From contig JAVZLH010000004.1 in the NCBI GenBank assembly GCA_038883855.1, positions 1-64,000 of the forward strand: a DNA stretch of 64,000 nt. The letters run 5' to 3'. The DNA comes from Candidatus Bathyarchaeia archaeon. GTDB lineage: Archaea; Thermoproteota; Bathyarchaeia; Bathyarchaeales; Bathycorpusculaceae. The translations under genes and the position numbers were made by a program. Below the pieces are notes generated by a model. The model saw nothing but the letters and a program-made list of their open reading frames with translations, had not been told where the DNA came from and ran no database searches. Position 1 is the first letter of the stretch, and every line of letters starts with the position of its first letter. This document shows positions 1-64,000 of this stretch, piece after piece.

Positions 1-76
1 TCATCCAGAAGCAAGTCCAGGTCCATATGACACCGAGTTTCTTTTCGACGATTTTATATCGCTTATGAAAGGGTGA
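1..76 (+). CDS. carA: Carbamoyl-phosphate synthase small subunit, C-terminal fragment (truncated by window start)
   Basis: The frame from position 2 reads HPEASPGPYDTEFLFDDFISLMKG* (CarA HPEAxPGP motif) and ends immediately before carB. Confidence 0.9.
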   Translation, partial: HPEASPGPYDTEFLFDDFISLMKG

Positions 77-78
77 AA

Positions 79-3000
79 ATGATGCCGAAGTTTGAATGGG
101 TAAAGAAAGTTCTGGTTCTGGGAAGTGGCGCAATAAAAATTGGCGAAGCCGCAGAGTTTGATTATTCTGGAAGCCAATGTCTTAAGGCGTTAAAAGAAGA
201 GGGGATAGAAACAGTTCTCATCAACCCCAATATAGCTACAATACAGAGTGACCCGCGCTTAGCTGGGAAAGTTTACCTCCTTCCAGTTGAACCACAATAC
301 GTTGAAGAAGTCATCAAAAAAGAGAAGCCTGATACCATACTGCTCGGTTTCGGAGGTCAAACAGCTCTAAACTGCGGTGTTCAGCTGGCAAAGCAAGGCA
401 TACTTGACAAGTATGGAGTTAAAGTTTTGGGAACGCCGATATCGGCTATTGAAGCCACGGAAGATAGAGAACTCTTTAGAAAAGCAATGATTGACGCGGG
501 AATCCCTGTTCTTAGAAGCAAATCTGCAACAACAGTTGAAGAGGCTCTGAAGGCGGCTGAAGAAATAGGTTATCCAGTCATTCTGAGAGTTGCATACACT
601 TTGGGTGGAAGAGGCGCCAGCGTAGCCCATAACCCGAGCAGTTTACGGCGGTTAGCAAGCAAGGCTTTAGCCCAAAGCATGATTTCTCAAGTGTTGGTTG
701 AAGAGTATGTCGGCAAATGGAAGGAAATTGAATACGAGGTTATGAGAGACAGGGCCAACAACTGCATAACTGTCTGCAACATGGAAAACTTTGACCCTAT
801 GGGAGTCCACACAGGAGATTCAATCGTCATAGCGCCTTCTCAGACACTAACAAATAGAGAATATCATCTTCTCCGTTCAGCTTCAATAAAGGTTATCCAA
901 AGTCTCGGCATAGTGGGCGAATGCAACATTCAGTGGGCTTTGCACCCACGCTCTGAAGAGTTCCGCGTCATCGAAGTTAACGCCCGCATGTCCAGAAGCT
1001 CAGCTCTAGCAAGCAAAGCAACTGGATACCCGCTGGCTTATATAGCCGCTAAACTCGCCATAGGATACTTGCTTCCAGAACTCATAAACAAGGTGACAGG
1101 CATCACAACTGTGTGTTTTGAACCAGCATTGGATTATTTGGTTGTTAAAATTCCAAGATGGGACTTCCAGAAGTTCAAGAAGGCGGATAGACGACTTGGA
1201 CCACAAATGAAGTCTGTTGGAGAGGTCATGGCTATTGGCAGATGCTTCGAAGAGGCTTTGCAGAAAGCTGTTAGAATGCTTGATATTGGGAAAGCTGGGC
1301 TAGTAGGCAACGGCGACGACAACAAAACAGAGCCAATTGAGTCGGTAAAGCATGTTTTAGCGGAACCCACCGATGAAAGACTCTTCAAAATCGTCAAAGC
1401 AATAAAAATGGGCATACCGATAGAGGAGATATACAATTTAAGCGGCGTAGACCCGTGGTTCCTACACAAAATAAAGAACATAATTAAAATGGAGAAGAAA
1501 CTAAAGTCCCTAAACTTAGACAGCGAAGAAGCCCCCGAAATTGTAAAAGAAGCCAAACGCTTAGGTTTCTCAGACAAACAAATCGCAGACTGCCTAGGCA
1601 AAGACGAAATGACGATTAGAAATTGGAGAAAGGAAAAGGGAATAGTTCCAGTGGTTAAGCAAATAGACACGTTAGCCGCAGAGTGGCCGGCAAAAACCAA
1701 CTATCTTTACCTAACCTACGGAGGAAGCGAAAACGATGTGGAGTTTAAGCCGCCGGACGGTAAAGTTGTAGTTTTGGGCGCTGGAGTCTTCAGAATAGGT
1801 TCAAGCGTTGAATTTGACTGGTGTGCAGTAAACACGGTTTGGGCGCTTAAAAAACACGGCGTGAATGAAGTTATAGTGGTGAACTATAATCCAGAAACTG
1901 TTTCAACAGACTATGACATATGTGATAAGCTTTACTTTGAAGAACTAACCTTAGAACGTGTTCTCGACATTTATGAAAAAGAAAACCCCATGGGCGTCGT
2001 CGTAAGCGTTGGAGGGCAAATTCCAAACAACATAGCCTTAAAACTTGCAAAGCTCGGAGTTAGACTCTTGGGCACTCCCGCTGAAAGCATAGACCGCGCT
2101 GAAGACCGCTCAAAGTTCAGCCAACTTCTCGAAGAGTTGGGGATACCACAGCCGAAGTGGAGCAAATTGACAACGCTGAACGAAGCGTTAAAGTTTGCTG
2201 ATGAGATAGGCTATCCAGTTCTCGTGAGACCAAGCTACGTTTTATCTGGAGCAGGCATGAAAATCGCATATTCAGAACACGAGCTTAAAGACTATCTTGA
2301 AATAGCCGCCAAAGTATCACCTGAATACCCAGTTGTCATATCAAAAGTTATACAGAACGCGAAAGAAGTTGACGTAGACGGCGTTTCAGACGGCGAAGAA
2401 GTTTTCATAGGCGCCATAATCGAACACATAGAGAATGCAGGAGTCCACAGCGGCGACGCAACTATGTGCATACCACCCCAGACACTTTCAAAAGAAACCA
2501 TAAAAACCCTAGAAGAATACACGCAAAAAATAACCAAGTCCCTCAAAATAAAAGGACCATTCAACATACAATACATAGTCAAAGACGACAAGGTATACGT
2601 TATAGAATGCAATGTAAGAGCGTCAAGGTCCATGCCTTTCGTGAGCAAGACAATCGGCATAAATCTTATGGATTTATCCACAATGGCAATGCTTGATAAA
2701 AAGTTGAAAGAAGCAAAAATACCGCCTCTTTTGGCGGTACAACACGTTGGAGTCAAAGTTCCACAATTCAGTTTCATGCGTCTAAACGGGGCTGACCCAA
2801 TGCTTGGAGTTGAAATGCAAAGCACGGGCGAAGTCGCATGTCTAGGCGAAAACTTCGCTGATGCATTAATAAAGGCTTTGCAGTCAGCCGAATTTAATAT
2901 TCCAAAGAACGGCGGATCCATCCTCATAAGTGTTGAGGACGAGGAAAAGAAGAGGGAAATTATAACTTTAGCTCTTGACCTTCGGCGTATGGGATTCAAG

Positions 3001-3339
3001 ATCTACACAACAGAACCCATAGTTCAAGCCTTAAAGGAGATTGGAATAAACGATGCAATAACATTGCACAATGTGAACGAAATTGACAAAAACCCAAATC
3101 CAATACGATATCTGTCTGAAAGAAAGATAGATTTAGTTATAAATATTCCAGCTAAAAACTCTCATGTATCCCAAGACAATTACATGATTAGGAGAGTGGC
3201 GGTCGACTTCAATGTACCAGTTGTCACAACCATTGAATTGGCTTCATCCCTAGTTAAAGCCTTAGAGTACTTAAGAAAAAGCAAACCGACAATACGCTCG
3301 CTTGAGGAATATTGCCTACCTAAATGTACCCTTTCTTAG
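79..3339 (+). CDS. carB: Carbamoyl-phosphate synthase large subunit
   Basis: GSGAIKIGEAAEFDYSG and a second GAGVFRIGSSVEFDW repeat, two ATP-grasp halves and a C-terminal MGS domain. Start taken at ATG 79. Confidence 0.98.
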   Translation: MMPKFEWVKKVLVLGSGAIKIGEAAEFDYSGSQCLKALKEEGIETVLINPNIATIQSDPRLAGKVYLLPVEPQYVEEVIKKEKPDTILLGFGGQTALNCGVQLAKQGILDKYGVKVLGTPISAIEATEDRELFRKAMIDAGIPVLRSKSATTVEEALKAAEEIGYPVILRVAYTLGGRGASVAHNPSSLRRLASKALAQSMISQVLVEEYVGKWKEIEYEVMRDRANNCITVCNMENFDPMGVHTGDSIVIAPSQTLTNREYHLLRSASIKVIQSLGIVGECNIQWALHPRSEEFRVIEVNARMSRSSALASKATGYPLAYIAAKLAIGYLLPELINKVTGITTVCFEPALDYLVVKIPRWDFQKFKKADRRLGPQMKSVGEVMAIGRCFEEALQKAVRMLDIGKAGLVGNGDDNKTEPIESVKHVLAEPTDERLFKIVKAIKMGIPIEEIYNLSGVDPWFLHKIKNIIKMEKKLKSLNLDSEEAPEIVKEAKRLGFSDKQIADCLGKDEMTIRNWRKEKGIVPVVKQIDTLAAEWPAKTNYLYLTYGGSENDVEFKPPDGKVVVLGAGVFRIGSSVEFDWCAVNTVWALKKHGVNEVIVVNYNPETVSTDYDICDKLYFEELTLERVLDIYEKENPMGVVVSVGGQIPNNIALKLAKLGVRLLGTPAESIDRAEDRSKFSQLLEELGIPQPKWSKLTTLNEALKFADEIGYPVLVRPSYVLSGAGMKIAYSEHELKDYLEIAAKVSPEYPVVISKVIQNAKEVDVDGVSDGEEVFIGAIIEHIENAGVHSGDATMCIPPQTLSKETIKTLEEYTQKITKSLKIKGPFNIQYIVKDDKVYVIECNVRASRSMPFVSKTIGINLMDLSTMAMLDKKLKEAKIPPLLAVQHVGVKVPQFSFMRLNGADPMLGVEMQSTGEVACLGENFADALIKALQSAEFNIPKNGGSILISVEDEEKKREIITLALDLRRMGFKIYTTEPIVQALKEIGINDAITLHNVNEIDKNPNPIRYLSERKIDLVINIPAKNSHVSQDNYMIRRVAVDFNVPVVTTIELASSLVKALEYLRKSKPTIRSLEEYCLPKCTLS

Positions 3340-4372
3340 CAGCCAATTCTGCGCTTAACAGTCCAGCGCCCGCAGCCCCTCTTATGGTGTTGTGCCCTAA
3401 GCAGAGATACTTTATTGTTAGAACAGGATCTTCTCTTATCCTTCCAACAACCACACTCATGCCGTTCCCTTCATTTCTGTCAAAACGGGGCTGAGGTCTA
3501 TCTTTTTCCTCTCTTACTACTATTGGGTTTTTTGGAGCAGAGGGGAGATTAAGCCTCTGCGGTTCACCTTTGAAGTTTCTGAATGCTTCTTTAACTTCCT
3601 CCACTGACGGTTTCTTCTCCAACTCCGCAAAGACGCATTCTAAATGACCGTCCTTGACATCAACTCGACTACAACTTGCACTTAACTGAACTTTTGCCGG
3701 CTGGATTTTGTCGCCGTCCAATTTCCCAAGAATCTTTAGAGTTTCCAGCTCCAGTTTTTCTTCCTCTCCAGAAATGTATGGCACAACATTGTCAATTATG
3801 CTCAGTGAAGGAACCCCTGGAAAACCTGCGCCACTGAGGGCTTGCATTGTTGAGACAATAACCTTTTTTAAGCCAAACTGCATCAGCGGCTTCAAAGTTA
3901 TTGCCAGCTGTATGGTTGAACAGTTGGGGTCGGTTGATAAGAAGCCGCTCCACCCTCTCCTTTTCTTCTGAATTTCAATTAGGGCTAAATGGTCAGGGTT
4001 AACTTCGGGAATTAAAAGGGGCACATCCTCTTCAAGCCTATGAGCACTCGCCTTACTAAACACCGGATATTCTTTGGCAAATTCCTCTTCCACGAGCCCG
4101 GCGACATCTGAGGGTAAGGCGGAGAAAGCGAAATCCACGTTTCCCGCTTCCTTAACAGATTTAAGGTCAGAATGAACTACTTCCATTTCTCCTATTTCGG
4201 CTGGCATGTCCGACTCCAGCACCCAAGTGCAGGCTTCGCGATATTTCTTTCCGGCAGACCTTTCAGAGGCAGCGAGTACCTCAATTTCGAACCATGGGTG
4301 ATTTTGAAGCAGTTGGATGAATCTTTGACCGACAGCCCCTGTTGCTCCAAGGATAGCAACTTTACGCTTCAA
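3320..4372 (-). CDS. asd: Aspartate-semialdehyde dehydrogenase (archaeal type)
   Basis: GATGAVGQRF, PNCST catalytic Cys, QALSGAG, HNTIRGAAG. Confidence 0.97.
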   Translation of the reverse strand: MKRKVAILGATGAVGQRFIQLLQNHPWFEIEVLAASERSAGKKYREACTWVLESDMPAEIGEMEVVHSDLKSVKEAGNVDFAFSALPSDVAGLVEEEFAKEYPVFSKASAHRLEEDVPLLIPEVNPDHLALIEIQKKRRGWSGFLSTDPNCSTIQLAITLKPLMQFGLKKVIVSTMQALSGAGFPGVPSLSIIDNVVPYISGEEEKLELETLKILGKLDGDKIQPAKVQLSASCSRVDVKDGHLECVFAELEKKPSVEEVKEAFRNFKGEPQRLNLPSAPKNPIVVREEKDRPQPRFDRNEGNGMSVVVGRIREDPVLTIKYLCLGHNTIRGAAGAGLLSAELAAKKGYI

Positions 4373-4478
4373 ATTTAAACCCGTCCACTGATGAAGATGG
4401 TCATAGTGTAATTAGGTTTTTCGTTTAAACAATTGTAATTTTTACATTTTTTGCCGAAATTGGTATGAATTCCATTTT

Positions 4479-4889
4479 TCACCAACTGCGCAATATTATC
4501 ATGGTGTTTGTGTTGGCTATTCCATCTATTTTACGGATTCTTTCTATGCACTCGTTGACTTCAGCAATATTCATTGCAGATATTATAATTGCAACATCAT
4601 ATTCGCCCGTAACTTCATAAACATTTTCGACGTTTGGCAGCTTCATCAATTCAGCAGAGATTTGCGATGTTGGAACCGATGGTTTTACTGAAGCTAAGGC
4701 TATGGCTTCGGCGCCCTCCGTGAGCCCCAACTTTATCGTAAACTTCTTTATAACGCCCGCTTTAACAAGATCCTTAATCCTTTTTCTAACAGCACCTTCT
4801 GAAAGCCCAATTTTGTTTCCAATTTCGCTATAAGTTGCTCGGGCATCCTGTTTGAGGATTTGGATTATTTCTTTATCAACTTCATCCAT
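4479..4889 (-). CDS. lysM: Lrp/AsnC family regulator, LysM-like
   Basis: Lrp HTH (LSEGAVRKRI) plus RAM domain (YEVTGEYD...TNTMIILRSW). It closely resembles Sulfolobus LysM as I recall it and is divergent from the lysine genes. Confidence 0.8.
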   Translation of the reverse strand: MDEVDKEIIQILKQDARATYSEIGNKIGLSEGAVRKRIKDLVKAGVIKKFTIKLGLTEGAEAIALASVKPSVPTSQISAELMKLPNVENVYEVTGEYDVAIIISAMNIAEVNECIERIRKIDGIANTNTMIILRSW

Positions 4890-4945
4890 TCGCTTCTTCC
4901 CTTTTTGAATGCTTGTATTAGTTTTAACGCTTCCCTATAAGTTTT

Positions 4946-4960
4946 TTGCGATTTTCGTAA
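4946..4960. promoter_or_regulatory. Candidate Lrp/LysM binding box
   Basis: 15-bp semi-palindrome TTGCGA-TTT-TCGTAA between divergent lysM and dapA, with the CGA-WWW-TCG core typical of archaeal Lrp sites. Confidence 0.6.
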
Positions 4961-5068
4961 AATATATTCAATATTATTATTTAACATACATAGTTTTTTC
5001 CGAAATTCTTATAAACTTGACTGATTTTATAATCAGCAGTCCAAACATATATAGAGAACGGGATTAGA

Positions 5069-6100
5069 ATGTTTAGAGGCTGTTATACCGCCTTAATAAC
5101 TCCAATGTTAAAAAGTCAGGAAGTAGATTTTGAAGGCTTAAAAGCCCTTGTAGATTTCCAAGCATCTCAAGGAGTCAGCGGCATCCTTGCCGTGGGAACA
5201 ACAGGGGAAAGTGCAACCTTAACTTGGAGCGAACATGACTTTGTGATAAAGAAAGTTTATGAGTTCAGCCCTAAAGAACTGCTTACAATAGCTGGAACAG
5301 GGAGCAATTGCCTACGTGAATCCATGGAAAGCACCAAACACGCCTACGATATAGGAATCAGAGCGGTCCTGCTGGTGGACCCATACTACAACGGTCCAAG
5401 CTCGCTTGAAATAAGAAGAGAATACATCGCCCCCATAGCCGAGCGTTTTCCAGAAGTCCAAGTAATACCCTACGTCATTCCTGGAAGAACTGGAACACAG
5501 CTTTTACCCCAAGATTTGGCGATTTTGCATTCTCAATATTCTAACGTAAGAACGGTGAAAGAGGCAACGGGAGACTTGGCGAACATGAGGTTAACGAGGA
5601 AGCTTTGCGGAGATGACTTTGACATATTGTCAGGCGACGATGACAAAACGTTTGACATGATGGTTGACGCTGCAATTAGGGCTTCAGGAGTGATTTCCGT
5701 AGTTTCCAACGTGGCTCCAGCCGCAGTTCAGAAAATGACGAAGATGATTTTGGAAGGAAAAATTGGAGAGGCAAAAATTTTATGTGATAAACTGAAGCCG
5801 CTCTTCCAAATAGTAACCGTGAAAACGGTTGAAGAAACAAAGTTTGGAGAAGTAACAGTCAAAGCCAGAAACCCCCTACCCTACAAGATTTTAATGAATG
5901 TTCTCGGGATGCCCTCTGGACCGTTAAGACCGCCGCTTGGAAAAATGACTAGGAAAGGCTTAAAAGTTGTTTTAGATGCTGCAAGGGAAGTTTACGAGAA
6001 AAGCCCCGAAATCCTAAAGCCAGTTGAGGAATTTTTTGATGTTGACCTTTCACAAAGGCTTTACAACGAAAAGTATTGGGAAGGACTAACGTATGATTAG
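5069..6100 (+). CDS. dapA: 4-hydroxy-tetrahydrodipicolinate synthase
   Basis: GTTGE motif, PYYN, YVIPGRTG, VKEATG Schiff-base Lys. Confidence 0.95.
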   Translation: MFRGCYTALITPMLKSQEVDFEGLKALVDFQASQGVSGILAVGTTGESATLTWSEHDFVIKKVYEFSPKELLTIAGTGSNCLRESMESTKHAYDIGIRAVLLVDPYYNGPSSLEIRREYIAPIAERFPEVQVIPYVIPGRTGTQLLPQDLAILHSQYSNVRTVKEATGDLANMRLTRKLCGDDFDILSGDDDKTFDMMVDAAIRASGVISVVSNVAPAAVQKMTKMILEGKIGEAKILCDKLKPLFQIVTVKTVEETKFGEVTVKARNPLPYKILMNVLGMPSGPLRPPLGKMTRKGLKVVLDAAREVYEKSPEILKPVEEFFDVDLSQRLYNEKYWEGLTYD

Positions 6101-6887
6101 GCTTTGTGTTGCAGGTGCAACTGGAAGGATGGGAAGCACTCTAATTACTGAAGCCCTAAACAAAAAAGGGTTTGAAATAGTTGGAGCCTTAGCCGCCCCA
6201 ACCGACCCAGGAGTTGGCAAAACGCTACGTGGGCTTGGAATAGGCAACTTAGACCTAATGGTTGTGGAGCCTTCAAAGCTTAAAGAGGCTGTTGAAAACG
6301 CAGATGTCTACGTCAGTTTTACCACGCCAGAGGCTGAAATGAGAAATATTCCAGAAGTGGCAAACCTTGGAAAAAGGATTGTTATGGGAACAACGGGATT
6401 CACGGAAGAGCAGATGAGCAAGCTCAAATCTTCAGTTTCTTCGAAGGTGCCGACGGTTTTCGCCCCAAACTTTTCGATAGGTGTAAACTTCACATTAAAA
6501 ATGTTGAAAACCTTAGAGGTTTTGCCAGAGGACTATGAAGTCAGCATAGTTGAGGCGCATCACTCCAAAAAGAAGGATGCCCCAAGCGGGACGGCCTTAG
6601 CCATAGCCAACCTAATCTCAAAACTGAGGGGATACAAGGAAACCGTTTATGGAAGAAGCGGAATAAGCCAAAGAAAACGCGAGGAAATCGAAGTATTAGC
6701 CGTAAGAGGCGGCGGAATCCCAGGAATCCATAATGTTATAATTGCTGGTCCATATGATATGATTTCAATTGAGCATGTCTCATTTTCCAGAAACGCCTTT
6801 GCTCAAGGAGCGCTTTACGCTGTTGAGTGGGTGATGAAGCAGACAAAACCTGGAGTTTACTCGATGGACGATGTTTTGGGCGGATAG
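6093..6887 (+). CDS. dapB: 4-hydroxy-tetrahydrodipicolinate reductase
   Basis: GATGRMG, GTTGF, EAHHSKKKDAPSGTA. Confidence 0.97.
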   Translation: MIRLCVAGATGRMGSTLITEALNKKGFEIVGALAAPTDPGVGKTLRGLGIGNLDLMVVEPSKLKEAVENADVYVSFTTPEAEMRNIPEVANLGKRIVMGTTGFTEEQMSKLKSSVSSKVPTVFAPNFSIGVNFTLKMLKTLEVLPEDYEVSIVEAHHSKKKDAPSGTALAIANLISKLRGYKETVYGRSGISQRKREEIEVLAVRGGGIPGIHNVIIAGPYDMISIEHVSFSRNAFAQGALYAVEWVMKQTKPGVYSMDDVLGG

Positions 6888-6905
6888 GAGGCTACAGTAG
6901 TTAAC

Positions 6906-8081
6906 ATGCCTAAAAGAGTTGTTGTGAAGTTTGGTGGAGCAGAGCTTTCATCTGGAGAAAAGTTCATAAAAGCGGCAAAAATGGTTAAGGAATCCGGCTA
7001 CGAGGAAATTGCGGTCGTCGTTTCCGCCATGACCGGAACCACCGACAACTTTGTAAACTGCATTAAAGAAATTGGGGAAGTTGACGAGGCCGATTACGCT
7101 GATGTTTTGGCCATGGGCGAAAGAACAAGTGTGAGAATTTTCTGCTCTGCCCTAAAATCTTTAGGTGTCAAATCAACTTACTTTGATCCGCAGCATGAAA
7201 ATTGGCCTATAATAACCAATTCCAACTTCAGAAATGCAAAACCTAACATTGCGGAAACAAAAAAGAGAGTCCAGAAATATGTTGAGCCGCTTCTTGGCGA
7301 TTGTATTCCAGTGATATGTGGTTTTGTCGGGAAGGATAAGTATGAGCGTGTAACTACGCTTGGAAGAGGCGGAAGCGACATCACTGCAACTCTTCTGGGC
7401 AACTGTTTAAGAGCGGATGAGGTCATACTTGTGAAGAATACGGAAGGCGTTCTATCAGCAGACCCGAAGATAGCTCCAAACGCGAAGCCTTTAAAGGAAA
7501 TCTCCATTGAAGAAATGTTTTCCCTTGCCCACGGAGGAGCAAAAATAATCCATCCAGCAGCATTAAAGTATAAGCTTCCAGAACAAAAGTTGAAAGTTGT
7601 CTGTTTTTCTGGAAGCCTATGTTCTAATGGAACTGAAATAACTGGAGTTTTCAGCGCAAACCCCATGGAATTGCGAAGTTACAGCGGATTATCAGCTCTC
7701 ACAATGGTTGGAGAAATAACGCCCAGCAACCTCAGCAAGGTCTTTTCAACCCTTAGCGAAGAGGAAATAGTCGGCATAAGCACTGGCAGAAGCTCAATAA
7801 CATTGTTTGCAAAAGTTGAAAACCCGAAAAAGGCAGTTCAGCAAATTTGCAGTCTCGAATGTTTTAAGGCGGTTAGCCTACGCGAGGGGGTGGGCGCAAT
7901 AGAGGCAATAAACCCAGACTTCATAGACTCGCCAGGGTGGGTCGCGAAGATATCGAATGCCCTTGCAGATAAAGGGATAAACATAGTTGAGGTAACCACT
8001 GGTAAAGCCACCATAAACGTGTTCGTTGACGAAAAGGACTTGGAAGAGGCTTTAACAGCCATAAAAAATGCGGTAAAATGA
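6906..8081 (+). CDS. lysC: Aspartokinase (lysine operon copy) with C-terminal ACT domains
   Basis: VVKFGG, VVSAM, TLGRGGSD, ADPK; ACT-like C-terminus. Confidence 0.93.
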   Translation: MPKRVVVKFGGAELSSGEKFIKAAKMVKESGYEEIAVVVSAMTGTTDNFVNCIKEIGEVDEADYADVLAMGERTSVRIFCSALKSLGVKSTYFDPQHENWPIITNSNFRNAKPNIAETKKRVQKYVEPLLGDCIPVICGFVGKDKYERVTTLGRGGSDITATLLGNCLRADEVILVKNTEGVLSADPKIAPNAKPLKEISIEEMFSLAHGGAKIIHPAALKYKLPEQKLKVVCFSGSLCSNGTEITGVFSANPMELRSYSGLSALTMVGEITPSNLSKVFSTLSEEEIVGISTGRSSITLFAKVENPKKAVQQICSLECFKAVSLREGVGAIEAINPDFIDSPGWVAKISNALADKGINIVEVTTGKATINVFVDEKDLEEALTAIKNAVK

Positions 8082-8111
8082 AAAATCAACAAACAACGAA
8101 GGAGACCTATT

Positions 8112-9395
8112 TTGATCAAGAAACCCTTAGAAAACGTTAACGGCGAGCTTTACTTGGACGGTGTTTCAGTCCTAAAACTGGTAGAGGAATTTGGCACGCC
8201 TTTGTATTTGATGAGTGAAAACAAGATAAGGGAAAATTATAGGCGTTTTAATTCTGCTTTTTCCCATCACTATGATAAAATAAGGGTTTTGTATTCTGCA
8301 AAGGCGAACACGAACCTTTCAGTCTTGAAAATTCTAAAAAGCGAAGGCGCATGGGTAGACACTGTGAGCGCGGGTGAAGTTTACCTTGCCCTAGAGGCGG
8401 GGTTCCAGCCAGAACAAATCTTTTACACGGGAATTAACGTTGGAGACGAAGAATTACGCTATGTAGTAGATAAGAAAGTTAAGGTTAACTTGGATTCGCT
8501 ACCTCAAGTTAAGAGACTATTGAAAATTGGAATCCCAACAGCGCTTTCTGTGAGAATTAACACGGAGTTCGGCGCTGGACACCACGCATACGTAGTAACT
8601 GCTGGCAAAACAACAAAATTTGGAGTTCAAGAGGAAACAGCATTAAAAGCCTACGAGTTGGCGAAGAAGACGGGAGTCGAAAGATTTGGAATACACATGC
8701 ATATAGGTTCAGGCATAATGGACGTGAACCCGCATCTTCAAGCAGCGGAAAAACTGCTCAAAACAGCAAAGAGAATCCATGACGAACTTAAAATAAACTT
8801 CGACTTCATAGACTTCGGCGGAGGCTTCGGCGTTCCATACAAGCCAGACGAAAAGGAAATTGACGTACAGTATTTCGCCGAAAAACTAGTAGGCTTATTT
8901 AAAGAGAGAACAAAGGAATATTCGCTTGGAGAACCAGAACTTTGGTTTGAACCAGGCAGATACATGGTTGCCGAAGCTGGAATCCTGCTGACGAGAGTTA
9001 ACGCGGTGAAGCAGACGCCAGAGAAAACGTTTATCGGAGTTGACGCTGGCTTTAACACGCTTATAAGACCAGCCATGTATGGCTCGTATCATCACATACT
9101 GGTTGCAAACAAGCTGGATGCACCTTCAACGGAAAAATATGATGTTGTTGGTCCGATATGCGAGACTGGAGATGTTTTAGCCAAGGAACGTATGTTACCG
9201 TCAATTTCTGAAGGAGACATTCTGGCGATATTAAACGCTGGAGCTTATGGTTTCTCCATGAGTTCCCAGTATAACTCAAGACCCAGACCAGCCGAGGTTC
9301 TGGTGAAAGACGGCATATACGCGCTTATAAGAGAGCGGGAAACTTTTCTGGACTTAGTTAAGGGGCAGAGGATAGCTGAATGGTTAGAAAACTAG
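8112..9395 (+). CDS. lysA: Diaminopimelate decarboxylase
   Basis: YSAKAN PLP Lys, HMHIGS, EPGRY, GPICETGD, YNSRPRPAEV. Confidence 0.97.
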   Translation: MIKKPLENVNGELYLDGVSVLKLVEEFGTPLYLMSENKIRENYRRFNSAFSHHYDKIRVLYSAKANTNLSVLKILKSEGAWVDTVSAGEVYLALEAGFQPEQIFYTGINVGDEELRYVVDKKVKVNLDSLPQVKRLLKIGIPTALSVRINTEFGAGHHAYVVTAGKTTKFGVQEETALKAYELAKKTGVERFGIHMHIGSGIMDVNPHLQAAEKLLKTAKRIHDELKINFDFIDFGGGFGVPYKPDEKEIDVQYFAEKLVGLFKERTKEYSLGEPELWFEPGRYMVAEAGILLTRVNAVKQTPEKTFIGVDAGFNTLIRPAMYGSYHHILVANKLDAPSTEKYDVVGPICETGDVLAKERMLPSISEGDILAILNAGAYGFSMSSQYNSRPRPAEVLVKDGIYALIRERETFLDLVKGQRIAEWLEN

Positions 9396-10225
9396 AGTTT
9401 TGGAAGATGCATGGTCTCGGAAACGACTACATAGTGGTGGATAACCGCGACAACAAGATAAGGGATGAAGAATTGCCAGTTTTAGCTAAAAGGCTTTGCG
9501 AAAGACGGTTCAGCGTCGGCGCAGACGGACTTCTCCTAGCTTGCAAATCCGCGGTTGCCGACGTGAAAATTCGCATTTTCAACCCCGACGGAACAGAAGC
9601 GGAGATGTGCGGAAACGGAATAAGGTGTCTCGTAAAATTTTGCTTCGAAAACAAAATTGCACAGAAGAACCCCATACGTGTGGAAACCCTTGCAGGGATT
9701 AAAGAAACATCATTAAACATTCAAAACGGTGAGGTAAAATCCGTCAGAGTGGACATGGGGAAACCGCAGTTTGAAAGAGAAAAAATACCCATGCTTGGAA
9801 AAGGAACCTTCATCAACCAACCCATAAGCCTTAATGGAAAAGAAGTTAGGGCTACAAGTCTTTCGTTGGGTAACCCTCACTGCGTAATCTTCGTTGGCAA
9901 AGTAGACAGTTACCCAGTAAGCGATGTTGGACCAAAAATAGAGAGACACAAGTTGTTTCCAAACAGAACCAACGTAGAATTTGTTCAAGTCATATCTAAA
10001 AAGGAAATGCGTGTTAGAACTTGGGAACGGGGAGTTGGCGAAACTTTAGCGTGTGGAACTGGAGCATGCGCCAGCGTGGTCGCCGCCAACCTCTTAGGGA
10101 AAATAGGAGAACGGGCAACTGTGCATCTTTTGGGAGGCGACTTAAAAGTTGAATACTTGAATGGCACGGTGTTCATGGATGGACCAGTGGAAAAAGTTTT
10201 TGAAGGATACATAAATCTTGAATGA
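9380..10225 (+). CDS. dapF: Diaminopimelate epimerase
   Basis: KMHGLGND, EMCGNG, GNPH, ERGVGETLACGTG. Confidence 0.98.
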   Translation: MVRKLEFWKMHGLGNDYIVVDNRDNKIRDEELPVLAKRLCERRFSVGADGLLLACKSAVADVKIRIFNPDGTEAEMCGNGIRCLVKFCFENKIAQKNPIRVETLAGIKETSLNIQNGEVKSVRVDMGKPQFEREKIPMLGKGTFINQPISLNGKEVRATSLSLGNPHCVIFVGKVDSYPVSDVGPKIERHKLFPNRTNVEFVQVISKKEMRVRTWERGVGETLACGTGACASVVAANLLGKIGERATVHLLGGDLKVEYLNGTVFMDGPVEKVFEGYINLE

Positions 10226-11399
10226 GGTGACAGTTTTGGAGTTTGAATTTTCTGATAGGATTAAGGCTCTTCCGCCATACTTATTCGCTAGGATGGAGGA
10301 GGTTATCCGAAAGAAACAGCAGAGCGGCGCAGACATCATATCGCTTGGCATCGGAGACCCGGACTTGCCCCCGCCAAAATTCATACTTGACGCTCTTAAA
10401 GAAGAGGCAAGCAACCCCAGAAACCATGGCTACTCCTCAAGCATCGGCGAATACGATTTCAGATTGGCGGTTGCAGAATGGTATAAGCATCGGTTCGGCG
10501 TTGACTTAGACCCGGAAAAAGAGGTAATAGCCCTCATGGGCTCAAAAGAGGGACTAAGCAACCTTGCAAGAGCATTCATCAACAACGGAGACCGCGTCCT
10601 CGTCCCAGACCCAGCATATCCCGTTTACGCCAATGGAGGAACAATTCTAAGCGGAGGAAAACCAGTATACGTTCCACTCCTTGAGGAAAACCAGTGGCTG
10701 CCAAACCTTGAGGACATAAACCCAAAAGGAGCTAAGATGCTTTACCTTAACTATCCAAACAATCCCACCGGAGCCACGGCAACAATTAAGGAACTTGAAG
10801 AATTTGTGGAATTCGCGTTGGAGAATAGGCTGATACTTTGCTATGACAACGCCTACTCAGAAATAACATTCCAAGATTATAAAGCGCCAAGCATACTTCA
10901 AATAGACGAAGCAAAAGAAGTGGCAATTGAAATGAACTCCTGTTCAAAGACATTTAACATGACAGGTGACAGAATAGCCTTTGCCGTTGGCAACAGAAAA
11001 CTCGTTGATGGACTTGCAAAAGTAAAATCACAAATAGATTCCGGCTCGCCAAAATACGTGCAAAAAGTGGCAGCCAAAGCATTAAGAACCTATAAAGGCC
11101 CAGAACTGCCAGAATACATTGTTGAAAGAAACAAAATTTATGAAAAAAGGGCGCAGATTCTCGTAAAAGAACTAAATTCCTTAGGTTTAGAATGCAAGAT
11201 GCCTAAGGCAACTTTTTATGTCTGGGCTAAATGCGGCGGAAGCTCTATGGAATTCGTCGATAAAATGTTAAGCGTAAATGTTGCAGCAACCCCAGGCGTT
11301 GGATTCGGCAATCATGGTGAAGGCTACATAAGATTTGCAGTGACCTGCCCAGAAGAGAGGATTAAAGAGGCTTGTGAACGATTAAAGAAAATACTTTAG
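10218..11399 (+). CDS. dapL: LL-diaminopimelate aminotransferase (class I PLP); true start may be TTG 10236
   Basis: LPPYLFA, LGIGDPD, GSKEG, NYPNNPTG, SCSKTFNMTG; completes the DapL route in this operon. Confidence 0.85.
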   Translation: MNEVTVLEFEFSDRIKALPPYLFARMEEVIRKKQQSGADIISLGIGDPDLPPPKFILDALKEEASNPRNHGYSSSIGEYDFRLAVAEWYKHRFGVDLDPEKEVIALMGSKEGLSNLARAFINNGDRVLVPDPAYPVYANGGTILSGGKPVYVPLLEENQWLPNLEDINPKGAKMLYLNYPNNPTGATATIKELEEFVEFALENRLILCYDNAYSEITFQDYKAPSILQIDEAKEVAIEMNSCSKTFNMTGDRIAFAVGNRKLVDGLAKVKSQIDSGSPKYVQKVAAKALRTYKGPELPEYIVERNKIYEKRAQILVKELNSLGLECKMPKATFYVWAKCGGSSMEFVDKMLSVNVAATPGVGFGNHGEGYIRFAVTCPEERIKEACERLKKIL

Positions 11400-11407
11400 C
11401 GTTTCCA

Positions 11408-12241
11408 TCAGTTATTTGCCTTTGGGTAAGATCCCAAAATTTTAATGAAAACAGTTTTGTCACGTAATCCTTCTAAAGCTTCTTTATACCTCGGCTCAGT
11501 CCAGTGACCCTCAAAGTCAAGATAGAAATTGTATTCCCATGGCTTACGCTTTGTAGGTCGCGATTCTATTTTAGTGAGATTAATTTCCCGAGACGCAAAC
11601 TCTCCTAAAGCTTTGTAAAGCGCCCCTGGAATATGTTTAACTGAAAAAATTATTGAGGTCTTATCGTTTCCCGAAGGTGGAGCCTCACTTTTGGAAAGGA
11701 CAAAAAAGCGAGTGTAATTGTCCGGGTTATCCGATATGTTTCTTTTCAGAATTTTCATTCCGTAGATTTGGGCTGCTCTTTCACTGGCAATCGCCGCAGC
11801 ATCAGCGACACCCTGTTCTTTGATTAGTTTGACGCTGCCAGCCGTGTCATAAGTGGGAATCGGCTTATAGCCCGACCTTTCCAAGAAGCTTATGCATTGC
11901 CCCAAGGCTTGGGGATGCGAATAAACGACCTTTATGGAATCTAACGTGGCGTTTAAATTTGCTATTAGGCAGTGTTCTATTTTTAGGATTATTTCACCGC
12001 ATACTTTAAGATCGTATTCCATGAACAAATCGTAAACTTGATTTACACTTCCTTCGATGGAGTTTTCCACTGGAACAACGCCATAATCCACTTCGCCAAT
12101 GTCAACGCTTCTGAAAACGTCGGAGAAAAGTTTACATGGCTTAACTTGGACGTTAGAGCCAAAATGTTTGTAAACTGCTAGCTCACTGTATGCGCCTATC
12201 TCGCCTTGAAAGGCAATTTTTAACTGTTTTGTAGTTTTCAC
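11408..12241 (-). CDS. pheA: Prephenate (or arogenate) dehydratase with ACT domain
   Basis: FQGEIGAYS, ENSIEGSV, SHPQALGQC, NYTRF, LTKIESRP. Confidence 0.96.
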   Translation of the reverse strand: MKTTKQLKIAFQGEIGAYSELAVYKHFGSNVQVKPCKLFSDVFRSVDIGEVDYGVVPVENSIEGSVNQVYDLFMEYDLKVCGEIILKIEHCLIANLNATLDSIKVVYSHPQALGQCISFLERSGYKPIPTYDTAGSVKLIKEQGVADAAAIASERAAQIYGMKILKRNISDNPDNYTRFFVLSKSEAPPSGNDKTSIIFSVKHIPGALYKALGEFASREINLTKIESRPTKRKPWEYNFYLDFEGHWTEPRYKEALEGLRDKTVFIKILGSYPKANN

Positions 12242-12416
12242 GACATGCCATCCTCAGATCGATTAGACCATTGAACTATTATGGTTTTAAACTGCTTACT
12301 TCGCAACATTGCTATCAAGTTTCATACTTTCTTATATTTTTATTGTATGCAACGTTACATAGAAAGATTTTAATATTACACAAGCAGTAATGGTTTGGTG
12401 CGAGGGCTAAAAATGA

Positions 12417-13967
12417 GGTATCGCTTTATCGAATAACTTTAAAAATAAAATTAGATTTTTTGACACAACCCTCAGAGATGGCGAACAAACACCTGGAGTT
12501 TCCCTAACCCCTGAAGAAAAAATTGAGGTAGCTAAAAAACTAGACGAAATTGGCGTAGACGCCATTGAAGCTGGTTTTGCAGCGGTTTCAAAAGGAGAAT
12601 TTGAAGCCATAAAGCTAATTGCAAAGGAAAACCTTAAGGCCGATGTCTTCAGTTTTGCAAGGGGAGTTAAAAGTGACATTGATGCAGTTATAGACAGCGA
12701 TGCAAACGCTGTTTTCTTAGTGATACCAGTCTCAGACAGACATATTGAATGTAAATTTGGAAAAACAAGAAACGAAATATTAGAGCTCGTGGAGGAATGC
12801 GTTCACTACGCGAAAGATCATGGCTTAAAAGTAGAGTTCGGAGCCGAAGACGCCACCAGAAGCGACTTTTCATTTCTAAAAGAGTTCATTGCTGCTGGTA
12901 TCCGAGCTGGGGCAGATTTAATTTCTCCATGCGACACTGTTGGAACACTTACTCCAGAAAGAACTTACGCTTTCTTCTCAGACCTAGTAAAGGAGTTTCC
13001 AGACATACCTTTCAGTGTCCACTGCCATGACGACTTTGGAATGGCAACGGCAAACTCCATAGCAGCTTTAATGGCTGGCGCAACAGAGGTGCATGCAACA
13101 ATAAATGGCATAGGCGAAAGGGCTGGAAACGCCGCTTTAGAAGAGGTGGCTGTCGCGTTAAAGCTTCTCTACAACATGGACGTTTCCATCAAGCTGGATA
13201 GATTATATGACGTTTCGATGCTTGTTTCAAGATTAGCTGGAATCCCAGTTCAGCCCAACAAAGCCATAGTAGGAGAAAACGCCTTCGCCCACGAGTCAGG
13301 CATACATACACATGCCATTTTGAAAGATCCCTTAACCTATGAGCCAATTCCGCCGGAGATTGTAGGACGCACAAGAAGGCTTGTTGTCGGTAAACACGCT
13401 GGGTCTAAAGGTATAAAGGCGGTTCTCAACGAGATGGGCATATACCCTGACGAAAGACAGCTGAAGGAAATCTTTTTCAAAGTTAAAGCGCTTGGAGACA
13501 AGGGCAAAAGAGTAACAGACGCGGATCTGAAGGCAATGGCCGAATCAATTATGAAACTTCCAAAATGTAGACCGTTTAAACTTAAAGAGCTAACAGTTGT
13601 AACTGGAAACAAAGTAACCCCAACTGCTTCTGTTAAACTCGATGTAAAGGGTGAAACTGTTGTGGGCGCAGCCACAGGCGTCGGACCAGTAGACGCGGCG
13701 ATTAACGCCGTGCGAAAAGCAGTTTCAATGGTTGAGCCTATAAAACTTGATGAGTATCACGTAAAATCCATTACTGGCGGAACCGATGCAGTAGTTGAGG
13801 TTATTGTGCGCTTAAGCAAAGGAGATAAAACAGCGGCAGTTCTCGGAATTCATGGAGATATAGTTATGGCAAGCGTGGAAGCAATGCTAAGCGGAATGAA
13901 CGCACTGTTAACAAACAACGAGGCACAGAAGGATGATTTAAAGATCTCAATAAAAGCTAGGAGGTAA
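12417..13967 (+). CDS. cimA: (R)-citramalate synthase; the open frame extends about 100 codons upstream of the ORF-track start and lacks a canonical start codon
   Basis: The frame after TGA 12414-12416 reads ...KNKIRFFDTTLRDGEQTPGVSLTPEEKIEVAKKLDEIG... and continues into the 12720 ORF. HCHDDFG and the C-terminal allosteric domain resemble methanogen CimA. Confidence 0.8.
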   Translation, partial: GIALSNNFKNKIRFFDTTLRDGEQTPGVSLTPEEKIEVAKKLDEIGVDAIEAGFAAVSKGEFEAIKLIAKENLKADVFSFARGVKSDIDAVIDSDANAVFLVIPVSDRHIECKFGKTRNEILELVEECVHYAKDHGLKVEFGAEDATRSDFSFLKEFIAAGIRAGADLISPCDTVGTLTPERTYAFFSDLVKEFPDIPFSVHCHDDFGMATANSIAALMAGATEVHATINGIGERAGNAALEEVAVALKLLYNMDVSIKLDRLYDVSMLVSRLAGIPVQPNKAIVGENAFAHESGIHTHAILKDPLTYEPIPPEIVGRTRRLVVGKHAGSKGIKAVLNEMGIYPDERQLKEIFFKVKALGDKGKRVTDADLKAMAESIMKLPKCRPFKLKELTVVTGNKVTPTASVKLDVKGETVVGAATGVGPVDAAINAVRKAVSMVEPIKLDEYHVKSITGGTDAVVEVIVRLSKGDKTAAVLGIHGDIVMASVEAMLSGMNALLTNNEAQKDDLKISIKARR

Positions 13968-13973
13968 TGTGGC

Positions 13974-14651
13974 GTGCGTAAAAAATTTAAGTGTCCACAA
14001 AAATCTAACAAAGGAAAGGCGTTAGAAATTTACGGGGTAAATAAAATCTTCAGAGAGTCAGCGGAACCGAGCCGCCAAAACGACGCTGCCATTGAGGTAG
14101 AAGGATTCGTTAATGTAAGCAAAGTTCTCCAATCGGATGAGAAAGAGGATCTTCAAAAGAAAATCGAGGCAATTATGGGAGTGCTGGAGGCTCTGGCTAA
14201 AAAGCGCATATCAATGAAACAGCTTAATTTACTTTCGAAAATAGAGGAAAATGAAGGGTTATTATACTATCAGCTTGTTGATAAAGTTTCTCAAGAGCAG
14301 AAGTTGCCAAAATCCACAGTTAGATGGAATTTAACTAAGCTTAGAGAGGCTGGATTGATAGTTGCAGGCGACAAACAAAATAAGGGATTGCCCGTGGAAC
14401 TGACCGAAAAAGGCAGGATAGCGTTGTTAGCTGTTAGTAAAAGAAGAGAAGAGTTCATGAGCAACTTTTTTTGCCCAAAACCTTTATCTGATGTAAAACC
14501 ACCAATCTACAACGGTTCAAGAACCCATATCAAAAACAAACGCGAGGAAAAATCGGCGTTGAATAATGCAAAAAACAAAGCCGATGAAGATCACGCTAAA
14601 GAAAAGTTGGAATTGTCTTTCTGGTACGAAACGAGGCTGGAAGGACCTTGA
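13974..14651 (+). CDS. Putative winged-helix transcription regulator (central wHTH, poorly conserved termini)
   Basis: LVDKVSQEQKLPKSTVRWNLTKLREAGLI...VELTEKG wHTH pattern; located between cimA and ilvB. Confidence 0.65.
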   Translation: MRKKFKCPQKSNKGKALEIYGVNKIFRESAEPSRQNDAAIEVEGFVNVSKVLQSDEKEDLQKKIEAIMGVLEALAKKRISMKQLNLLSKIEENEGLLYYQLVDKVSQEQKLPKSTVRWNLTKLREAGLIVAGDKQNKGLPVELTEKGRIALLAVSKRREEFMSNFFCPKPLSDVKPPIYNGSRTHIKNKREEKSALNNAKNKADEDHAKEKLELSFWYETRLEGP

Positions 14652-14827
14652 AAAAGTGTTTATGGAGGCAACATGATGAGGGATAGAGTTCTCCGGAGGA
14701 ATCAATGGATTCACGGCTCAAGCTAAGCCGCAAATTCCAGAGCGTGTAGACAAATCGTCACTCGTTCTTGCCAAAACTTTCTGTAAGATTGTTTATCCGC
14801 ATTTTGTATCTCCAGTGGGGGTTAACA

Positions 14828-16507
14828 ATGGAGGTCATGACAGGAGCTGAAGCTCTCATAAAAGCCCTTAAGGAGCAGGGCGTTGAGATTATTTTCGGCA
14901 TACCAGGAGGCGCCGCTCTCGACATTTACAATGCTCTATGCGACTCAAACATTAGGCATATTCTAATGAGGCATGAGCAATGTGCAGCGCATGCAGCAGA
15001 TGGATACGCCCGCGCATTAGGGCGCGTTGGAGTTTGCATGGCTACTTCGGGACCTGGTGCAACAAACTTAGTGACTGGCATAGCTGCTGCCTATATGGAT
15101 TCGTCTCCGGTGGTTGCTCTTACAGCCCAAGTTCCAACAACTTACATAGGCAGGGATGCTTTTCAAGAAGCAGACATCACTGGCATAACCAATCCTATAA
15201 CCAAACATAACTTCCAAGTGAGAACCCCTTCAGAAATTCCTTCAGTGGTTAAGAAGGCATTCTTTATTGCCCATTCTGGAAGACCAGGTCCAGTTTTGGT
15301 GGATTTTCCAAAGAACGTCCAAGCAAGTTCAGCCAAGATTGATTTCAGCAACGACATTAAGCTTCCTGGTTACCGTCCAAATTACGAGCCCCATCCATTG
15401 CAAGTTAAGAAGGCTGTTGAGTTGCTTTTGCAAGCTGAGAGACCTATGATAGTTGCTGGAGGTGGGGTTATAGCCTCTAACGCTTCAGCTGAACTAATTT
15501 CGCTTGCGGAGCTTCTTTTGGCACCGGTTGCAACGACGCTTATGGGTAAGGGCTGCATTCCAGAAAATCATCCTTTGGCAACTGGAATGATGGGGATGCA
15601 TGGAACGGTTGCGTCGAACCGCTTAATTCAAGAGGCAGATGTCATCCTTGCGGTTGGCGTGAGGTTTTCAGATAGAACAATTGGCAGGATAGACGAGTTT
15701 GGCAAAGACGTGAGAATCATACATATTGACATAGACTCGGCTGAAATAGGTAAAAATGTCGAGGCCCACGTGCCAATAGTAGCTGATGCCAAGCGCGCAT
15801 TAAACGAAATCCGTAAACTGCTTCAGGAAAACTTCAAAAAGAAAGAACGGTCGGTTTGGATGGCTAAACTTAAGGAACTAAAGGAGCAGCTTGAGGAAAA
15901 AGCAAATTGCACAGAAGGTATAAAGCCGCCCAAGTTGATGGTTGAAATTCGCAAAATGCTTCCCGAAAACGCCATAATAACAACTGAAGTCGGTCAACAT
16001 CAGATGTGGGCGGCGCTTCATTTAAAGATTTACAAGCCTAGAACCTTCATATCATCTGGTGGACTTGGGGCAATGGGTTTTGGGTTTCCAGCCGCTATAG
16101 GCGCCAAAGTAGCTTGTCCAAATGTCCCGGTAGTAGATATTGCTGGGGATGGCAGTTTCATAATGAATGAACAAGAGCTGGCCACTTCAGTTACCGAGCA
16201 AATTCCAGTAGTGGTTGTTATTTTGAACAATTCGATGCTTGGAATGGTTGCACAGTGGCAGAGACTTTTCTATAAAAGGCGATACTTTGCTGTCAATTTG
16301 GGCAAGGTTCCCGACTTTGTAAAGTTGGCAGAGGCTTATGGTGCGCAAGGTTTCCACGTTCAATCAATCGAAGAATTTTCTTCAGCGTTCAAAAACGCGT
16401 TAAAAAGCGATGTCACAACCGTTATAGACGTGCCCATTCATCCAGAAGAAAACGTTTTTCCAATGGTGCCTGCTGGAAAGGCATTAAAAGAAATGATGTG
16501 GGAGTGA
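14828..16507 (+). CDS. ilvB: Acetolactate synthase large subunit
   Basis: MTGAEAL, RHEQCAAHAADG, TSGPGATN, GDGS ThDP motif. Start reassigned to ATG 14828, after SD GGGGGT. Confidence 0.97.
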   Translation: MEVMTGAEALIKALKEQGVEIIFGIPGGAALDIYNALCDSNIRHILMRHEQCAAHAADGYARALGRVGVCMATSGPGATNLVTGIAAAYMDSSPVVALTAQVPTTYIGRDAFQEADITGITNPITKHNFQVRTPSEIPSVVKKAFFIAHSGRPGPVLVDFPKNVQASSAKIDFSNDIKLPGYRPNYEPHPLQVKKAVELLLQAERPMIVAGGGVIASNASAELISLAELLLAPVATTLMGKGCIPENHPLATGMMGMHGTVASNRLIQEADVILAVGVRFSDRTIGRIDEFGKDVRIIHIDIDSAEIGKNVEAHVPIVADAKRALNEIRKLLQENFKKKERSVWMAKLKELKEQLEEKANCTEGIKPPKLMVEIRKMLPENAIITTEVGQHQMWAALHLKIYKPRTFISSGGLGAMGFGFPAAIGAKVACPNVPVVDIAGDGSFIMNEQELATSVTEQIPVVVVILNNSMLGMVAQWQRLFYKRRYFAVNLGKVPDFVKLAEAYGAQGFHVQSIEEFSSAFKNALKSDVTTVIDVPIHPEENVFPMVPAGKALKEMMWE

Positions 16508-16513
16508 AAAGGT

Positions 16514-17050
16514 TTGGAAAATGGAAATCAAGAACAACATTACGTTATCGGTGCAATAGTTGAGCATCAACCGGGAGTGTTGTTCAGAGTTACAAGTTTG
16601 ATTAGACGGAGGGGTTTTAACATACAAAGCATATCTGTTGGACCGACAGAAAAAAAAGAAATTGCAAGAATAACATTAGTTGTTACCGGAGACAAAAAGA
16701 TTGTGGAGCAAGTTGTTAAACAACTGAACAAGCTTGTTGAAGTAATAAAAGTAAGCATAATAAACCCTGAACGGGCAGTTGTCCGCGAGCTTGCATTAAT
16801 AAAAGTTAACGCTCCGAGGGGCGTTAAGTCAGAGATAATTAACTACGCGAAAATCTTTAAGGGTCACATAGTTGACGCTTCACCAAATTCTTTAACAGTC
16901 GAAGTCACCGGTGATTCTGACAAAATCGACGCTTTCATAAAGCTTTTAAAGCCTCATGGAATTAAAGAAGTAGCTAGAACCGGTATAACTGCTCTTTCAA
17001 GAGGAATAGAATCCGTTAATAATAAAAAGGAAGGTGGAAGAACTCTATGA
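16514..17050 (+). CDS. ilvN: Acetolactate synthase small regulatory subunit
   Basis: [21 protein letters not shown] domain, [14 protein letters not shown]. Confidence 0.95.
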
Positions 17051-18036
17051 AAAAAGTGTATTATGATTCAGACGCAAACTTGAATATCTTGAAAGATAAA
17101 AAATTGGCTGTAATAGGATATGGAAGCCAGGGAGAAGCCCAAGCGAAAAATCTCAAAGATTCAGGTTTGAACGTGGTCATTGGCGTTAGACAAAATGGAG
17201 AGTCGTGGAAGAGGGCGGAAAAAGACGGTTTTGAAGTATATCCTATTTCAGAGGCAGTGAAGAAGGGCGATATCGTATTACTCTTAATTCCAGACACTTC
17301 CCAACCAGACGTCTACAAAGACTCAATAGCCCCATATCTAACTGAGGGAAAAACCATAGACTTTGCACATGGCTTCAATATCCACTACAAACAAATAATC
17401 CCACCCAAAAACGTCGATGTTATCATGGTAGCTCCAAAAAGCCCTGGACCAAGAGTAAGAGAAACATACCTCAGCGGCTTCGGTGCACCGGCACTTATAG
17501 CTGTATACCAAAATTACACTGGACAAGCCAAAGAAACAGCCTTGGCAATTTCAAAAGGGCTTGGATGTACCAGAGCCGGTGTACTAGAAACCACATTTAA
17601 AGACGAGGTTGAAAGTGACCTAATAGGCGAGCAAACAGTTCTCGTTGGAGGATTAATCGAACTTATAAAGAAAGGGTTCGAGGTTCTGGTTGAAACTGGC
17701 TATCCGCCAGAACTTGCCTACTTTGAAGTTTGCAACGAGGCAAAATTGATAATGGACCTAATCTATCAGGGAGGCATAAGTGGAATGTTAAAAGCTGTTT
17801 CGGACACCGCGAAATATGGCGGCTTAACTGTTGGACCAAAAGTTCTAGATGAACACGTCAAAGAAAACATGAGAAAAGCCGCTGAGAATGTTAAGAATGG
17901 AAGCTTTGCCAAAGAATGGATAGAAGAGCATAGAAAAGGCGAGAAAAAACTGAAAGCTTTAATGAAAGAAATGGAAAACCACGAAATAGAGCGTGTAGGC
18001 AAGTTCCTAAGGAAAATGGCTGGCATAGAAAAGTAA
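17047..18036 (+). CDS. ilvC: Ketol-acid reductoisomerase
   Basis: [37 protein letters not shown]. Confidence 0.98.
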
Positions 18037-18064
18037 ACTGTAACGCCAAAATTTTTCGGGATAG

Positions 18065-19330
18065 ATGAACACAGTGAACATCAGTGAAAAAATTTTAGCG
18101 AAGGCCTCTGGAAAAAAGAACGTAAGCCCAGGAGAAATTGTTGAAGCCACCGTGGATATGGCGATGATTAATGAGATAACTGGTCCATTAGCAATTGAAG
18201 CCTTCCATAAGATTGGGGTCGAAAAAGTTTGGGACAAAAAGCGAATAGTAATGGTTTTAGACCACCAAGTTCCAGCAGACTCTGTTAAATCGGCGGAACT
18301 TCATAAAATAATGAGGGAATTCGCTAAAGAACAGCAAATCCCAAATTTCTATGATGTTGGATTTGGCGGAGTATGCCATCAAGTTATGGTTGAAAAGGGA
18401 CACGTAAAACCCGGAGAACTAATTGTGGGCGCGGACTCTCACACTTGCACTTACGGCGCTTTAGGAGCTTTTGCAACGGGAGTAGGTTCCACGGAGATTG
18501 CCTCTGTCTTCGCAACTGGCAAAATATGGCTGAAAGTTCCGGAAACAATAAAAATAAATGTGGAAGGCGTGTTTCAAAAGTTTGTTACAGCAAAAGATCT
18601 AATTCTAAACCTCATCGGGCAAATTGGAGCCGACGGGGCAACTTATAAGGCTATGGAATTTGCTGGTTCAACAATTGAACGTTTAAGCGTAGGTGAAAGA
18701 ATGACGCTTTGCAACATGGTTGTGGAAGCAGGAGCCAAGACTGGAATTGTTAACCCAGACGAAAAAACACTGGCTTATGTAAAAAACAGAACTAGCGGAT
18801 CATTCAAACCTTTGAAAAGCGACCCAGACGCTAATTACGAAAAAACAGTTGACTTAAGTGTTGATGAGCTAGAACCGCAAGTTGCATGCCCCCACTCCGT
18901 GGATAACGTGAAGGCTGTTTCTGAAGTGGAGGGGATCCCCATAGACCAAGCCTTCATAGGCTCATGCACCAACGGCAGAATCGAAGACCTAAGACTAGCG
19001 GCAAGCATCATTAAAGGAAAGAAAGTTAAAAACGGAGTGCGAATGCTCATAACTCCAGCCTCGCAAGAAGTGTATTTAGACGCCCTAAAGGAAGGCTTAT
19101 TGGAAATATTCGTTGAGTCTGGAGCATATGTTTGCAGTCCAACTTGCGGAGCGTGTTTCGGCGGGCACATGGGCTTACTTGCCGACGGGGAAACTTGCAT
19201 AAGTTCTTCTAATAGAAACTTTGTTGGAAGAATGGGAAGCCCTAAAGCAAAAATATACTTAGCCTCACCAGCCACGGTTGCAGCCTCGGCGGTTAAAGGC
19301 GAAATAACAGACCCTAGGGAGCTGAAGTAG
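18065..19330 (+). CDS. leuC: Isopropylmalate/citramalate isomerase large subunit
   Basis: DHQVP, GVCHQ, GADSHTCT, GSCTNGR, CGACFG, NRNFVGRMG. Confidence 0.95.
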   Translation: MNTVNISEKILAKASGKKNVSPGEIVEATVDMAMINEITGPLAIEAFHKIGVEKVWDKKRIVMVLDHQVPADSVKSAELHKIMREFAKEQQIPNFYDVGFGGVCHQVMVEKGHVKPGELIVGADSHTCTYGALGAFATGVGSTEIASVFATGKIWLKVPETIKINVEGVFQKFVTAKDLILNLIGQIGADGATYKAMEFAGSTIERLSVGERMTLCNMVVEAGAKTGIVNPDEKTLAYVKNRTSGSFKPLKSDPDANYEKTVDLSVDELEPQVACPHSVDNVKAVSEVEGIPIDQAFIGSCTNGRIEDLRLAASIIKGKKVKNGVRMLITPASQEVYLDALKEGLLEIFVESGAYVCSPTCGACFGGHMGLLADGETCISSSNRNFVGRMGSPKAKIYLASPATVAASAVKGEITDPRELK

Positions 19331-19828
19331 ATGAAAGTTCATGGAAAAGCCGTGGTTTTCGGAGACGATGTCAACACCGACGTGATTATTCCAAGCAAAT
19401 ACTTAACTTTGCTTGACCCTAACGAGTTGGCGAAACACGCCATGGAAGGCTTAGACCCGAAATTCCCGTCTAAAGCCCGCGAAGGCGTCATAATGATTGC
19501 TGGAAAAAATTTTGGCTGCGGCTCAAGCCGCGAGCAAGCTCCAATAGCCCTAAAACACGCAGGCGTAAAATGTGTTGTCGCTAAGTCTTTTGCCCGCATA
19601 TTTTACAGAAACGCCATAAACATCGGTCTACCTGTCCTAGAATGCTCTGCCATTAAAGAAAAAACAAGCGAAGGTGACGAACTAGTCGTAAACTTGGCGG
19701 ATGGACAAATAATAAACGCAACCAAAAACATTAGTTTCCAAGCTAATAAGCTGCCAGAATTTATTTTGGAAATCATAAACGCTGGTGGTTTAATAGAACA
19801 CTTAAAAAAGAGGTTGAAAAACTCATGA
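19331..19828 (+). CDS. leuD: Isopropylmalate/citramalate isomerase small subunit
   Basis: DVNTDVIIP, NFGCGSSREQA, SFARIFYRN. Confidence 0.95.
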   Translation: MKVHGKAVVFGDDVNTDVIIPSKYLTLLDPNELAKHAMEGLDPKFPSKAREGVIMIAGKNFGCGSSREQAPIALKHAGVKCVVAKSFARIFYRNAINIGLPVLECSAIKEKTSEGDELVVNLADGQIINATKNISFQANKLPEFILEIINAGGLIEHLKKRLKNS

Positions 19829-20859
19829 GTGAATATAGGATTGCTGTAATCCCCGGAGATGGAATAGGACCGGAAATAACAGATGCTACAATAAAGGTTT
19901 TAAATGCTGTGCGAGATGTTTTTCCCATCAAACTTGATTACGTGTTCCTCGAAGCTGGGGACGCGTGTTTCCGGAAAAGAGGAGTTGCGCTTCCAGAGGA
20001 AACGGTTGAAGCCATAAAAAATTCTCATGTTTGCTTGAAGGGGCCGGTAGGCGAAACAGCTGCGGATGTTGTTGTTAAGCTTAGGATGATGTTTGACCTT
20101 TACGCGAATATTCGCCCAATAAAGTCTTATGTTGGGGTTCCATGCTTGAGAGATGATATAGACTTGGTTTTTGTTAGAGAAAACACTGAAGACTTGTATA
20201 AGGGGTTCGAGTTCATGCTCAACGAAGATGTGGCTATAGGATTGAGAGTCATATCCAGAAAAGGATGTGCAAGGATAGCTATAAAAGCCTTCAGCACAGC
20301 CCGCTTAAGAAACAAAAAGCGAAAAGTCACAGCCATCCACAAAGCTAATGTGATGAAGAAAACTTGTGGTTTATTTGCAGAAGTATGCAGAGAAGTGGCA
20401 AAGGAATATCCAGAAATCACGTTTGAGGAACAATATGTTGACGCTGCATCTATGAGGCTGATTAAAGAACCGCAAAACTATGATGTTATAGTTACGACAA
20501 ATATGTTCGGCGACATCCTTTCAGATGAAGCAGCTCAACTTATAGGCGGGTTAGGCATGGCTCCAGGTGGGAATATAGGTGATAACTTTGCAATGTTTGA
20601 GCCAATACATGGGTCAGCTCCAACACGCACAGGAAAACATACGGCTAATCCATGCTCAATGATTTTGGCTTCAAAAATGATGCTTGAATGGCTAGGCGAA
20701 AAATACGGAGACAAAAACTGTTTGGAAGCAGCTAAAGCAATTGAAATTGGCGTTTCAGAGGCGCTGCGAAAAGGACTGTCGATTCCAGACTTTGGAGGCT
20801 CATTAACTACTTTAGAAATGAGTGAGGCTATAGCAAACGAAATAAAGAAAATGAAGTAG
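19825..20859 (+). CDS. leuB: 3-isopropylmalate dehydrogenase
   Basis: PGDGIGPE, RENTEDLY, HKANV, NMFGDILSD, EPIHGSAP; operon context. Confidence 0.9.
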   Translation: MSEYRIAVIPGDGIGPEITDATIKVLNAVRDVFPIKLDYVFLEAGDACFRKRGVALPEETVEAIKNSHVCLKGPVGETAADVVVKLRMMFDLYANIRPIKSYVGVPCLRDDIDLVFVRENTEDLYKGFEFMLNEDVAIGLRVISRKGCARIAIKAFSTARLRNKKRKVTAIHKANVMKKTCGLFAEVCREVAKEYPEITFEEQYVDAASMRLIKEPQNYDVIVTTNMFGDILSDEAAQLIGGLGMAPGGNIGDNFAMFEPIHGSAPTRTGKHTANPCSMILASKMMLEWLGEKYGDKNCLEAAKAIEIGVSEALRKGLSIPDFGGSLTTLEMSEAIANEIKKMK

Positions 20860-20871
20860 GAGGAATAGAAG

Positions 20872-22365
20872 TTGGAATATGTGAGAATTTTTGACACCAC
20901 TTTAAGAGATGGAGAACAAACTCCAGGGGTTTCCTTCACGCCCGAAGAAAAAATGGAGATAGCACTGCAACTTGACAGGCTTGGCGTCGATGTTATTGAA
21001 GTAGGTTTTCCATCTGCTTCAGAAGGTGAGTTAAACGCTGTAAAGAAGTTGGCGAAGGCTGGCTTAAACGCAGAAATCTGCGCCCTTGCGCGTATCGTAA
21101 AAAGCGATATAGACGCAGCAATGGCATGTGAAGTTGACTCTATACATGTGTTTGCTCCAACATCAAACGTTCAAATCAAATATGTTCTAGACAAGACTCC
21201 TGAACAGGTTCTGAAGGAAATCGAAGAATCTGTTAGGTACGTTAAGGCCCATGGTTTTATCTGCGAATTTTCCCCCATGGACGCAACTCGCACAGAACCC
21301 GAGTACCTCAAAAAAGTATGTGTGACTGCTCAGAACGCTGGAGTTGACAGAATAAACGTGCCTGATACTGTTGGAATCATGAGTCCGCCATCAATGAAGA
21401 AGTTTATAGAAGAGTTGAGGGAAGTTGTTAAAGTTCCGATAAGCGTCCACTGTCACAATGACTTTGGATTAGCAGTGGCAAATTCCCTTGCAGGAGTTGA
21501 TGGCGGAGCAACGCAGGTTCACGTCACGGTGAACGGCATAGGCGAAAGGGCTGGAAACGCCGCTCTGGAAGAGGTTGTGATGGCTCTCCACACGATATAC
21601 AAGAAAAAGACAAAAATCAACACGAAGTTACTTTATGAAACCTCACGGCTCGTCTCGCGGCTCACAGGAATTACACCTCAACCTAACAAAGCCATAGTAG
21701 GCGAAAACGCCTTCGCCCACGAGTCTGGAATCCACACCAAAGGAGTCACAATAAAACCAGAAACCTTTGAACCGATAAAACCCGAGTTGGTAGGTCGAAA
21801 AAGGAAAATTGTAGCCGGCAAGCTCGCCGGAAGACAAGGAATAAAAGCTGAACTTGCGTCGGCGGGAATTCATCCAACCGATGAACAATTGAAAGAAATC
21901 TTGAACCGCGTGAAAAGCCTAGGAGACAAAGGGAAAATTGTCACGGACACGGATCTTTTCGCCATCGCAAGATCTGTCATAGGAATGCCTGAAGAGAAAA
22001 TCGTCAACTTAACGGACTTCGCCGTCGTCACCGGAAGCGGGACCACTCCAATGGCTTCTGTTAAGTTGACAGTTGACGGGAAAGAATATATTGCTGCAGA
22101 AACAGGCGTTGGACCCGTGGACTCTGTGATTAAAGCTATACAAAAAATTGTAAGCGAGCTGGTTAATGTCAGATTGACGGAGTATAGGCTTGAAGCCTTA
22201 ACAGGCGGCTCTGACGCTATTGCCGAGGTAATAATAAAGGTTGAGGACAAGTACGGAGAAATAGTTTCAGCCAGGGGCGCGGGCGAGGACATAGTTAAGG
22301 CAAGCGTTGAGGCTATGATAAACGGAATAAACAAGTTGCTCAGCAAAAGGAGGAGCAAACGCTAA
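20872..22365 (+). CDS. leuA: 2-isopropylmalate synthase (archaeal type)
   Basis: FDTTLRDGEQ, HCHNDFG, GIGERAGN, allosteric domain; follows leuCDB. Assignment as leuA rather than cimA rests on context. Confidence 0.8.
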   Translation: MEYVRIFDTTLRDGEQTPGVSFTPEEKMEIALQLDRLGVDVIEVGFPSASEGELNAVKKLAKAGLNAEICALARIVKSDIDAAMACEVDSIHVFAPTSNVQIKYVLDKTPEQVLKEIEESVRYVKAHGFICEFSPMDATRTEPEYLKKVCVTAQNAGVDRINVPDTVGIMSPPSMKKFIEELREVVKVPISVHCHNDFGLAVANSLAGVDGGATQVHVTVNGIGERAGNAALEEVVMALHTIYKKKTKINTKLLYETSRLVSRLTGITPQPNKAIVGENAFAHESGIHTKGVTIKPETFEPIKPELVGRKRKIVAGKLAGRQGIKAELASAGIHPTDEQLKEILNRVKSLGDKGKIVTDTDLFAIARSVIGMPEEKIVNLTDFAVVTGSGTTPMASVKLTVDGKEYIAAETGVGPVDSVIKAIQKIVSELVNVRLTEYRLEALTGGSDAIAEVIIKVEDKYGEIVSARGAGEDIVKASVEAMINGINKLLSKRRSKR

Positions 22366-22440
22366 ATCTCTTCCCTCGTAAGTTCCTCTTCTACACGAAC
22401 CATCGTTAAAATATCATTTAAGGGAAATTAACCTAGAAAT

Positions 22441-22455
22441 CGCAAAATTTATATA
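22441..22455 (+). promoter_or_regulatory. BRE-TATA promoter of the thr leader/thrBC
   Basis: CGCAAAA-TTTATATA; predicts a transcription start around 22478-22482, just 5' of the leader ORF. Confidence 0.75.
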
Positions 22456-22477
22456 CAGGGTTGCTTGAGTCACTTTC

Positions 22478-22629
22478 CGAGTGGTTTGGCTTGAAAGTCG
22501 CTAGTCCCCTAACGCAAATAACAACTACAACAGGAACAGGATCTCGTTAGGGGACCAGACGAAGCCAAACTCGTTTGCTTGTTTGCGCTGTTTTGCTTTC
22601 GTCTGGTCTTTTGTGAGGTGAAATAAGAT
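22478..22629 (+). promoter_or_regulatory. Putative thr attenuator (alternative RNA stems)
   Basis: Perfect 11-bp stem 22504-22514/22545-22555 and 9-bp stem 22484-22492/22562-22570. A competing perfect 11-bp stem 22553-22563/22598-22608. Anti-SD 22597-22604 can pair with 22616-22623, which overlaps the SD. Confidence 0.8.
22491..22550 (+). CDS. Threonine-rich leader peptide MKVASPLTQITTTTGTGSR (thrL-like)
   Basis: TTG...TAG, 19 aa. Six Thr codons (four consecutive: ACA ACT ACA ACA) plus one Ile, directly upstream of thrBC. Confidence 0.85.
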   Translation: MKVASPLTQITTTTGTGSR

Positions 22630-23714
22630 TGAAGGCTGGCAATAAGTTTCGGCGTGCCGCCGCCAATTTCGGAGATAAGAGTCTAGTTCAAGGCAGTTGC
22701 TTCAATGATAAGCGTGAACTTTATCCGCTGCTGGTTCAGAAACAGAAAAGTTGCGAGAAAACTCTTGTCTTTAATCATGTTGAGGCAATTGCCCCAGCTT
22801 CTTCGGCGAATCTCGGCGCTGGGTTTGACGTTTTCGGCGTAGCATTGGATGCGTTATTCGACAAAGTTTCTGTTGATGTCATAAAAGGTGGCAGCGGCAT
22901 TAAAATTTCTGTTGAGGGAAAAGGCTCAGAGCTTATTCCAACCGAACCAAACAGAAACACTGCTGGGATAGTTGCTAAGGCTTTATTGAAATTCTCTAAC
23001 AAAAGTTGCGGTCTCGCCATAAACATTGAAAAGGGAATACGTGCTGGCAGTGGTTTAGGAAGTAGTGCAGCAAGCGCCGCAGCCGCTGCAATAGCCATAA
23101 ACGAAGCTTTACAATTAAACCTTCCAAAAAGTGAACTCATAAAGTTTGCAGCATTAGGCGAAGTGGCAGCCGCTGGCGTCCCGCACGCGGATAATGTTTC
23201 TCCATCTATTCTAGGATTTTTCACTTTAATAGCCTCAAACAACCCGTTTGATGTTGTACAACTGCCCATGCCCAAAAACGTCAAATTCGTTATAGTGACG
23301 CCAGATATAGTTCTGGAAACCTCTTTAGCGCGTTCAGTTCTTCCAAAGAAAGTAAACTTTTCAGATGCCATCAGCAACATTGCACATGCATCAGCATTTG
23401 TAACTGGCATCATGACAAACAACATAGCTTTAATGGGAAAAAGCATGAACGATTCGCTCGCTGAACCATACAGAGCAAAATTAATCCCAGGCTTAATGGA
23501 AGTTAAAAAGAACGCCTTGGAAGCAGGCGCAGAGGGAATCGCAATAAGCGGGTCAGGACCCTCTATTTTGGCGTTAGTAGACTCATCGAAAAAAGTTGAG
23601 GACAAGGTTATGAAGGCAATGAAAGAAGTTTTTGAAAAACATGGAATAGGAAGTGAAGCTGTGATTGCGAAGCCCGGTCATGGAGGGAAAGTTGTTAGGA
23701 GAGAAGAGGCTTGA
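22629..23714 (+). CDS. thrB: Homoserine kinase (GHMP) with N-terminal extension
   Basis: APASSANLGAGFD, GSGLGSSAAS, HADNV, ISGSGPS; SD GAGGTGA at 22615-22621. Confidence 0.95.
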   Translation: MKAGNKFRRAAANFGDKSLVQGSCFNDKRELYPLLVQKQKSCEKTLVFNHVEAIAPASSANLGAGFDVFGVALDALFDKVSVDVIKGGSGIKISVEGKGSELIPTEPNRNTAGIVAKALLKFSNKSCGLAINIEKGIRAGSGLGSSAASAAAAAIAINEALQLNLPKSELIKFAALGEVAAAGVPHADNVSPSILGFFTLIASNNPFDVVQLPMPKNVKFVIVTPDIVLETSLARSVLPKKVNFSDAISNIAHASAFVTGIMTNNIALMGKSMNDSLAEPYRAKLIPGLMEVKKNALEAGAEGIAISGSGPSILALVDSSKKVEDKVMKAMKEVFEKHGIGSEAVIAKPGHGGKVVRREEA

Positions 23715-24934
23715 TTTCTTTAAGGTGTATAAGTTGCGGAGCAGAATACTCCATCAATGACACAGTTTACACTTGTAGAAAATGCGGCGACTTACTTGAA
23801 GTAAAGTTCGATTTAAAAGAGTTGAAGGAAAAGCTAGACGAGGCGGATTGGAGGCAGAGGCGAATATGTGTTTGGAAATATAGGGAGTTTCTTCCAGTTC
23901 TTGACGAATCTAAAATTGTAACTTTGCATGAAGGCGGTACGCCGCTTTACAAATGCGATAAGCTTGGCAAGAAACTTGGAGTTAAGAGCTTATATGTGAA
24001 GAATGAGGGAGCGAACCCAACTGGTTCTTTTAAAGATAGGGGAATGACCGTTGGCGTTTCTAAAGCGTTGGAGCTTAAGGCAATGGCGGTTGTTTGCGCT
24101 TCAACTGGCAACACTTCGGCTTCATTGGCTGCTTACGCAGCTAAGGCTGGCTTAAACTGTGTAGTGCTTATTCCCTCTGGAAAAATAGCTCTTGGAAAAC
24201 TTGCGCAGGCAATGATGTATGGGGCTAGTGTGGTGGCGGTTAAAGGCAACTTTGACGACGCCCTCCAAATAGTTTTGGAAGCAAGCAAAAATCTCGGCCT
24301 ATACTTATTGAACTCTATAAACCCGTTTAGGATAGAGGGACAGAAAACCTCAGCCTTCGAAATCTGCGACCAGTTAGGATGGCGCTCTCCAGACAGGGTA
24401 ATTTTGCCAGTTGGAAACGCTGGAAACATAACAGCTTACTGGAAAGGATTCAAAGAGCTAAGAAATTTAGGAATTATTGAGGAACTGCCTAAAATGACGG
24501 GTATACAGGCGGTTGGAGCCAACCCAATCGCAAAAGCCTTCGCAACAAAAAGCAGCCAAATAGAGCCCGTTAAAAACCCAGAAACAATAGCCACGGCAAT
24601 CCGCATAGGCAACCCAGTAAACTGGAAAAGGGCGCTGAACGCTATGCGAGAATCTGGTGGAACAGCCATAGCAGTCACAGACGACGAAATAGTTTATGCA
24701 CAAAAACTCTTGGCGAGAACGGAGGGAATCTTTGTTGAACCCGCCAGCGCAGCAAGCATAGCTGGACTAAAAAAGCTAGTTGAAAACAAAGAAGTTGACT
24801 CAAACGAAACCATTGTATGTGTAACCACTGGCCATGGACTGAAAGACCCAGAAGCTGCCATAAAAGCTTGCGAAAAGGTTGTTGAAATCAAGCCAAACCT
24901 AGAAGCATTGAAAAAGGCATTAAACCTTAATTGA
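23711..24934 (+). CDS. thrC: Threonine synthase
   Basis: N-terminal CxxC...CxxC, NPTGSFKDRG PLP Lys, ASTGNTS, PVGNAGN, TGHGLKDP. Confidence 0.97.
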   Translation: MISLRCISCGAEYSINDTVYTCRKCGDLLEVKFDLKELKEKLDEADWRQRRICVWKYREFLPVLDESKIVTLHEGGTPLYKCDKLGKKLGVKSLYVKNEGANPTGSFKDRGMTVGVSKALELKAMAVVCASTGNTSASLAAYAAKAGLNCVVLIPSGKIALGKLAQAMMYGASVVAVKGNFDDALQIVLEASKNLGLYLLNSINPFRIEGQKTSAFEICDQLGWRSPDRVILPVGNAGNITAYWKGFKELRNLGIIEELPKMTGIQAVGANPIAKAFATKSSQIEPVKNPETIATAIRIGNPVNWKRALNAMRESGGTAIAVTDDEIVYAQKLLARTEGIFVEPASAASIAGLKKLVENKEVDSNETIVCVTTGHGLKDPEAAIKACEKVVEIKPNLEALKKALNLN

Positions 24935-24947
24935 CCGGAGGCTTTGG

Positions 24948-25814
24948 CTACTCACCCTTTTCCATCACTTCCAAAATGGCGTACATTTTCTCGTACATTG
25001 CAGCCAAATCTAAAGTTTTGGATAAACCCTTGTTTATCTCATTGTAAAAATTCTGGAAGGCTTCCGTGTCGCCGCTCTCTATCAACTTCCTTATCTTTTC
25101 CGCATTTAAAACAAACCTTCTCAGATACTCTGGAGAGTATTTGTTCGCCATATGTAACGAAGCGTGAAGCTCCGAGTCATGCATCATTATCGCTCCTATA
25201 AGAACTTGCTGAAGCGTAAATGTTGTACCGCTCAACTTTTCCAGAGTTTTAAAATCCTCGTCTTTAATTGCTGAGGCGAAGGCCATGTTCACAAAATACT
25301 GAAGAGAAAGTGTTACCGCCATTGCCCTATCATGTTTTTCAGCGTCAACCACAACAATTTCGGCGTCAGGGAAAAATCGTTTAGCAACAGCCAGTTCGCT
25401 TTCAGGGTTTAAAACTGGCACTAAAACAAATTTTTTCTTCGCTTTCTGCATTGGACCAAAAAGAGGATGCAAAGAAAGTGGCTGAACACCAGATTTAGAG
25501 CTTTCCCTTAAAACATCAATTATCCCAGACTTCACAGAAGCAATTTCAGAAACTATAGACCCTTGTTTCAATTTAGGTGTTATTTCCCGCAATACTTCAG
25601 CTGTTTTGCCTATTGGAACAGACACAAGCGTTAGGTCAGCGTCTTCAACAGCTTCCTGATTGTTCCTTGCAACTTTTGCACCGTAATTTTTCGCAAGTGC
25701 TCTCAATTTTTCTTGGTTTATACCAGAAATCGTTAACGGATATCCTTTCTCAGCGAAGTATTGGGTAAACCATTTACCCATCCGTCCTGCCGCGCCTAAA
25801 ATAGCGATCTTCAT
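24948..25814 (-). CDS. tyrA: Prephenate/arogenate dehydrogenase
   Basis: GAAGRMG, SVPI, IASVK, HPLFGP, HDRAMA. Confidence 0.93.
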   Translation of the reverse strand: MKIAILGAAGRMGKWFTQYFAEKGYPLTISGINQEKLRALAKNYGAKVARNNQEAVEDADLTLVSVPIGKTAEVLREITPKLKQGSIVSEIASVKSGIIDVLRESSKSGVQPLSLHPLFGPMQKAKKKFVLVPVLNPESELAVAKRFFPDAEIVVVDAEKHDRAMAVTLSLQYFVNMAFASAIKDEDFKTLEKLSGTTFTLQQVLIGAIMMHDSELHASLHMANKYSPEYLRRFVLNAEKIRKLIESGDTEAFQNFYNEINKGLSKTLDLAAMYEKMYAILEVMEKGE

Positions 25815-27208
25815 TTTAGTAAATCCCCCATCTTTTCAACAGCTTCAAGAAGCACATTTTTAGGTTGACATGCAGTTATCCTAAAGAAATGTTTGTATTC
25901 CTCGCCGAACGCCGTGCCAGGCGTGACGCAAACACTCTTTTCCGTCATAAGTCTCTTAACAAAAGTTTGCGTGTCTATGTTTTCGTTGCGCAGTTTCGGA
26001 AAAACGTAGAAGCCGCCGTCTGGTTTGTGGTAGGAGACAGGTATCTTATCTAAGGCGTCGCAGAGAAAGTCCATTCTCGCCCTGACTGTTTTTGCGTATT
26101 TTTTGGCTTCTTCACGGCAGTCTAAGGCTTTTATTGCTGCGTACTGAACAAACTCTGGGACGCTTGTAAGGCATAAATTCTGAATTTTCACCATCTTTTT
26201 AATGGTTTCCGTATCCGAAATAGCATAGCCCACTCTAAAACCCGTCATGCCGAACGTTTTGGAAAACGAGTTGACAAAGACGAATTTACATCCTGGAAAC
26301 TCCAGTATGCTTTTAAACGGTTTAAAAGCGAAGTTAGAGTAGACTTCATCGCTCATAATGTATATGCCTTTATCGTTGGCTATCTCAACGATCTGTTTTA
26401 AAACATCGCCACTAATAATTTTTCCAGTTGGATTGTTAGGATTATTCAAAATTATCAGTTTTGTTAGCCTATTTACATTTTCAGCTAAAGCATCCAAATC
26501 CGGTTCCCAATTGTTTTCCAGTTCAGCCGGAATCTTCACAGCCTTTGCTTGAACAGCTCTTATACAATCTTTATAGGCTGGCCATGCAGGCTCAAAAACT
26601 ATGGCTTCGTCGCCTGGAGACAATATGGACGCTATGCCGAGATAAACCGCGTATCGTCCACCGGAAGTTACAATTACTTGTTCAGACGAGACATTTGCAT
26701 GATAAAGTTCGTTGTTGACTGAAGCGATTTTCTCTCTAAGTTGAAGAATTCCCGCGCTTTCGGTGTAGTGGGCGTAGCCGCTTTTTAAAGCTTCTGTTAC
26801 AGCTTCTTTTACGCTTTCTGGAGGCCCAAAGTCTGGTTCTCCAACGTCTAAGCGGATTAGCCGTTTACCAGTTCTCTCAAGTTTTTTGGCTTCAGCAAAC
26901 ACCTCGTAAGGCGTGGAGAAACCCGTTTTTCCCTCTGATTTTTGGATTATGTCCTTTTGGATGTTTTTTGACTCTTCAATTAAAAGGTTCAGCAGCCTCA
27001 ATCCAAAATCCAAATCAACACCGTAAGCCTCGCATTTCTTGGAAATAATTTCTTTGAGCTTTCTCTCAGCGTTAACATCTTCCACTGGCAAGCCCTTTTT
27101 TATTTTAAATTCAACCACTTTTTTGGCTAGAGCGAAACGTTTTCCAACTAACTGGAATATCTCAGCCGTAACTTCCTCTATTTCTTTACGTAAATTGTCT
27201 ATATCCAT
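25811..27208 (-). CDS. Chorismate mutase (AroQ)-class I aminotransferase fusion
   Basis: The first ~90 aa are AroQ-like (LRKEI...KR...K...D..E...SKNIQ). They are followed by VGEPDF, NNPNNPTG, SDEVY and SFSKTFGMTGFRVG. Confidence 0.88.
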   Translation of the reverse strand: MDIDNLRKEIEEVTAEIFQLVGKRFALAKKVVEFKIKKGLPVEDVNAERKLKEIISKKCEAYGVDLDFGLRLLNLLIEESKNIQKDIIQKSEGKTGFSTPYEVFAEAKKLERTGKRLIRLDVGEPDFGPPESVKEAVTEALKSGYAHYTESAGILQLREKIASVNNELYHANVSSEQVIVTSGGRYAVYLGIASILSPGDEAIVFEPAWPAYKDCIRAVQAKAVKIPAELENNWEPDLDALAENVNRLTKLIILNNPNNPTGKIISGDVLKQIVEIANDKGIYIMSDEVYSNFAFKPFKSILEFPGCKFVFVNSFSKTFGMTGFRVGYAISDTETIKKMVKIQNLCLTSVPEFVQYAAIKALDCREEAKKYAKTVRARMDFLCDALDKIPVSYHKPDGGFYVFPKLRNENIDTQTFVKRLMTEKSVCVTPGTAFGEEYKHFFRITACQPKNVLLEAVEKMGDLLK

Positions 27209-27295
27209 CTTAATCTTAAAATTTAGACTCCATCGTTCTATTATTCTTTTCCAAAGTTATTAGGGTTGATTTCGGACATGGGGTGGATTTAGAAA

Positions 27296-27317
27296 CCAAA
27301 AAGTATAAATTTTAAAA
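27296..27317 (+). promoter_or_regulatory. BRE-TATA promoter of the aromatic leader operon
   Basis: CCAAAAAG-TATAAAT (alternative TTTTAAAA at 27310-27317); predicts a start around 27331-27342. Confidence 0.65.
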
Positions 27318-27331
27318 AGTTGTTCTAAGTA

Positions 27332-27469
27332 CGGTTATTTCAATGGATAATCCAGTAGCCACAAGAACTACATATTTTGGATATTTTAGTGGCTATTGGG
27401 CATTTGGTTATTAGGAGAAGCCGCGAACACTTTCAGGTTCTTGGTTTCTCCGTTTGGGGGGTTTGTGTG
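27332..27469 (+). promoter_or_regulatory. Putative aromatic attenuator (alternative RNA stems)
   Basis: Stem 27352-27362/27389-27399, plus 5' segment 27332-27341 pairing with 27415-27423. A competing hairpin 27414-27428/27437-27451 has a 3' arm TTCTCC next to the G-rich SD 27456-27461. Confidence 0.75.
27343..27414 (+). CDS. Aromatic-rich leader peptide MDNPVATRTTYFGYFSGYWAFGY
   Basis: ATG...TAG, 23 aa. Eight of the last 13 codons are Tyr (4), Phe (3) or Trp (1). It lies directly upstream of the aspartokinase-aro operon. Confidence 0.88.
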   Translation: MDNPVATRTTYFGYFSGYWAFGY

Positions 27470-28771
27470 GACAAAAATCAAAACGATGTCTTTGATCGTC
27501 CTGTCGTTGTGAAATTCGGTGGGAGTAGTCTTGCAAACGGCGAAAAAATAGCTGATGCTGTCAAAGCCGTTGTGAAAGAAGCGCATAGAGGAGTAAAAAT
27601 TGTTGTTGTCGTTTCAGCCATGGGGAAAACTACAGATCTTCTGCTTGAGGTTGCCAGCGAAATCGTAAACTGCAATGGCGGCGCCGCGTTAAACAGTGAT
27701 GTTGACGATATTTTGGCTATGGGAGAGAGAACCAGCGCGAGAATCTTTTCAGCGGCCCTAAAAGCAAAGGGTGTAAAATGCCGCTATTTTGACCCGGCAG
27801 ATCCGGACTGGCCCATAATCACTAATGATAAAGCTACCAACGCTGACCCTATTCTTTCAGAGTGCGAAGCCCGCATAATGAATTATGTTGCTCCTCTGCT
27901 TAAAGAAGGAACCGTCGCAGTCATCCCAGGTTTCATCGGTAAAACTTTAAATAACAAAATCACGACCATGGGAAGAGGCGGAAGTGACACGACAGCATTA
28001 ATAATAGCACATGCGCTCAAAGCAAAACAAGTTATCCTCGTAACCGACGTGGACGGCATAATGACCGCAGACCCTAAACTTGTCAAGTCTGCAAGAAAAA
28101 TACCGGAGATAGATGTAAACTCATTGATCGGGTTGGCGAGTTCAGGTAAGAAGTTCCTCCAAAGGAAAGCTTTGAGATACAAAGACGAGAATATAGACAT
28201 TAAAATTGTAAACCATAACCATTGCGATTTAAACGCGGAAGGCACAATCGTGAAGGGGTCTTTCACAAGCACCATCGCCAACTTAGATTTTCCAGAACCA
28301 GTAGCCTCAATAACTGTAGTGGGCAGAGCCTTATCCCAGTCGCCTGAACTTTTACATCAGATAATTCAGAAGGTCAAAAAAGCCGATGTTTCCCTTTTGG
28401 GAATGTCGGCCAACTATGATTCACTTATACTCTACTTACCAGAAAACATGTTTGACAAAATACTCGAACCGCTCCATTCAGTTGTCCTTGAAAACCCGGA
28501 AGCTTTAGCCATTGCCGTTAGAAAAAACTTGGCTCTGCTAAAGATTAAAACAGCAGAATTAGAAGAAACCCCGGGAATAATAAGCAGATCTGCCCAAGCC
28601 CTTAGCTCCAAAAACATTAATATTTATGGAATTTTCACAATAGCCTCTGGGATTCACATTTTTGTCGATATGACATCAGCTAAAGAAGCCTTAGCTTTAG
28701 TCAGAAAAAGCCTTGGAATAAACCGCTTAGAAAAAGACATAAAACGAGAGGGAGATATTGAAGATGACTAG
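27467..28771 (+). CDS. Aspartokinase, second copy (aromatic operon); start reassigned to GTG 27467
   Basis: VVVKFGGSS, VVSAMGKTTD, TMGRGGSDTT, DVDGIMTADP, ACT domains. The ORF-track start 27377 falls inside the leader peptide. Confidence 0.92.
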   Translation: MDKNQNDVFDRPVVVKFGGSSLANGEKIADAVKAVVKEAHRGVKIVVVVSAMGKTTDLLLEVASEIVNCNGGAALNSDVDDILAMGERTSARIFSAALKAKGVKCRYFDPADPDWPIITNDKATNADPILSECEARIMNYVAPLLKEGTVAVIPGFIGKTLNNKITTMGRGGSDTTALIIAHALKAKQVILVTDVDGIMTADPKLVKSARKIPEIDVNSLIGLASSGKKFLQRKALRYKDENIDIKIVNHNHCDLNAEGTIVKGSFTSTIANLDFPEPVASITVVGRALSQSPELLHQIIQKVKKADVSLLGMSANYDSLILYLPENMFDKILEPLHSVVLENPEALAIAVRKNLALLKIKTAELEETPGIISRSAQALSSKNINIYGIFTIASGIHIFVDMTSAKEALALVRKSLGINRLEKDIKREGDIEDD

Positions 28772-28835
28772 CAGAAAAGGAGGAAAAGGGAAGGATGTTT
28801 AGGATAATAAAGTCCTTAATTCTAGGTGAAGTATA

Positions 28836-29924
28836 ATGAGGGAGTTTTGGATTAAAATAGAAAAGGACCTTCCAAAGGAGTTAAAAGAGCAGATGATAAA
28901 GGGTACTAGCGATTTTTGCACGGCTTATGTTGTTGACGCAGCCGACGAGGCTTTAGCCAGAAGCCTAGGAGCAAAAACGCTGGTTTCCCAAAAGAGTGGC
29001 GACATAATACTCTTTGAATCTTCTCAGAAAGCTTCTAACGCAAAAATAAACAGAAAAAGGTGTATCCAAGCGAAAATACGTTCAGGAGAAGATGAGAGGA
29101 AAATTGTGAAGTTAGCCGAGGCTGGAATAGAATACATTTTAGCGAAATGCGAAGACTGGAAAATAATTCCGTTAGAAAACCTAATAGCCAGCACGAGAGG
29201 CAAAAGCAAACTTTTAGCGTCTATATCAAGCGCTGATGAAGCTGTCCTTGCACTGGAAGTGCTTGAAGTAGGTGTGGACGGCATTCTGGTGGAGTTGTCG
29301 GATGTTAATGAGATAAAGAAGATTTATGAAACTTGCAGAAAAGTAGACATTAAGTTTGCGGAGGAGGAAGGCATCGAAAAACTGCAGTTGTTTGAAGCGA
29401 AAGTGACTCAGATTAAGCCTTTGCGTTCTGGAGCGCGGACATGTATAGACACATGTGATTTGATGAAGGAAGGCGAAGGAATGCTGGTGGGCTGTCAATC
29501 TTCTGGTCTTTTCCTAATTCAAGCAGAGACAGCGGAAAACCCCTTCGTCGCTCCCAGACCTTTCAGAGTGAATGCTGGTGCAACAGCGCAGTATTTGCTT
29601 GCCAGCGGAGGCAACACAAAATACTTATCGGAGGTTAGGGCTGGCGACGAGGTTCTAATAGTTGATAAGGAAGGGAGAAGCAGAGTTGCTAATGTTTGCA
29701 GAACGAAGATTGAGTGGAGACCATTATTATTGATTGAGGCGGAACATGAAGGCAGAACTTTCAAGGCTATTGTGCAGAATGCTGAAACAATAAGGCTTGC
29801 GACGAAGGAAGGGTCAAAGTCTGTTAAAGATTTAACAAAGGGAGACACTGTGCTAATCCACATACAAGAGGGCGGAAGACACTTCGGCAAACTTGTCAAA
29901 GAAGAAAGAGTGATAGAACGGTGA
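28836..29924 (+). CDS. 3-dehydroquinate synthase II (AroB', DKFP/ADH pathway)
   Basis: DWKIIPLENLIA, LEVGVDG, RTCIDTC, RPFRVNAG, QNAETIRL, GRHFG. Confidence 0.95.
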   Translation: MREFWIKIEKDLPKELKEQMIKGTSDFCTAYVVDAADEALARSLGAKTLVSQKSGDIILFESSQKASNAKINRKRCIQAKIRSGEDERKIVKLAEAGIEYILAKCEDWKIIPLENLIASTRGKSKLLASISSADEAVLALEVLEVGVDGILVELSDVNEIKKIYETCRKVDIKFAEEEGIEKLQLFEAKVTQIKPLRSGARTCIDTCDLMKEGEGMLVGCQSSGLFLIQAETAENPFVAPRPFRVNAGATAQYLLASGGNTKYLSEVRAGDEVLIVDKEGRSRVANVCRTKIEWRPLLLIEAEHEGRTFKAIVQNAETIRLATKEGSKSVKDLTKGDTVLIHIQEGGRHFGKLVKEERVIER

Positions 29925-30610
29925 CCATCAAAGTCTGCGTTCCAATAGCCGCAGAAAAACCATCAGAAATCCCAGCGCTAATAGAAAAGGCGGAAAAAGC
30001 GGGAGCAAACCTCGCAGAAATAAGACTAGACTATCTGGAAGAGTTTAAGGGAGTAGAAAAGGCGGTTGAAGGCGCAAAAATTCCGCTAATAGCGACAAAT
30101 AGGCAATATGAACAGGGCGGGAAGCGTAAACAAGACGAAGGTGAAAGGGTGCAGAGGCTTTTAGAATTGACGGACAAAGGATTCTCCATGGTTGACGTTG
30201 AAATAACAACACCAAACCTAAAGTCTGTGGTAAAAAACTTGAAAAAGAAAGGCGTAGAAACCATAATATCTTTTCACGATTTTAACAAAACCCCAAATCT
30301 AGCAGAATTACGCAAAATTGCCGCTTCACAAATAAAAGCTGGAGCAGACATATGCAAAATAGTCACAAAAGCAAACGACATCAGCGACAACCTCACATGC
30401 CTATCTTTAGTTTCAGAAACTCATCGAAAAACCCGCATAGTGTGCTTTGCCATGGGAAACAATGGAATCCTCTCAAGAATCCTCTCGCCGATTTTCGGCG
30501 CCCACTTCACATACGCCTCGCTTGAAAGCGGAATGGAAACAGCTCCTGGACAGATAAGCATACAAAGGCTTAAAGAAATCTACAAATGTTTAGGTGTCGA
30601 GGAAATTTGA
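29921..30610 (+). CDS. aroD: Type I 3-dehydroquinate dehydratase
   Basis: EIRLD, IATNR, ISFHDF, KIV, FAMG, TAPGQ. Confidence 0.95.
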   Translation: MTIKVCVPIAAEKPSEIPALIEKAEKAGANLAEIRLDYLEEFKGVEKAVEGAKIPLIATNRQYEQGGKRKQDEGERVQRLLELTDKGFSMVDVEITTPNLKSVVKNLKKKGVETIISFHDFNKTPNLAELRKIAASQIKAGADICKIVTKANDISDNLTCLSLVSETHRKTRIVCFAMGNNGILSRILSPIFGAHFTYASLESGMETAPGQISIQRLKEIYKCLGVEEI

Positions 30611-31473
30611 AAATTTCCGGGAAAACCCAACTTTGCGCGTTGATAGGCGACCCAGTTGAGCATTCCCTAAGCCCATACATTCACAACGCTGCATTCAAAC
30701 ATCTAAAACTTGACTTTGTTTACGTGACTTTCAAAGTCTCAAAGGAAAACGTCAAAGAGGCATTGGAAGGCGCAAGAGCCTTAGGAATTAGGGGATTAAA
30801 CGTAACAATGCCACTAAAAACTGCGGTAATCCAGCACCTTGACAAACTTGACCCAAACGCAGAGAAAATAGGCGCAGTAAACACAATCCTCAACAACGAG
30901 GGAAAGTTAACTGGCTACAACACTGATGGATTTGGAGCCCTCGAAGCCCTAAAAGCAAAGAGACAAAACCCAGCGGGAAAGAACATTCTCGTTTTAGGAG
31001 CTGGTGGAGCTGCAAGAGCAGTTGCGTTTGCGCTATGCAAAGATGCAAAAGACATGACGATTCTTAATAGGACGCCAGAAAAGGCAAAAATCCTAGCAGA
31101 GGAACTGAGCAGAATTTTTGAAAAAAAGGTGAAGTTCGGCGGGTTAGGCGAGGAAACTTTAAGGCGAGAGGTGGAAAAGGCGGATATACTTGTGAATGCC
31201 ACAGCAGTTGGAATGGCGCCAAAAATAGATGAGACTCCCGTTGACATGAAACTTTTGCATTCAAACCTAACAGTCTTTGATTTGGTATACAACCCGCCAG
31301 AAACCCGACTTCTGAAAGAAGCTAAGGCCATGGGAGCAAAAACTGTGGATGGAATTTGTATGCTTGTTCACCAAGGGGCTTTATCCTTCCAAATATGGAC
31401 TGGCAGAAAGGCGCCAATTGACGTGATGACACGCGCCTGCAAAAGAGCCTTAAGAACTTTAAGAGGCGAGTAG
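30607..31473 (+). CDS. aroE: Shikimate dehydrogenase
   Basis: GDPVEHSLSP, NVTMPLK, GAVNT, NTDG, GAGGAARA; start TTG 30607. Confidence 0.97.
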   Translation: MKISGKTQLCALIGDPVEHSLSPYIHNAAFKHLKLDFVYVTFKVSKENVKEALEGARALGIRGLNVTMPLKTAVIQHLDKLDPNAEKIGAVNTILNNEGKLTGYNTDGFGALEALKAKRQNPAGKNILVLGAGGAARAVAFALCKDAKDMTILNRTPEKAKILAEELSRIFEKKVKFGGLGEETLRREVEKADILVNATAVGMAPKIDETPVDMKLLHSNLTVFDLVYNPPETRLLKEAKAMGAKTVDGICMLVHQGALSFQIWTGRKAPIDVMTRACKRALRTLRGE

Positions 31474-31476
31474 GCG

Positions 31477-32343
31477 ATGATTGGAAAAGCCATAGCCCAT
31501 GGAGCAGTAACAATAGTTAACGCAATCGCCTGCGGTTTCGGAGCAGCTTTAGGCGTGAAACTATGGACCAAAGCCACAGTAAAATTAACCGACAACCCAG
31601 GAAAGATTGAGGGGAGAATAATTTCTGACCCCAGTGAAAATCCAAGCTTAATGGTGGAGACTGTAAAACAGGTTTTGAACTATTTGAAACTGGAAAAGGT
31701 GTATGGTGCTTATGTGGAGACCGAATCCAACATACCAGTTGCAAGGGGGTTGAAAAGCAGCAGTGTAGCAGCCAACGCCGTAGCATTAGCCACCTTCGCA
31801 GCGTTAAAGAAGGAAGTTGACGATTTGACCGTTGTAAAATTGGGAGTGAAAGCCGCCATAAACGCTAAAGTCACGATAACAGGAGCTTTTGACGATGCAT
31901 GCGCATCTTACTTTGGAAACATAGCCGTGACAGATAACAAAGCCATGAAAATAATGAAGTTCTCTGAGGTTGAAGGCGAATACGAGGTTTTGATTCACGT
32001 TCCACAAGAGAAACGGTACACTGCAAGCATCAACGTTAAAGAAACAAAGGCAATAGCCAGAGAAGTGAAGGCAATTCACAGACTAGTCCTTAATGGAGAT
32101 TACTGGACTGCAATGACCCTTAATGGCTTGGCGTATTCCGCAGTTTTTGGCTACGACCCAAAAATAGCCTTAGAAGCTCTTGTGAATGGGGCGGTGGCTG
32201 CTGGCTTGTCTGGAACCGGACCCGCAGTAGCTGCCATAGTTCCAAAAGAAAGTGCTGGCAAAGTTGCTGAAGCATGGCGGAAACATGGCGGAACGATAAT
32301 TAAAACGGAGATTAACCGTGAAAAGGCGCATGTTTTGAGGTGA
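31477..32343 (+). CDS. aroK: Archaeal (GHMP-type) shikimate kinase
   Basis: GAVTIVNAIA, GLKSSS, TITGAFDDA, LSGTGPA. Confidence 0.95.
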   Translation: MIGKAIAHGAVTIVNAIACGFGAALGVKLWTKATVKLTDNPGKIEGRIISDPSENPSLMVETVKQVLNYLKLEKVYGAYVETESNIPVARGLKSSSVAANAVALATFAALKKEVDDLTVVKLGVKAAINAKVTITGAFDDACASYFGNIAVTDNKAMKIMKFSEVEGEYEVLIHVPQEKRYTASINVKETKAIAREVKAIHRLVLNGDYWTAMTLNGLAYSAVFGYDPKIALEALVNGAVAAGLSGTGPAVAAIVPKESAGKVAEAWRKHGGTIIKTEINREKAHVLR

Positions 32344-32347
32344 AAGT

Positions 32348-33646
32348 TTGGCGACGCTAACTGTGAAGAAAACTGAAAGGCTGGAAGGGACTGTAAGGGC
32401 TCCGCCTTCAAAGGCTTACACTCATAGGGCTGTTATAGCAGCTTCGCTTTCTAAAGGAAAATCGGTGATAAAGTATCCATTGAGGTGCAGCGATACAGAA
32501 GCCACGATTAAGGCGTGTTCAATGTTGGGCGCCAAAATAAAATGGAGCGAGAAAGAAAAAGCGTTAACTGTTGAGGGATTTTCAAAGCCCAAAACCCCAG
32601 ACAACATCATTGACTGTCGAGGTTCAGGCTCAACAATAAGGTTTCTAGCCTCTGTTTGCGCTTTGGCTGAGGGTGCATCTGTTTTAACCGGAAACAAAAG
32701 CTTGAGAAGGAGACCTATGCAACCTTTAATTGACGCTTTAAACCAGCTTGGAACACACTGTTTTAGCGCTAGAAATGATGGGAAACCGCCGATAATTGTT
32801 CTCGGCGGAGGGGTTAAGGGCGGTGAAGCCTCGCTTGTTGGGAATGTAAGTTCACAGTTCATCTCCAGCCTTCTTTTTGCTGCTCCAAAGGCTGAAAAGG
32901 AGACTAGGATAGAGGTTAATACGCCTCTTGAATCCAAATCTTACGTGGAAATGACGTTGAACACGCTTAAAGCACACAAAATAAAAGTTGAATACTCTCA
33001 GAGTTTTGACTGCTTCAGCGTGCCATGCAATCAAGAGTATATGCCTACAAGCCACGTTATAGAGGGCGATTACTCGTCAGCCGCCTTTCTTCTGGCAGCT
33101 GCAAGCATAACAAACTCTAAAGTTATGGTAACAGGCTTGAAAAAAGAGACTCTTCAAGGCGACAAAATAATAGTGGACATCATTAGGAGGATGGGCGTAG
33201 CCGTAAGCTCAGCTGAAGATGGCATAGAAGTTTCTGGAAGCGGCGAAGCGCTTAAGCCAATTAATGTTGATTTGAGGGATTCGCCCGATTTAGTTCCCAT
33301 ATGCGCTGTGTTGGCATGTTTTGCTAAGGGAGAAAGCGTCATTAGTGGAGTTGAAAGGCTGCGTTTTAAAGAGTCTGATAGGCTTGTGGCGTTGGCTTCT
33401 GAATTGGGTAAGATGGGAGCGAAAATTACGGTGAGCGAAAACTCTATGGTAATTGAGGGTGGCGCAAAGCTTCGAGGCGCTCATGTGTTTTCTCACAGAG
33501 ACCATAGGATAGCTATGGCTTGTGTTGTTGCAGCTTTAGGCGCTGAAGGCGAAATAGTTATTCACGGAATAGAATGTATTAAAAAGTCGTATCCAAACTT
33601 TGTTGAAGACTTAAAGAGTTTAGGGGGAAAGTTGTTTGTCTGGTAA
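32348..33646 (+). CDS. aroA: 3-phosphoshikimate 1-carboxyvinyltransferase (EPSP synthase)
   Basis: PPSKAYTHR, RRPM, SSQFISS, GDYSSA, KESDR, DHRIAM. Confidence 0.98.
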   Translation: MATLTVKKTERLEGTVRAPPSKAYTHRAVIAASLSKGKSVIKYPLRCSDTEATIKACSMLGAKIKWSEKEKALTVEGFSKPKTPDNIIDCRGSGSTIRFLASVCALAEGASVLTGNKSLRRRPMQPLIDALNQLGTHCFSARNDGKPPIIVLGGGVKGGEASLVGNVSSQFISSLLFAAPKAEKETRIEVNTPLESKSYVEMTLNTLKAHKIKVEYSQSFDCFSVPCNQEYMPTSHVIEGDYSSAAFLLAAASITNSKVMVTGLKKETLQGDKIIVDIIRRMGVAVSSAEDGIEVSGSGEALKPINVDLRDSPDLVPICAVLACFAKGESVISGVERLRFKESDRLVALASELGKMGAKITVSENSMVIEGGAKLRGAHVFSHRDHRIAMACVVAALGAEGEIVIHGIECIKKSYPNFVEDLKSLGGKLFVW

Positions 33647-34748
33647 CTCTTTCGGAAAAGCCTTTGTAATTACGTGTTTCGGAGAAAGCCATGGAAAATG
33701 CGTGGGAGTAGTAATTGACGGGTGTCCAGCGGGGTTACCGCTTTCCGAAAAAGACATTCAAACAGAACTGGACAAGAGAAGACCAGGCGCATCCAGAATT
33801 AGCACACCCAGAGCAGAGGAAGACAAAGCCGAAATCCTCTCCGGAGTTTTTGGCGGATACACGACTGGTGCACCCATATGTATTGTTGTTTGGAACAAGG
33901 ATGTGGATTCTGAACCCTACGAAAGGTTGAGGAGTAAGCTTAGACCCGGACATGCGGATTACGCTGCCCATCTCAGATACAGCGGGTTTAATGATTATAG
34001 GGGTGGTGGGCGTTTTTCTGGGCGCATAACCGCCGCGTATGTTATGGCTGGAGCGGTAGCCAAAAAACTATTGGAAACTGTTGGTGTGGAGGTTTTGGCG
34101 CACACTGTTCAAATAGGTTCAATAGAAGTTTCAAAGAAGATTTCATACGATGAAATTAGGAAGAACGTTTACGGGAATGATGTTAGATGCGCAGACCCGC
34201 AAGCGGCTGCTCTAATGGAGAAAGAAATTTTGAAAGTTAAAAGCGAAGGGGACAGCCTAGGCGGAGTGGTTGAGTGCATAGCGCTCAATTATCCCGCTGG
34301 TGTGGGCGACCCCATATTTGATTCTTTGGATGCAGACATAGCGAAAATAATGTTTGACATTCCCGGCGTGAAGGGCGTTGAAATCGGTGCTGGTTTTAAC
34401 GCGGCATCTATGAAAGGCTCAGAAAACAACGATGCATTTCGAATAAGAAATGGCAAGATAGTTACGGAAACTAATAATTGTGGTGGGATTTTGGGCGGCT
34501 TGTCTAACGGCATGCCTATAGTGGCTAGAGTAGCGTTTAAGCCAACCTCTTCAATTCTTAAAAGGCAGAGAACTGTGGATATTGAACGTATGGAAGAGGT
34601 TGAGTTGAAGCTTTCTGGAAGGCATGACCCTTGCATTGTGCCCAGAGCGGTTCCAGTTGTTGAATCCTGCATGGCTGTAGTGCTGGTTGACCATGCCATT
34701 AGGCTTGGAAAAATTTCGCCAACGAGCATTTCCTCTCCAAAAGTTTGA
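33636..34748 (+). CDS. aroC: Chorismate synthase
   Basis: FGESHG, RPGHAD, RGGGRFSGR, GGILGG, GRHDPC. Confidence 0.98.
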   Translation: MSGNSFGKAFVITCFGESHGKCVGVVIDGCPAGLPLSEKDIQTELDKRRPGASRISTPRAEEDKAEILSGVFGGYTTGAPICIVVWNKDVDSEPYERLRSKLRPGHADYAAHLRYSGFNDYRGGGRFSGRITAAYVMAGAVAKKLLETVGVEVLAHTVQIGSIEVSKKISYDEIRKNVYGNDVRCADPQAAALMEKEILKVKSEGDSLGGVVECIALNYPAGVGDPIFDSLDADIAKIMFDIPGVKGVEIGAGFNAASMKGSENNDAFRIRNGKIVTETNNCGGILGGLSNGMPIVARVAFKPTSSILKRQRTVDIERMEEVELKLSGRHDPCIVPRAVPVVESCMAVVLVDHAIRLGKISPTSISSPKV

Positions 34749-34820
34749 CGAGAGAAAGTTTAAAACTTTTTAATATTAGGTTGTGCTTTTAGGGTTTGTG
34801 ACAGGGGGCTGTGTAACATA

Positions 34821-35303
34821 ATGGGTGGTAAGGTTGTTGTATTGATGGCTTCGGAGAAGGATTTGGATTTTTGCCGTGAAATAGCCAAGCACTTGAAGGT
34901 TTTTGGGTTGGATTTTGTTTTTCGTGTGGCTTCTGCCCATAAAACTCCGGAGAAGGTTTTGGAGATTCTGCGGGAGTTTGAAGAGGAAAACGTTGTTTAC
35001 ATAACTGTTGCTGGAAAGTCTAATGCTTTAAGCGCTTTTGTTGACGCGAACACGGCGAAGCCTGTTATTGCTTGTCCGCCTTATTCTGAAAAGTTTGGTG
35101 GAGCAGACATCTACTCTTCGTTAAGGGTTCCGAGCGGGATAGGCGTGGTTGTGACTGTTGAGCCTGAAGGCGCTGCTGTGGCTGCTGCGAAGATTTTTGC
35201 TGTTGAAGATAAGGCGTTGGCGAAGCGTGTTAAGGAATATCAATTAGCAAAGAAAAAAGAGATTGAGAAGGCTGATGAGAGTATTAGGAAATTGAGTGTA
35301 TAG
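34821..35303 (+). CDS. purE: AIR carboxylase/N5-CAIR mutase
   Basis: RVASAHKTP, AGKSNALS, PVIACPP, SSLRVPSG. Confidence 0.93.
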   Translation: MGGKVVVLMASEKDLDFCREIAKHLKVFGLDFVFRVASAHKTPEKVLEILREFEEENVVYITVAGKSNALSAFVDANTAKPVIACPPYSEKFGGADIYSSLRVPSGIGVVVTVEPEGAAVAAAKIFAVEDKALAKRVKEYQLAKKKEIEKADESIRKLSV

Positions 35304-35305
35304 TC

Positions 35306-36358
35306 ATGGGAAGTGTCAAAGACCTAGAAGTGATTAAGAAGCCTACTCGCACCAAAATGGGCGTTGGACGCTTTCATTTTTCCGACCGTTACTCAGTTTT
35401 TGACTGGGGTGAGATGCCAGACCACATTGAAGGGAAAGGCGCAGCCCTATGCCTTATGGGCGCTTACTGTTTTGAGAGGCTTGAGGAGAAAGGGATTAGA
35501 ACGCATTATCGCGGGCTGGTTGATGTAAATGGTAAAGTTGTGCGTTTTGACGAGTTAAAACAAGCCACTAATGTTATGGAGATTAACCTTGTCAACGTGT
35601 ATAAGCCTAAGGCACATGTGGAGGATGGCAAACTCGTTTATGATTACAGCGTTTACACGCCGAAACTGAGGAACTTCCTAATCCCGCTTGAAATAATTTA
35701 CCGTAACGGCCTGCCAGAAGGCTCTTCGGTTTTTAAGCGGCTTGAGCAGGGATTGGTGACGCTTGAAGAGTTGGGGTTAGACCATTATCCGCGGGCTGGC
35801 GAAAGATTGGCTAAGCCCATTTTTGATGTAAGCACGAAGCTTGAGATGGGAGACCGTTATGTGAGCTGGAAAGAAGCGCAACAAATTGCTGGTTTGACCG
35901 ACGGCGAACTGGAAGAGGTTAAAAGAATGCTTCTGAAAGTTAATGAGACGATTACTGAAATAGCCGCTAAGGCGGATTTGGTTAACGAGGATGGGAAGAT
36001 TGAGTTGGCTTTTGACCCGCAGAAAAGGCTTATGGTTGTTGATGTTGTGGGCACGTTGGACGAGTGCAGATTCACTTATAACGGGTTGCATGTGAGCAAA
36101 GAAATAGCACGCATATACTATAGAAAAACGGAGTGGGCTAAGGAAGTAGAAGAGGCGAAGAAGAAAGCGAAAGAACAAGGCGTAGAAGACTGGAAGAAAC
36201 TAGTGAAAACGAAGCCTCCAAAGCTAGACCCAAAATTAAAAACATTAATAAGCCAAATGTACATGGCAACAGCAAATGAAATGACAAACCGCAAACTATT
36301 TGACGTGCCAAACCTTGCAGAAATCATGGAGAAGTATAGGAGCATGAAAGCTGAATGA
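35306..36358 (+). CDS. purC: SAICAR synthetase (long form)
   Basis: MGSVKD, FSDRYSVFDWG, STKLE, DGKIE, GTLDECRF. Confidence 0.93.
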   Translation: MGSVKDLEVIKKPTRTKMGVGRFHFSDRYSVFDWGEMPDHIEGKGAALCLMGAYCFERLEEKGIRTHYRGLVDVNGKVVRFDELKQATNVMEINLVNVYKPKAHVEDGKLVYDYSVYTPKLRNFLIPLEIIYRNGLPEGSSVFKRLEQGLVTLEELGLDHYPRAGERLAKPIFDVSTKLEMGDRYVSWKEAQQIAGLTDGELEEVKRMLLKVNETITEIAAKADLVNEDGKIELAFDPQKRLMVVDVVGTLDECRFTYNGLHVSKEIARIYYRKTEWAKEVEEAKKKAKEQGVEDWKKLVKTKPPKLDPKLKTLISQMYMATANEMTNRKLFDVPNLAEIMEKYRSMKAE

Positions 36359-37455
36359 TTGGCAAAAACACTGTTAGAAAGATAATAGCGGAGTATGATG
36401 TAAAAAACATTAGAGTAGGCGTCCTAGGTTCGCATTCTGCACTTGAAATTGCACATGGTGCGAAAGAAGAGGGCTTTGAAACGGTAGTAGTTTGCCAAAA
36501 AGGACGCGAGAAAACCTATACCCAACATTACCGCAACCTTTTCAACCATGCGCTCTTGCTGGACAGATTCATCGACATCATGCAAGTTGAAATTCTTGAA
36601 AAACTAAGAGCCCTAAACACAATCTTCGTGCCCAACCGCTCCTTTTCAGTTTATGTTGGTTACGAAAACATCGAGAAACGTTTCACCGTGCCCATCATGG
36701 GAAACCGTTTTATGCTCAAAACCGAAGAACGCAACGTTCCCAGAAACCAGTATTACTTACTGCAAAAGGCGGGAATAACCACACCTAAAATTTTCAAGCG
36801 TTACACCGAAATAGACCGCTTAGCTATAGTAAAAGTTCCGGAAAAAGAGCGCAATATTGAAAGAGCCTTCTTCTATGCCTCTTCCCCAGAAGAATTTAAG
36901 AAGAAGGCGGAAGAACGCATCAGCAAGGGCATAATAAGTAGAGAAGCCCTTGAAAAAGCCGTGATAGAAGAGTATGTTATCGGAGCGAAATTTAATGCAA
37001 ACTTTTTCTGGTCGCCTTTAACAGATGAAATAGACCTTTTAGGATTTGACAGAAGAATACAGACGGATCTAGACGGAATTTTAGACTTACCAGCAGCAGA
37101 ACAGTTGGAACTGAGAATAGCTACACAAAACATTGAAATAGGACACATAGGCGTAACCATGCGAGAAAGTCAGCTAGAAAAAATATTTGAAGCTGGAGAA
37201 CGCTTCGTCGAAACATGCAAGAAGGAGTATCCCCCGGGAATTATTGGATTGTTTGCACTGCAAGGCGCCGTTACAAAAGACTTAGAATTTTATGTTTTTG
37301 ACGTCAGTCCCCGTGTTCCAGGATGCCCATGTGTAGAGCCCACATCACCATACATGAAATACAAGTACGGTGTGGAAGTAGGTCCCGGAAGAAGGATTGC
37401 AATGGAAATAAAGCGGGCTGTTAGAGAGGATAGGCTTGAGGACATTGTAACATGA
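36355..37455 (+). CDS. purP: PurP-family ATP-grasp ligase (FAICAR synthetase-like), paralog 1
   Basis: LGSHSAL...GAKEEGF, PNRSF, GFDRRIQT, TMRES, FDVSPRVPG. Confidence 0.85.
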   Translation: MIGKNTVRKIIAEYDVKNIRVGVLGSHSALEIAHGAKEEGFETVVVCQKGREKTYTQHYRNLFNHALLLDRFIDIMQVEILEKLRALNTIFVPNRSFSVYVGYENIEKRFTVPIMGNRFMLKTEERNVPRNQYYLLQKAGITTPKIFKRYTEIDRLAIVKVPEKERNIERAFFYASSPEEFKKKAEERISKGIISREALEKAVIEEYVIGAKFNANFFWSPLTDEIDLLGFDRRIQTDLDGILDLPAAEQLELRIATQNIEIGHIGVTMRESQLEKIFEAGERFVETCKKEYPPGIIGLFALQGAVTKDLEFYVFDVSPRVPGCPCVEPTSPYMKYKYGVEVGPGRRIAMEIKRAVREDRLEDIVT

Positions 37456-38537
37456 TAACAAAAGAAGAAATAAATCAGCTAATAAGCCGCTACGATTCAA
37501 AAAAGTTGGCTATCGGCACAATCGGCTCCCACTCAGCCTTAAATATCTTTAAGGGAGCAAAGGAAGAGGGGTTCAGAACGGTCTGTATCTGCAAAGAAAA
37601 AGACCTTATAGTTTACAAGAAATTTCCGCTTGTAGACGAATTTATAATTGTGGGAGATTTCACTGAAATTTTAAAGGACGATGTGCAGGAAAAGCTGAGG
37701 AAACTGAACACTGTGATTGTTCCCCACGGGTCTTTCACAGCCTACCTAAGCACTGAAGAATTGACTGACCGCTTCTACGTGCCCATGTTCGGAAACCGCC
37801 AACTTCTCCATTGGGAGGCAAACCGTGAAAAACAGGCAGAATGGCTAAGGAGAGCAGGGCTTAAACTGCCTAAAACTTTCAAAAGCCCGGAGGAAATAAA
37901 CTGTTTAGCCATAGCGAAACTTCCTGGAGCAAGAGGGGGGAGAGGCTATTTTTTGGCTAACTCGCCTGAAACTTTTAACAAAAAGGTTAAGGAGATGGTC
38001 AGCCGCGGTTTACTCAACAAAGAAGACGTAAAAAGGATACATTTGCAGGAATATGTTTTAGGCGTGAACGTTTACCCACATTACTTCTCGTCGATAGTGA
38101 ATGGCGATGTGGAGTTCTTCGGAGTTGACAAACGCTACGAGTCAACAGTCGACGCCATTGGGCGAGTGCCGGCAAGCGAACAATTAGAATTAGGCGTAAT
38201 CCCAACATACACGATTGTAGGCAACTTTCCCCTAACACTTCGCGAATCCATTCTGCCAGAACTACTACGCATGGGCGATAATGTGCAAGAAACAGCGAAA
38301 AACCTCGCCCCGCCAGGCATAATAGGACCGTTCTGTTTAGAAACAGTCATTACCGACAACTTGGAAATCTACACTTTTGAAATTTCAGCGCGCATCGTCG
38401 CAGGGACGAACGTTGGAATTGGAACATCACCGTACGCCTATCTAAAATATGGCGAGAAAATGTATACTGGTAGAAGAATAGCTTTGGAGATTAAGGAAGC
38501 CTTAAAGAAAAGGCGAATCCAAGATGTAGTGGCGTAA
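37452..38537 (+). CDS. purP: PurP FAICAR synthetase, paralog 2
   Basis: GSHSAL, PHGSF, GARGGRGYF, DKRYES, FEISARIVAG. Confidence 0.9.
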   Translation: MITKEEINQLISRYDSKKLAIGTIGSHSALNIFKGAKEEGFRTVCICKEKDLIVYKKFPLVDEFIIVGDFTEILKDDVQEKLRKLNTVIVPHGSFTAYLSTEELTDRFYVPMFGNRQLLHWEANREKQAEWLRRAGLKLPKTFKSPEEINCLAIAKLPGARGGRGYFLANSPETFNKKVKEMVSRGLLNKEDVKRIHLQEYVLGVNVYPHYFSSIVNGDVEFFGVDKRYESTVDAIGRVPASEQLELGVIPTYTIVGNFPLTLRESILPELLRMGDNVQETAKNLAPPGIIGPFCLETVITDNLEIYTFEISARIVAGTNVGIGTSPYAYLKYGEKMYTGRRIALEIKEALKKRRIQDVVA

Positions 38538-38841
38538 ACTTAAGCTTGACCGCTGTAAAAGAATTAGAATTTATTTCTAGAATTTTCTTCTATCCTAATT
38601 TTCCATATGAGGTTATAAGGTTTGATGGGAAAAACGGGTTTGGGGAAGGGAAGGGAGAGTTGGGAGAAGAATCCTTCGGCTGGATTTTTGTGGATTTTGT
38701 TCCCCTACTTTATGAAAGGAGAAGGGTTGCAAGACAATTCCAAATTGAGATGTGGCTTGACCTTGCCCAACTTGTTAAGGAATTGGGCATCGAAAAAACA
38801 AAAGAACTATCACGAAACAACCAGCCGGTAAGCTACATAAT

Positions 38842-39609
38842 TTAGAGCTTGCAAACCTCCAGAACCCTTTTAAAGCTTTCGCGACTTCTGCTGGCTTTAT
38901 AGGCTCGCAAAGCTTGAATAATTGCTGTTTTATCTCTTTCACCGAGTTTTTCAGCAACTTTTTCCGCAACAGCTCCGCTTATGAACAAAAACTGGCAAAT
39001 TGACGTAACATTTGCTGGTTTACGGTTTAAGCTGGCGGTTTCAAAGTCGACAATAAACGGTTTCCCAAATCTATCTACAATAACGTGTTTGGGAGCGCGG
39101 CTAAGTTCCCCATGGTCCAAACCAGCCTCATCTAAACGCCAACACTGTTCCAAAACTTCACGTAAAACACGCTTGACCTCAGCCCTTTCTCTGGGCGCTT
39201 CAAGCCATTTCGGAAGTAAATCGCCCTCAACAAACGGCATTAAAAGAAAGTTTTTACTCACACCTAAAAATTTTGGTCCAACACCCACCGAGTTCGCTTT
39301 CTTAATCATTTCTGCCTCATGCTGCATTCTGGAGCGGTCAGCGTCAACCCTACGAATTTTAACAGCCAACTTTTCGCGCCCTTTGTAGGCTATTACAACT
39401 ATGCCAACACATCCTTTCCCCAAAACTTTTAGGTTAAAAGCTTCCTTTTCCCCAACGAATTCTATGGCTTCTATGCCGAGCCTTTGCAGTTCTTTTAGGC
39501 GTTTGTTTAGTTCGGCTCTGCAAGGTTTTGGGTAGCATATTACTGAGGCGAAGGGTTCCTGCCAAAGCCCTTCAAGAGCCACTTTCACTTTTACCCTATC
39601 CCCTAACAA
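38842..39609 (-). CDS. Archaeal Ser/Thr protein kinase-like (RIO/Bud32-like fold)
   Basis: LGKGCVGIV Gly-loop, AVKIRR, HGELS, IVDFE. Confidence 0.8.
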   Translation of the reverse strand: MLGDRVKVKVALEGLWQEPFASVICYPKPCRAELNKRLKELQRLGIEAIEFVGEKEAFNLKVLGKGCVGIVVIAYKGREKLAVKIRRVDADRSRMQHEAEMIKKANSVGVGPKFLGVSKNFLLMPFVEGDLLPKWLEAPRERAEVKRVLREVLEQCWRLDEAGLDHGELSRAPKHVIVDRFGKPFIVDFETASLNRKPANVTSICQFLFISGAVAEKVAEKLGERDKTAIIQALRAYKASRSRESFKRVLEVCKL

Positions 39610-39698
39610 CTCAGCAAGTGAAAGGCTTTTAAGCGTTCCATAAATTTGTCTCTTAGCACTTCAATAATTGTATAGATGAAACTGGAGATATCACCTTT

Positions 39699-41810
39699 AT
39701 GCCCAAATTTAGGCAGACAACTGAAATCCTCAAGCTAATGGGTAGAAAGGAAAGCATCCGCAACATCGGCGTAATCGCCCACATAGACCACGGAAAAACA
39801 ACAATAACAGACTCACTGCTTGCTGGAGCTGGAATGTTGCCGACTGAAATAGCTGGAAAAGCACGGGTTCTAGACTATTTGGAGGAAGAGCAAAAACGTG
39901 GAATAACAATAAAAACCGCAAACATATCCCTACTGCACAAAAAAGACGGCAACACCTACCTAATCAACTTGGCTGACACGCCGGGGCATGTGGACTTTAC
40001 TGGCAAAGTCACTAGGGCTTTAAGAGCCATAGACGGAGCAGTTGTCGTTGTGGACGCTGTGGAAGAGGTTATGGTTCAAACAGAAACCGTTACCCGCCAA
40101 GCCCTAGAAGAACGCGTCAGACCAGTGCTTTTCATAAACAAGGTTGACCGCTTAATAAAAGAGCTAAAGCTCACTCCAGAAGAGATACAAGCACGTTTTC
40201 TCCGCATAATCCGCGACTTCAACAACATAATCGAAATTTACGGAGAAGAAGAGTTTAAAGAACGTTGGAAGGTTGACCCAGCAAAGGGAAGTGTTGCCTT
40301 CGGCTCAGCCCTCCATAATTGGGGTTTCACCCTCAAGATAGCCCAAGAAAAGGGAATAAAATTCACAGAAGTAATAGACGCCTACAAAGAAGACGACTAT
40401 CAAACTTTATCCAAAACTATTCCCATCCACAACGCTATACTTGACATGGTTATAAAGAACGTTCCAAATCCAGCTGAAGCCCAAAAATACCGTATACCGA
40501 AAATATGGAAAGGCAAACTCGACTCAGATATAGGAGTGGCTATGTTGAACTGCGACGATGAAGGACCAACAACAATGGTCGTAACCATGACCCAAACAGA
40601 CCCAAAGGAAGGCGTGGTTTCAACAGGAAGACTTTTTTCAGGCTCAATAAAAGCAGATGACCAAATATATTTGATTAACGCAGGAAAAGAACAATGTATA
40701 AGGCAAGTTGCCATTTACATGGGCGCCCTAAGAGAAGTTGTGGACAAAATTTCCGCAGGAAACATAGCAGCCCTTTTAGGCGTTGAAGAAGCTAGGGCTG
40801 GAGAAACCATAGTGGCTGTTTCACATAAGGATTTCATGGTTCCCTTTGAACGCATAATTTACGTTTCCGAGCCAGTTGTGACAGTAGCCATCGAACCCAA
40901 ACGTCATGAGGATTTGCCGCGGCTTCTAGAAGCAATAAACAGACTTTCAATCGAAGACCCAAACCTTTCGGCGACAGTAAATAGGGAGACAGGCGAATAT
41001 CTTTTGAGCGGAATAGGCGAGCTCCACCTGGAAATCGCCCTAAAATTTTTAAGAGATTACAGTGAGGGAATAGAAATCGCCGTGTCAAAGCCCATGGTGG
41101 CCTACAGAGAAAGCGTCACCAAACAAGGAAAAACTGTCATGGCTAAAAGCCCCAACAAGCACAACAGTGTTTCTGTGAAAGTTGAGCCTTTAAAACAAGA
41201 GGCTGAAAACGTTTGGGCGTCTGATGAAAACAAAAACATCCTAGTAAACTTGGCAAGGGATATTGAAAATCTTCAGGACGTAAAGGAAAGCATTGTTGCT
41301 GGGTTTAAATGGGCATGTAAAGCGGGACCCTTATGCAATGAACCCTTAAGAAACGTGAAGGTTAAGCTTTTAGACGCACAACTCCACGAAAACCCTTCAC
41401 ATCGTGGTTCAGCCCAAATAATGCCCGCCATACGCAGGGCGATTTTAGGCTCTTTCCTAACGGCGAAACCAACACTTCTAGAACCCATCTACAAAATTGT
41501 GGTTTCTGTTCCACATAGGTGGATGGGTGAATGCGTAAGCATAATAACCCGAAGGGGGGGCAAGATAGTGGCTTCTGAACAGAAGGGAGCATTAACCATT
41601 ATTACTGGATACATTCCAGTTGCAGAGTCTTTGGGCTTACTTGAGGAAATGCGTTCGGCAACTTCTGGACATGCGTTTTGGCAGTGTTCCTTTGACCGCT
41701 GGGAGAAAATTCCAGAAAATATAGCAACGGGGGCTATAAAGCAAATCCGTGAAAGAAAAGGCTTGCCGCCAGAAATACCAAAACCAGAAGAGTTCGTTGA
41801 CGCCATATGA
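39699..41810 (+). CDS. Translation elongation factor 2 homolog (probable aEF-2 paralog)
   Basis: AHIDHGKTT, RGITI, DTPGHVDF, NKVD, GELHLE, HRGSAQ; not in the rpsL-rpsG context. Confidence 0.9.
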   Translation: MPKFRQTTEILKLMGRKESIRNIGVIAHIDHGKTTITDSLLAGAGMLPTEIAGKARVLDYLEEEQKRGITIKTANISLLHKKDGNTYLINLADTPGHVDFTGKVTRALRAIDGAVVVVDAVEEVMVQTETVTRQALEERVRPVLFINKVDRLIKELKLTPEEIQARFLRIIRDFNNIIEIYGEEEFKERWKVDPAKGSVAFGSALHNWGFTLKIAQEKGIKFTEVIDAYKEDDYQTLSKTIPIHNAILDMVIKNVPNPAEAQKYRIPKIWKGKLDSDIGVAMLNCDDEGPTTMVVTMTQTDPKEGVVSTGRLFSGSIKADDQIYLINAGKEQCIRQVAIYMGALREVVDKISAGNIAALLGVEEARAGETIVAVSHKDFMVPFERIIYVSEPVVTVAIEPKRHEDLPRLLEAINRLSIEDPNLSATVNRETGEYLLSGIGELHLEIALKFLRDYSEGIEIAVSKPMVAYRESVTKQGKTVMAKSPNKHNSVSVKVEPLKQEAENVWASDENKNILVNLARDIENLQDVKESIVAGFKWACKAGPLCNEPLRNVKVKLLDAQLHENPSHRGSAQIMPAIRRAILGSFLTAKPTLLEPIYKIVVSVPHRWMGECVSIITRRGGKIVASEQKGALTIITGYIPVAESLGLLEEMRSATSGHAFWQCSFDRWEKIPENIATGAIKQIRERKGLPPEIPKPEEFVDAI

Positions 41811-41837
41811 TAACGTACATTTGAGAGGTGAATTGAC

Positions 41838-42758
41838 GTGAGTGTTCAGCTTAACAGTCCACTCATGTTCAATCTGGATTTCACTTTATGCTGCGGTCAA
41901 TCTTTCAGGTGGGAAAAACTTGGTGAATGGTGGTTTGGCATTGTAAGAGACAAAGTTTTCAAAGTGCGCCAAGTTGAAGATGAACTCCAGTTTGAGGGCG
42001 CTGACAAAGACTTTGTTATGGAATACTTTGGGCTTTACGATGACTTACCGGAGATTTTGTCCAAAATAACGAAAGACCAGCATATCAAGAAGGCTGTTGA
42101 AGCCTTTAAAGGTTTACGTATTCTGCGTCAAGACCCTTGGGAATGCCTAATCTCCTACATCTGTGCAGCATACAAGAACATCCCAGCCATAAAACAAATG
42201 CTTTTTAGACTGTCCAAAAAGTTTGGAGAAAAACGCGTTTTTGACGGACGAGAATTTTACACCTTTCCAGAGCCAACCGTTCTTGCAAAGGCAAGCACGG
42301 CAGACTTATCCGAGTGCGGTTTGGGTTATAGAGCAGAGTACGTTTTGGAAACAGCTAAGAAAGTCTATAGCGGTGATGTCAGCTTAGAGGAATTGAAAAA
42401 TAGGAGTTACATGGACGCAAGAAACGAGTTGCTGAATCTTTCTGGAGTAGGCTTAAAAGTTGCCGACTGCGTTCTGCTCTTTTCCCTAGAGAAACTGGAG
42501 GCTTTTCCAGTTGACATTTGGGTAAAGCGTGCTGTTCTAAGATGTTATGCAAGCCATTTGGAAGAGGAATTCGTTGAAAGAATTTCCTCTAAAAGCTCTC
42601 TGACAAAGTCTGAGTATGAGAGGCTTAATTTTTTTGGACGAAGCTATTTTGGGGAGTACGCTGGCTACGCTCAAGAATACCTCTACCATTTTGAAAGAAC
42701 CAAACCTAAATTAGATCATTATCCTTCAAAAGCTGGGCTGCTTGAACACCGTTTGTAG
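41838..42758 (+). CDS. ogg: 8-oxoguanine DNA glycosylase (OGG1-type HhH-GPD)
   Basis: TLCCGQSFRW, GLRILRQDPWE, GLGYRA, GVGLKVADC, FPVDIW, AGYAQ. Confidence 0.9.
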   Translation: MSVQLNSPLMFNLDFTLCCGQSFRWEKLGEWWFGIVRDKVFKVRQVEDELQFEGADKDFVMEYFGLYDDLPEILSKITKDQHIKKAVEAFKGLRILRQDPWECLISYICAAYKNIPAIKQMLFRLSKKFGEKRVFDGREFYTFPEPTVLAKASTADLSECGLGYRAEYVLETAKKVYSGDVSLEELKNRSYMDARNELLNLSGVGLKVADCVLLFSLEKLEAFPVDIWVKRAVLRCYASHLEEEFVERISSKSSLTKSEYERLNFFGRSYFGEYAGYAQEYLYHFERTKPKLDHYPSKAGLLEHRL

Positions 42759-43083
42759 TTGTTATGACAACAGCCTCTGAAACAAGCCTTTCAGCGTTTA
42801 GGTAATTGTGTTGCTTTAACTGTTCAATGGCTTCTTCCAGCTTTACATTAACGTTTCGAAAACCATCAATTCCAGAAGCCCCAGCTGCAATGTTAACCTC
42901 GCCAATTAACGCCCTAAAATAAGCAACCAACAGCTTTTCAGCGCCAGAAATCTCCTTGTCCCGCACATCGCTTAAACTTTCCAGAAGTTTCGCGGCCAAA
43001 ATTAAGTTCGCCTTTATCCTCTCCGCATAATGAAACGTAATCAAAGCTTTCTTAATCTCAGACAAACGTTTCCTCTCAAACAA
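42706..43083 (-). CDS. Hypothetical helical protein
   Basis: 125-aa ORF with amphipathic helical composition; no recognisable motif. Confidence 0.6.
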   Translation of the reverse strand: MFERKRLSEIKKALITFHYAERIKANLILAAKLLESLSDVRDKEISGAEKLLVAYFRALIGEVNIAAGASGIDGFRNVNVKLEEAIEQLKQHNYLNAERLVSEAVVITTTNGVQAAQLLKDNDLI

Positions 43084-43215
43084 AAATAGCCCGACAAAAA
43101 GGATAAACCTTATGCATAAAAACCCTTAAAACCACCAACAAACAGCCTAATAAGCAACAAAATGCGGAAACCTTTAAATTACTTTTAAAAACGAATATTA
43201 GTAGACGCCTAGAAA

Positions 43216-43290
43216 GGGCCCGTAGCTCAGCTAGGTTAGAGCGACAGGCTCATAACCTGTTGGTCGCCGGTTCAAATCCGGCCGGGCCCA
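43216..43290 (+). tRNA. tRNA with CAU anticodon, most likely tRNA-Ile2 (agmatidine-modified, reads AUA); intronless, CCA not encoded
   Basis: Acceptor GGGCCCG/CGGGCCC-A, D arm GCTC/GAGC, anticodon arm ACAGG-CTCATAA-CCTGT, T loop GGTTCAAATCC. The G1 GGGCCC start fits Ile2 better than initiator Met. Confidence 0.93.
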
Positions 43291-43302
43291 CATTCGAGGT
43301 TT

Positions 43303-43782
43303 TTAAGCTTTTAATTTTTTGGCCAGTGTTGCTGTTCTTTTTCCAAGTTCTTTGCATTGTTCTAGAGCCTTTTTGTCTGGTTTTCCTACCGCTGCCGCGC
43401 CATAGTGTTTGTCATCCGCTCTTCCCTGCACTATCATGCCGTGGACTAGCATGGCGTGCAATATTGAAAGCAAGGTTGTTTCGGCGCCTGTAGCTGTCCC
43501 GCCTGAACTTGTGAAAGCTGCTCCCACTTTGCCTTCAAGTTTCCCGTGGATTTTGACAGATTCGTCGATTAACGCTTTGAGTTTAGCGCTCATCTGCCCA
43601 TAATATGTAGGGGAGCCCATCACTATTCCGTCGGCTTTTTGCATATCTTCAAGACTTGTTTGGTCGGCTCGTTTAACAACCACATTGACTCCATTTACCT
43701 CTTTGGCTCCTTCGGCAACGGCGAAAGCCATTTTCTCAGTGTTACCTGTTTTAGAATCGTAAACAACAAGAATTTGCACCAT
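43303..43782 (-). CDS. Flavodoxin-like NAD(P)H-dependent oxidoreductase (WrbA family)
   Basis: YDSKTGNTEKMA, GSPTYYG, GKVGAAFTSSG; start ATG 43782. Confidence 0.88.
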   Translation of the reverse strand: MVQILVVYDSKTGNTEKMAFAVAEGAKEVNGVNVVVKRADQTSLEDMQKADGIVMGSPTYYGQMSAKLKALIDESVKIHGKLEGKVGAAFTSSGGTATGAETTLLSILHAMLVHGMIVQGRADDKHYGAAAVGKPDKKALEQCKELGKRTATLAKKLKA

Positions 43783-43918
43783 TTTTAAACACCACCTTGA
43801 CAATTAAAGTTTCATCCTTTAAAATTTTGCCGCTTCAAAATCACCTTCCAAATAGAGCTATACAATAAAAGATTTTTCGCAAACTATAAGCGGTAAGAAA
43901 GCGCATTAAAATTGGTCA

Positions 43919-43986
43919 TGAGGAGAATGGCAATATGTTTATAGGGGAGAAAGGAGGAGGAAAATTTTTCTCTACCATTCTCCTCA
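43919..43986. repeat. Intergenic inverted repeat/hairpin
   Basis: TGAGGAGAATGG (43919-43930) is the perfect reverse complement of CCATTCTCCTCA (43975-43986). An inner G-U stem spans 43942-43951/43965-43974. Confidence 0.7.
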
Positions 43987-44064
43987 ATCATTGATTCCTA
44001 ATGCGTGCAACGGGTTGCTTTTAAACTTTTCTTTAAATTTCGAATTTAACCCTCGAAAATGGTC

Positions 44065-44646
44065 TCAGAGAACAGCGCTTGAAAAGTTCCGGTTAAATTC
44101 TTCTATGATCTCGTCAACCGTCATTAGCTTGGCGTTATAAAAATCCTGCAAATATTTCAAACCTTGCTCATGTTCTTCTTGGGTGAAGGCTTCCACACCG
44201 TCCTTAGCTATTATTATTTTGTACCCTCTGAAGAAGGCGTCTGCAGCCGTATGCCTCACACAAATGTGCGTGTGTATTCCGCATAATATGACGGTTTTCA
44301 CCCCTTCACCGTTGTATAAACTTCTTAAAAGCGGGTCTAAACCAGTTTCGAAGAAGCCGCTGTAAACTCGTTTTTCTACAATATAGTCTTTTGCAGAAGG
44401 CTCGAGTTCGGGAATAACTTCAGCCCCCTTTGTTCCTTTTATGGCGTGTTTCCCCCATTTGTGAACAACCTCGAAATCTTGCGGGTAATGGGCATCATTA
44501 CTGTATATGACTGGAACGTTGTTTTTGCGGGCGGTCTCAATAAGCCTTTTGAGGTTTGGAACTATCCGTTGGGCGCGTTCGCATTTTAACTCTCCGGTTA
44601 CGAAATCCCTTAACATGTCAATAATTATAACGGCCGCGTTGTCCAT
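44065..44646 (-). CDS. Isochorismatase/nicotinamidase-family cysteine hydrolase
   Basis: IIDMLRDF, DAH, H..KGTKGA, EKRVYSGF, GIHTHICV catalytic Cys. Confidence 0.9.
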   Translation of the reverse strand: MDNAAVIIIDMLRDFVTGELKCERAQRIVPNLKRLIETARKNNVPVIYSNDAHYPQDFEVVHKWGKHAIKGTKGAEVIPELEPSAKDYIVEKRVYSGFFETGLDPLLRSLYNGEGVKTVILCGIHTHICVRHTAADAFFRGYKIIIAKDGVEAFTQEEHEQGLKYLQDFYNAKLMTVDEIIEEFNRNFSSAVL

Positions 44647-44712
44647 AGGCGTTCACATAATTGATACACGAGTGTTAACTCTTTATACTTTTGCCAAAAT
44701 GCTTGTTAGTTT

Positions 44713-45786
44713 TTAACGGCTTGTTTCCAAAATGTAAAACCCGTCTGTAAGTTTTTCCGCTCCCCCTCTCTGCACCAAAACAGTGTCTTCTATACGCACG
44801 CCGCCATAGCCAACAAGGTATATGCCAGGCTCGTTTGTAACAACGTTTCCAGCCGCTAAAACATCTTTGCTTTCGCTGCTCAATGTTGGCGGTTCATGAA
44901 TTTCTAAGCCAACGCCATGTCCTAAGCCGTGGGTAAAATATTCTCCATAACCAGCTTCACCTATCACTTTTCTGGCTGTTGCGTCCACATTCTTTGCCTT
45001 TACCTTATGTTTAATGGTTTGGAAGGCTTTTTCCTGCGCAGTCCTAACAATTTCATAAAGCTTTCTCTGTTTCTCTGAGGGGGTCCCAGCGACAAACGTC
45101 CTCGTCATATCCGCGCGATAAAAACAGTATGTAGCGCCAATGTCGACAACTACAAGGTCTCCATCTCGGATTTCGCGGTCCGTGCATCCACCGTGGGGAA
45201 AAGCCGAGCGGGCTCCAGAGGCAACTATGGTGTCGAAGGCTGTTCCCCATGAGCCTTTCTTGCGCATAGCATATTCTATTTCCGCGGCAACCTCATACTC
45301 TTTAACGCCCGACTTTATTGTTTCATATGCAGCTTTCATTCCTCCCATTGTTAACTCCGCGGCTTTTCTCATAAATTCAAGTTCTTTCTCATCCTTTACC
45401 TTGCGCAGTTCCCAGACAAGGCTGCCCTGAACCTTTAGCTTTGTTTCTCCCTTTAGTTCTTTTTTCAAGTTTTTGTAGTTTTCATAATTAAGCGTGTCAA
45501 CAGCAAGTTTTTTGATTTCACAAGCTCTAGCTTCCTTTGCAATTTTAGCCATCAAATTTTCATTACTCCCAACCATTTCAACTCTGAAGCCTCTCACCTC
45601 AGCCTTTGCTTGCTCATAATTGACATTGTAAACATACGCTATGTTTTCTCCAAATTTAGGTATGAGTAAACATGCCAGTCCGGGGTAACCAGCGAAATAT
45701 AAAGCGCTAACTTCATTTGTAATTAGAAAGCCGTCGAATTTTTTCTCTTCGAAAGCTTTTTGCTTAAGAGCACTCACCCTATCCAT
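44713..45786 (-). CDS. Xaa-Pro peptidase (M24B)
   Basis: LRKVKD, PHG, DIGA, DMTRT, HGLGHGVGLEIHE, NEPGIY, GVRIED. Confidence 0.93.
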   Translation of the reverse strand: MDRVSALKQKAFEEKKFDGFLITNEVSALYFAGYPGLACLLIPKFGENIAYVYNVNYEQAKAEVRGFRVEMVGSNENLMAKIAKEARACEIKKLAVDTLNYENYKNLKKELKGETKLKVQGSLVWELRKVKDEKELEFMRKAAELTMGGMKAAYETIKSGVKEYEVAAEIEYAMRKKGSWGTAFDTIVASGARSAFPHGGCTDREIRDGDLVVVDIGATYCFYRADMTRTFVAGTPSEKQRKLYEIVRTAQEKAFQTIKHKVKAKNVDATARKVIGEAGYGEYFTHGLGHGVGLEIHEPPTLSSESKDVLAAGNVVTNEPGIYLVGYGGVRIEDTVLVQRGGAEKLTDGFYILETSR

Positions 45787-45850
45787 AAACTTGCCTTCTT
45801 GGAGTTAGTCATACTTTCTACTTTGGATTAAAACGTCTTGCGGTTCTGGG

Positions 45851-46144
45851 CTAGCCTCCGCTCACGATAGGCAACAACGTAACACGGTCTCCGTTATTAA
45901 GTTTCGTTTTTATTCCTTCCAGCTGGTTTATCAGATAACCGTTTACCGTGATGATGTAGTTGGGTTTCACGTCTGCTCCACCTTTGTCGTAGAAGGCTTT
46001 GCGGAAAGGTTCGCCATATTTATCAGCAAGTACCACCAGAAGCTCGGCAACAGAAGCCCCTTCCTCTACTTCGATTTCCTCCTCTCGTCCACTGCCAATA
46101 ATGTTTTTAACGTGCCCCACATATTCGACTTTGACACGCAACAC
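45851..46144 (-). CDS. MoaD/ThiS/SAMP ubiquitin-like sulfur carrier
   Basis: Beta-grasp size, VNG, GDRV, C-terminal PIVSGG; divergent from the AOR gene. Confidence 0.9.
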   Translation of the reverse strand: MLRVKVEYVGHVKNIIGSGREEEIEVEEGASVAELLVVLADKYGEPFRKAFYDKGGADVKPNYIITVNGYLINQLEGIKTKLNNGDRVTLLPIVSGG

Positions 46145-46355
46145 CAGACACCAGCACTCTAAATGTAATTCAAGAAATGAGGGGTTATTATCATTTCGGT
46201 TTCTATAATCAACAAAATCAACGTCTCAAAACAGAACCTATAAGAGTTTAACGTATCCTTGCAGAATGTGTAAATAATAAAACAAGACAGATACCTTAAT
46301 ATATATACACATAAAGTTTAATTCTCACTAAAACAGTGCGTAGGGAGGAAACGGA

Positions 46356-48218
46356 TTGTACGGCTATGCTGGAAAAATACTTCACATAGACTTAACAACG
46401 GGAAAAACCCGCACAGAGCCCTTAAACGAAGATTACGCTAAAAAATACATTGGCGGGATAGGTCTAGGAATGCGTCTATGGCTTGACCACTCAAAGGCTG
46501 GAGTAGACCCATTCAGCCCAGAAAACCCGCTAATTCTCACAACTGGACCCACTTCTGGAACAGTTTGGCCAACAGGCGGAAATGGACATGCCTTTGTTTC
46601 AAAATCGCCTCAAAGTTACGGAGTTGGAGAATCAAAGTCCCACGGGTCTTTCGGAACAGAACTGAAAAGGGCTGGATACGATGCGGTGATTTTTAAGGGT
46701 AAAGCCGAAAAACCCATTTACGTTTGGATCGACGACGATTCTGTTCAAATTTTAGATGCTTCACACCTATGGGGTAAATCGCCAGCTGACACTGAGGATA
46801 TTATAAAAGAGGAGTTGGGCGACTATTACATTCGCGTTGCTGCCATAGGTCAAGCAGGAGAAAAACTTGTGAGAATAGCGTGCATAATCAACGAAAAAAC
46901 AAGAGCAGCCGGAAGAACTGGAATGGGTGCAGTGATGGGGTCGAAGAATTTGAAGGCGATTGCCGTGCGAGGAACAAACGATGTCAAAGTTGCAAAACCA
47001 GACGAGTTCCTAGAATTCGTTAAGGAATTTCATGAGAGGATGAAGGGCCCAGCCACAAAGAAGTATCGAACATTAGGCACGCCGGAAAACGTTCTAGTGC
47101 ATAATGCTCTACAATGCATGCCAACAAGAAACTACAACAATGCTTACTTTGAAGCTGCAGAAAAAGTGAGCGGGGAAAAACTCAACGAGAGGTACGTAGC
47201 CAAAATTATAGGATGCAGTTCATGCGCCATGAGATGCGAACACATATGCGTCGTCCAAGAAGGGCCGTACAAAGGCGCCATGGCAAGAGTTGAGTACGAA
47301 CCCCTATGGGCTTTGGGACCATACTGCGGCGTCGACCGTCTTGACGCGATAATTAAGGCGTCGGAGCTCTGCAACTATTATGGTATTGACTCAATAAGCG
47401 CTGGCGTGATTGTCGGTTTCACCATGGACTGCTATGAAAATGGTATATTAACGGAGAAGGACTTGGATGGTTTAGAGGCACGCTTCGGAAACCACGAAGC
47501 CATGGTTAAGCTAGTTGAGAAAATTGGGAAGCGTGAGGGGATAGGCGACATTCTCGCTGAAGGAGTGAAATTCGCTGCTGAAAAAATAGGCAAAGGTTCA
47601 GAAAAGTTAGCCCAACACATTAAAGGAGTGGAAGTTACAGGCTACGACCTCAGATGCCTTAAGACCGCTGCATTAGGCTTTGCTGTTTCTTTCCGTGGAG
47701 CAGACCATAATAGGCACGGAGCTTACGCCTTTGATGTAAAAGGCAAAGTCAACCGCCTAAAGGCTGAGAAGGGCAGAGGCAAAATGGTTAAAGAAATCGA
47801 AGATGTCTATACAATAATTGACTCGATGATAATCTGTAAGTTCTCAAGGGGCACATACTACAAGGAATTTGAGGACTTGGCTAAGCTCTACACTCTTGTG
47901 ACAGGTTTTGAAACAACACCAGAGGAAATGAAAATCAAAGGCGAGAGGATAAACAACCTCGCTAGACTTTTCAACATTAGAGAAGGCTTAGGTAGAAAAG
48001 ATGACCATCTACCCTACAAAGTTATGCACATGCCAGTTCCAGATGAAGGGCCATCGAAAGGAGCTTATGTAAGCCAAGAAGAGTTGGATTTGCTTTTAGA
48101 CGACTACTACGAAGCCCGCGGATGGACAAAAGACGGAATACCCACAGTTGAAAAACTTAAAGAGTTGGGCATGGACGACCTAATCCACATAGTTGAAGGA
48201 AAAATCAAGGAGGCCTGA
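46356..48218 (+). CDS. Tungsten-dependent aldehyde:ferredoxin oxidoreductase family protein
   Basis: YGYAGKIL.IDL, LKRAGYD, AGRTGMGAVMGSKNLKA, CSSCAMRC, EYE, GIDSIS, YYEARGW. Confidence 0.95.
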   Translation: MYGYAGKILHIDLTTGKTRTEPLNEDYAKKYIGGIGLGMRLWLDHSKAGVDPFSPENPLILTTGPTSGTVWPTGGNGHAFVSKSPQSYGVGESKSHGSFGTELKRAGYDAVIFKGKAEKPIYVWIDDDSVQILDASHLWGKSPADTEDIIKEELGDYYIRVAAIGQAGEKLVRIACIINEKTRAAGRTGMGAVMGSKNLKAIAVRGTNDVKVAKPDEFLEFVKEFHERMKGPATKKYRTLGTPENVLVHNALQCMPTRNYNNAYFEAAEKVSGEKLNERYVAKIIGCSSCAMRCEHICVVQEGPYKGAMARVEYEPLWALGPYCGVDRLDAIIKASELCNYYGIDSISAGVIVGFTMDCYENGILTEKDLDGLEARFGNHEAMVKLVEKIGKREGIGDILAEGVKFAAEKIGKGSEKLAQHIKGVEVTGYDLRCLKTAALGFAVSFRGADHNRHGAYAFDVKGKVNRLKAEKGRGKMVKEIEDVYTIIDSMIICKFSRGTYYKEFEDLAKLYTLVTGFETTPEEMKIKGERINNLARLFNIREGLGRKDDHLPYKVMHMPVPDEGPSKGAYVSQEELDLLLDDYYEARGWTKDGIPTVEKLKELGMDDLIHIVEGKIKEA

Positions 48219-48233
48219 TGGAGAGGGTAAATA

Positions 48234-48743
48234 ATGGTGAAAATTCACGAAAGAAAATTTGTTTCCGCCGACCCAGACAAATGCGTTGGCTGCCAAGTCT
48301 GCGAATACATCTGTTCATGGGAAAAAGAGAAAGCCTTCAACCCGCTTAAATCAAGGATAAGAGTTGTAAGGCTAAACCCTCTGGTAAACCTCTCGCTTAC
48401 ATGTAGGCTTTGTGAAGAACCGCCGTGTGTCGCAGCTTGCCCAAGAGACGCCTTAACCCAGTCTGAAGAGACAGGCTTAATAATGGTTGATGAGGACAAG
48501 TGCAACGGTTGCGGATGGTGCATTGAAGCATGCGATTACGGAGCAATTTCGCTGCATCCAGAAAAGAAAGTTGTGTTCGTCTGCGATTTATGCAAAGATA
48601 AGGGCGAACCTCAATGTGTTAAATGGTGTCCAGAAGAAGCCCTAGACTTGGTCACAGCAGACGTTTTAGCTCAAAAGGCGAGAATAACCGCTACAAAGAA
48701 GTTGCTTCAAGAAGCTGCAAAAGTCGCTGCTCCTGCAACTTAG
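48234..48743 (+). CDS. 4x[4Fe-4S] ferredoxin-like subunit (DmsB/HybA-like), partner of AOR
   Basis: CVGCQVCEYIC, CRLCEEPPCVAAC, CNGCGWCIEAC, CDLC...CVKWC. Confidence 0.92.
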   Translation: MVKIHERKFVSADPDKCVGCQVCEYICSWEKEKAFNPLKSRIRVVRLNPLVNLSLTCRLCEEPPCVAACPRDALTQSEETGLIMVDEDKCNGCGWCIEACDYGAISLHPEKKVVFVCDLCKDKGEPQCVKWCPEEALDLVTADVLAQKARITATKKLLQEAAKVAAPAT

Positions 48744-48768
48744 CGGCCTTCCTTTTTCTACCCATTTC

Positions 48769-49263
48769 TTAAGGAAGAACTTTAAGCAAAGTTTTTACAA
48801 TTTTTTGTTCTGCCTTCCAAATTTCTAGTGTTAATCCTTCGCCGAAGTCTGTTTGCTTAGGCTCTATCAACAGCAAAGCAATTTTCGCCTTAACCGTTTG
48901 AGCCAAATGCTCACAAAAAACTCTTAAAGGAAGCATGTGAGTTGAAAACGCTGGAAAAATTTCTAGATGTTGCGGAAATGTGAGTTTTGATTCGCCCGGT
49001 TTTAATCCTAAAATTGCAGCGTCTATGAGGAGGACATGGGTCGGGTTGAAGTCGATTATTTGTTGGATGAAACCTTCTGGGACGGTTTCACACTCGATTA
49101 ACTGGACATTACTGGAGACTTTTCCATGCAGGTCTTGAACTATCTTGACGCCGATAAAATCGTCCATGCAAATAGGATTTCCAATCCCTGCTACAACAAC
49201 CCTTTTAGCGTCAACAAGCCATTTTTTTAACTCTTTTTGAAGGTTATATTTTCCACTGATCAA
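48769..49263 (-). CDS. Hydrogenase maturation endopeptidase (HycI-like)
   Basis: GIGNP...DD.IG, ETVPE, IDAA, STHMLPL; follows the hydrogenase large subunit. Confidence 0.9.
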   Translation of the reverse strand: MISGKYNLQKELKKWLVDAKRVVVAGIGNPICMDDFIGVKIVQDLHGKVSSNVQLIECETVPEGFIQQIIDFNPTHVLLIDAAILGLKPGESKLTFPQHLEIFPAFSTHMLPLRVFCEHLAQTVKAKIALLLIEPKQTDFGEGLTLEIWKAEQKIVKTLLKVLP

Positions 49264-49308
49264 CAGAGTTTCTCCAAAACCTAAAAAGATGGGGAGAAGG
49301 GAAAAAGT

Positions 49309-50760
49309 TTACCTTTGAACTTTCCTTAGCAGTTTCCCATCGCGACTGTAAATTTCCACGGTTAGGGGCATCTGCCCCACGGCAAAATGTGTTGCGCATC
49401 CAAAGCATGGGTCATAAGCCCTGAAAGCCATTTCCACCATGTTAAGCAAGCCTTGGTCAACTTTGCCCCCGTGGATTAAACCTTTAGCAGCATTACGAAC
49501 TGACATGTTTATCGACGGAGCATTATTAACTGTTGCCACAATCAAGTTTACGTCTTTTATTAACGCGTCCTCATCCAAAACATAATGATGAATCAACGTT
49601 CCTCTCGCAGCTTCAACCACACCTACACCTTCGCCGGGCCTCCCGGGCTTGTTGCGAACATCTTTGCTTGTGATCTCCGGGTCTTTAGCCAGTTCCAAAG
49701 TTCTTTCAGCAGCGTAAAGCAGTTCGATAAGCCTAGCCCAGTGATAAGCTAGTGTTGAGTGAACTGGCCGGCCTAAAGTCTTATACATCAACTCATACTC
49801 TTCTTGGGCAAGCGGTGTAGCCATACCATCTGAGGCGTTAAGCCTTCCAAGCGGTCCGACACGGTATGCCCCGCTTTCTGGACCGTCTACAAAGCCTTTC
49901 CAGCCGATTTTCTTTAGGTATGGAAGTTTTACGTAGGTCCATTCTTCTACATGTTCCGCTATGTGGTCTAGGTAGTTTTTCGCCTCAAACTTTGCGAACT
50001 CGTTTCCGTTTGGGTCGACGACCCGTATTTTGCCGTCGTAGAAGTTTACTTTGTTTTTCTCGTCAACCAAACCCATATAATAGGTTTTCAGCGTGTAGGC
50101 GTCGCTTTTAATTAAGTCAACGTATTTGCTGTTTCCAAGAACAACATCGTGGAACAGTTTTAACGAGAACTTAGCAAAGTTGACGGCTGAAGCCGCCATC
50201 TTCTCAATTTCTTGCCTATTCTCCTCGCTTAATGGCTTAGATATCCCGCCAGGTATTCCACATACCGGATGCGTTGCTTTTCCGCCGATTATTTCGGTTA
50301 TTCGTTGTCCATAGGCTCTGTGTTTTATGACTTCTTTGCCTATTTCTAATCCAGCCTTTTCAATAACGCCTAGAACGTTGCGTTTTTCCGGCGGTGCGTC
50401 TGGACCGACAACAAAGTCTGGTCCACCAAGATAATAAAAGTGCAGTGTATGGTCGTAGATGTAGTAGCCACAATACATAAGTTCCCGTAACTTTTTAGCT
50501 GCTGAGGGAGGCTCAACATTGAAGGCGGCGTCTAAAGCCTTTGTTCCAGCCATGTGGTGAGCGACGGGGCAGACTCCGCAGATTCTGCTCGTTAGAAGCG
50601 GCATGTCTTCAGCTTTTCTTCCGACGCAGAACCTTTCGAAGCCCCTCAGTTCTGGAATTTGCAGGTAGGCGTTTTCCACCTCACCGGCGTCGTTTAGGAA
50701 AATGGCTATTTTTCCGTGTCCCTCAAGTCTTGTTATTGGGTCTATGATTATTTCTTTCAT
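49309..50760 (-). CDS. mvhA: [NiFe]-hydrogenase large subunit, Mvh (group 3c-like)
   Basis: ITRLEGH, L1 RICGVC, L2 YDPCFGCATH with cleavable C-terminal tail. Confidence 0.93.
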   Translation of the reverse strand: MKEIIIDPITRLEGHGKIAIFLNDAGEVENAYLQIPELRGFERFCVGRKAEDMPLLTSRICGVCPVAHHMAGTKALDAAFNVEPPSAAKKLRELMYCGYYIYDHTLHFYYLGGPDFVVGPDAPPEKRNVLGVIEKAGLEIGKEVIKHRAYGQRITEIIGGKATHPVCGIPGGISKPLSEENRQEIEKMAASAVNFAKFSLKLFHDVVLGNSKYVDLIKSDAYTLKTYYMGLVDEKNKVNFYDGKIRVVDPNGNEFAKFEAKNYLDHIAEHVEEWTYVKLPYLKKIGWKGFVDGPESGAYRVGPLGRLNASDGMATPLAQEEYELMYKTLGRPVHSTLAYHWARLIELLYAAERTLELAKDPEITSKDVRNKPGRPGEGVGVVEAARGTLIHHYVLDEDALIKDVNLIVATVNNAPSINMSVRNAAKGLIHGGKVDQGLLNMVEMAFRAYDPCFGCATHFAVGQMPLTVEIYSRDGKLLRKVQR

Positions 50761-51737
50761 TTCATAACCCTCCTTCTAAGAATCGAAGCTGGTAAACCAT
50801 ACATGTAAAATGTTCCCACAGGGTCTTTTATCTGCGCTATAAGTTTCTCAACCTCTTCCTCCGTGTACTTTTCTTTCTCCTCTTCCAAGCCAAGTATCGA
50901 AGCCAAAGCACTTATCATCGCTGCACCTTGCTCTGGCGAGTTGGGGCATGGTCCACCGCAGCCTGTGCATGGCATGTCAGCTTTTAAGCATCTTGCTCCG
51001 CATCCGCCGCGGGTTGCTGGACCCATGCATAGTATTCCCTGCTCAAGTAGGCAACGTTCCGGCTCCGGAGCCTTCTCGTAAACTCGGTATATTTTTGAGA
51101 TTTTCTTATTCTCCTTCTTTCTTAGGCATTCGTCGCAAACAGATTTTAGCGGCGCGAGAACAGAGCCTTTTGGCGGAAGTTCTCCTTTGGCTATGGCTTC
51201 TATTGCGTAGAGTGTTCGTTCAACTGCTGGCGGACAGCCCGGTACATAATAGTCAACTTCCACTGTTTGGTCTAAGGTTTTGACGGTGTCGTAAAATTCT
51301 GGAATTTCCAGTTCTCCCTCTTTAACTTTGACTTTTGGTTTGGGTGTTACGCCGTTTGGGTTTACTGTGGAAAAAGTTTGCATGTAAACTTTTTCAAAAA
51401 TTTCCTTCTTGTTTGTGAGGTTCGCCAGTCCAGGTACGCCTCCTAAATGAGCACAGGCGCCGTAGGCAACGAGCACTTTTGATTTTTTCCTTAAAAGTTT
51501 CGCCATATGCTCTTGTTCTGAGTTGCGTATTCCACCGTTAAAGAAGCATACATCTATGTATTTGTCCGGCATGTTTTCAACATCTTTATATTTTATGTCC
51601 ATTGCTACCGGCCAGAAAACGACGTCGGCGATTTGCACTACGTCTAGGATTTTCTCGTTTATGTCTAAAACGGCGATTTCGCATCCGCCGCAGCTCGCAG
51701 CCCAGTAGAAGGCAATCTTTAATTTGTTTTTCTCCAT
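50757..51737 (-). CDS. mvhG: [NiFe]-hydrogenase small subunit
   Basis: ASCGGC, GACAHLGG, PGCPP, VCDEC, CMGPATRGGCGARC, PCTGCGG. Confidence 0.92.
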   Translation of the reverse strand: MEKNKLKIAFYWAASCGGCEIAVLDINEKILDVVQIADVVFWPVAMDIKYKDVENMPDKYIDVCFFNGGIRNSEQEHMAKLLRKKSKVLVAYGACAHLGGVPGLANLTNKKEIFEKVYMQTFSTVNPNGVTPKPKVKVKEGELEIPEFYDTVKTLDQTVEVDYYVPGCPPAVERTLYAIEAIAKGELPPKGSVLAPLKSVCDECLRKKENKKISKIYRVYEKAPEPERCLLEQGILCMGPATRGGCGARCLKADMPCTGCGGPCPNSPEQGAAMISALASILGLEEEKEKYTEEEVEKLIAQIKDPVGTFYMYGLPASILRRRVMK

Positions 51738-51750
51738 TTTGATTCCTCAA

Positions 51751-52626
51751 TTAAACGTTACTTAAAACTTCTGTGGGCTTAACTCTAAGCTCGTCGAATC
51801 CGAGTTCTTTAGGTTGGAAGCCCATGGCTAAACCCAGCAGCTGCGTGTAGTGTAGCACTGGGATGCCGAACTTCTCGTTAAAAGTTTTTTCTATTCTGGA
51901 TTGGTTAAGGTCGAACATTATGTGGCAGAATGGGCATATGGTAATCAGCGCCTGAGCTTTCACAGCCCTAATATTGCTGAGTTTTTCCTTTGCCATTTGG
52001 AATGGCACTTCCTCGTTTACGCCTATTATCGGGTTTCCACAACACTGAGTCTCATCCATGTAGTCTAGGCATTCAGCCCCGGTCAGCCTAATCAGTTCCT
52101 TAAGGGTTGTTGGGTTTTCAGGGTCGTCGCGGCCAACATACTTTGCTGGGCGGACGACGTGGCATCCGCTGTGTTGGGCAACTTGAAGTTTTGTTAGAGG
52201 CTTTTTAACAGCGCTTTTTATTTTCTCGAAGCCAACATCTTCAGCCAAAACATAGATTAGATGTTTAACTTCTATTGTCCCTTTGAACTCCATGCCCATT
52301 TCCTTTAAGTAACCGTTAATCTTCTCCCTCAACTTTTTGTCTTCTTTAAGCATCTTGTTTGTTTCGTTTAGGCTGCTGAAGCATCCGTTGCACAAAGTTA
52401 AGATGTTGAGGTTTTCTCTTTCAGCCAAGCAGAGGTTTCGCGCCGCCAAAGTCAACATTAACTCATGGTTTATTGGGTCCATTGGTAGCCCGCAACAGTT
52501 GAATTCTGGCATCTCAACAAGTTCAACTCCGAGCTTGCCAAGGACTTTTCTCGCTGAAACCTCGTAGCTTGAAAGCCTATATGGGACGACGCAGCCTAGG
52601 AATATGAGGTATTTTGGATTTGCCAT
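51751..52626 (-). CDS. hdrB: Heterodisulfide reductase subunit B
   Basis: FLGC, CCG, CNGC, HSGCH, CCG, CPFC (two CCG domains). Confidence 0.95.
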   Translation of the reverse strand: MANPKYLIFLGCVVPYRLSSYEVSARKVLGKLGVELVEMPEFNCCGLPMDPINHELMLTLAARNLCLAERENLNILTLCNGCFSSLNETNKMLKEDKKLREKINGYLKEMGMEFKGTIEVKHLIYVLAEDVGFEKIKSAVKKPLTKLQVAQHSGCHVVRPAKYVGRDDPENPTTLKELIRLTGAECLDYMDETQCCGNPIIGVNEEVPFQMAKEKLSNIRAVKAQALITICPFCHIMFDLNQSRIEKTFNEKFGIPVLHYTQLLGLAMGFQPKELGFDELRVKPTEVLSNV

Positions 52627-53180
52627 CAGCTTTTCACCTTCTCAAAAGTTTTCGCGTTTTCAAGAATCTTCGCCGAACCAGTAAGCTCAAATATTTTTGA
52701 AACGTCGGCGAGGTTTGGCTTTGGAAGAGGCGGTAAACCATCCTCCACCCTCTTTTTATGTCTTGACTCTGGAATGGCGTATACATAACCGCTTTTCAAA
52801 AGGTTAGTTGCCAACTCCTTGTAAACTAGAGGCATTATACCCTTATCTTTCGTAACCATGTTTCGTAAGGCGCGCACTATTCCAGCGATTTCAACACCCT
52901 GCGGACAGTGGTCAACACATGTGAAGCACGCTGTGCAAAGCCAAAGGGTGTCGTTTGACAAAAGCCTATCTTTTAGCCCAAGCTGCACCATTCTTGCTAT
53001 CTTTCTTGGTCTGTAAAAGTCGCTGAACCTTGAGATTGGGCAGTCGGCTGTGCATGTTCCACACTGGAAGCAGAGCATTATTTTTTCTGCGCCATGTATC
53101 TTACTCATTTCATACTTGAATTTGGGATCTAGTTCCTCAGCCTTTATCACGCTTGCAGCTTGCTCTTTAACTTCACTCAT
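52626..53180 (-). CDS. hdrC: Heterodisulfide reductase subunit C
   Basis: [26 protein letters not shown]. Confidence 0.95.
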
Positions 53181-53614
53181 TCGTTTTTCCCTCCACTCTT
53201 TAACGGGCTTGGACCAAGCTTTTTAATTTGTTCAACCATGTCCCTCACAACAGCGGCAAACTTGTCTCCTTCACTTGCCGAAACCCACTCCAGTCGCACA
53301 CGCTCCGGTTCTATTCCGAATTCCTGCAGAACCTTCTTTAGGAGCTTTACCCTTCTTAAAGCTTTAAAGTTCCCGCTGAGGTAATGGCAGTCTGATGGTA
53401 AATGACAGCCGGCGACGAGAACCCCGTCAGCTCCATCCTTGAAGGCTTCTAAAATGAAGGCTGGATCTACTCTGCCGCTGCACATTACGCGGATAATTCT
53501 TATGTGTGGCGGGTATTGGATGCGGCTTACACCAGCCAAGTCTGCTCCAGCATAGGCGCACCAGTTGCAGAGGAAGCCAACAATTTTTGGTTCGAAATTT
53601 TTTTCGCCGCTCAT
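53177..53614 (-). CDS. mvhD: Mvh hydrogenase delta [2Fe-2S] subunit
   Basis: [39 protein letters not shown]. Confidence 0.96.
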
Positions 53615-56600
53615 GCTGTTGCCTCCTCCATTAAGGCTGCTCTAACTTGAGCCATTATCTCTTCAGTTGTGAAGTGACCTAGGATTATGGCTTTTGTTGG
53701 ACATGCTGTTCCGCAGACTCCGCATCCCTTGCAGAGGGCTTCAATTACGTGTGCAACTGGTTTGCCGTCTTTTTCTTTCATTTCTATCGCGCCGTAGGGA
53801 CATAGATATTCACAGATTCTACAACCACTACATAAATCTTCATCCACGTTTGCGATGATTCCCTCGGTTTCAAGCGTCTTTTTCGATAATATCGTTGCGG
53901 CTCTTGCTGCTGCAGCACACGCTTGAGCGATGCTTTCGTCAATGTATTTGGGGAGATGCGCCATTCCACATAGGAAGACGCCGTCTGTTTGGAAGTCTAC
54001 TGGTCTAAGCTTCATGTGGGCTTCTAGGAAGAAACCGTCTTTTGTCAGAGGCACTTTAAGCATTTCTGCTATGCGCTTATTATCTGGGTTTGGAACTGTG
54101 GCGGCGCTTAAAACAACGAGGTCTGGTTGGATTTCAATCTCCTCTTTAATCACTGGTTCATAGAATCTTACTTCGAGTTTTCCACCAGTGTTTGTAACTT
54201 TTGGCTTTCTTTCATCATCATAGTTTATGAACATGACGCCTTTTTCCGCTGCCTTGCGATAATAGTCCTCTTTGAAACCATAACTTCTAACATCCTTGTA
54301 GAGAACGTAAACATCTGTCTGGGGGCTGGTCTCCTTGATTTTTAACGCGTTTTTGATGGCCTGCCCGCAGCATATCCTAGCACAGTTAGGTCTTTCTTCC
54401 GTTCTTGCGCCGACACATTGTATCATGACAACTGTTTTTGCTTTGAATTCGCCTTTCGCAATTTTCTCTTCCAACTCGTGTTGCGTCACTACCCTTGGGT
54501 CTTTACCATATAAGTATTCGGTTGGCTTGTATTCAACAGCTCCAGTTGCAACGATAACCACACCATGCTCTATTTCCTTTTCCTCGCCATTTTCCACAAT
54601 TTTTGATTTAAAGTTGCCAACGAAACCGTTGACTTCAACGACTTCCGCTCCGAGGTGAACTTGTATCTTCTTGTTTTCCATAACCTCTTTAACTAGCTTG
54701 TTCAACTGTTCCTTCGGGTCTTCGCCTTCCAGCAGATAGTAGATTTTGCGCAGGTGTCCACCCAACTCTTTTTCGCGTTCTACAAGGTGAACTTCAAAGC
54801 CTTGCTTGGCAAGTTCTAGAGCTGCAGTCATGCCTGAAACTCCGCCGCCGATTATTAGGGCTACAGGCGTAACGCCTATCACTGGCTTCTTCAGAGGTTT
54901 CAGAAGCCTTGCTTTTGCAACCACTGACCGAACAAGGTCTTTGGCTTTTTCCGTTGCTTCCTTGGGCTGGTGCATATGCACCCAACTGCACTGGTCTCGG
55001 ATGTTCGCCATCTCAAAGAGGTAGGGGTTCAAGCCAGCCTCTTGAACGGTTTCTCTGAAAAGCGGCTCATGTGTCCTAGGAGTGCAGGAGGCGACAACAA
55101 CACGGTTAAGCTTATACTCTTGTATTTTCTCTTTTATCCTCTTTTGTGTGTCGTCAGAGCACGTGTAAAGGTTGTCTTCGGCGTAAACCACGTTTGGAAG
55201 TTTCCTCGCATATTCTACAACTTCCGGGACCCTTACTATTCCGCCGATGTTTATTCCACAGTGGCAAATGAAAACTCCTATACGCGGCTCTTCTTGGCTT
55301 ACGTCCCTTTCAGGCGGATACTCCTTAACCGTTACGAACTTTCCTCTTTCAGAAGCTATTATGGACATGGCTTTTGAGGCTGCAGCACTCGCCTGCGCAA
55401 CACTTTCAGGAATATCTTTCGGCGCGCTGAAAGCTCCACAGACAAATATGCCTGGCTTTGATGTTTCAAGGGGCGTGAAGGTTTTTGTTTCACAGAAATG
55501 ATATTTGTTAAGCTTTATCCCGAGGATTTTGGCAAGCTTTTCTATGTCTTTTGGCGGTTGCATTCCGGTGGAGAGAACAACCGTGTCGAACTCTTCTGTT
55601 TTCGGCGTTTCGTCCTCAACATAGTGGACGAAGAGGTTGTTTGTCGCCGGGTCTTCTGTTACGCTTGCAACCCTTGACCTCACAAACCTTATACCGTACT
55701 CCTCTTTTGCACGGTTGTAGTAGGCGTCAAACTCTTTTCCATAAGCGCGGATATCCATGTAGAAAATTGTGCAGTCAAGCTTTGTCGGCACATGTTCCTT
55801 AGCTATTATCGCCTCTTTAATGCCGTACATGCAGCACGCTGCAGAACAATAGTTGTTTCCGAGTTGCGCATCTCGTGAGCCAACACATTGAATGAAGGCT
55901 ATTTTCCGCGGGATTTCGCCGTCTGAAGGTCTTAGGACTATTCCGCCGTAGGGTCCTGAAGCGCTTAAAATGCGTTCGAACTCTATGCTTGTTACAACGT
56001 TTGGGAAGCGTCCATAACCATATTCGCTTTTGAGCCTAGCGTCGAAGGGTTCGAATCCTGGTGCTAGGATTATTGAGCCTACTTTTAGGGTTACTTCGCT
56101 GTCTTGCTGGTCGTATTCAACAGCCTTCGCCTTACATACTTCTTGACATGTTCTACAGCCTATGCATTTTTCTCGGTTTATTATGAACCTTAACGGAACT
56201 GCTTGTGGATACTCAACGTAGATGGCGCTTTTATCAGTCAAGCCTTTATTGTATGTGTCTATGGCTTCAACGGGACATTTTTGTGCGCACAGCCCGCAGC
56301 CGTTGCATTTTTCCTCGTTTATGTAACGGCTTCTTTTTCGAATTTTAACTTCGAAGTTTCCAGCTTCGCCTTCTAAGCCCACCACTTCGCTGTTCGTAAT
56401 CAAAGTTATGTTTGGGTGCCTTCCAGTTGTGACAAGCTTTGGTGCAAGAATACACATTGAACAGTCGTTTGTTGGGAACGTCTTGTCAAGTTGCGCCATT
56501 ACGCCGCCTATGCTAGGCGACTGGTCAACAAGGTACACTTTAAAGCCAGAGTCAGCCAAGTCTAGGGAAGCTTGTATTCCAGCGACGCCTCCGCCGACCA

Positions 56601-56631
56601 CGAGGACTGAACCTACTTTTTCCTTAGCCAT
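53611..56631 (-). CDS. hdrA: Large (about 1006 aa) heterodisulfide reductase subunit A with two FAD-binding modules
   Basis: GGGVAG...[34 protein letters not shown], a second GGGVSG/QCVGAR, and a C-terminal ferredoxin. Start ATG 56631. Confidence 0.93.
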
Positions 56632-56632
56632 T

Positions 56633-57382
56633 TTACTTAACCTCCAAAGCTTTGTAAAGTGGAGTTGTTCCTTCAACCCTGTCTAGGGCTATCATCCCCT
56701 TTCTACGCATGTTAGTTATGTGTCGAAGAACTGCGGCTGGCTTAATGCCGAGGTTTTCGGCTAAAGCCTTAACTGAAAGGGGTTTATCCTTTGTGAGAAG
56801 GTGAATCTTATGTCGGATAAATTCTGCAGTAACGATTTCGTCTAATAAGGCGTCAAATTCCTCTTGTGGGATTTTTTCGCCATAGGCGTTTAGGAAGTTT
56901 GTCAGTTCTTCCTCCCTTCCCAAAAGAACTCTAAGTCTAAAATCTGATGCCGCGTTCTTTGCTGCCAGAATATTTTCTGAAATTTTTGATTTCGGCTCTT
57001 TCAATGGGGAAGCGCCAAGCTTCCAGATGTCTTCTGAAAACTCTCTTGCAAGGTAACTGAAACTTATCTCTTCCAATGGTGAAGACCAAAACAGTTTCAA
57101 GCGTTCAGGTTCAAGACCAGTTAAAGCCATCAGCTTCTTCAACATTTTGACAGCGCGTTCTGCTTGAAGGTTGCCGTCGACAAAGTGGCAGTCTGGCGGT
57201 TTGCATCCAACCAGCATTACGCCGTTTGCTCCCTTGGCGAATGTTTCTAAAACTATAACTGGGTCTATCCTTCCAACACATGCAACGCGGACAACGTTAA
57301 CGTTTGATGGAACATGTAATTCTTCTTGGCAGTAAGTCCAGTTACACATGAAACAAACAATTTTAGGCATGTTACGTTCCAT
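56633..57382 (-). CDS. MvhD-like [2Fe-2S] protein with C-terminal winged-helix-like domain
   Basis: FMCNW, RVACVGRIDP, GCKPPDCHF; C-terminal LSVKALAENLGIKPAAVLRHITNMRRKG. Start ATG 57382. Confidence 0.8.
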   Translation of the reverse strand: MERNMPKIVCFMCNWTYCQEELHVPSNVNVVRVACVGRIDPVIVLETFAKGANGVMLVGCKPPDCHFVDGNLQAERAVKMLKKLMALTGLEPERLKLFWSSPLEEISFSYLAREFSEDIWKLGASPLKEPKSKISENILAAKNAASDFRLRVLLGREEELTNFLNAYGEKIPQEEFDALLDEIVTAEFIRHKIHLLTKDKPLSVKALAENLGIKPAAVLRHITNMRRKGMIALDRVEGTTPLYKALEVK

Positions 57383-57387
57383 GCTTT

Positions 57388-59103
57388 TTACCTCCCTAAA
57401 GCTGCCGAAACGAGCATTAAAATTTGCTCGTTGGTCAGCTTCTTCATTGTTATGGCTTGTTCGGGACATCTAGCCGCACATACCCCGCATCCCTTGCATA
57501 GGTCTTCGTTTACCTGCGCTATTCCTTTCTCGTTCTTTTTAATTGCCTCAACGGGGCAGATAACCGCGCACACGTTGCATCCTACACAGCGGTTTTCATC
57601 CACAACGGCCTTATCGCCTTCGCATAAGTCCATGCTTGCAAGGCATTCTGAACATGGTCCACAGCCCAAACAGCGAAACGCTTCAAAACGCGCCTTCTGC
57701 TTTATCCTCTCCAAATATTCCACAGCTTCTTCAAAGCTTAAATGAGGCTTCTCTATGGGCGGTTCATACCTACGCTCTTTCTTCTTTATAGAACCCCAGT
57801 TTTTAACCCAGGTTGTCTCTTCAACCTTCTCCTCTCTACCCTTCCGCAAATCTTGACCCCTAAGATAAAGATGGATGGAAACAGCCGCCCTTTTTCCAGC
57901 GCCCACAGCCTCAATTATGCTTGCGGGCCCAGTGGCTATGTCGCCTCCAGCGAAAACTCCTGGAACATTTGTTTCCAATGTTAACGGGTCAACTTGTAAG
58001 GGTGGACCCTTTTTGTCTTGGCTTAAAACTTCTGCTGGCAGACACTCGGTTTCAGCCACTTGTCCAAGGGCTGGAATCACCATGTCAACTTCATATTGGT
58101 GTTCTGAGAAACTTATTGGAACTGGGCGTCTTCTTCCGCTTTCATCTGGTTCGCCGAGGCGCATTCTCAGGCATTCAACAGCCTTAACCTTTCCATTTTC
58201 GCCTATAATCTGTTTCGGAGCAACCAACAGGTAGATTTTTATTCCGTCTTTTTCAGCCAGCTCCACCTCGTGCGGCAGCGCCGGCATTTCCTCACGTGAA
58301 CGCCTATAAAGAATCATGACCTCTTTTGCGCCAAGCTTCTTTGCAGTTCTAGCTGCGTCGATTGCGGTGTTTCCGCCGCCGATCACAGCAACCCTTTCGC
58401 CGACGGTAACATGCTCGCCAAGCGCCACCGCCCTCAGAAAGTCTACAGCATTAATAACGCCTTCTAAATCTTCGCCGGGCACATTTAATTTCATGCCTTT
58501 CTGTGTTCCGATGGCTATGAAAAACGCTTTGTAACCATCAGCCTTTAAGCTTTCAAGCGTCACATCTTTTCCAAATTCTACGCCAGTTTTTATTTCAACG
58601 CCTAAATCTTGGATGTAGGCTATTTCGTTTGCAACAACAAATTTTTCAAGACGAAAGTTTGGGAGACAATACCGCATCATGCCGCCTGGCTCGGACATGC
58701 GCTCAAAAACGGTTACGGGATAACCGAGCTTTGCAAGTTCGTAGGCTGCTGTTAACCCTGCGGGTCCAGCCCCTATTACGGCGACTTTTTCGCTGTATTT
58801 CTTCGGTATTGGGTCAGGCTTTACCCGTCCTTGTTCGCGTTCTATGTCTGCAACAAGCCTTTTTAGAGCGCGGATGGCTACGGCTTGGTCAACATTAACT
58901 CTTGCGCAAGCGTCTTCGCATGGGCTGAAGCATACTCTTCCACAGATTGCAGGGAAGGGCATGTCCTTTCTTATAACTTCCACAGCCTCTCTGAATTTAC
59001 CCCTTTGAATCAGAGAAACATATGCTTGAACGTTTACCCGCGCTGGGCACACCGCCCTACACGGGGGCAACAATCTTTTTTCACTTATTGGAATGGCTGT
59101 CAT
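57388..59103 (-). CDS. GltD/SudA/NfnB-like NAD(P)H-dependent Fe-S flavoprotein with C-terminal ferredoxin
   Basis: PPCRAVCP, CGRVCFSPCEDAC, GAGPAG, GGGNTAID, YRRS, AGGD, then three CxxCxxC motifs. Confidence 0.9.
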   Translation of the reverse strand: MTAIPISEKRLLPPCRAVCPARVNVQAYVSLIQRGKFREAVEVIRKDMPFPAICGRVCFSPCEDACARVNVDQAVAIRALKRLVADIEREQGRVKPDPIPKKYSEKVAVIGAGPAGLTAAYELAKLGYPVTVFERMSEPGGMMRYCLPNFRLEKFVVANEIAYIQDLGVEIKTGVEFGKDVTLESLKADGYKAFFIAIGTQKGMKLNVPGEDLEGVINAVDFLRAVALGEHVTVGERVAVIGGGNTAIDAARTAKKLGAKEVMILYRRSREEMPALPHEVELAEKDGIKIYLLVAPKQIIGENGKVKAVECLRMRLGEPDESGRRRPVPISFSEHQYEVDMVIPALGQVAETECLPAEVLSQDKKGPPLQVDPLTLETNVPGVFAGGDIATGPASIIEAVGAGKRAAVSIHLYLRGQDLRKGREEKVEETTWVKNWGSIKKKERRYEPPIEKPHLSFEEAVEYLERIKQKARFEAFRCLGCGPCSECLASMDLCEGDKAVVDENRCVGCNVCAVICPVEAIKKNEKGIAQVNEDLCKGCGVCAARCPEQAITMKKLTNEQILMLVSAALGR

Positions 59104-59225
59104 CGGTTAGACCAGCCTCTTAGAAGTATATTCGAATGTTTTGTCCAATATATTAACCCACCTAAACCATGTTTAACATATATGTAACACAAGATTTTTA
59201 ACAGAAAAAGGGGGGAGTTGAGGGT

Positions 59226-59816
59226 TTATTCGCGGAGCCTTCCTTCAAGTTTGCTTACCCACTTATTGTATTCTCTTGGGCCTAACAAGCCTTTTAGTTC
59301 CTCTTCCAAAGTCATGGAGTTTTTGGGTTTAATCTCGATTATCCAGCCTTCGCCATACGGATCCTCATTTATCAGGTGAGGTTTATCCCTCAAATTCTCG
59401 TTAACCTTAACGATTTTACCGCTTACAGGTGCGTAAAGGTCAAACATGAACATCCATGTTTCAGCCACACCGAAAGGCTCCATTTTGTTAACTTCTTTCC
59501 CAACAGGGTCTGTAATAACGTTTGCAATGCCCTTTAAGTGTTTTTGAGCGTAGTCTGAAACGCCCACGCGTATGTTTCCTTCAGGGGTTATTTGAGCCCA
59601 AGTGTGCTTTGGTGTGTATAGCAGTTGTTCAGGTACCGCTAGGAGTTCTTTGCACTTTTCGGCTGGAATGCCCTCAGCGCGCATAAGTTCTTCTAAGCGC
59701 AGTCGGATTGCTTCTGAAACGAACTCCGATATGCTTCGGTAACGGCCCGTTTTGAGAGCTTTTTCGATTTCTTTTATGAGTTCTTGCCTTATACTTACGG
59801 TTTTCCATTCTGACAT
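59226..59816 (-). CDS. Ribbon-helix-helix domain fused to a glycine-cleavage H-like domain lacking the lipoyl Lys
   Basis: N-terminal KTVSIRQELIKEIE...YRSISEFVSEAIR (RHH). The GcvH domain shows YTPKHTW, VGVSDYAQ, APVSGKIVKVN and INEDPYGEGWI. Confidence 0.88.
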   Translation of the reverse strand: MSEWKTVSIRQELIKEIEKALKTGRYRSISEFVSEAIRLRLEELMRAEGIPAEKCKELLAVPEQLLYTPKHTWAQITPEGNIRVGVSDYAQKHLKGIANVITDPVGKEVNKMEPFGVAETWMFMFDLYAPVSGKIVKVNENLRDKPHLINEDPYGEGWIIEIKPKNSMTLEEELKGLLGPREYNKWVSKLEGRLRE

Positions 59817-59951
59817 TTTACATCAACCTCCTTTACATCTACGTGATATATAGAGCAAAGCTAAAGATATATATCTAACGTAAATAAAAAATATAGAATA
59901 AATAAATGTGTCAAAGTATATATCGTAAGTATAAGTAAAGAGTTGGTAAAT

Positions 59952-61025
59952 ATGGAGATTAGAAAAGTACAGAAAGTCGGCCACTCAACAATGACAGTTT
60001 CACTTCCAAGCGAGTGGGTGAAACAACACAACCTCAAACCCAGCGACCTCCTGTTCATTGTTCCAGAAAGAGACGGTTCGCTTAAGTTGATGCCAAGCCA
60101 ACTAGCCCAAAGAGAGGAAGCAGAAGAATACGTGATAAATGCTGATGCTTGCGATGAGCCTGGAATGCTTGAAAGGATAATTGTCGGCGGTTATATACTT
60201 GGAAGAGACGTAATAAGGGTTATTTCTTCAAGTCGCATAGGGAAAGCCCACGTAGACGAAGTGAGAAATATTGTCCAGAAGCTCATAGGTTTGGGTATTC
60301 TCGAGGAAACGCCGAAGAGCATCCTTCTCCAATGCTCAATTGACTCGACAAAGTTCAAGCTCGACATGTTGATTAGGCGGCTTTCGCTAATCGCCTCCAC
60401 CATATTGTCGGAGGCAGTTCAAGGTTTTCGAGAGAAAAACTATGATTTAGTGGAGGAGGCGATCGCCCGCGAAGATGAAGCAGACAAAATCTACTATTTG
60501 GCAGTGCGTCTGCTGCTTTCTGCACAGATAAAACCAGACATAGCAGAGGAAGTCGGTATGGTAGATATACTTTTCATTCCAGCAGCCAGAGTAATACTAC
60601 AATATTTGGAGTTGGTTGCAGACTACTCGGAATTTTTAGCCAGAGAAGTTCTTGAAATGGAAGTGTACCGTAACAGGTTGCCGAACGAATTGGTTGATAG
60701 AATTTGCCATCTCAGTGAGTTAACCCAAACAATTTTTCAGAAAGCTGTGGAGTGCGTTTTCACAAGAGACTTAAAAGTTGCAAATCAGCTTTTGGAGATG
60801 AAAAACGTACTTGAAATAGACTCAAACAGACTTATGCGAGAGGCGCCAGAGATTCCCTATGTTAGGGCGATTCTTTCATGTCTAAGCAAGATTGCAGACA
60901 AAGGCGCAACCATAGCTGAAATAGCCATAAACAGAGCTTTGGAAGAACCTAGCAGGTACGCGGGGAACATTGTTCGAGCAGTGAAGCACGTGCGGACTAT
61001 GCCGTTACCTGCTGGAAAGAGATAA
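59952..61025 (+). CDS. Archaeal AbrB-PhoU family regulator
   Basis: RKVQKVGHSTMTVSLPSEW AbrB domain followed by PhoU repeats (EDEADKIY, LELVADY, KIAD). Confidence 0.88.
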   Translation: MEIRKVQKVGHSTMTVSLPSEWVKQHNLKPSDLLFIVPERDGSLKLMPSQLAQREEAEEYVINADACDEPGMLERIIVGGYILGRDVIRVISSSRIGKAHVDEVRNIVQKLIGLGILEETPKSILLQCSIDSTKFKLDMLIRRLSLIASTILSEAVQGFREKNYDLVEEAIAREDEADKIYYLAVRLLLSAQIKPDIAEEVGMVDILFIPAARVILQYLELVADYSEFLAREVLEMEVYRNRLPNELVDRICHLSELTQTIFQKAVECVFTRDLKVANQLLEMKNVLEIDSNRLMREAPEIPYVRAILSCLSKIADKGATIAEIAINRALEEPSRYAGNIVRAVKHVRTMPLPAGKR

Positions 61026-61110
61026 CTGATGTTTACATTATACTTGTGCCACTATTAGCACAACAAGATTAAAAAGGCGGAAAGTAAATATTGTATTTAG
61101 AGGGAACTTT

Positions 61111-61566
61111 ATGGATGATTTTGAGGAAGCATTACAAAACATAGACGTCTTCTGCAGAGTTCTAGCTAAGAAGATAGCTGAAAGCTTAAATGATGTTGAA
61201 AGCAACGTTTCAGTTGAGCCTATTGAGAGGCTCTTGAGAAGAAAATATATTATAGAGGAGCAATTTGAACAAAATTCAACGGTTAAACATTTTATTCCGC
61301 TTCCACAAGTTGAGGAGCCTCTAATAGACGTTTTTGAAGATGACAACTACGTTAAAGTTTTGATGCAATGCCACTGTAAAGGCCAAAAAGTAACAATTCA
61401 CAGAGATTCGAGTGGCTTAGAAATATGTTTGGAAAACGTGTGTAGAAAACTTAACCTGCCGGTTGAACAGTTACAAGTTGAAAACATGGTCATGAAATGC
61501 AACAATAACGAAGCTTTAGAAGTTGAAATTCCAAAATTGAAGACAACTGTAAATTACGACCGCTGA
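61111..61566 (+). CDS. Hsp20/alpha-crystallin-like small protein (divergent)
   Basis: EEPLIDVFEDDNYVKV...KLNLP...NNEALEVEIPK resembles the archaeal sHSP core. Confidence 0.65.
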   Translation: MDDFEEALQNIDVFCRVLAKKIAESLNDVESNVSVEPIERLLRRKYIIEEQFEQNSTVKHFIPLPQVEEPLIDVFEDDNYVKVLMQCHCKGQKVTIHRDSSGLEICLENVCRKLNLPVEQLQVENMVMKCNNNEALEVEIPKLKTTVNYDR

Positions 61567-61574
61567 AAGCCCTA

Positions 61575-61778
61575 CTAAATGGGCACGGTTACACCTTTTT
61601 GTTTTATTCTTCTTCTGCAAGCTTCCTCTTCGGCGCACTTTACACAAGTGTAAATGACATCAAACTCGCTTTTCTCAGGGTTTGCAGGATTTACAAGGAA
61701 GGCGAGACACTCTTCACCCTTATTTATTGTCCCGCCACAACAATAGCATTTATGCTCTTTTAAGGCTCTAACCTTCAT
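61575..61778 (-). CDS. Small putative zinc-binding protein
   Basis: RALKEHKCYCCGGTINKGE...YTCVKC, with two CxxC pairs. Confidence 0.7.
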   Translation of the reverse strand: MKVRALKEHKCYCCGGTINKGEECLAFLVNPANPEKSEFDVIYTCVKCAEEEACRRRIKQKGVTVPI

Positions 61779-61819
61779 TTAGCATCCTAAAATTAGGTAA
61801 CATTTCGCACTATTAACAT

Positions 61820-61854
61820 TTTCTAACATAAAAAGATTTCTAACATAAAAAAGA
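61820..61854. repeat. Tandem 17/18-bp direct repeat in T-rich (minus strand) terminator region
   Basis: TTTCTAACATAAAAAGA followed by TTTCTAACATAAAAAAGA, downstream of the second hdrB. Confidence 0.65.
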
Positions 61855-61890
61855 AAAGAAAATAACAAAAATAAGTCTTAGGAGGAGTCG

Positions 61891-62766
61891 CTAGCCTATC
61901 TTCTCAAGCACTTTGTCAATTTTCATTTTGTGGAAGTCAAGCGCCAGCTCCTTGGGTTCCACGCCTAGGCTTAGGCTCAACAGCTCAGCGTAATGGACTA
62001 TAGGCATATTGTATTCTTCTTTATAAGAGGATTTTATCAGCATCTGCCCAAGGTCAAGGGTTAGGAAACAGAAGGGACAAAGCGTTGATATGCAGTCGGC
62101 GCCAGCTTCTGTTGCGTTTACAATTTTGTCTCTTGCTATTGCCAAAGCAACATCGTCCGCGTAACCCCTAAGGAGACCGCCACAACATCTCAGCTTGTTT
62201 CTGTACCAGATGCTTTTTGCGCCTAAAGCCTCAATTAACGTGTCAAAGATTCTTGGGCGTTCAGGATCGTCGAACCTTAAGAGCGCGCTTGGTCTGAGAA
62301 GGTGGCATCCAGAGAAAGAAGCCACTTTCAACTTGCTTAATGGTTTAACAACGCTTCTTTTTAGGCGGTCTACACCAATGTCCTTCATTAAAACTTGAAG
62401 GAAATGCCTAACTTCCTTGTTGCCCTTAAACTCCTTGCCAACATTCGCTAGGATTCTGTTCACCCGTTCTCGCAGTTCCTCTTTTTCTTTCAGCAAAGTG
62501 TTTGTCATTGCCAGAGACTCGAAACATCCCGTGCAAAGTGTGACTATGTTTAGGTCGGCTTCTTCGGCTAGGCAAATGTTGTAGGCTGCAATGGCTAGGC
62601 TTGTTCCCAAATCTATAGACTGCAGCGGTGGAGGAGCGCAACACGTCATATTCTCTAGGTCAACGAGTTCTATTCCCAGCTTTGTTAGGGCTTTTCTCGC
62701 TGAAAGTTCGTAGTGGGGTTGGCGGGCAGGTATTGTGCATCCTAAAAATAACGCGTAGGTCGTCAT
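61891..62766 (-). CDS. hdrB: Heterodisulfide reductase subunit B, second copy
   Basis: FLGCTIP, TCCAP, CTGC, SGCH, CCGG, CPFC. Confidence 0.93.
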   Translation of the reverse strand: MTTYALFLGCTIPARQPHYELSARKALTKLGIELVDLENMTCCAPPPLQSIDLGTSLAIAAYNICLAEEADLNIVTLCTGCFESLAMTNTLLKEKEELRERVNRILANVGKEFKGNKEVRHFLQVLMKDIGVDRLKRSVVKPLSKLKVASFSGCHLLRPSALLRFDDPERPRIFDTLIEALGAKSIWYRNKLRCCGGLLRGYADDVALAIARDKIVNATEAGADCISTLCPFCFLTLDLGQMLIKSSYKEEYNMPIVHYAELLSLSLGVEPKELALDFHKMKIDKVLEKIG

Positions 62767-63272
62767 TGGGATTCACCTTTTTTAAACATGATTTTATCAA
62801 AGCCTGTTGCTGAAAGAATCTTCTTTACGGCGTCGACACCAGTTGGTTTCAAGGGCGGCAGCCCATAGTCTCCCCGCTTCTTTTCCAAGAATTTTGATAT
62901 GGGAACTATGCGTCCTTCATTCATTATCCCAGCTGCGAACTCAGCATAGATGTTGGGTATGTTGCCCTCACGTATGGCCATGTTTCTCAAGGCGTAGATG
63001 ACATCTGCAATTTCAACTTTCTGCGGGCAGCGTTCCTGGCAGTTGTAGCAGGAGGCGCAGAGCCAAATGGCGTCGCCTGCAATGACGTCTTGTCTAAGCC
63101 CTAAAAGTGCGAGGCGAATGATTTGTCTTGGATTGTAGCGGTCTGTGGTTTTTGCTACTGGACAGCTGCTGGCGCATGTTCCGCATTGATAGCAGTAGGT
63201 TATTGTTTCTCCGCCGAGTCTGCTGGTTATCTCTTTTGTAAAGTCTGTGGTTGAAGTTTTTTCCTGCGCCAT
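62763..63272 (-). CDS. hdrC: Heterodisulfide reductase subunit C, second copy
   Basis: CYQCGTCASSCP, WLCASCYNCQERCP. Confidence 0.93.
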   Translation of the reverse strand: MAQEKTSTTDFTKEITSRLGGETITYCYQCGTCASSCPVAKTTDRYNPRQIIRLALLGLRQDVIAGDAIWLCASCYNCQERCPQKVEIADVIYALRNMAIREGNIPNIYAEFAAGIMNEGRIVPISKFLEKKRGDYGLPPLKPTGVDAVKKILSATGFDKIMFKKGESQ

Positions 63273-63287
63273 TATAGTTATCTCCTA

Positions 63288-64000
63288 TTAGGCTAGTTGC
63301 AGCAGCCCTAATTTCTCCACTCTTTCAGTCATAGTTCTAGCGGCTTCAGCGAACTTGTCTCCCTCAATGTAGACGAGGTTAAACATTTCAAGCCTTTCGG
63401 GTTCTATGCCGCACTCCTTAAGCAGCTTCTTCGCCAGTTCCACTTTCACTTTGGTTTTTTGGCTGCCAACTTCATAGTGGCAACCGTCTGGTTTGCATCC
63501 GACAACCATAACTCCTTGGGCGCCAGCCTTGAAGGCTTCGAGTATTTGCTGAACTTGAACCATGCCCGTGCACGGAACTTTCAGCACTCTTACGTTTGCT
63601 GGATACTGCATCATAGCCATGCCTGAAGAGTCCACTGCCGCGTGACCACACTCTGAGCAGCTTATGGCTAGAATCAGCGGTTTAGATGTTCCATTCACTG
63701 AAAGCAACGCCTTCATTTGGGCTGATATTTGGGCTGGCTTCAAGTGGCGGAGTTCAATGGCTCCGACGGGGCATGTTCCTACACATACGCCGCATCCTTC
63801 ACAGAGAAGGTCGTCTACTTTCGCGACAAAGTGCTCCTTGTCCTTTGGCACTAGGCTTATGGCGCCGTATGGGCATGTGACTGGACAGAATTCACAGTCG
63901 CCGCAGTAATCCTCATTCACAAAGGCGGTTTTTCGGTCTTTGATTATTTTGCCATTTGTGAGGAATTTGGCTGCTTTCACCGCCGCCGAGTGGGCATGTA
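63288..64000 (-). CDS. C-terminal part of a probable HdrA-MvhD fusion (truncated by window end)
   Basis: The frame is open to the window end (HAHSAAVKAAKFL, an HdrA-like helix), then two ferredoxin motifs, then an MvhD domain (KVPCTG, GCKPDGCHY, EGDKFA). Confidence 0.8.
   Translation of the reverse strand, partial: HAHSAAVKAAKFLTNGKIIKDRKTAFVNEDYCGDCEFCPVTCPYGAISLVPKDKEHFVAKVDDLLCEGCGVCVGTCPVGAIELRHLKPAQISAQMKALLSVNGTSKPLILAISCSECGHAAVDSSGMAMMQYPANVRVLKVPCTGMVQVQQILEAFKAGAQGVMVVGCKPDGCHYEVGSQKTKVKVELAKKLLKECGIEPERLEMFNLVYIEGDKFAEAARTMTERVEKLGLLQLA

Follow-up and report, generated by a model that had tools for sequence, protein, structure and literature searches.

Leader-peptide attenuation is a textbook case of bacterial transcription-translation coupling. 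In the bacterial thr, pheA, trp and his attenuators, a short leader frame dense in end-product codons (Thr and Ile in the thr leader) lies upstream of the biosynthetic operon, alternative folds compete, the stop codon sits where a ribosome terminating on it blocks one of them, and a stem is followed by a run of U. Other leaders use ribosome position differently. In E. coli, the pyrBI and pyrE attenuators rely on a ribosome that has reached the end of the leader frame and physically blocks the adjacent hairpin; nucleotide supply is sensed via polymerase speed, and the presence of the ribosome means ON. In the Rho-dependent mgtL/mgtA and tna systems, translation of a short codon-biased frame decides whether the single-stranded loading site of the termination factor is exposed, while in ermC and cat the position of the ribosome remodels a hairpin near an SD that is sequestered by default and released by a drug-induced stall. 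As for archaea, the accessible text of PMC8716108 describes terminators as U-rich tracts for which an upstream hairpin is not required and states that good aCPSF1 binding needs two U4 tracts, the example from Methanococcus maripaludis being a 23-nt U-tract with U4 blocks (accessible text of PMC8716108 and PMC11616081). Coupling of transcription and translation is stated for archaea generally, with reference to earlier work, in the accessible text of PMC11616081. No archaeal precedent for leader-peptide attenuation was found in the full-text literature, the coverage of which leaves out most subscription journals.

The DNA analyzed here (the window; 64,000 nt, GCA_038883855.1 JAVZLH010000004.1:1-64000) comes from Candidatus Bathyarchaeia archaeon, an uncultured hot-spring archaeon, and the region described covers positions 22,441-27,469. 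Ahead of its thr and aro operons stand what look like amino-acid-sensing leader peptides resembling the bacterial ribosome-sensing attenuators. Both elements, about 140-170 nt in size, have a common layout of promoter, short UTR, uORF, hairpin abutting the stop codon, U-run, SD and gene start, with a BRE/TATA box about 40 nt before each uORF, and neither uORF has a recognisable SD. The 5' UTR of about 10 nt was derived from the TATA-to-start distance. When the whole window was compared with Rfam at gathering scores, tRNA alone was matched, and a search with both leaders at E values up to 10 returned unrelated low-score matches and no leader family (Thr, Phe, Trp, His, Leu) or other family.

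Architecture of the thr and aro leaders

All features described below lie on the plus strand. The promoter of the thr leader (22442-22455) consists of a BRE-like G/A-rich stretch and the TATA box TTTATATA (22448-22455), the distance from TATA to the start codon being 38-44 nt in the eight leaders listed. Judged from archaeal promoter geometry, transcription probably begins near 22478. The uORF (22491-22550), recognized by in-frame conservation in nine distinct sequences, starts with UUG, spans 19 codons and ends with UAG at 22548-22550. Its peptide, LKVASPLTQITTTTGTGSR, contains six Thr and one Ile, the Thr codons being located at 22512-22514, 22521-22532 and 22536-22538. The UUG is in frame in L014 despite a 1-nt shift, and the C-terminal motif ...TG(S/Y)x is fairly conserved. 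Folding of truncated transcripts revealed a long hairpin enclosing the uORF (22483-22571), in which the 5' segment 22483-22492 pairs with 22562-22571 and an apical stem joins 22504-22514 to 22545-22555, with the stop codon in the 3' arm and the Thr codons inside the apical loop; its predicted energy is -34.6 kcal/mol in the window and -34.6 to -41.9 kcal/mol across nine relatives. Folding and alignment also revealed a post-stop hairpin (22553-22608) with a purine-rich 5' arm and a U/C-rich loop and 3' arm, predicted at -24.7 kcal/mol in the window and at -20.2 to -30.2 kcal/mol in nine of nine leaders (95.6% of cells paired in alignment A2 vs at most 59% when slid). It is followed by a U4 run (22609-22612) that is present in 9/9 leaders, invariant in the columns of alignment A3 and always 58-65 nt past the stop codon. 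The SD GAGGTG (22615-22620) and the TTG start of thrB at 22629, the sole in-frame start of that frame, come next (22615-22631). The operon (22629-24934) comprises thrB (22629-23714) and thrC (23711-24934), which NCBIfam identified as homoserine kinase (7e-104) and threonine synthase (4e-120), respectively; in L023, the operon behind the Thr leader is aspartate kinase-thrB-thrC-hom.

The aro leader has a BRE/TATA promoter (27296-27310), CCAAAAA followed by GTATAAAT, the columns of which are invariant in alignment A1 of relatives. From the start of the BRE to AUG there are 42-52 nt. The uORF (27343-27414; AUG start, 23 codons, UAG stop), for which the main set yielded 14 distinct homologues and a further search two more, encodes MDNPVATRTTYFGYFSGYWAFGY with eight Tyr/Phe/Trp residues, all within the last 13 codons. 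Its final sense codon is Tyr, and the C-terminal motif ...SGYW.F.Y is fairly conserved. RNAalifold placed a hairpin within this uORF (27352-27399; arms 27352-27362 and 27389-27399), helix 1 of which is 98.4% paired in 14 sequences, and the aromatic codons are found in its loop, in its 3' arm and beyond. The post-stop hairpin (27414-27451), with an SD-like 5' arm GGAGAA... and a U/C-rich 3' arm ...UUUCUCC, was recognized by folding and by compensatory changes, which occur between clades; its predicted energy is -20.7 kcal/mol in the window and -17.3 to -23.9 kcal/mol in 15/15 leaders. The leader ends with UUU (27453-27455), a G6 SD (27456-27461) and an in-frame GTG start at 27467. According to Pfam and NCBIfam, the operon (27467-34748) begins with aspartate kinase (27467-28771), a second, aro-specific copy, and continues with DHQ synthase II, aroD, aroE, archaeal shikimate kinase, EPSP synthase and chorismate synthase. 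The sequence-only reading had named these genes, had placed both leaders at these positions with a shared layout and had proposed two independent uORFs rich in cognate codons; all of this was confirmed.

The departures from the bacterial pattern are of several kinds: the leaders belong to an archaeon, are driven by a TATA/BRE promoter and have a 5' UTR of about 5-15 nt that carries no SD; the regulatory codons are located in a hairpin loop and 3' half instead of in segment 1 of a 1:2/2:3/3:4 scheme; a terminating ribosome would cover the 5' arm of the U-run hairpin and not that of an antiterminator; and the SD follows the U-run by 0-3 nt. The four-segment scheme as such is not found, since the thr leader has three competing segments and the aro leader has no comparable competing fold.

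A proposed switch and its polarity

From the frames, codon content, conservation, hairpins and geometry, all of which are directly established, we infer uORF translation, polarity and a termination step, and we propose, with a probability of about 0.45, that the thr and aro leaders are two ribosome-sensing leader peptides (attenuators) in which the post-stop hairpin is the ON state. Each operon would have a promoter of its own that yields transcripts with a very short 5' UTR, and a pioneer ribosome would read the 19- or 23-codon frame. If charged tRNA-Thr (or tRNA-Tyr/Phe/Trp) were low, this ribosome would stall within the frame, leaving free the purine-rich segment past the stop codon, which could pair with the downstream U/C-rich segment to form the post-stop hairpin. 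The hairpin would mean ON by concealing a U-rich tract of 25-30 nt that ends in the U-run and that, when single-stranded, may act as an archaeal-type terminator, be it intrinsic, dependent on aCPSF1/FttA or both; for the aro leader, the hairpin would additionally withhold a CUCC anti-SD stretch from the G-rich SD. If the amino acid were ample, the ribosome would reach the stop codon and cover the 5' arm of the hairpin, so that the U-rich arm would be bared behind the polymerase and, in the aro leader, might additionally pair with the SD. The OFF state would be an early end of transcription and/or an untranslated first gene. In an untranslated thr transcript, the long uORF-enclosing hairpin could sequester the same 5' arm, which would provide a second OFF route. 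We tentatively regard this as a possible attenuator of archaeal logic, in which a hairpin would serve as antiterminator over a hairpin-free U-tract terminator and a terminating, not a stalled, ribosome would switch the operon OFF. The geometry is that of pyrBI and pyrE, but as the frame here would sense tRNA charging, the hairpin would need the opposite meaning; likewise, the candidate factor would be aCPSF1/FttA on a U-rich tract in place of Rho on a C-rich rut site, as in mgtL/mgtA and tna.

The composition of the U-rich tract, the scarcity of hairpin terminators at gene ends and the bistability of the thr leader all support the proposed ON hairpin, as do the cognate codons kept in frame together with the pathway match of the downstream genes, and the placement of the hairpin right at the stop codon in all homologues. 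The 25-30 nt up to the U-run contain 40-64% U and 56-84% pyrimidine in all 23 leaders vs 29% T genome-wide, with one to four runs of U3 or longer per leader (at least two in 22/23) and two U4 blocks in the last 30 nt in 4/9 thr and 2/14 aro leaders. Taken together, the 3' arm and tail make up about 25-30 nt of U-rich sequence that includes several runs of U3-U5, like the aCPSF1/FttA U-tracts in the accessible text of PMC8716108 and PMC11616081, which, unlike the present ones, sit at gene ends and not in a 5' leader where a hairpin can hide them.

In the models, a ribosome on the stop codon masked the 5' arm of the hairpin, and a stall at upstream cognate codons left it free. The predicted probability of the aro hairpin was at least 0.73 in free RNA or with the ribosome on the first or middle aromatic codon, and at most 0.26 with the ribosome on the last codon or the stop (at most 0.20 on the stop), in 15/15 leaders; with the ribosome on the stop, that of the thr hairpin was at most 0.19 (9/9). 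The aro hairpin was also predicted to be 3-16 kcal/mol more stable than any alternative, with a barrier of at most 9.3 kcal/mol in 12 of 14 leaders. Since the aro leader is without a competing fold, its post-stop hairpin would be both the default and the starvation state and must then be ON for a biosynthetic operon, which, as far as modelling goes, appears to be the sole polarity that fits. In the thr leader, the long and the post-stop hairpin are mutually exclusive, their predicted energies lie within 4.2 kcal/mol of each other in 8/9 leaders, the long one is transcribed earlier, and the barriers to their exchange are 15-23 kcal/mol; on these predictions, the thr leader is a bistable switch. 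The sequence-only reading had made the post-stop hairpin the ON state and the long 5' hairpin its competitor: the former is favoured by the aro energetics and geometry, as part of a proposed mechanism, and the latter holds for thr and fails for aro. Some observations weaken the proposed ON hairpin. No SD is recognisable ahead of the uORFs, and UUG serves as the start of the thr frame; no RNA run was found that contains the region; for the thr leader, no clean stall-dependent switch emerged from equilibrium modelling; and covariation, a lack of which would have told against the sequence-only reading, proved modest, with both sides changing in 3/20 pairs (thr) and 6/24 pairs (aro), a value matched by 6/500 and 52/500 shuffles, respectively.

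We consider it unlikely that the polarity is the classical bacterial one, i.e. that the post-stop hairpin and U-run form an intrinsic terminator (OFF) and the long 5' hairpin an antiterminator (ON). Under starvation, a ribosome stalled in the apical-loop codons would allow the 5' segments to pair with the terminator's 5' arm ahead of synthesis of its 3' arm, and under sufficiency a ribosome at the stop would strip that pairing, so that the terminator forms upon release. A GC-rich stem with an immediate U-run is present in all 23 leaders (U4 in 9/9 thr, U3-7 in 14/14 aro) and looks just like a bacterial-type terminator, which speaks for this opposite polarity and against ours; however, gene ends in this genome do without hairpin-type terminators (2/405 T-runs vs 5/498 in the antisense control, the density of TTTT being highest 10-30 nt past stop codons), and hairpins are reported as dispensable for archaeal termination in the accessible text of PMC8716108. 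The aro U-run measures merely 3 nt in 5/14 leaders, the window included, and this too weakens the ON-hairpin proposal. The thr leader would suit a classical attenuator well, with its near-isoenergetic exclusive folds, the high barrier between them and the earlier synthesis of the long hairpin, with the apical loop carrying the Thr codons and the 3' arm the stop, and, in L016-type leaders, with the same 9-nt word in the 5' arm and in the 3' arm of the post-stop hairpin, each copy complementary to the segment past the stop. The aro leader, whose hairpin is so strongly favoured, offers no credible antiterminator, and its 5' UTR would be merely about 5-6 nt in 5/14 cases. Finally, in 14/14 leaders the aro frame ends on an aromatic sense codon, and a stall there would mask the hairpin, a better fit to the classical polarity than to the ON hairpin, whereas a ribosome slowed on the first aromatic codons would allow the terminator to form and turn the operon OFF in starvation, which is the wrong sign.

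That control is translational only, with the hairpin ON because it holds the anti-SD, the freed 3' arm pairing with the SD of the first gene and transcription unaffected, seems distinctly unlikely. The aro series does contain the elements for it (SD-like GGAGAA, anti-SD UUCUCC and a G-rich SD), and a scan for terminator-like structures detected a small alternative hairpin (27446-27461) in which the 3' arm UUCUCC pairs with the G6 SD around a loop formed by the U-run at 27453-27455, an option reminiscent of ermC and cat. In contrast to these, the SD here is not part of the main hairpin, and its predicted default state is accessible rather than sequestered, and 3'-arm:SD pairing arises, in some clades, only once the 5' arm is covered. 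With the ribosome on the stop, predicted SD accessibility of the aro leader fell from 0.71 to 0.27 in the window, and it dropped by at least 0.1 in 9/15 aro leaders at 37 °C and in 12/15 at 65 °C, which supports the ON-hairpin proposal too; however, it increased in 4/15, with no drop in the L003/L004 clade and a rise in the L006 clade, and among thr leaders it fell in just 3/9. This inconsistency weighs on both explanations, and the anti-SD 3' arm claimed earlier for the two leaders is only partly conserved. Moreover, masking would end once the ribosome leaves the last codons and would therefore require a high flux through uORFs that have no SD, and the invariant U4 and the bistable thr long hairpin would be left without a role.

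Conservation, distribution and meaning

The uORF frames are kept in relatives although the DNA diverges, with start, frame and stop conserved despite indels in nine distinct thr leaders and in 14 distinct aro leaders of the main set, and an aromatic-rich uORF precedes aspartate kinase in 15/15 Bathyarchaeia loci having upstream sequence. The thr leaders have between 5 and 11 Thr codons, differing by 3-nt steps and always in frame, and the aro leaders show synonymous UAU/UAC and UUU/UUC exchanges. Thr accounts for 5-11 of 17-24 codons in frame vs 0-2 in the other frames of the thr leaders, and F/Y/W for 7-9 of 22-26 vs 0-3 and 2-6 in the other frames of the aro leaders; in codon-count shuffles, 0-108 of 5000 per sequence equalled the observed value. 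These data make it highly unlikely that the elements are no sensors at all, being small functional peptides or an RNA-only element (protein- or ligand-binding) with incidental codon content. Such an explanation could draw on the fact that chance alone produces many small F/Y-rich frames in this AT-rich intergenic DNA: among intergenic sORFs of 12-30 codons in this genome, 36 sense and 67 antisense ones contain at least seven F/Y/W, and four sense and three antisense ones at least six Thr. Codon content alone, in a single genome, is weak evidence for the aro leader and moderate evidence for the thr leader; the case for the leaders rests on conservation. The thr fold, moreover, is no stabler than shuffles (z-score -1.24; 22/200 shuffles fold as well), the aro leader reaching -3.09 (0/200). 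Against this explanation stand the codon content that matches the pathway twice, independently, its confinement to one conserved frame, the stop codon always at the base of the hairpin and the lack of a matching Rfam family. Even less can be said for a nascent-peptide sensor of the TnaC or fungal arginine attenuator peptide kind, which is scarcely credible: a conserved C-terminal peptide and free amino acid arresting the ribosome at the stop and keeping the hairpin open would give the right sign, and both C-terminal motifs are fairly conserved, but the Thr count varies, peptides differ by clade, the conserved residues overlap RNA stem positions, and cognate-codon enrichment is what hungry-codon sensing predicts.

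The distribution of both elements is narrow. Within the family, the aro leader was found in 13/151 genomes and the thr leader in 3/151, both being limited to a few genera and to one differently labelled contig of 5.8 kb, and neither was found in other Bathyarchaeia families. The suggestion of a genome-wide system was not borne out, as no cognate leader was found upstream of trpE, ilvB, a leuA-like gene or dapA in the same genome, and a search of that genome for the architecture returned just the thr and aro leaders.

If the proposed ON hairpin is correct, these two pathway-matched leaders of unlike sequence would mean that archaea, too, use the ribosome as an amino-acid sensor. In Archaea, this would be the first example of a stalled ribosome sensing amino-acid supply, with a polarity inverse to that of every bacterial leader-peptide attenuator. 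The leaders would also provide a natural handle on archaeal transcription-translation coupling and an insight into the interplay of RNA structure with U-tract and aCPSF1/FttA termination, and, being short, they could be transferred to reporter constructs in genetically tractable archaea.

Two leader regions in the window

The window's assembly is a 1.11-Mb, 85%-complete Bathyarchaeia genome, in which the window makes up bases 1-64000 of contig C4. Genes for amino-acid biosynthesis form a large cluster within the window (gene identities at both operons were assigned with Pfam and NCBIfam). The elements described in the sequence-only reading, upstream open reading frames (uORFs) rich in end-product codons together with hairpins, were found in two of its intergenic regions. 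The thr leader is placed between a leuA/cimA-type gene and thrB-thrC, and it comprises a BRE/TATA box (22448-22455, TTTATATA), a 19-codon uORF with a UUG start (22491-22550, LKVASPLTQITTTTGTGSR), a hairpin at the uORF stop codon, termed the post-stop hairpin (22553-22608, -24.7 kcal/mol), a UUUU run (22609-22612) and the SD of thrB, GAGGTG (22615-22620). The TTG at 22629 is the sole in-frame start of thrB in the window; the encoded protein is extended at its N terminus by about 52 residues (22629-22784), with NCBIfam thrB models matching from residue 53. The ThrB proteins of leader-bearing relatives are also extended, by about 27-50 unrelated residues, and those of leaderless relatives start close to the kinase domain.

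The aro leader is flanked on one side by a divergent chorismate mutase-aminotransferase/tyrA pair and on the other by an aspartate kinase gene that heads seven aro genes. Its promoter (27296-27310, CCAAAAAGTATAAAT) is followed by a 23-codon uORF with an AUG start (27343-27414, MDNPVATRTTYFGYFSGYWAFGY), a post-stop hairpin (27414-27451, -20.7 kcal/mol) with UUU next to it, a G6 SD (27456-27461) and the in-frame GTG start of aspartate kinase at 27467. This kinase (27467-28771) is a second paralogue, the other copy lying in the dap/lys cluster (6906-8081), and a third type occurs 3' of the Thr leader in one related locus, L023, a pattern that recalls pathway-specific isozymes. A kinase specific to aro makes sense, given that DHQ synthase II, which comes after the aro-linked kinase, belongs to the archaeal aromatic amino-acid route starting from aspartate semialdehyde. 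In the window's clade, a run containing Thr codons precedes the aromatic block of the aro leader (ATRTT, 27358-27372; ATTTT or ATTTTT in relatives L001, L002, L013 and L014). Dual sensing of threonine and aromatic amino acids by these leaders is conceivable, because aspartate kinase, the first gene, also feeds threonine synthesis.

Conservation and distribution of the leaders

Two matches between codon content and pathway had been taken to make coincidence unlikely. For a single genome, the case against chance is only moderate: intergenic DNA is AT-rich and contains 36 sense and 67 antisense small frames with at least seven Phe, Tyr or Trp codons, frames with at least six Thr codons being rarer (4 sense, 3 antisense), and the aro leader folds better than its shuffles (z -3.09) but the whole thr leader does not (z -1.24). 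Judged by sequence comparison, it is conservation across relatives (12 genome and 11 metagenome loci, retrieved by searches with the two proteins) that decides against chance. All 15 Bathyarchaeia loci with upstream sequence have an aromatic-rich frame, 22-26 codons long, before aspartate kinase (e.g., MDKPMATTMRFTYYFSGYWFTY, MSNSIATKAMLFLDYYFSGYYFFGF, MDIPIATQKPFKFTFDGYWYPFSY and MNEEIATTSAQLFVYGYRFNGYFWYF), and additional copies are present in L009, L023, L031 and L038. The Thr-rich frame is represented by nine distinct sequences with Thr counts of 5-11 that vary by whole-codon insertions; in the L014 leader, an upstream one-base shift is compensated and UUG is still in frame. The enrichment in cognate codons predicted for relatives was confined to the uORF frame as compared with other reading frames, and the observed counts were reached by only 0-44 (aro) or 0-108 (thr) of 5000 shuffles, while synonymous exchanges (UAU/UAC, UUU/UUC) occur among the relatives' leaders.

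Four loci (L005, L009, L011 and L012) have thrB without a Thr leader. Before the leaderless thrB of L009 (2940-3000), one can still recognize the end of the thr hairpin's 3' arm together with the U4 run and the SD, which suggests that its leader was lost by deletion. The metagenome locus L017 (about 4500-4560) has a post-stop hairpin 3' arm three bases shorter than that of the near-identical L010, and its thr leader could be a naturally occurring variant whose hairpin is weakened.

Covariance models derived from the thr and aro alignments and searched against sampled genomes with strict filters found the thr leader in 3 of 151 family genomes (2 of 70 genera) and the aro leader in 13 of 151 (8 of 70 genera). 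When the class was sampled evenly, the thr leader was recovered in 1 of 151 genomes, the window's own, and the aro leader in 3 of 151, all of the same family. Misses under such filters and sampling do not prove that a leader is absent. A thr motif pattern, run against one genome per prokaryote species, gave 13 exact matches with no bacterial leader among them: three were contigs already known, and the other ten were due to chance, mostly in coding DNA. Both leaders are present on L023 (the same as L007 and L059), a 5803-nt metagenome-assembled contig labeled Candidatus Culexmicrobium cathedralense, which NCBI taxonomy places in a different phylum; there, the Thr leader is followed by an aspartate kinase-thrB-thrC-homoserine dehydrogenase operon, with the aromatic leader further along. 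Since this is a 5.8-kb metagenomic contig whose gene order is that of the Bathyarchaeia loci and whose aro leader is nearly identical to the one in metagenome locus L015, we did not count it toward a wide distribution, and mis-binning or a recent transfer needs to be taken into account.

Search for further leaders

The sequence-only reading had also proposed a genome-wide system, and this was not borne out. In a composition scan of 628 upstream regions, small frames rich in a single amino acid were no more frequent in the sense than in the antisense direction; the candidates it raised proved not to be leaders, C17 being the tail of a hydrophobic frame of 49 codons and C6 lying inside a TrpB-like gene. 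No cognate uORF was present before trpE, ilvB, a leuA-like gene or dapA of the same genome, and hisD could not be located in the assembly, which is 85% complete. Searching for the architecture itself (a hairpin of -15 kcal/mol or stronger, then a T-run, an SD and a long ORF) yielded nine matches in the genome, with cognate uORFs only at the thr and aro leaders, and no third leader type was found in 49 related loci totaling 276 kb. A crude search of 401 Bathyarchaeia genomes for (CAY)6 runs of His codons gave hits in 27 genomes. The 27 loci inspected were within or antisense to longer frames or had no recognizable his gene downstream, as judged by eye rather than with Pfam, and no convincing his leader was obtained.

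The region upstream of trpE (G000:C8:15840-15910 of the window's own genome, minus strand) is AT-rich and has repeated TGTAC/GTACA palindromic words in place of a Trp leader; it might serve as the operator of a DNA-binding regulator. The 478-nt gap between the divergent prephenate dehydratase and leuA-like genes (12242-12720) likewise contains no cognate uORF, and the 90-codon frame called in it is probably spurious. No RNA run was listed as covering the region, and in three RNA runs represented as contigs coverage was limited to small parts of coding regions, away from both leaders.

Hairpin states, polarity and relation to bacterial attenuators

A post-stop hairpin is formed by every aro leader (-17.3 to -23.9 kcal/mol) and every thr leader (-20.2 to -30.2 kcal/mol), the aro arms varying by clade (e.g., GGAGAAGCC.../...GGUUUCUCC versus GGAGAAAUCAAAAC.../...GUUUUGAUUUCUCC). 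Every aro leader has in addition a hairpin within the uORF (98% paired over 14 sequences), and in every thr leader the Thr codons are enclosed by an apical stem whose 3' arm contains the stop codon. Paired cells amounted to 95.6% (thr) and 91.2% (aro), and to at most 59% when partner columns were slid. Covariation was modest: among these close relatives, 3 of 20 thr pairs and 6 of 24 aro pairs changed on both sides, the aro counts understating the pairing since MAFFT places L003, L004 and L022 out of register.

The ribosome was modeled as an unpaired block of 29 nt (-15 to +13 nt relative to the A-site codon's first base). When the A site is at the stop or last sense codon, the aro post-stop hairpin cannot form (15/15), and it forms with the A site at earlier cognate codons or with no ribosome (15/15). 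Compared with any fold that lacks the 3' arm, the hairpin state is favored by 3-16 kcal/mol, barriers are low, and the inferred 5' UTR is too short for any pairing in 5 of 14 leaders. Because there is no competing fold and the 5' UTR is in some leaders so short, the modeled hairpin would be both the default and the starvation state and, the operon being biosynthetic, must then be the ON state. For aro, this agrees with the polarity proposed initially, though the proposed long 5' hairpin is no real competitor there. The thr leader does have one, a uORF-enclosing fold that is mutually exclusive with the post-stop hairpin, with energies within 4.2 kcal/mol in 8 of 9 leaders and a fold-to-fold separation estimated at 15-23 kcal/mol at 37 °C, but equilibrium modeling gave no clean answer on its polarity.

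How the OFF state would arise is a separate question. Masking of the SD by the freed 3' arm, as first suggested, is plausible from folding in most but not all aro leaders, and was predicted in only three of nine thr leaders. In all 23 leaders, the 3' arm and tail form a tract that is rich in U and in pyrimidines and contains several runs of U. In PMC8716108, archaeal terminators are described as U-rich tracts without hairpins, and RNAs with two U4 tracts as bound by aCPSF1; the discussion of PMC11616081 puts forward a competition between FttA and the ribosome for the elongation complex. Hairpins are lacking at gene ends in the window's genome. Based on these observations, we propose that the post-stop hairpin hides a terminator tract that a terminating ribosome would expose; the long 5' hairpin of the thr leader could do likewise.

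The classical reading, in which the hairpin and U-run are the terminator and the long hairpin the antiterminator, is a serious rival, above all for the thr leader with its two exclusive folds. In bacterial attenuators, the terminating ribosome leaves the terminator free, a defining feature that both leaders lack: with the A site at the stop codon, the modeled thr post-stop hairpin cannot form either (9/9). Nor do they have the bacterial four-segment layout, and no Rfam model matches them. No report of archaeal leader-peptide attenuation was found in full-text literature drawn mostly from non-subscription journals, and passages of PMC1262725, PMC6393860 and PMC2965389 contain nothing relevant to it. 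The narrow distribution and the uncultured host limit the significance of the finding. Functionally, the thr and aro leaders look like leader-peptide attenuators.

Follow-up and report, generated by a model that had tools for sequence, protein, structure and literature searches.

We found that the thrB-thrC operon of a thermophilic, uncultured hot-spring member of Candidatus Bathyarchaeia is preceded by a leader that is likely a threonine-sensing leader-peptide attenuator. In the window, by which we mean the whole stretch of 64,000 nucleotides that was analysed and whose numbering is used throughout, the leader combines a short uORF rich in threonine codons with a central RNA segment that has two alternative pairing partners, and this anatomy, the codon content, the competing pairings and their conservation in relatives are observed directly. 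Attenuation by leader peptides belongs to the textbook mechanisms of bacteria but is, to our knowledge, not established in Archaea, and in the full text of open-access papers and bioRxiv we found no archaeal precedent for it.

Anatomy of the thrB-thrC leader

The leader and its surroundings contain the following elements, in order along the plus strand.

22441-22455, plus strand: BRE/TATA promoter element CGCAAAATTTATATA, composed of CGCAAAA and TTTATATA (sequence read)
22484-22492, plus strand: 5' arm of stem C, GTTTGGCTT, a perfect 9 bp with 22562-22570; overlaps the uORF start codon
22491-22550, plus strand: leader uORF MKVASPLTQITTTTGTGSR, TTG start, 19 codons, TAG at 22548-22550; six Thr and one Ile
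22501-22514, plus strand: region 1, 5' arm of stem A, with a perfect core at 22504-22514
22512-22538, plus strand: sensor codons, ACG at 22512-22514, ATA (Ile) at 22518-22520, ACA ACT ACA ACA at 22521-22532 and ACA at 22536-22538
22545-22570, plus strand: region 2, the shared segment, with the 3' arm of A (22545-22558), the 5' arm of B (22553-22569) and the 3' arm of C (22562-22570)
22570-22591, plus strand: U-rich spacer, the loop of hairpin B (sequence read)
22592-22608, plus strand: region 3, 3' arm of hairpin B, nearly invariant in sequence among the aligned leaders
22609-22612, plus strand: U4 tract (TTTT) immediately 3' of hairpin B; T4 or T5 in 16/16 aligned leaders
22615-22621, plus strand: thrB SD, GAGGTGA, 7 nt upstream of the TTG at 22629
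22629-23714, plus strand: thrB, homoserine kinase (NF002288, 347 bits, cut-off 194)
23711-24934, plus strand: thrC, threonine synthase (TIGR00260, 401 bits, cut-off 167), with a 4-nt overlap with thrB

Upon reading the sequence, we recovered at these coordinates every element that a preliminary description had placed here, namely the promoter, the uORF, stems A, B and C, the TTTT tract and the SD, and the family models identify the two downstream genes as the thrB and thrC it had named. The uORF ends 78 nt before thrB-thrC, and its stop codon lies inside the 3' arm of stem A (22545-22558). Stem A is a perfect 11 bp between 22504-22514 and 22545-22555, extended in an inverted-repeat search to 14 nt at 93% (22501-22514 with 22545-22558), while stem B is a perfect 11 bp between 22553-22563 and 22598-22608, extended in the same way to 17 nt at 88% (22553-22569 with 22592-22608). 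The mutual exclusion that had been proposed for A and B does not apply to the perfect 11-bp stems, which share only 3 nt and occur together, with A shortened, in the MFE fold; it does apply to the extended stems, and the true mutual exclusion is between extended A plus C and extended B. The SD and start codon of thrB lie 6 nt behind hairpin B, and TTTCGTCT (22597-22604) can pair with AGGTGAAA (22616-22623) through 8 pairs, 2 of them G-U.

Three stems of at least 9 bp arose together in 0/3000 dinucleotide-preserving shuffles of 22478-22628, and among the same shuffles a perfect stem of at least 9 bp was found in 120/3000 and one of at least 11 bp in 9/3000. The overall folding energy alone is not exceptional, the leader having an MFE of −49.4 kcal/mol (shuffles −42.2 ± 3.9; z = −1.85; 11/200 shuffles equally stable).

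Among 15 aligned leaders the TATA element is invariant and is accompanied by a BRE-like CGCAAAA or CGTAAAG in both clades of relatives described below, and transcription would start near 22478, as placed from the usual archaeal spacing between TATA and start. The GGTGAA of the thrB SD shows no variation in 16 aligned leaders and is followed by the start codon after 6-8 nt (7 nt in G000). The 3' end of 16S rRNA was searched for in the assembly and not found, so a standard anti-SD sequence is assumed. The thrB product carries a poorly conserved N-terminal extension of ~50 residues, the NF002288 match beginning at residue 53; this extension puts the start codon next to hairpin B, and upon reading the sequence between the TTG at 22629 and the conserved core we saw no further canonical in-frame start. 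Across leaders the extension measures 27-50 residues and is confined to loci with a leader, and the leaderless relatives G014 (= L036) and G068 have a thrB without it.

A scan of 21800-23200 against Rfam with E up to 10 returned 4 weak, unrelated matches, none of which reached its gathering score, and the best of them (E 0.09) was an unrelated snoRNA model inside leuA. The thr leader and T-box models gave no match in the same interval at E up to 10, and no curated aptamer model of the described metabolite riboswitch classes matched there. The tRNA scan found one tRNA-Met only, far from the leader.

Conservation and codon content across relatives

The preliminary description had staked its proposal beforehand on the conservation of the Thr-rich uORF and the stems in relatives, and both are conserved: two genera of Candidatus Bathyarchaeia yielded 17 distinct leaders, every one upstream of thrB-thrC. 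These were drawn from G000, G001, 13 of 14 metagenome loci and G238, G240, G241 and G243, and they fall into clade 1 (4 leaders) and clade 2 (13 leaders). Between G000 and G001, 165/203 leader columns are identical, compared with 44/83 upstream of the BRE and 73% at thrB third positions; judged by this comparison, the leader is under constraint, being conserved above both the pre-promoter sequence and the third codon positions of thrB.

Both competing pairings are maintained, 1:2 in 93.4% of 256 cells (16 leaders) and 2:3 in 97.1% of 205 cells, and where five leaders carry an A-to-G change at one region-2 position, the U in both partner arms is still pairable. The two clades lengthen the 1:2 hairpin differently, clade 2 contiguously by CGTCT/AGACG and clade 1 by stem C, its outer extension, with GTTTGGCTT present in 4/4 clade-1 leaders; both extensions overlap the 5' arm of hairpin B. 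The covarying stems that had been anticipated did not materialise: compensatory two-sided changes were sought in 1:2, 2:3 and 3:4 with covariation tests and RNAalifold and none was found, because the sequences are too similar. What speaks for the stems among relatives is conservation and one-sided compatible changes only.

In all 17 leaders a TTG start lies 12 nt upstream of the region-1 core, in frame with a TAG in the second arm, and the uORF runs for 19-24 codons, 5-11 of them Thr. The loop occurs in six lengths, each 2 mod 3 (32, 35, 38, 41, 44 and 47 nt), and the Thr run, which varies from 2 to 9 consecutive codons (TT, TTT, TTTT, TTTTT, 6, 8 and 9), shifts by 3n indels only. The 128 Thr codons comprise 43 ACC, 38 ACT, 32 ACA and 15 ACG; AC is kept throughout and the third position varies. 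The cognate codons persist while the remaining uORF codons vary. In the DNA contigs of 4 sequencing runs, one strain variant differs at 22523 and 22526, both changes being synonymous within Thr codons. Furthermore, three uORF positions swap Thr and Ile among relatives; isoleucine would probably be sensed as well as threonine. At this locus the contigs of the 4 runs hold strain variants and contig breaks only.

The conservation of the frame counts for less as evidence than 17/17 suggests, because most length changes fall in the ACN triplet repeat, which slips in threes anyway, and since TTG and TAG both sit in stem arms their conservation could be structural alone. These properties suit an untranslated cis-regulatory RNA whose loop of ACN repeats is recognised by a tRNA, a metabolite or a TRAP-like protein and whose frame is incidental, an explanation we regard as unlikely. 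It would account for the lack of a coding signature outside the Thr codons, where the uORF shows no third-position bias (summed entropy by codon position 4.95/7.36/8.83 in clade 2 and 5.62/4.06/1.62 in clade 1), for the position of TTG and TAG within conserved stem arms, for a triplet repeat that changes by threes whether coding or not, and for the weak SD-like element before the uORF TTG (GAGYGG in 4/4 clade-1 leaders, GTGG or GTGA in 13/13 clade-2 leaders); the antisense strand is likewise open, the stem being palindromic. However, the repeat encodes the amino acid that the operon itself produces, and does so in the TTG/TAG frame, a coincidence that we roughly estimate at 1 in 48 (1/16 XYN units times 1/3 frames). 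The alternation of Thr and Ile at three positions and a 1-nt indel in L035 that falls just outside the uORF frame also speak for translation, and neither an Rfam match (E up to 10, T-box included) nor a visible Stem-I-like element points to an RNA of this kind.

Folding of the minus strand is comparable to that of the plus strand (z = −1.99), and an ORF of equal length exists there because stem A is palindromic. That the function resides there, in the Cys/Ser-rich small ORF MASSGPLTRSCSCCSCYLR or in an antisense sRNA, is scarcely credible, as its frame reads Cys/Ser in clade 1 and Gly/Ser in clade 2, its start codon is absent in the clade-2 leader examined (L038), and the variable third positions of the sense strand are its first positions. 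The conserved promoter and SD are moreover on the plus strand, and downstream of the minus-strand ORF lies only the leuA 3' end in antisense.

Proposed switch and its output step

From the arrangement of these elements we infer translation of the uORF, ribosome stalling, the direction of the switch and its output step. The promoter at 22441-22455 would give a transcript from near 22478 in which the uORF follows after the first ~13 nt, with its Thr codons in the loop between region 1 (22501-22514) and region 2 (22545-22570), and region 2 would have two alternative partners, region 1 in stems A and C and region 3 (22592-22608) in hairpin B. With ample Thr-tRNA, the ribosome would reach the TAG in region 2 and cover this region, and after its release the strong 1:2 hairpin would re-form; in this OFF state the single-stranded region 3 and U-rich spacer would pair with the RBS and/or meet termination or decay factors. 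When Thr-tRNA is scarce, a ribosome stalled on the Thr codons would keep region 1 from region 2, and in the resulting ON state the 2:3 pairing would fold the spacer away and leave the thrB SD and start codon free. Hairpin B would have to be the starvation (ON) structure, because region 2 stays available while the ribosome is stalled. The main Thr run of clade 2 is ~18 nt behind region 1, and a ribosome stalled on it would leave both arms outside its footprint, so the separation of the arms would have to be steric.

Folding with a ribosome footprint, a check put forward in the preliminary description, failed to bear out the switch, as masks had inconsistent effects, and in partition-function folds helix 1:2 can still close around a masked loop; forced ON and OFF folds of all 17 leaders were used instead. 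The two folds are nearly iso-energetic, and the RBS is opener in the forced ON than in the forced OFF fold in 15/17 leaders at 37 C and in 16/17 at 55 C and 70 C, the U-rich spacer and region 3 pairing with the purine-rich RBS in the forced OFF folds. Dinucleotide-shuffled spacers occlude the RBS in the OFF state as strongly as the native ones do (mean z about −0.5), and only 2/17 leaders at 37 C and 3/17 at 60 C fall in the lowest 5% against shuffles; RBS opening in the forced folds is a composition effect. The proposed anti-SD pairing 3:4 is possible in 98.4% of cells, the background on sliding is 49-70%, covariation is lacking, and in MFE folds with region 2 withheld the SD pairs with region 3 in only 4/17 leaders.

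This effect of composition also fits a translated uORF with hairpins in a constitutive role (mRNA stability, standby site or translational coupling), in which the Thr run would be neutral and prone to slippage. The length of the run is free, from 2 to 9 consecutive Thr, and the leaderless relatives G014 and G236 manage without the leader, G014 retaining only a hairpin, T4 and SD directly before thrB. An origin of the G014 arrangement by deletion between the two CGTCTGGTC repeats was considered; what is recognisably homologous is confined to 19 nt at 95%, in the 3' part. We nevertheless consider a constitutive role improbable, since a neutral repeat would not hold AC in 128/128 Thr codons while position 3 varies and would not be expected at thrBC specifically, where it forms the sole intergenic small ORF with a Thr run of at least 4 before a long ORF in the whole G000 genome. 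Additionally, both competing pairings are kept in two clades via different flanks.

A fourth segment forming a terminator is absent, and the sole hairpin followed by T4 is 2:3. This hairpin B, with 13-17 bp, rich in G+C, followed by T4-T5 and invariant in the aligned leaders, has the look of a bacterial terminator, and the leader might be read as a classical transcription attenuator in which B with U4 is the intrinsic terminator and 1:2 the anti-terminator, or as a pyrBI-like variant in which a ribosome at the stop codon masks the terminator. We hold this to be very unlikely. Its logic is reversed, given that stalling on Thr codons would form B and terminate transcription when threonine is needed, and archaeal RNA polymerase terminates at oligo-T without requiring a hairpin, T4 being short for this purpose. 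Hairpin-plus-T sites are also not enriched in the region (16 versus 22.8 ± 4.5 in shuffles), and a constitutive terminator would be odd in G014, where hairpin, T4 and SD stand right before thrB.

Returning to the threonine-sensing attenuator, a fuller version of it is conceivable, and we offer it tentatively: the leader may have an independent archaeal origin, with stalling on the Thr run flipping a three-segment switch that governs how ribosomes load on thrB and also, in the exposed U-rich spacer, factor-dependent termination or decay of the FttA/aCPSF1 type, so that transcription-translation coupling is used for regulation and triplet slippage sets the gain.

Relation to known attenuators and distribution

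The leader of the E. coli thr operon (thrL) contains a mix of Thr and Ile codons, and the archaeal leader resembles it in having a short Thr/Ile-rich ORF just before threonine-biosynthesis genes and a central RNA segment with two alternative partners, the position of the ribosome being the presumed signal. Unlike thrL, it has three competing segments only, without a separate 3:4 terminator, and its sole hairpin followed by U would form upon stalling; its Thr codons are found not inside region 1 but in the loop that joins it to region 2, and its uORF stop codon is within region 2. It further differs in its archaeal host and BRE/TATA promoter, in a setting where hairpin-dependent termination is not the rule, and in matching no Rfam family in sequence or structure. 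The translational attenuation of ermC and cat is a parallel in one respect, as leader-ORF stalling would likewise redirect a shared segment and free the next RBS, and such attenuation without a terminator suits archaea. The trigger would differ, being uncharged tRNA-Thr at hungry codons as opposed to a drug plus nascent peptide. Apart from Thr/Ile and what the stem arms encode, the uORF peptide is not conserved, which would argue for hungry-codon stalling. Compared with ermC and cat, sequestration of the RBS is in the archaeal leader a candidate output, with an OFF occlusion that matches shuffled spacers. T-boxes, which are bacterial, sense tRNA charging in leaders of amino-acid genes through alternative hairpins; they act independently of translation, their Stem I presents one specifier codon in a loop, and their antiterminator carries the conserved T-box sequence, features that the archaeal alignment lacks.

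Among bacterial elements, mycobacterial polycysteine leaderless uORFs are reported to act as Cys-responsive attenuators of operon expression; they share with the archaeal leader a short uORF with a run of one amino acid's codons and differ in being bacterial, leaderless and Cys-specific (bioRxiv 10.1101/834739). The uORFC-8-2 motif upstream of cysS in Rhodobacterales was proposed as a candidate ribosome-mediated attenuator from comparative data alone. Like the archaeal leader, it shows conservation of the start codon, cognate codons in tandem and two stems; it differs in being bacterial, in having two Cys codons in place of a long variable run, and in preceding a tRNA synthetase gene (PMC8632094).

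If the attenuator operates as proposed, the thrBC leader would provide a testable system for archaeal ribosomes as sensors of tRNA charging, in which one could ask whether translation initiation or termination is controlled where hairpin-dependent terminators are not used, and it would give a view of how Archaea exploit transcription-translation coupling. It might also serve archaeal genetics as a compact, thermostable switch that responds to an amino acid, and it could be a search template for other archaeal amino-acid operons.

The leader is sparsely distributed. Its exact pattern occurs in 5/332 genomes of the family, and a covariance model matched 3/151 relatives, one of these a remnant. 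No Thr-run uORF was found upstream of thrB in 16 other loci of the family (one with only 129 nt upstream), and the leader was found in 0/29 other thrB loci sampled across the phylum. The single Thr-run match, L068, was discarded, its region not being shared with congeners. Within G000, a scan for leaders rich in other amino acids gave 212 candidates, and 0 of the 10 most suggestive, which were inspected, lay before a cognate gene; likewise, we found no leader upstream of the probable ilvB at 14768. A Cys-rich ORF on the minus strand of contig C4 proved to be the mirror image of the thrBC leader locus. Finally, in genus g66 (L056 and L057), other conserved hairpins are located upstream of thrB, without a Thr uORF.

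The thr leader and its neighbourhood

The elements that the preliminary description had placed in the candidate Thr-sensing leader upstream of thrB-thrC (BRE/TATA, upstream ORF or uORF, stems A, B and C, TTTT, SD and the TTG start) proved correct base for base. They are listed here with the two downstream genes.

Features of the thr leader and operon (the first eight were read from the sequence)
22441-22455, + strand: BRE/TATA element CGCAAAATTTATATA
22491-22550, + strand: leader uORF, TTG start, 19 codons, MKVASPLTQITTTTGTGSR
22504-14 with 22545-55, + strand: stem A, perfect 11 bp
22484-92 with 22562-70, + strand: stem C, perfect 9 bp
22553-63 with 22598-608, + strand: stem B, perfect 11 bp
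22609-12, + strand: TTTT tract
22615-21, + strand: SD, GAGGTGA
22629, + strand: thrB start codon TTG
22629-23714, + strand: homoserine kinase ORF (NF002288, 347 bits against a cut-off of 194; match from residue 53)
23711-24934, + strand: threonine synthase ORF (TIGR00260, 401 bits)

In 3000 dinucleotide-preserving shuffles of 22478-22628, a perfect stem of at least 11 bp arose in 9 and three stems of at least 9 bp in 0, and an inverted-repeat search extends stem A to 14 nt (93%) and stem B to 17 nt (88%). Total folding energy does not set the leader apart (z −1.85; 11 of 200 shuffles were equally stable), so it is the individual stems and their conservation, rather than bulk stability, that carry the case. 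Upstream of the leader lie leuC, leuD, leuB and a 2-isopropylmalate synthase gene. Counting these genes, we observe seven co-directional ORFs (14768-22365) directly 5' of the leader, ordered acetolactate synthase-like, two ORFs, leuC, leuD, leuB and leuA. Judged from its translation, the first is probably the acetolactate synthase large subunit, and the second and third are probably ilvN and ilvC, assigned without a Pfam check; the 117-nt gap before the first (14768) contains no amino-acid-rich leader.

Conservation of the uORF and the alternative pairings

Among 41 related genomes searched at the DNA level, a single congener, G001, has the leader (80% identity); aligned with the window's genome, G000, it shows a 12-nt insertion that yields a Thr run of eight consecutive codons. 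Between these two genomes the leader is identical at 165 of 203 columns, gaps included, compared with 44 of 83 for the 80 nt upstream of the BRE, and thrB third codon positions, at 73%, also fall below the leader. A protein-guided scan of metagenome contigs placed the leader at 13 of 14 thrB loci, and the exact pattern occurs in 5 of 332 family genomes (G000, G001 and three species of a second genus, g13), with 0 matches to the reversed pattern as a control. Run against 151 relatives from 12 families, a covariance model built from 16 leaders gave three matches, of which G014 is only a remnant (E 0.0065); it also placed the leader in one further g13 genome, G241. Within the two genera, thrB stands without the leader in G014 and G236, and four genomes (G002, G237, G239 and G242) gave no thrB match to the query used; the Thr-run uORF is absent upstream of thrB in 16 other family loci and at 29 further loci taken from across the phylum. 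An apparent match of this kind at locus L068 was rejected. The carriers are Candidatus Bathyarchaeia or Bathyarchaeales MAGs, and leader DNA is present in hot-spring metagenomes. Taken together, this survey of sequences indicates that the leader is real and conserved, yet narrowly distributed.

The uORF was compared across 17 distinct leaders, four from clade 1 (genus g1) and 13 from clade 2 (genus g13). The Thr-rich uORF proposed earlier is kept in every one of them, with 19-24 codons, 5-11 of them for Thr. In 17/17 leaders its TTG is placed exactly 12 nt ahead of the core of region 1 (22501-14), and the frame closes at a TAG within region 2 (22545-70). The inter-arm distance is 32, 35, 38, 41, 44 or 47 nt, six values that are each 2 mod 3. 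The frame evidence is weakened because most indels fall in a triplet repeat, which slips in threes anyway, and the TTG/TAG conservation because both codons lie within stem arms. In clade 1 the run is 4, 6, 8 or 9 Thr long, and in clade 2 it reads TT, TTT, TTTT or TTTTT. The Thr codons of the 17 leaders are ACC (43), ACT (38), ACA (32) and ACG (15), and Thr alternates with Ile at three further positions (ACR/ATA, ACC/ATC). One subgroup carries ...TLIDVTITTGTG... in the uORF, a strain variant from another run has two changes within the Thr run (22523 and 22526), both synonymous, and locus L035 has a 1-nt indel immediately 5' of TTG. Third-position bias is absent outside the Thr codons, which fits a leader peptide of indifferent sequence and equally means no classical coding signature. 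Contigs of runs X4 and X5 break at or near the leader (22506-22703), one ending at 22506 and the other starting at 22703, which may reflect strain heterogeneity in the Thr repeat breaking assemblies.

No second intergenic small ORF in the whole G000 genome both precedes a long ORF and carries at least four Thr in a row, and none of the candidate leaders for other amino acids looked convincing. The palindromic nature of stem A produces a mirror-image ORF, MASSGPLTRSCSCCSCYLR, on the minus strand of 22491-22570; an uncritical search for amino-acid-rich leaders takes it for a Cys leader. We treated it as an artefact, given the palindrome, a composition that differs by clade (Cys/Ser in clade 1, Gly/Ser in clade 2) and the missing start codon in the clade 2 leader examined, L038.

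Region 2, GTTAGGGGACCAGACGAAG..., has region 1 or region 3 (22592-608) as alternative partners, the 2:3 pairing being hairpin B. Region 3 reads CTTTCGTCTGGTC, followed by T4-T5 and, 1-3 nt further on, by the SD. The 1:2 pairing is a contiguous 16-bp helix in clade 2 (CGTCTGGTCCCCTAAC with GTTAGGGGACCAGACG). In clade 1 it consists of a helix of 11-14 bp and, set apart from it, the 9-bp stem C. Pairing is retained in 93.4% of cells for 1:2 and 97.1% for 2:3 across 16 leaders; the stem covariation sought since the preliminary description did not appear, with two-sided changes at no pair of either helix. An A-to-G change at one region 2 position, found in 5 leaders, is pairable with U in both partner arms. 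The 1:2 hairpin is lengthened by different sequences in each clade, and both extensions overlap the 5' arm of B; our reading is that the competition as such has been selected for. RNAalifold has B forming alongside the inner part of A, so the perfect 11-bp stems are not truly exclusive, and the mutual exclusivity once assigned to A and B holds for the extended stems instead. The sensing half of the earlier interpretation is, on this comparative evidence, well supported.

Proposed direction of the switch and possible output at the thrB ribosome-binding site

By our own calculation from the sequence, with the footprint taken as −12 to +15, a ribosome whose A site holds a Thr-run codon would, in clade 1, sit over most of region 1, and one stalled in the clade 2 run would stand between both arms; in either clade region 2 would be left free for region 3. 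Hairpin B would thus mark starvation and, for a biosynthetic operon, should be the ON state. A ribosome at TAG would cover region 2, and the 1:2 hairpin could re-form after its release. B with U4 as a terminator is ruled out by this logic, B being the predicted starvation/ON structure; terminator hairpins of the bacterial type number 16 in this region against 22.8 expected and so show no enrichment.

Forced folds of the 17 leaders make ON and OFF nearly iso-energetic, with means of −59.1 and −56.3 kcal/mol at 37 °C and of −19.3 and −18.2 kcal/mol for the two states at 70 °C. In 15/17 leaders at 37 °C and 16/17 at 55 °C and 70 °C the ON fold leaves the ribosome-binding site (RBS) more accessible than the OFF fold does, the mean unpaired probability of the RBS rising from 0.29 (OFF) to 0.48 (ON) at 37 °C. 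The OFF-state partner of the SD is region 3, as suggested in the preliminary description (MFE in 4/17 leaders), or the U-rich loop of B. Dinucleotide-shuffled spacers occlude the RBS about as much (mean z about −0.5), so in these models the effect reflects a pyrimidine-rich spacer facing a purine-rich RBS rather than any specific anti-SD sequence.

The thrB start codon lies directly behind hairpin B in every leader-bearing locus, and ThrB there has an N-terminal extension of 27-50 residues (~50 in clade 1, ~27 in clade 2), seen at 22629-22780 of the window and at L002, L034, L035, L037-L049 and L062. The extension occurs only where the leader is present, leaderless relatives being without it; it is basic and poorly conserved, and most of the differences that G000 and G001 show within it are non-synonymous. 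Ahead of the conserved HVEAIAPA core, thrB of G000 offers no further canonical start codon in frame. That the start codon is kept behind B at the cost of an extension favours, as an indirect argument, control at the RBS. Termination or decay of the FttA/aCPSF1 type in the exposed U-rich spacer would act in the same direction. The 16S rRNA 3' end was not found in any contig of G000 (assembly 85% complete); an SD-like 4-mer lies at −16 to −4 of the first start codon in 251 of its 947 long ORFs.

Known attenuators, leaderless and odd loci

Compared with the bacterial thr leader, the Bathyarchaeia leader would be similar in working but is not a member of the family: it has no separate terminator and no match to any Rfam model (scan with E up to 10), its competing segments are only three, its sensor codons lie in the loop, and region 2 contains the stop codon of its uORF. 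In its presumed function it comes nearer to erm/cat-type translational attenuation, here triggered by hungry codons, and to uORFs of mycobacteria reported to respond to amino acids (bioRxiv 10.1101/834739). Searches of open-access papers and bioRxiv preprints brought up no description of leader-peptide attenuation in archaea; an earlier report elsewhere may exist. The element is probably a functional Thr(/Ile)-sensing leader-peptide attenuator, in a domain where such attenuation is not known to be established.

A small hairpin, T4, SD and start codon are all kept in the leaderless G014 locus (L036 = L004/L054), where the ~110 nt before thrB hold a 5-bp hairpin, TCTTTT and GGGGTGAA, followed by the GTG start. 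The locus also has a 12-codon ORF (TTG AAG ... AGG TGA), the stop of which shares GTGA with the start of thrB. Its upstream region may be a deletion derivative of the leader, with clear homology only over the 3' 19 nt (95%). At the metagenome locus L046 the leader is intact and the thrB frame hits stops after ...GAGFDVFG, about 70 codons in, a frameshift that is either an assembly error or a pseudogene. Finally, two loci of genus g66 (L056 and L057) lack the conserved Thr uORF. Their conserved 5' region, 100-300 nt ahead of thrB, is of another kind; it has two hairpins, both strong (GTCGTC...GACGAC and AAATGTTGTTG...CAACAACATTT), and may be a further regulatory leader of thrB unrelated to this one.

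Follow-up and report, generated by a model that had tools for sequence, protein, structure and literature searches.

The window, by which we mean the whole stretch of 64 000 nucleotides analysed here, comes from a Bathyarchaeia MAG and carries an operon that runs from an aspartokinase through DHQ synthase II, aroD, aroE, a GHMP shikimate kinase and aroA to aroC, with a chorismate mutase–aminotransferase fusion as the divergent gene upstream. Between an archaeal-type TATA box and the aspartokinase lies a short upstream ORF (uORF) dense in aromatic codons, and the locus raises the question of whether this frame senses amino acids on behalf of the operon and, if so, which amino acids it reads and whether the outcome is passed to RNA polymerase or to the ribosomes that initiate on the aspartokinase. 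An earlier note had proposed a sensor of all three aromatic amino acids, and perhaps of Thr, with hairpins in and behind the uORF. The comparative evidence set out below makes it likely that the uORF encodes one or another type of leader peptide that senses amino acids, and would presumably regulate the operon. The features are collected in Table 1.

Table 1. Features of the leader region and operon, in positions of the window.
Feature	Position	Strand	Description and basis
BRE/TATA-like promoter element	27293–27310	+	AAACCAAAAAGTATAAAT, with TATAAAT at 27304–27310; read from the sequence
Leader uORF	27343–27414	+	23 codons and TAG (ATG at 27343, TAG at 27412–27414); encodes MDNPVATRTTYFGYFSGYWAFGY; read from the sequence
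Hairpin P1	27352–27399	+	Core 27352–27362 (codons 4–7) pairs with 27389–27399 (Ser-Gly-Tyr-Trp codons); minimum-energy fold
Hairpin P2	27414–27451	+	First base is the G of the TAG stop; ends 4 nt 5′ of the G-run
Short T-run (TTT)	27453–27455	+	Directly 3′ of P2
G-run (GGGGGG)	27456–27461	+	Presumed aspartokinase Shine–Dalgarno sequence, −11 to −6 from the GTG; read from the sequence
Aspartokinase, first operon gene	27467–28771	+	Pfam: AA_kinase and ACT domains; start from homologues and spacing
Rest of operon	28836–34748	+	Pfam: DHQ synthase II (aroB′), type I dehydroquinase, shikimate dehydrogenase, GHMP-type shikimate kinase, EPSP synthase, chorismate synthase

The ORF list puts the start of the aspartokinase at TTG 27377, within the leader. 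Homologous aspartokinases begin approximately 8–14 residues before the motif VVKFGGSS, in four of them a stop codon lies in frame a short way 5′ of the start, and the distance from the uORF stop to the GTG in close relatives (50, 51, 52, 53 and 55 nt) does not vary in steps of three; together, these observations place the true start at GTG 27467, as the earlier note had held, rather than at TTG 27377. The leader has no stop in that frame, which is why the start is called 90 nt too far 5′. Before the genes of this genome, the words GGTG, GAGG and AGGTG are over-represented at −14 to −9, and Shine–Dalgarno usage was judged from this enrichment rather than from the 16S rRNA, whose 3′ end, carrying the anti-Shine–Dalgarno sequence, was not located in the assembly by means of two short motifs.

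Eight of the last 13 codons of the uORF are aromatic (four Tyr, three Phe and one Trp), and the aromatic codons span positions 27373–27411. In alignments of the window's group, the BRE/TATA-like box is near-invariant and lies at a fixed distance 5′ of the uORF. With the TATA-to-start spacing usual in archaea, transcription would begin near 27333 ± 3, and the uORF would then have a 5′ UTR of approximately 10 nt, without a Shine–Dalgarno sequence. The aromatic composition alone is insufficiently rare in this genome, at least seven aromatic residues within a 12-residue window being found in 26 of its 11 893 short ATG ORFs, and the argument is therefore carried by position and conservation. A crude scan of this genome for short ORFs with runs of a single amino acid gave candidates only before unrelated genes, and neither trpE nor the DeoC-type aldolase nor either of the two aspartate-semialdehyde dehydrogenase-like genes is preceded by an aromatic or Trp-rich leader.

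A uORF was counted as comparable when at least five of its last 14 residues were aromatic, and such a uORF stands 5′ of the orthologous aspartokinase at 57 of the 68 assessable loci of the class. By sample, an aromatic-rich uORF was present at all 15 orthologous loci in relatives, at all four loci of named Bathyarchaeota, at 29 of 39 assessable loci from a sampling of the class and at 9 of 10 assessable loci in metagenomes. In other classes of the phylum it was present at 11 of 18 loci, and no comparable uORF was found at 14 paralogous aspartokinase loci. Conservation of the uORF in related genomes, which the earlier note had put forward as a check, is thus borne out. (The first contig scan with an aspartokinase alignment used patterns that were too general and returned mostly bacterial aspartokinases; it supplied the names of the four nearest relatives.) Across lineages, the composition and place of the uORF are kept, not its sequence or length: the uORF stop lies 48–67 nt from the aspartokinase start in 43 of 46 leaders, a count for which the aspartokinase starts were chosen by hand among candidates. 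Some families carry a different uORF, MGD.LFGDGVY, which is conserved in sequence. The gene 3′ of the aspartokinase is DHQ synthase II in 35 loci; among 17 other loci the next gene is an aspartate-semialdehyde dehydrogenase in 13 and a DeoC/LacD aldolase in 2, and all these neighbours belong to the aspartate-semialdehyde route to the aromatic amino acids.

The amino acids that the leaders favour are Tyr and Phe. These make up 27.3% and 26.9%, respectively, of the tails of 46 leaders, compared with backgrounds of 3.2% and 4.4%, with both synonymous codons of each in use, and an aromatic codon usually stands in the final or penultimate place (final in 17 and penultimate in 28 of the 46). When codons change in the aromatic columns, 37 of 54 remain aromatic, compared with the roughly two in nine expected of single-base neighbours; the N-terminal columns vary freely. 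The proposal of a sensor for all three aromatic amino acids is therefore supported for Tyr and Phe, but Trp accounts for only 2.2% of the tails (background 1.1%) and occurs in 13 of 46 leaders, so any Trp input would be minor at most. The TGG codon is near-invariant in the window's group (14 of 16), but it also lies within the 3′ arm of P1, and structure could account for its constancy. Short motifs recur locally: F-S-G-Y-W among sequences of the window's group and, in the sister group, S-F-G/D-Y. The suggested Thr input was not upheld: Thr is raised in the N-terminal parts of the leaders (14.7%, compared with a background of 5.2%), but so are Ser and Asn, and runs of four or five Thr are confined to the nearest relatives of the window (L002, L165 and L166).

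Both hairpins drawn in the earlier note recur in our analysis. P1 belongs to the minimum-energy fold, in which it reaches outward to approximately 27342–27409, with the region of the start codon paired with the last codons, and the uORF region (27333–27413) folds at −21.9 kcal/mol (z −3.12), which 2 of 200 shuffles matched. In group alignment A2, the nine-pair core helix of P1 is 98.6% paired, with two pairs changed on both sides, and a further helix of two pairs is 87.5% paired; over 45 leaders, P1-type pairing gave a mean z of −1.36 (group-level p 0.006). P2 folds at −20.7 kcal/mol (z −5.06), which none of 200 shuffles matched, and its lower helix is 95% paired in the same alignment, with four pairs changed on both sides. 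Taken together, P1 and P2 are 95.8% paired in the 16 sequences of the window's group, with six pairs changed on both sides and no equal among 500 shuffles, and 95.6% paired in the 15 sequences of the sister group. In 44 of 46 leaders, a hairpin with a folding energy of −11 kcal/mol or below comes after the stop codon, its sequence differing between lineages. The compensatory changes thus support P1 and P2 as real structures. Across leaders, P2 ends a median of 18 nt from the aspartokinase start and 2–10 nt 5′ of the Shine–Dalgarno sequence, and several minimum-energy folds carry P2 on into that sequence.

A switch would also call for pairings that compete with these hairpins, and two had been suggested. 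The first, between the 5′ end (27332–27341) and 27415–27423 in the 5′ arm of P2, is indeed complementary (−8.8 kcal/mol), but is no better than shuffles in the window (z −1.06, p 0.14), and in the window's group its 63.9% of paired cells equals the shuffled and slid controls. Over 45 leaders, the 5′ region with the P2 5′ arm gave a mean z of −0.80, with seven of 45 at p ≤ 0.05 and a group-level p of approximately 0.02, which suggests weak support across the family; in the sister group the pairing reaches 85.7%, compared with at most 54% in slid controls, but without covariation and with one pair failing in 8 of 15 sequences. The second, TTCTCC with the GGGGGG of the Shine–Dalgarno sequence, is possible in the window but weak (−4.9 kcal/mol) and not above composition (z +0.67), and its 75% paired in the window's group equals the slid controls. 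In the window, pairing is also possible between the aromatic tract and the P2 5′ arm (−10.5 kcal/mol, z −1.84), and this gave no signal across the family (mean z −0.15).

Our preferred, although tentative, reading, which we would put at slightly under an even chance, is that the leader acts during transcription, as a ribosome-sensed Tyr/Phe attenuator of the aspartokinase/shikimate operon in which P2 is the off element, with a U-run 3′ of P2 in the lineage of the window. With Tyr-tRNA and Phe-tRNA in good supply, the ribosome would reach the stop codon and depart, P1 would re-form behind it and hold the 5′ segment, P2 would then form, and transcription would stop before the aspartokinase. With both in short supply, the ribosome would wait on the aromatic codons and block P1, and the 5′ segment thus freed would capture the 5′ arm of P2 ahead of synthesis of the 3′ arm; in the genus of the window, the uncovered remainder of the aromatic tract may pair with that arm as well. 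Alternatively, a ribosome on the last codon would simply cover the P2 5′ arm. By either route P2 would fail and the operon would be transcribed. Several observations weigh against this scheme. P2 is far more stable than the alternatives (−9 to −10.5 kcal/mol), so that the switch would have to be kinetic, and the alternative pairing is weak, as described above. A starved ribosome should halt at the first hungry codon, which is too far upstream to cover P2. The window has only three T residues after P2; in its group, 16 of 17 sequences have at least three and 11 of 17 at least four, with a maximum of seven, and in the sister group there is no T-run at this place, its T-run lying in the P2 loop. 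By an estimate from the per-position rates of this genome, TTTT is expected in about half of all 55-nt intervals, and sites with a hairpin followed by T residues are not enriched in the genome (24 found compared with 22.2 expected in 20 kb). A scan with bacterial promoter and terminator models gave the same counts as shuffles, and such models are uninformative for an archaeon. Archaeal termination is reported to require a U-rich tract but not a hairpin (PMC7515710).

The constant closeness of the Shine–Dalgarno sequence to P2 would also fit a translational output, in which the same sensor sits on one stable mRNA and P2 limits initiation on the aspartokinase, whether sterically, through pairing of the 3′ arm of an opened P2 with the Shine–Dalgarno sequence, or by a basal extension in which the last codons pair with it; ribosomes dwelling on the last Tyr and Phe codons would alter the share of time for which P2 is open. 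We consider this possible but rather unlikely. The fixed geometry of the leaders, the uneven occurrence of the T-run, the unenriched bacterial-type terminators and the folds that extend P2 into the Shine–Dalgarno sequence all speak for it, as does a mini-hairpin in the sister group between the P2 3′ arm and the Shine–Dalgarno sequence, which is 84% paired compared with at most 66% in slid controls, and there is a bacterial precedent in the mycobacterial poly-Cys short ORFs (10.1101/834739). Across the family, however, neither the P2 3′ arm (mean z −0.25, group-level p 0.82) nor the aromatic tract (mean z +0.07) pairs with the Shine–Dalgarno sequence above shuffles, and the former pairing equals slid controls in the window's group. 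When leaders were folded under a ribosome mask, Shine–Dalgarno accessibility did not change consistently (mean unpaired 0.39 when free, 0.40–0.45 when stalled and 0.44 at the stop; with the mask at the stop rather than in mid-stall, accessibility was lower in 8 and higher in 14 of 46 leaders). Moreover, the simplest versions have the wrong sign, because an opened P2 would free a pyrimidine arm that could mask the Shine–Dalgarno sequence.

Three further explanations dispense with charged tRNA as the signal. An arrest peptide such as TnaC works through a specific peptide sequence and a free ligand, and the nascent chain might in the same way sense free aromatic amino acids or another ligand in the ribosome tunnel; the motifs that recur within groups, and the sequence-conserved uORF of some families, would suit such a peptide. 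We judge it quite improbable, since between lineages only composition is conserved, the local motifs coincide with the P1 3′ arm and are explained by RNA pairing, and stalling at high aromatic levels suits a catabolic rather than a biosynthetic operon. The uORF and hairpins might instead sense no amino acid at all and be kept for another role, as a functional aromatic micropeptide, a constitutive uORF or stabilizing 5′ hairpins, and 28 other intergenic aromatic-rich short ORFs in the genome show that a chance origin is possible. Eight of these 28 lie no more than 250 nt 5′ of a gene read from the same strand, but none of the eight precedes a gene of the aromatic pathway, whereas the link of the present uORF to one operon holds across the phylum and is absent at the 14 paralogous loci; its free N-terminus, selected aromatic codons and stop abutting a hairpin are the signature of a leader peptide, and make the absence of sensing quite improbable. 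Finally, the strong conservation of P1 and P2 could reflect an RNA that binds a protein or ligand, such as a repressor operator or a riboswitch, with the reading frame incidental, and the divergent fusion gene upstream means that the intergenic region may hold several controls. This we find very improbable: the hairpin sequences differ wholly between lineages while the aromatic frame persists, its residues are preserved through codon changes, and a permissive Rfam scan of 27150–27550 gave two matches (E-values 9.2 and 9.6) far below the gathering scores, leaving the element without an Rfam family.

Leader-peptide attenuation is a textbook bacterial mechanism, and trpL, pheL (PMC3082878) and hisL of Escherichia coli are its classical transcription attenuators. 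The archaeal leader resembles them in that a uORF with a run of codons for the end products lies in the putative 5′ leader of biosynthetic genes, in the hairpin that separates this uORF from the first gene, in the further hairpin that takes in the sensing codons, and in a peptide conserved in composition only. It differs in its archaeal host, its TATA/BRE promoter and a polymerase whose termination reportedly does not require hairpins (PMC7515710). In addition, the distal hairpin starts at the stop itself, so that an antiterminator segment has no space downstream. The segment with which the sensing codons pair, unlike that in the trp attenuator, is located 5′ of them, where the uORF begins; the U-run is short or missing, and support for the antiterminator is weak. 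According to PMC11802643, the aroR leader 5′ of aroF in Corynebacterium glutamicum contains a Phe-Tyr-Phe triplet and responds only to limitation of Phe. It shares with the present leaders the mixture of Phe and Tyr codons and, presumably, the control at the entry to the common aromatic pathway, but these leaders have 5–10 aromatic codons, and aroR is bacterial and without sequence relationship to them. In the mycobacterial poly-Cys leaderless short ORFs (10.1101/834739), a stalled ribosome prevents the RNA from forming a structure in which the downstream ribosome-binding site would be sequestered; they are likewise short ORFs at or near the 5′ end with little or no Shine–Dalgarno sequence, sensing one amino acid by stalling and controlling the next gene of the operon, although the equivalent sequestering pairings tested here are not above chance. 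As in TnaC, a ribosome at the end of the uORF would adjoin the element that would decide downstream transcription, but here composition alone is conserved.

A full-text literature search found no case of archaeal leader-peptide attenuation, and the word attenuation is absent from a review of transcription–translation coupling in archaea (PMC8116511). We consider it fairly likely that this is the first ribosome-mediated amino-acid attenuator to be described in Archaea, an ancient and widespread Tyr/Phe leader of Bathyarchaeia and other classes of the phylum, with its segments rearranged. For annotation, the open frame of the leader explains the 90-nt miscall of the aspartokinase. The locus also links the making of aromatic amino acids by the aspartate-semialdehyde route in these uncultured archaea to a dedicated aspartokinase, which often comes with an aspartate-semialdehyde dehydrogenase and an aldolase. 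Because archaeal RNA polymerase terminates unlike the bacterial enzyme, the leader is a natural substrate for two questions: whether a ribosome can steer archaeal transcription, or whether the same sensing has been wired to translation instead. If the reading is correct, archaea would have a regulatory device that couples translation either to transcription or to initiation downstream, and would have rebuilt that device several times around one invariant idea.

The aromatic-tailed leader ORF (uORF) described in the earlier note is present as stated, with four Tyr, three Phe and one Trp among its last 13 codons, and Pfam identities of the genes that follow confirm its placement before the aspartokinase and shikimate operon (see table). 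DHQ synthase II and GHMP-type shikimate kinase are marks of the archaeal pathway from aspartate semialdehyde (PMC4162585). Among named genomes, 'Candidatus Bathyarchaeota/Bathyarchaeia' MAGs hold the closest relatives of this aspartokinase; the window's own assembly measures 1.11 Mb in 24 contigs and is 85% complete. The mechanical ORF list hides the leader, as the note held, by starting the aspartokinase at TTG 27377, within the uORF region. The possibility, raised in the same note, of a true start there with a conserved N-terminus is contradicted by the homologues, in which the conserved protein begins 8–14 residues ahead of VVKFGGSS, and by the distance from uORF stop to GTG, which in close relatives is 50, 51, 52, 53 or 55 nt; as these spacings are not multiples of three, the intervening stretch is noncoding. 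A nearly invariant GTG 27467, with a G-run at −11 to −6, also argues against TTG 27377; across this genome the words GGTG, GAGG and AGGTG are over-represented from −14 to −9. In four homologues (L011, L012, L013 and L015) an in-frame stop lies 1–2 codons 5′ of the aspartokinase ATG.

Features of the leader region and of functionally related genes in the window
Feature	Position	Strand	Extent, basis or remark
Leader uORF, MDNPVATRTTYFGYFSGYWAFGY	ATG 27343 to TAG 27412-27414	+	23 codons; read from sequence
P1, core of hairpin between uORF start region and aromatic codons	27352-27362 x 27389-27399		extension pairs start-codon region with last codons
P2, hairpin from stop codon to near Shine–Dalgarno	27414-27451		
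Operon: aspartokinase, DHQ synthase II, type I dehydroquinase, shikimate dehydrogenase, GHMP-type shikimate kinase, EPSP synthase, chorismate synthase	27467-34748	+	Pfam
Intergenic region common to leader and divergent genes	27209-27466		258 nt
Chorismate mutase-aminotransferase fusion	25811-27208	-	divergent from leader; Pfam
Prephenate dehydrogenase	24948-25814	-	divergent from leader; Pfam
Second aspartokinase paralogue	6912-8075	+	37% identical to leader-controlled aspartokinase; paralogue type lacks an aromatic leader (0/14 loci)
Aspartate-semialdehyde dehydrogenase-like gene	3983-4363	-	
Prephenate dehydratase	11684-12217	-	

Aromatic composition by itself is not decisive. At least seven aromatics in a 12-residue window occur in 26 of 11,893 short ATG ORFs of this genome, and 28 other intergenic ORFs carry at least six in their last 14 residues; eight of these lie within 250 nt 5′ of a same-strand gene, none of them an aromatic-pathway gene. 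Position and conservation settle whether the leader exceeds chance. The note had looked to related genomes for a check on the uORF, and there it is conserved: an ATG-started uORF with at least five aromatics in its last 14 residues stands just 5′ of the orthologous aspartokinase at 15/15 loci found among 41 related genomes (the window's own included), 4/4 named Bathyarchaeota loci, 29 of 39 assessable loci picked across families of the class, nine of ten assessable metagenome loci and 11/18 loci from other classes of the phylum. Of the class loci, L146 lies at a contig end, L130 has four aromatics in a shorter peptide and nine loci (L133–L138, L147, L148 and L150) carry a different conserved uORF; among the metagenome loci L173 comes without upstream sequence and L175 has no aromatic uORF. 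Neither of the two loci from f17, a family of this class, showed such a uORF among ATG starts, and upstream of paralogous or distant aspartokinase loci, at a threshold of at least six in 14, none was found on the gene's strand (0/14). The gene after the aspartokinase is DHQ synthase II in 35 leader-bearing loci, and in 17 further ones aspartate-semialdehyde dehydrogenase (13), a DeoC/LacD aldolase (two) or something else (L015); these identities place the leader, in every case, at the head of the aspartate-semialdehyde route into aromatic biosynthesis.

Over 46 leaders Tyr makes up 27.3% of the last 14 residues, Phe 26.9% and Trp 2.2%, against 3.2, 4.4 and 1.1% in the proteome, with Trp in 13 of the 46; their codons divide 95/93 between TTT and TTC and 133/49 between TAT and TAC. 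Of 54 codon changes in the aromatic columns of the two groups that could be aligned, 37 stay aromatic, where by chance about 2/9 of single-base neighbours would (these are counts in related sequences, not independent events); at N-terminal columns as many as 13 different codons occur. Composition is thus kept while sequence varies freely, the pattern of a starvation-sensing leader, which disfavours an arrest peptide. The residues sensed are therefore probably Tyr and Phe. That part of the three-aromatics sensor proposed in the note stands; Trp, scarce in the tails, is not established as a third input. Thr, suggested as a further input, is raised in the N-terminal halves (14.7% vs 5.2%), but so are Ser and Asn, and the runs just 5′ of the aromatic tract (Thr-Arg-Thr-Thr at 27361–27372; four to five consecutive Thr codons in L002, L165 and L166) are limited to the window's closest relatives and missing in more distant group members, which leaves a Thr input unestablished. 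Similar Thr/Ser-rich stretches recur outside this group, with L010, L122, L123 and L128 as examples from other lineages.

Both hairpins of the note hold up well. In the window the fold of 27333–27413 reaches −21.9 kcal/mol (z −3.12), P2 −20.7 kcal/mol (z −5.06) and the whole leader z −3.80. Across 16 sequences of the window's group, P1 and P2 are 95.8% paired, compared with 31–60% for slid partners, and six pairs are altered on both sides, matched by 0/500 shuffles; in L174, for example, CC/GG of P1 has become AA/TT. The large sister group (15 sequences, 95.6% paired) builds P1 otherwise, from the 5′ UTR, including GAGG before the ATG, and Ser-Phe-Gly/Asp-Tyr codons. Over 45 leaders the pairing of uORF start region with aromatic tract has a mean z of −1.36, with 18 below −1.64 and a group-level Wilcoxon p of 0.006, for groups delimited by eye on sequence similarity whose members are related, not independent. 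In 44 of 46 leaders the uORF stop is followed by a hairpin that folds at −11 kcal/mol or better (L007 and L130 are weak), its sequence unrelated from lineage to lineage. The uORF stop lies 48–67 nt from the aspartokinase start in 43/46 leaders, with starts at other loci picked by us from listed candidates, and the median gap between the P2 end and the start codon is 18 nt. At the P2 apex of the sister group (L008–L015, L031, L033 and L111–L117), conservation of the loop is highest in an A-run plus four to six T, 17–26 nt 3′ of the uORF stop; this element may act in pausing or termination, or may just extend the stem by A-U pairs.

Of five pairings tested as alternatives, only that of the 5′ region with the P2 5′ arm is weakly supported family-wide: its mean z is −0.80, 7/45 leaders reach p ≤ 0.05, the group-level p is ~0.02, and in 29/45 the cognate pairing exceeds the non-cognate one. 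It reaches −8.8 kcal/mol in the window (p 0.14) and is 85.7% paired in the sister group, against at most 54% when slid; covariation there is nil and one pair fails in 8/15. The specific 5′-end helix of the note fared no better than controls in the window's group (63.9% paired). For the aromatic tract and the P2 5′ arm the family mean z was −0.15; the window gave −10.5 kcal/mol (z −1.84), L002 z −2.54 and L113 z −2.27. Pairing of the P2 3′ arm with the Shine–Dalgarno gave a mean z of −0.25 (group-level p 0.82), with 84% in the sister group against at most 66% slid; the TTCTCC version in the note equals slid controls in the window's group, at 75%. For aromatic tract and Shine–Dalgarno the mean z was +0.07. 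Computed Shine–Dalgarno accessibility averaged 0.39 on the free RNA; under a ribosome mask it came to 0.40, 0.42 and 0.45 for the first, middle and last aromatic codon and 0.44 for the stop, with no consistent direction.

Beyond the uORF, P1 and P2, which are observed, we infer how the leader may act. With ample charged Tyr- and Phe-tRNA the ribosome would reach the stop and depart, P1 would re-form and hold the 5′ segment, and P2 would form and, with the U-run after it in the window's lineage, terminate transcription. Under scarcity the ribosome would stay on the aromatic tract and keep P1 open, leaving the 5′ segment to pair with the emerging P2 5′ arm (an uncovered part of the tract might do so in the window's genus); alternatively, a ribosome at the last Tyr codon would cover that arm directly. 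Either way P2 would fail and the operon be transcribed. As P2 is far stabler than any competitor, an alternative fold could be effective only briefly, before the P2 3′ arm is made, which points to a decision during transcription. Against this stand the T-runs: only TTT follows P2 in the window, at least three T in 16/17 and at least four in 11/17 of its group, and no T-run in the sister group; TTTT would by our estimate from per-position rates arise in such an interval about half the time. Over 20 kb of the window, hairpins followed by T are no commoner than expected (24 vs 22.2), and archaeal termination is reported to rely on U-rich tracts and not to require hairpins (PMC7515710). Given these points we put a co-transcriptional attenuator a little short of an even chance. 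The same sensor might instead act on translation, which the fixed, close spacing of P2 to the Shine–Dalgarno favours and for which the poly-Cys short ORFs of mycobacteria offer a bacterial precedent (10.1101/834739); we hold this less likely. That the leader senses amino acids, by one output or the other, is quite probable.

Other leaders occur in the phylum. About 150–260 nt 5′ of an aspartokinase–asd pair, L133–L138 have a short ORF starting MGD.LFGDGVY (...CTTTTCGGTGATGGCGTTTAC...), and L147 a related version (...GGYIFGDYIYGE...). Carried by class families without the aromatic-tailed uORF, it conserves sequence, not composition, and may thus be another sort of leader, perhaps an arrest peptide or an RNA motif. 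In L178–L182 (f58, f62; other classes) the last two residues of the uORF are a conserved Gly-Pro, and a small hairpin, GGTCCC-TAA-GGGGACC, holds the stop codon in its loop; the 3′ strand of this hairpin doubles as the 5′ arm of a larger post-stop hairpin, clearly a local P2 competitor of a kind lacking in the window's type. L190 (f66, another class) has a minimal leader, the 8-codon MAYFFFSY, 74 nt ahead of the conserved aspartokinase motif. A Trp-rich leader for the trp operon was not found 5′ of trpE in genome G000 (contig C8, ~15789–15830, minus strand); the sole short ORF there (MHMGNSVWLIKAF), with one Trp codon and 3′ of a TATA-like box, is unconvincing.

The leader would work like the bacterial trp, phe and his leaders, with the logic of the trp attenuator but its segments permuted. 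It differs in its archaeal host, promoter type and segment order, in a stop codon that abuts the distal hairpin, and in a weak or missing U-run; its predicted transcription start is taken from a conserved TATA/BRE-like box. The nearest functional analogue is the aroR leader 5′ of aroF in Corynebacterium glutamicum, with a Phe-Tyr-Phe triplet (PMC11802643). No Rfam family matched the leader, and we found no archaeal leader-peptide attenuator described in full-text literature, a search with most subscription journals outside its scope; 'attenuation', 'attenuator' and 'leader peptide' are absent from a review of archaeal transcription–translation coupling (PMC8116511).

Overall, the core of the note's reading holds, while its Trp and Thr inputs and its specific competing helices, which match controls, need correcting. 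The leader peptide before the aromatic-pathway operon, rich in Tyr and Phe and accompanied by two conserved hairpins, is real and widespread in Bathyarchaeia and beyond, and the intergenic region shared with the divergent genes may serve the joint control of the common pathway and the Tyr/Phe branch.
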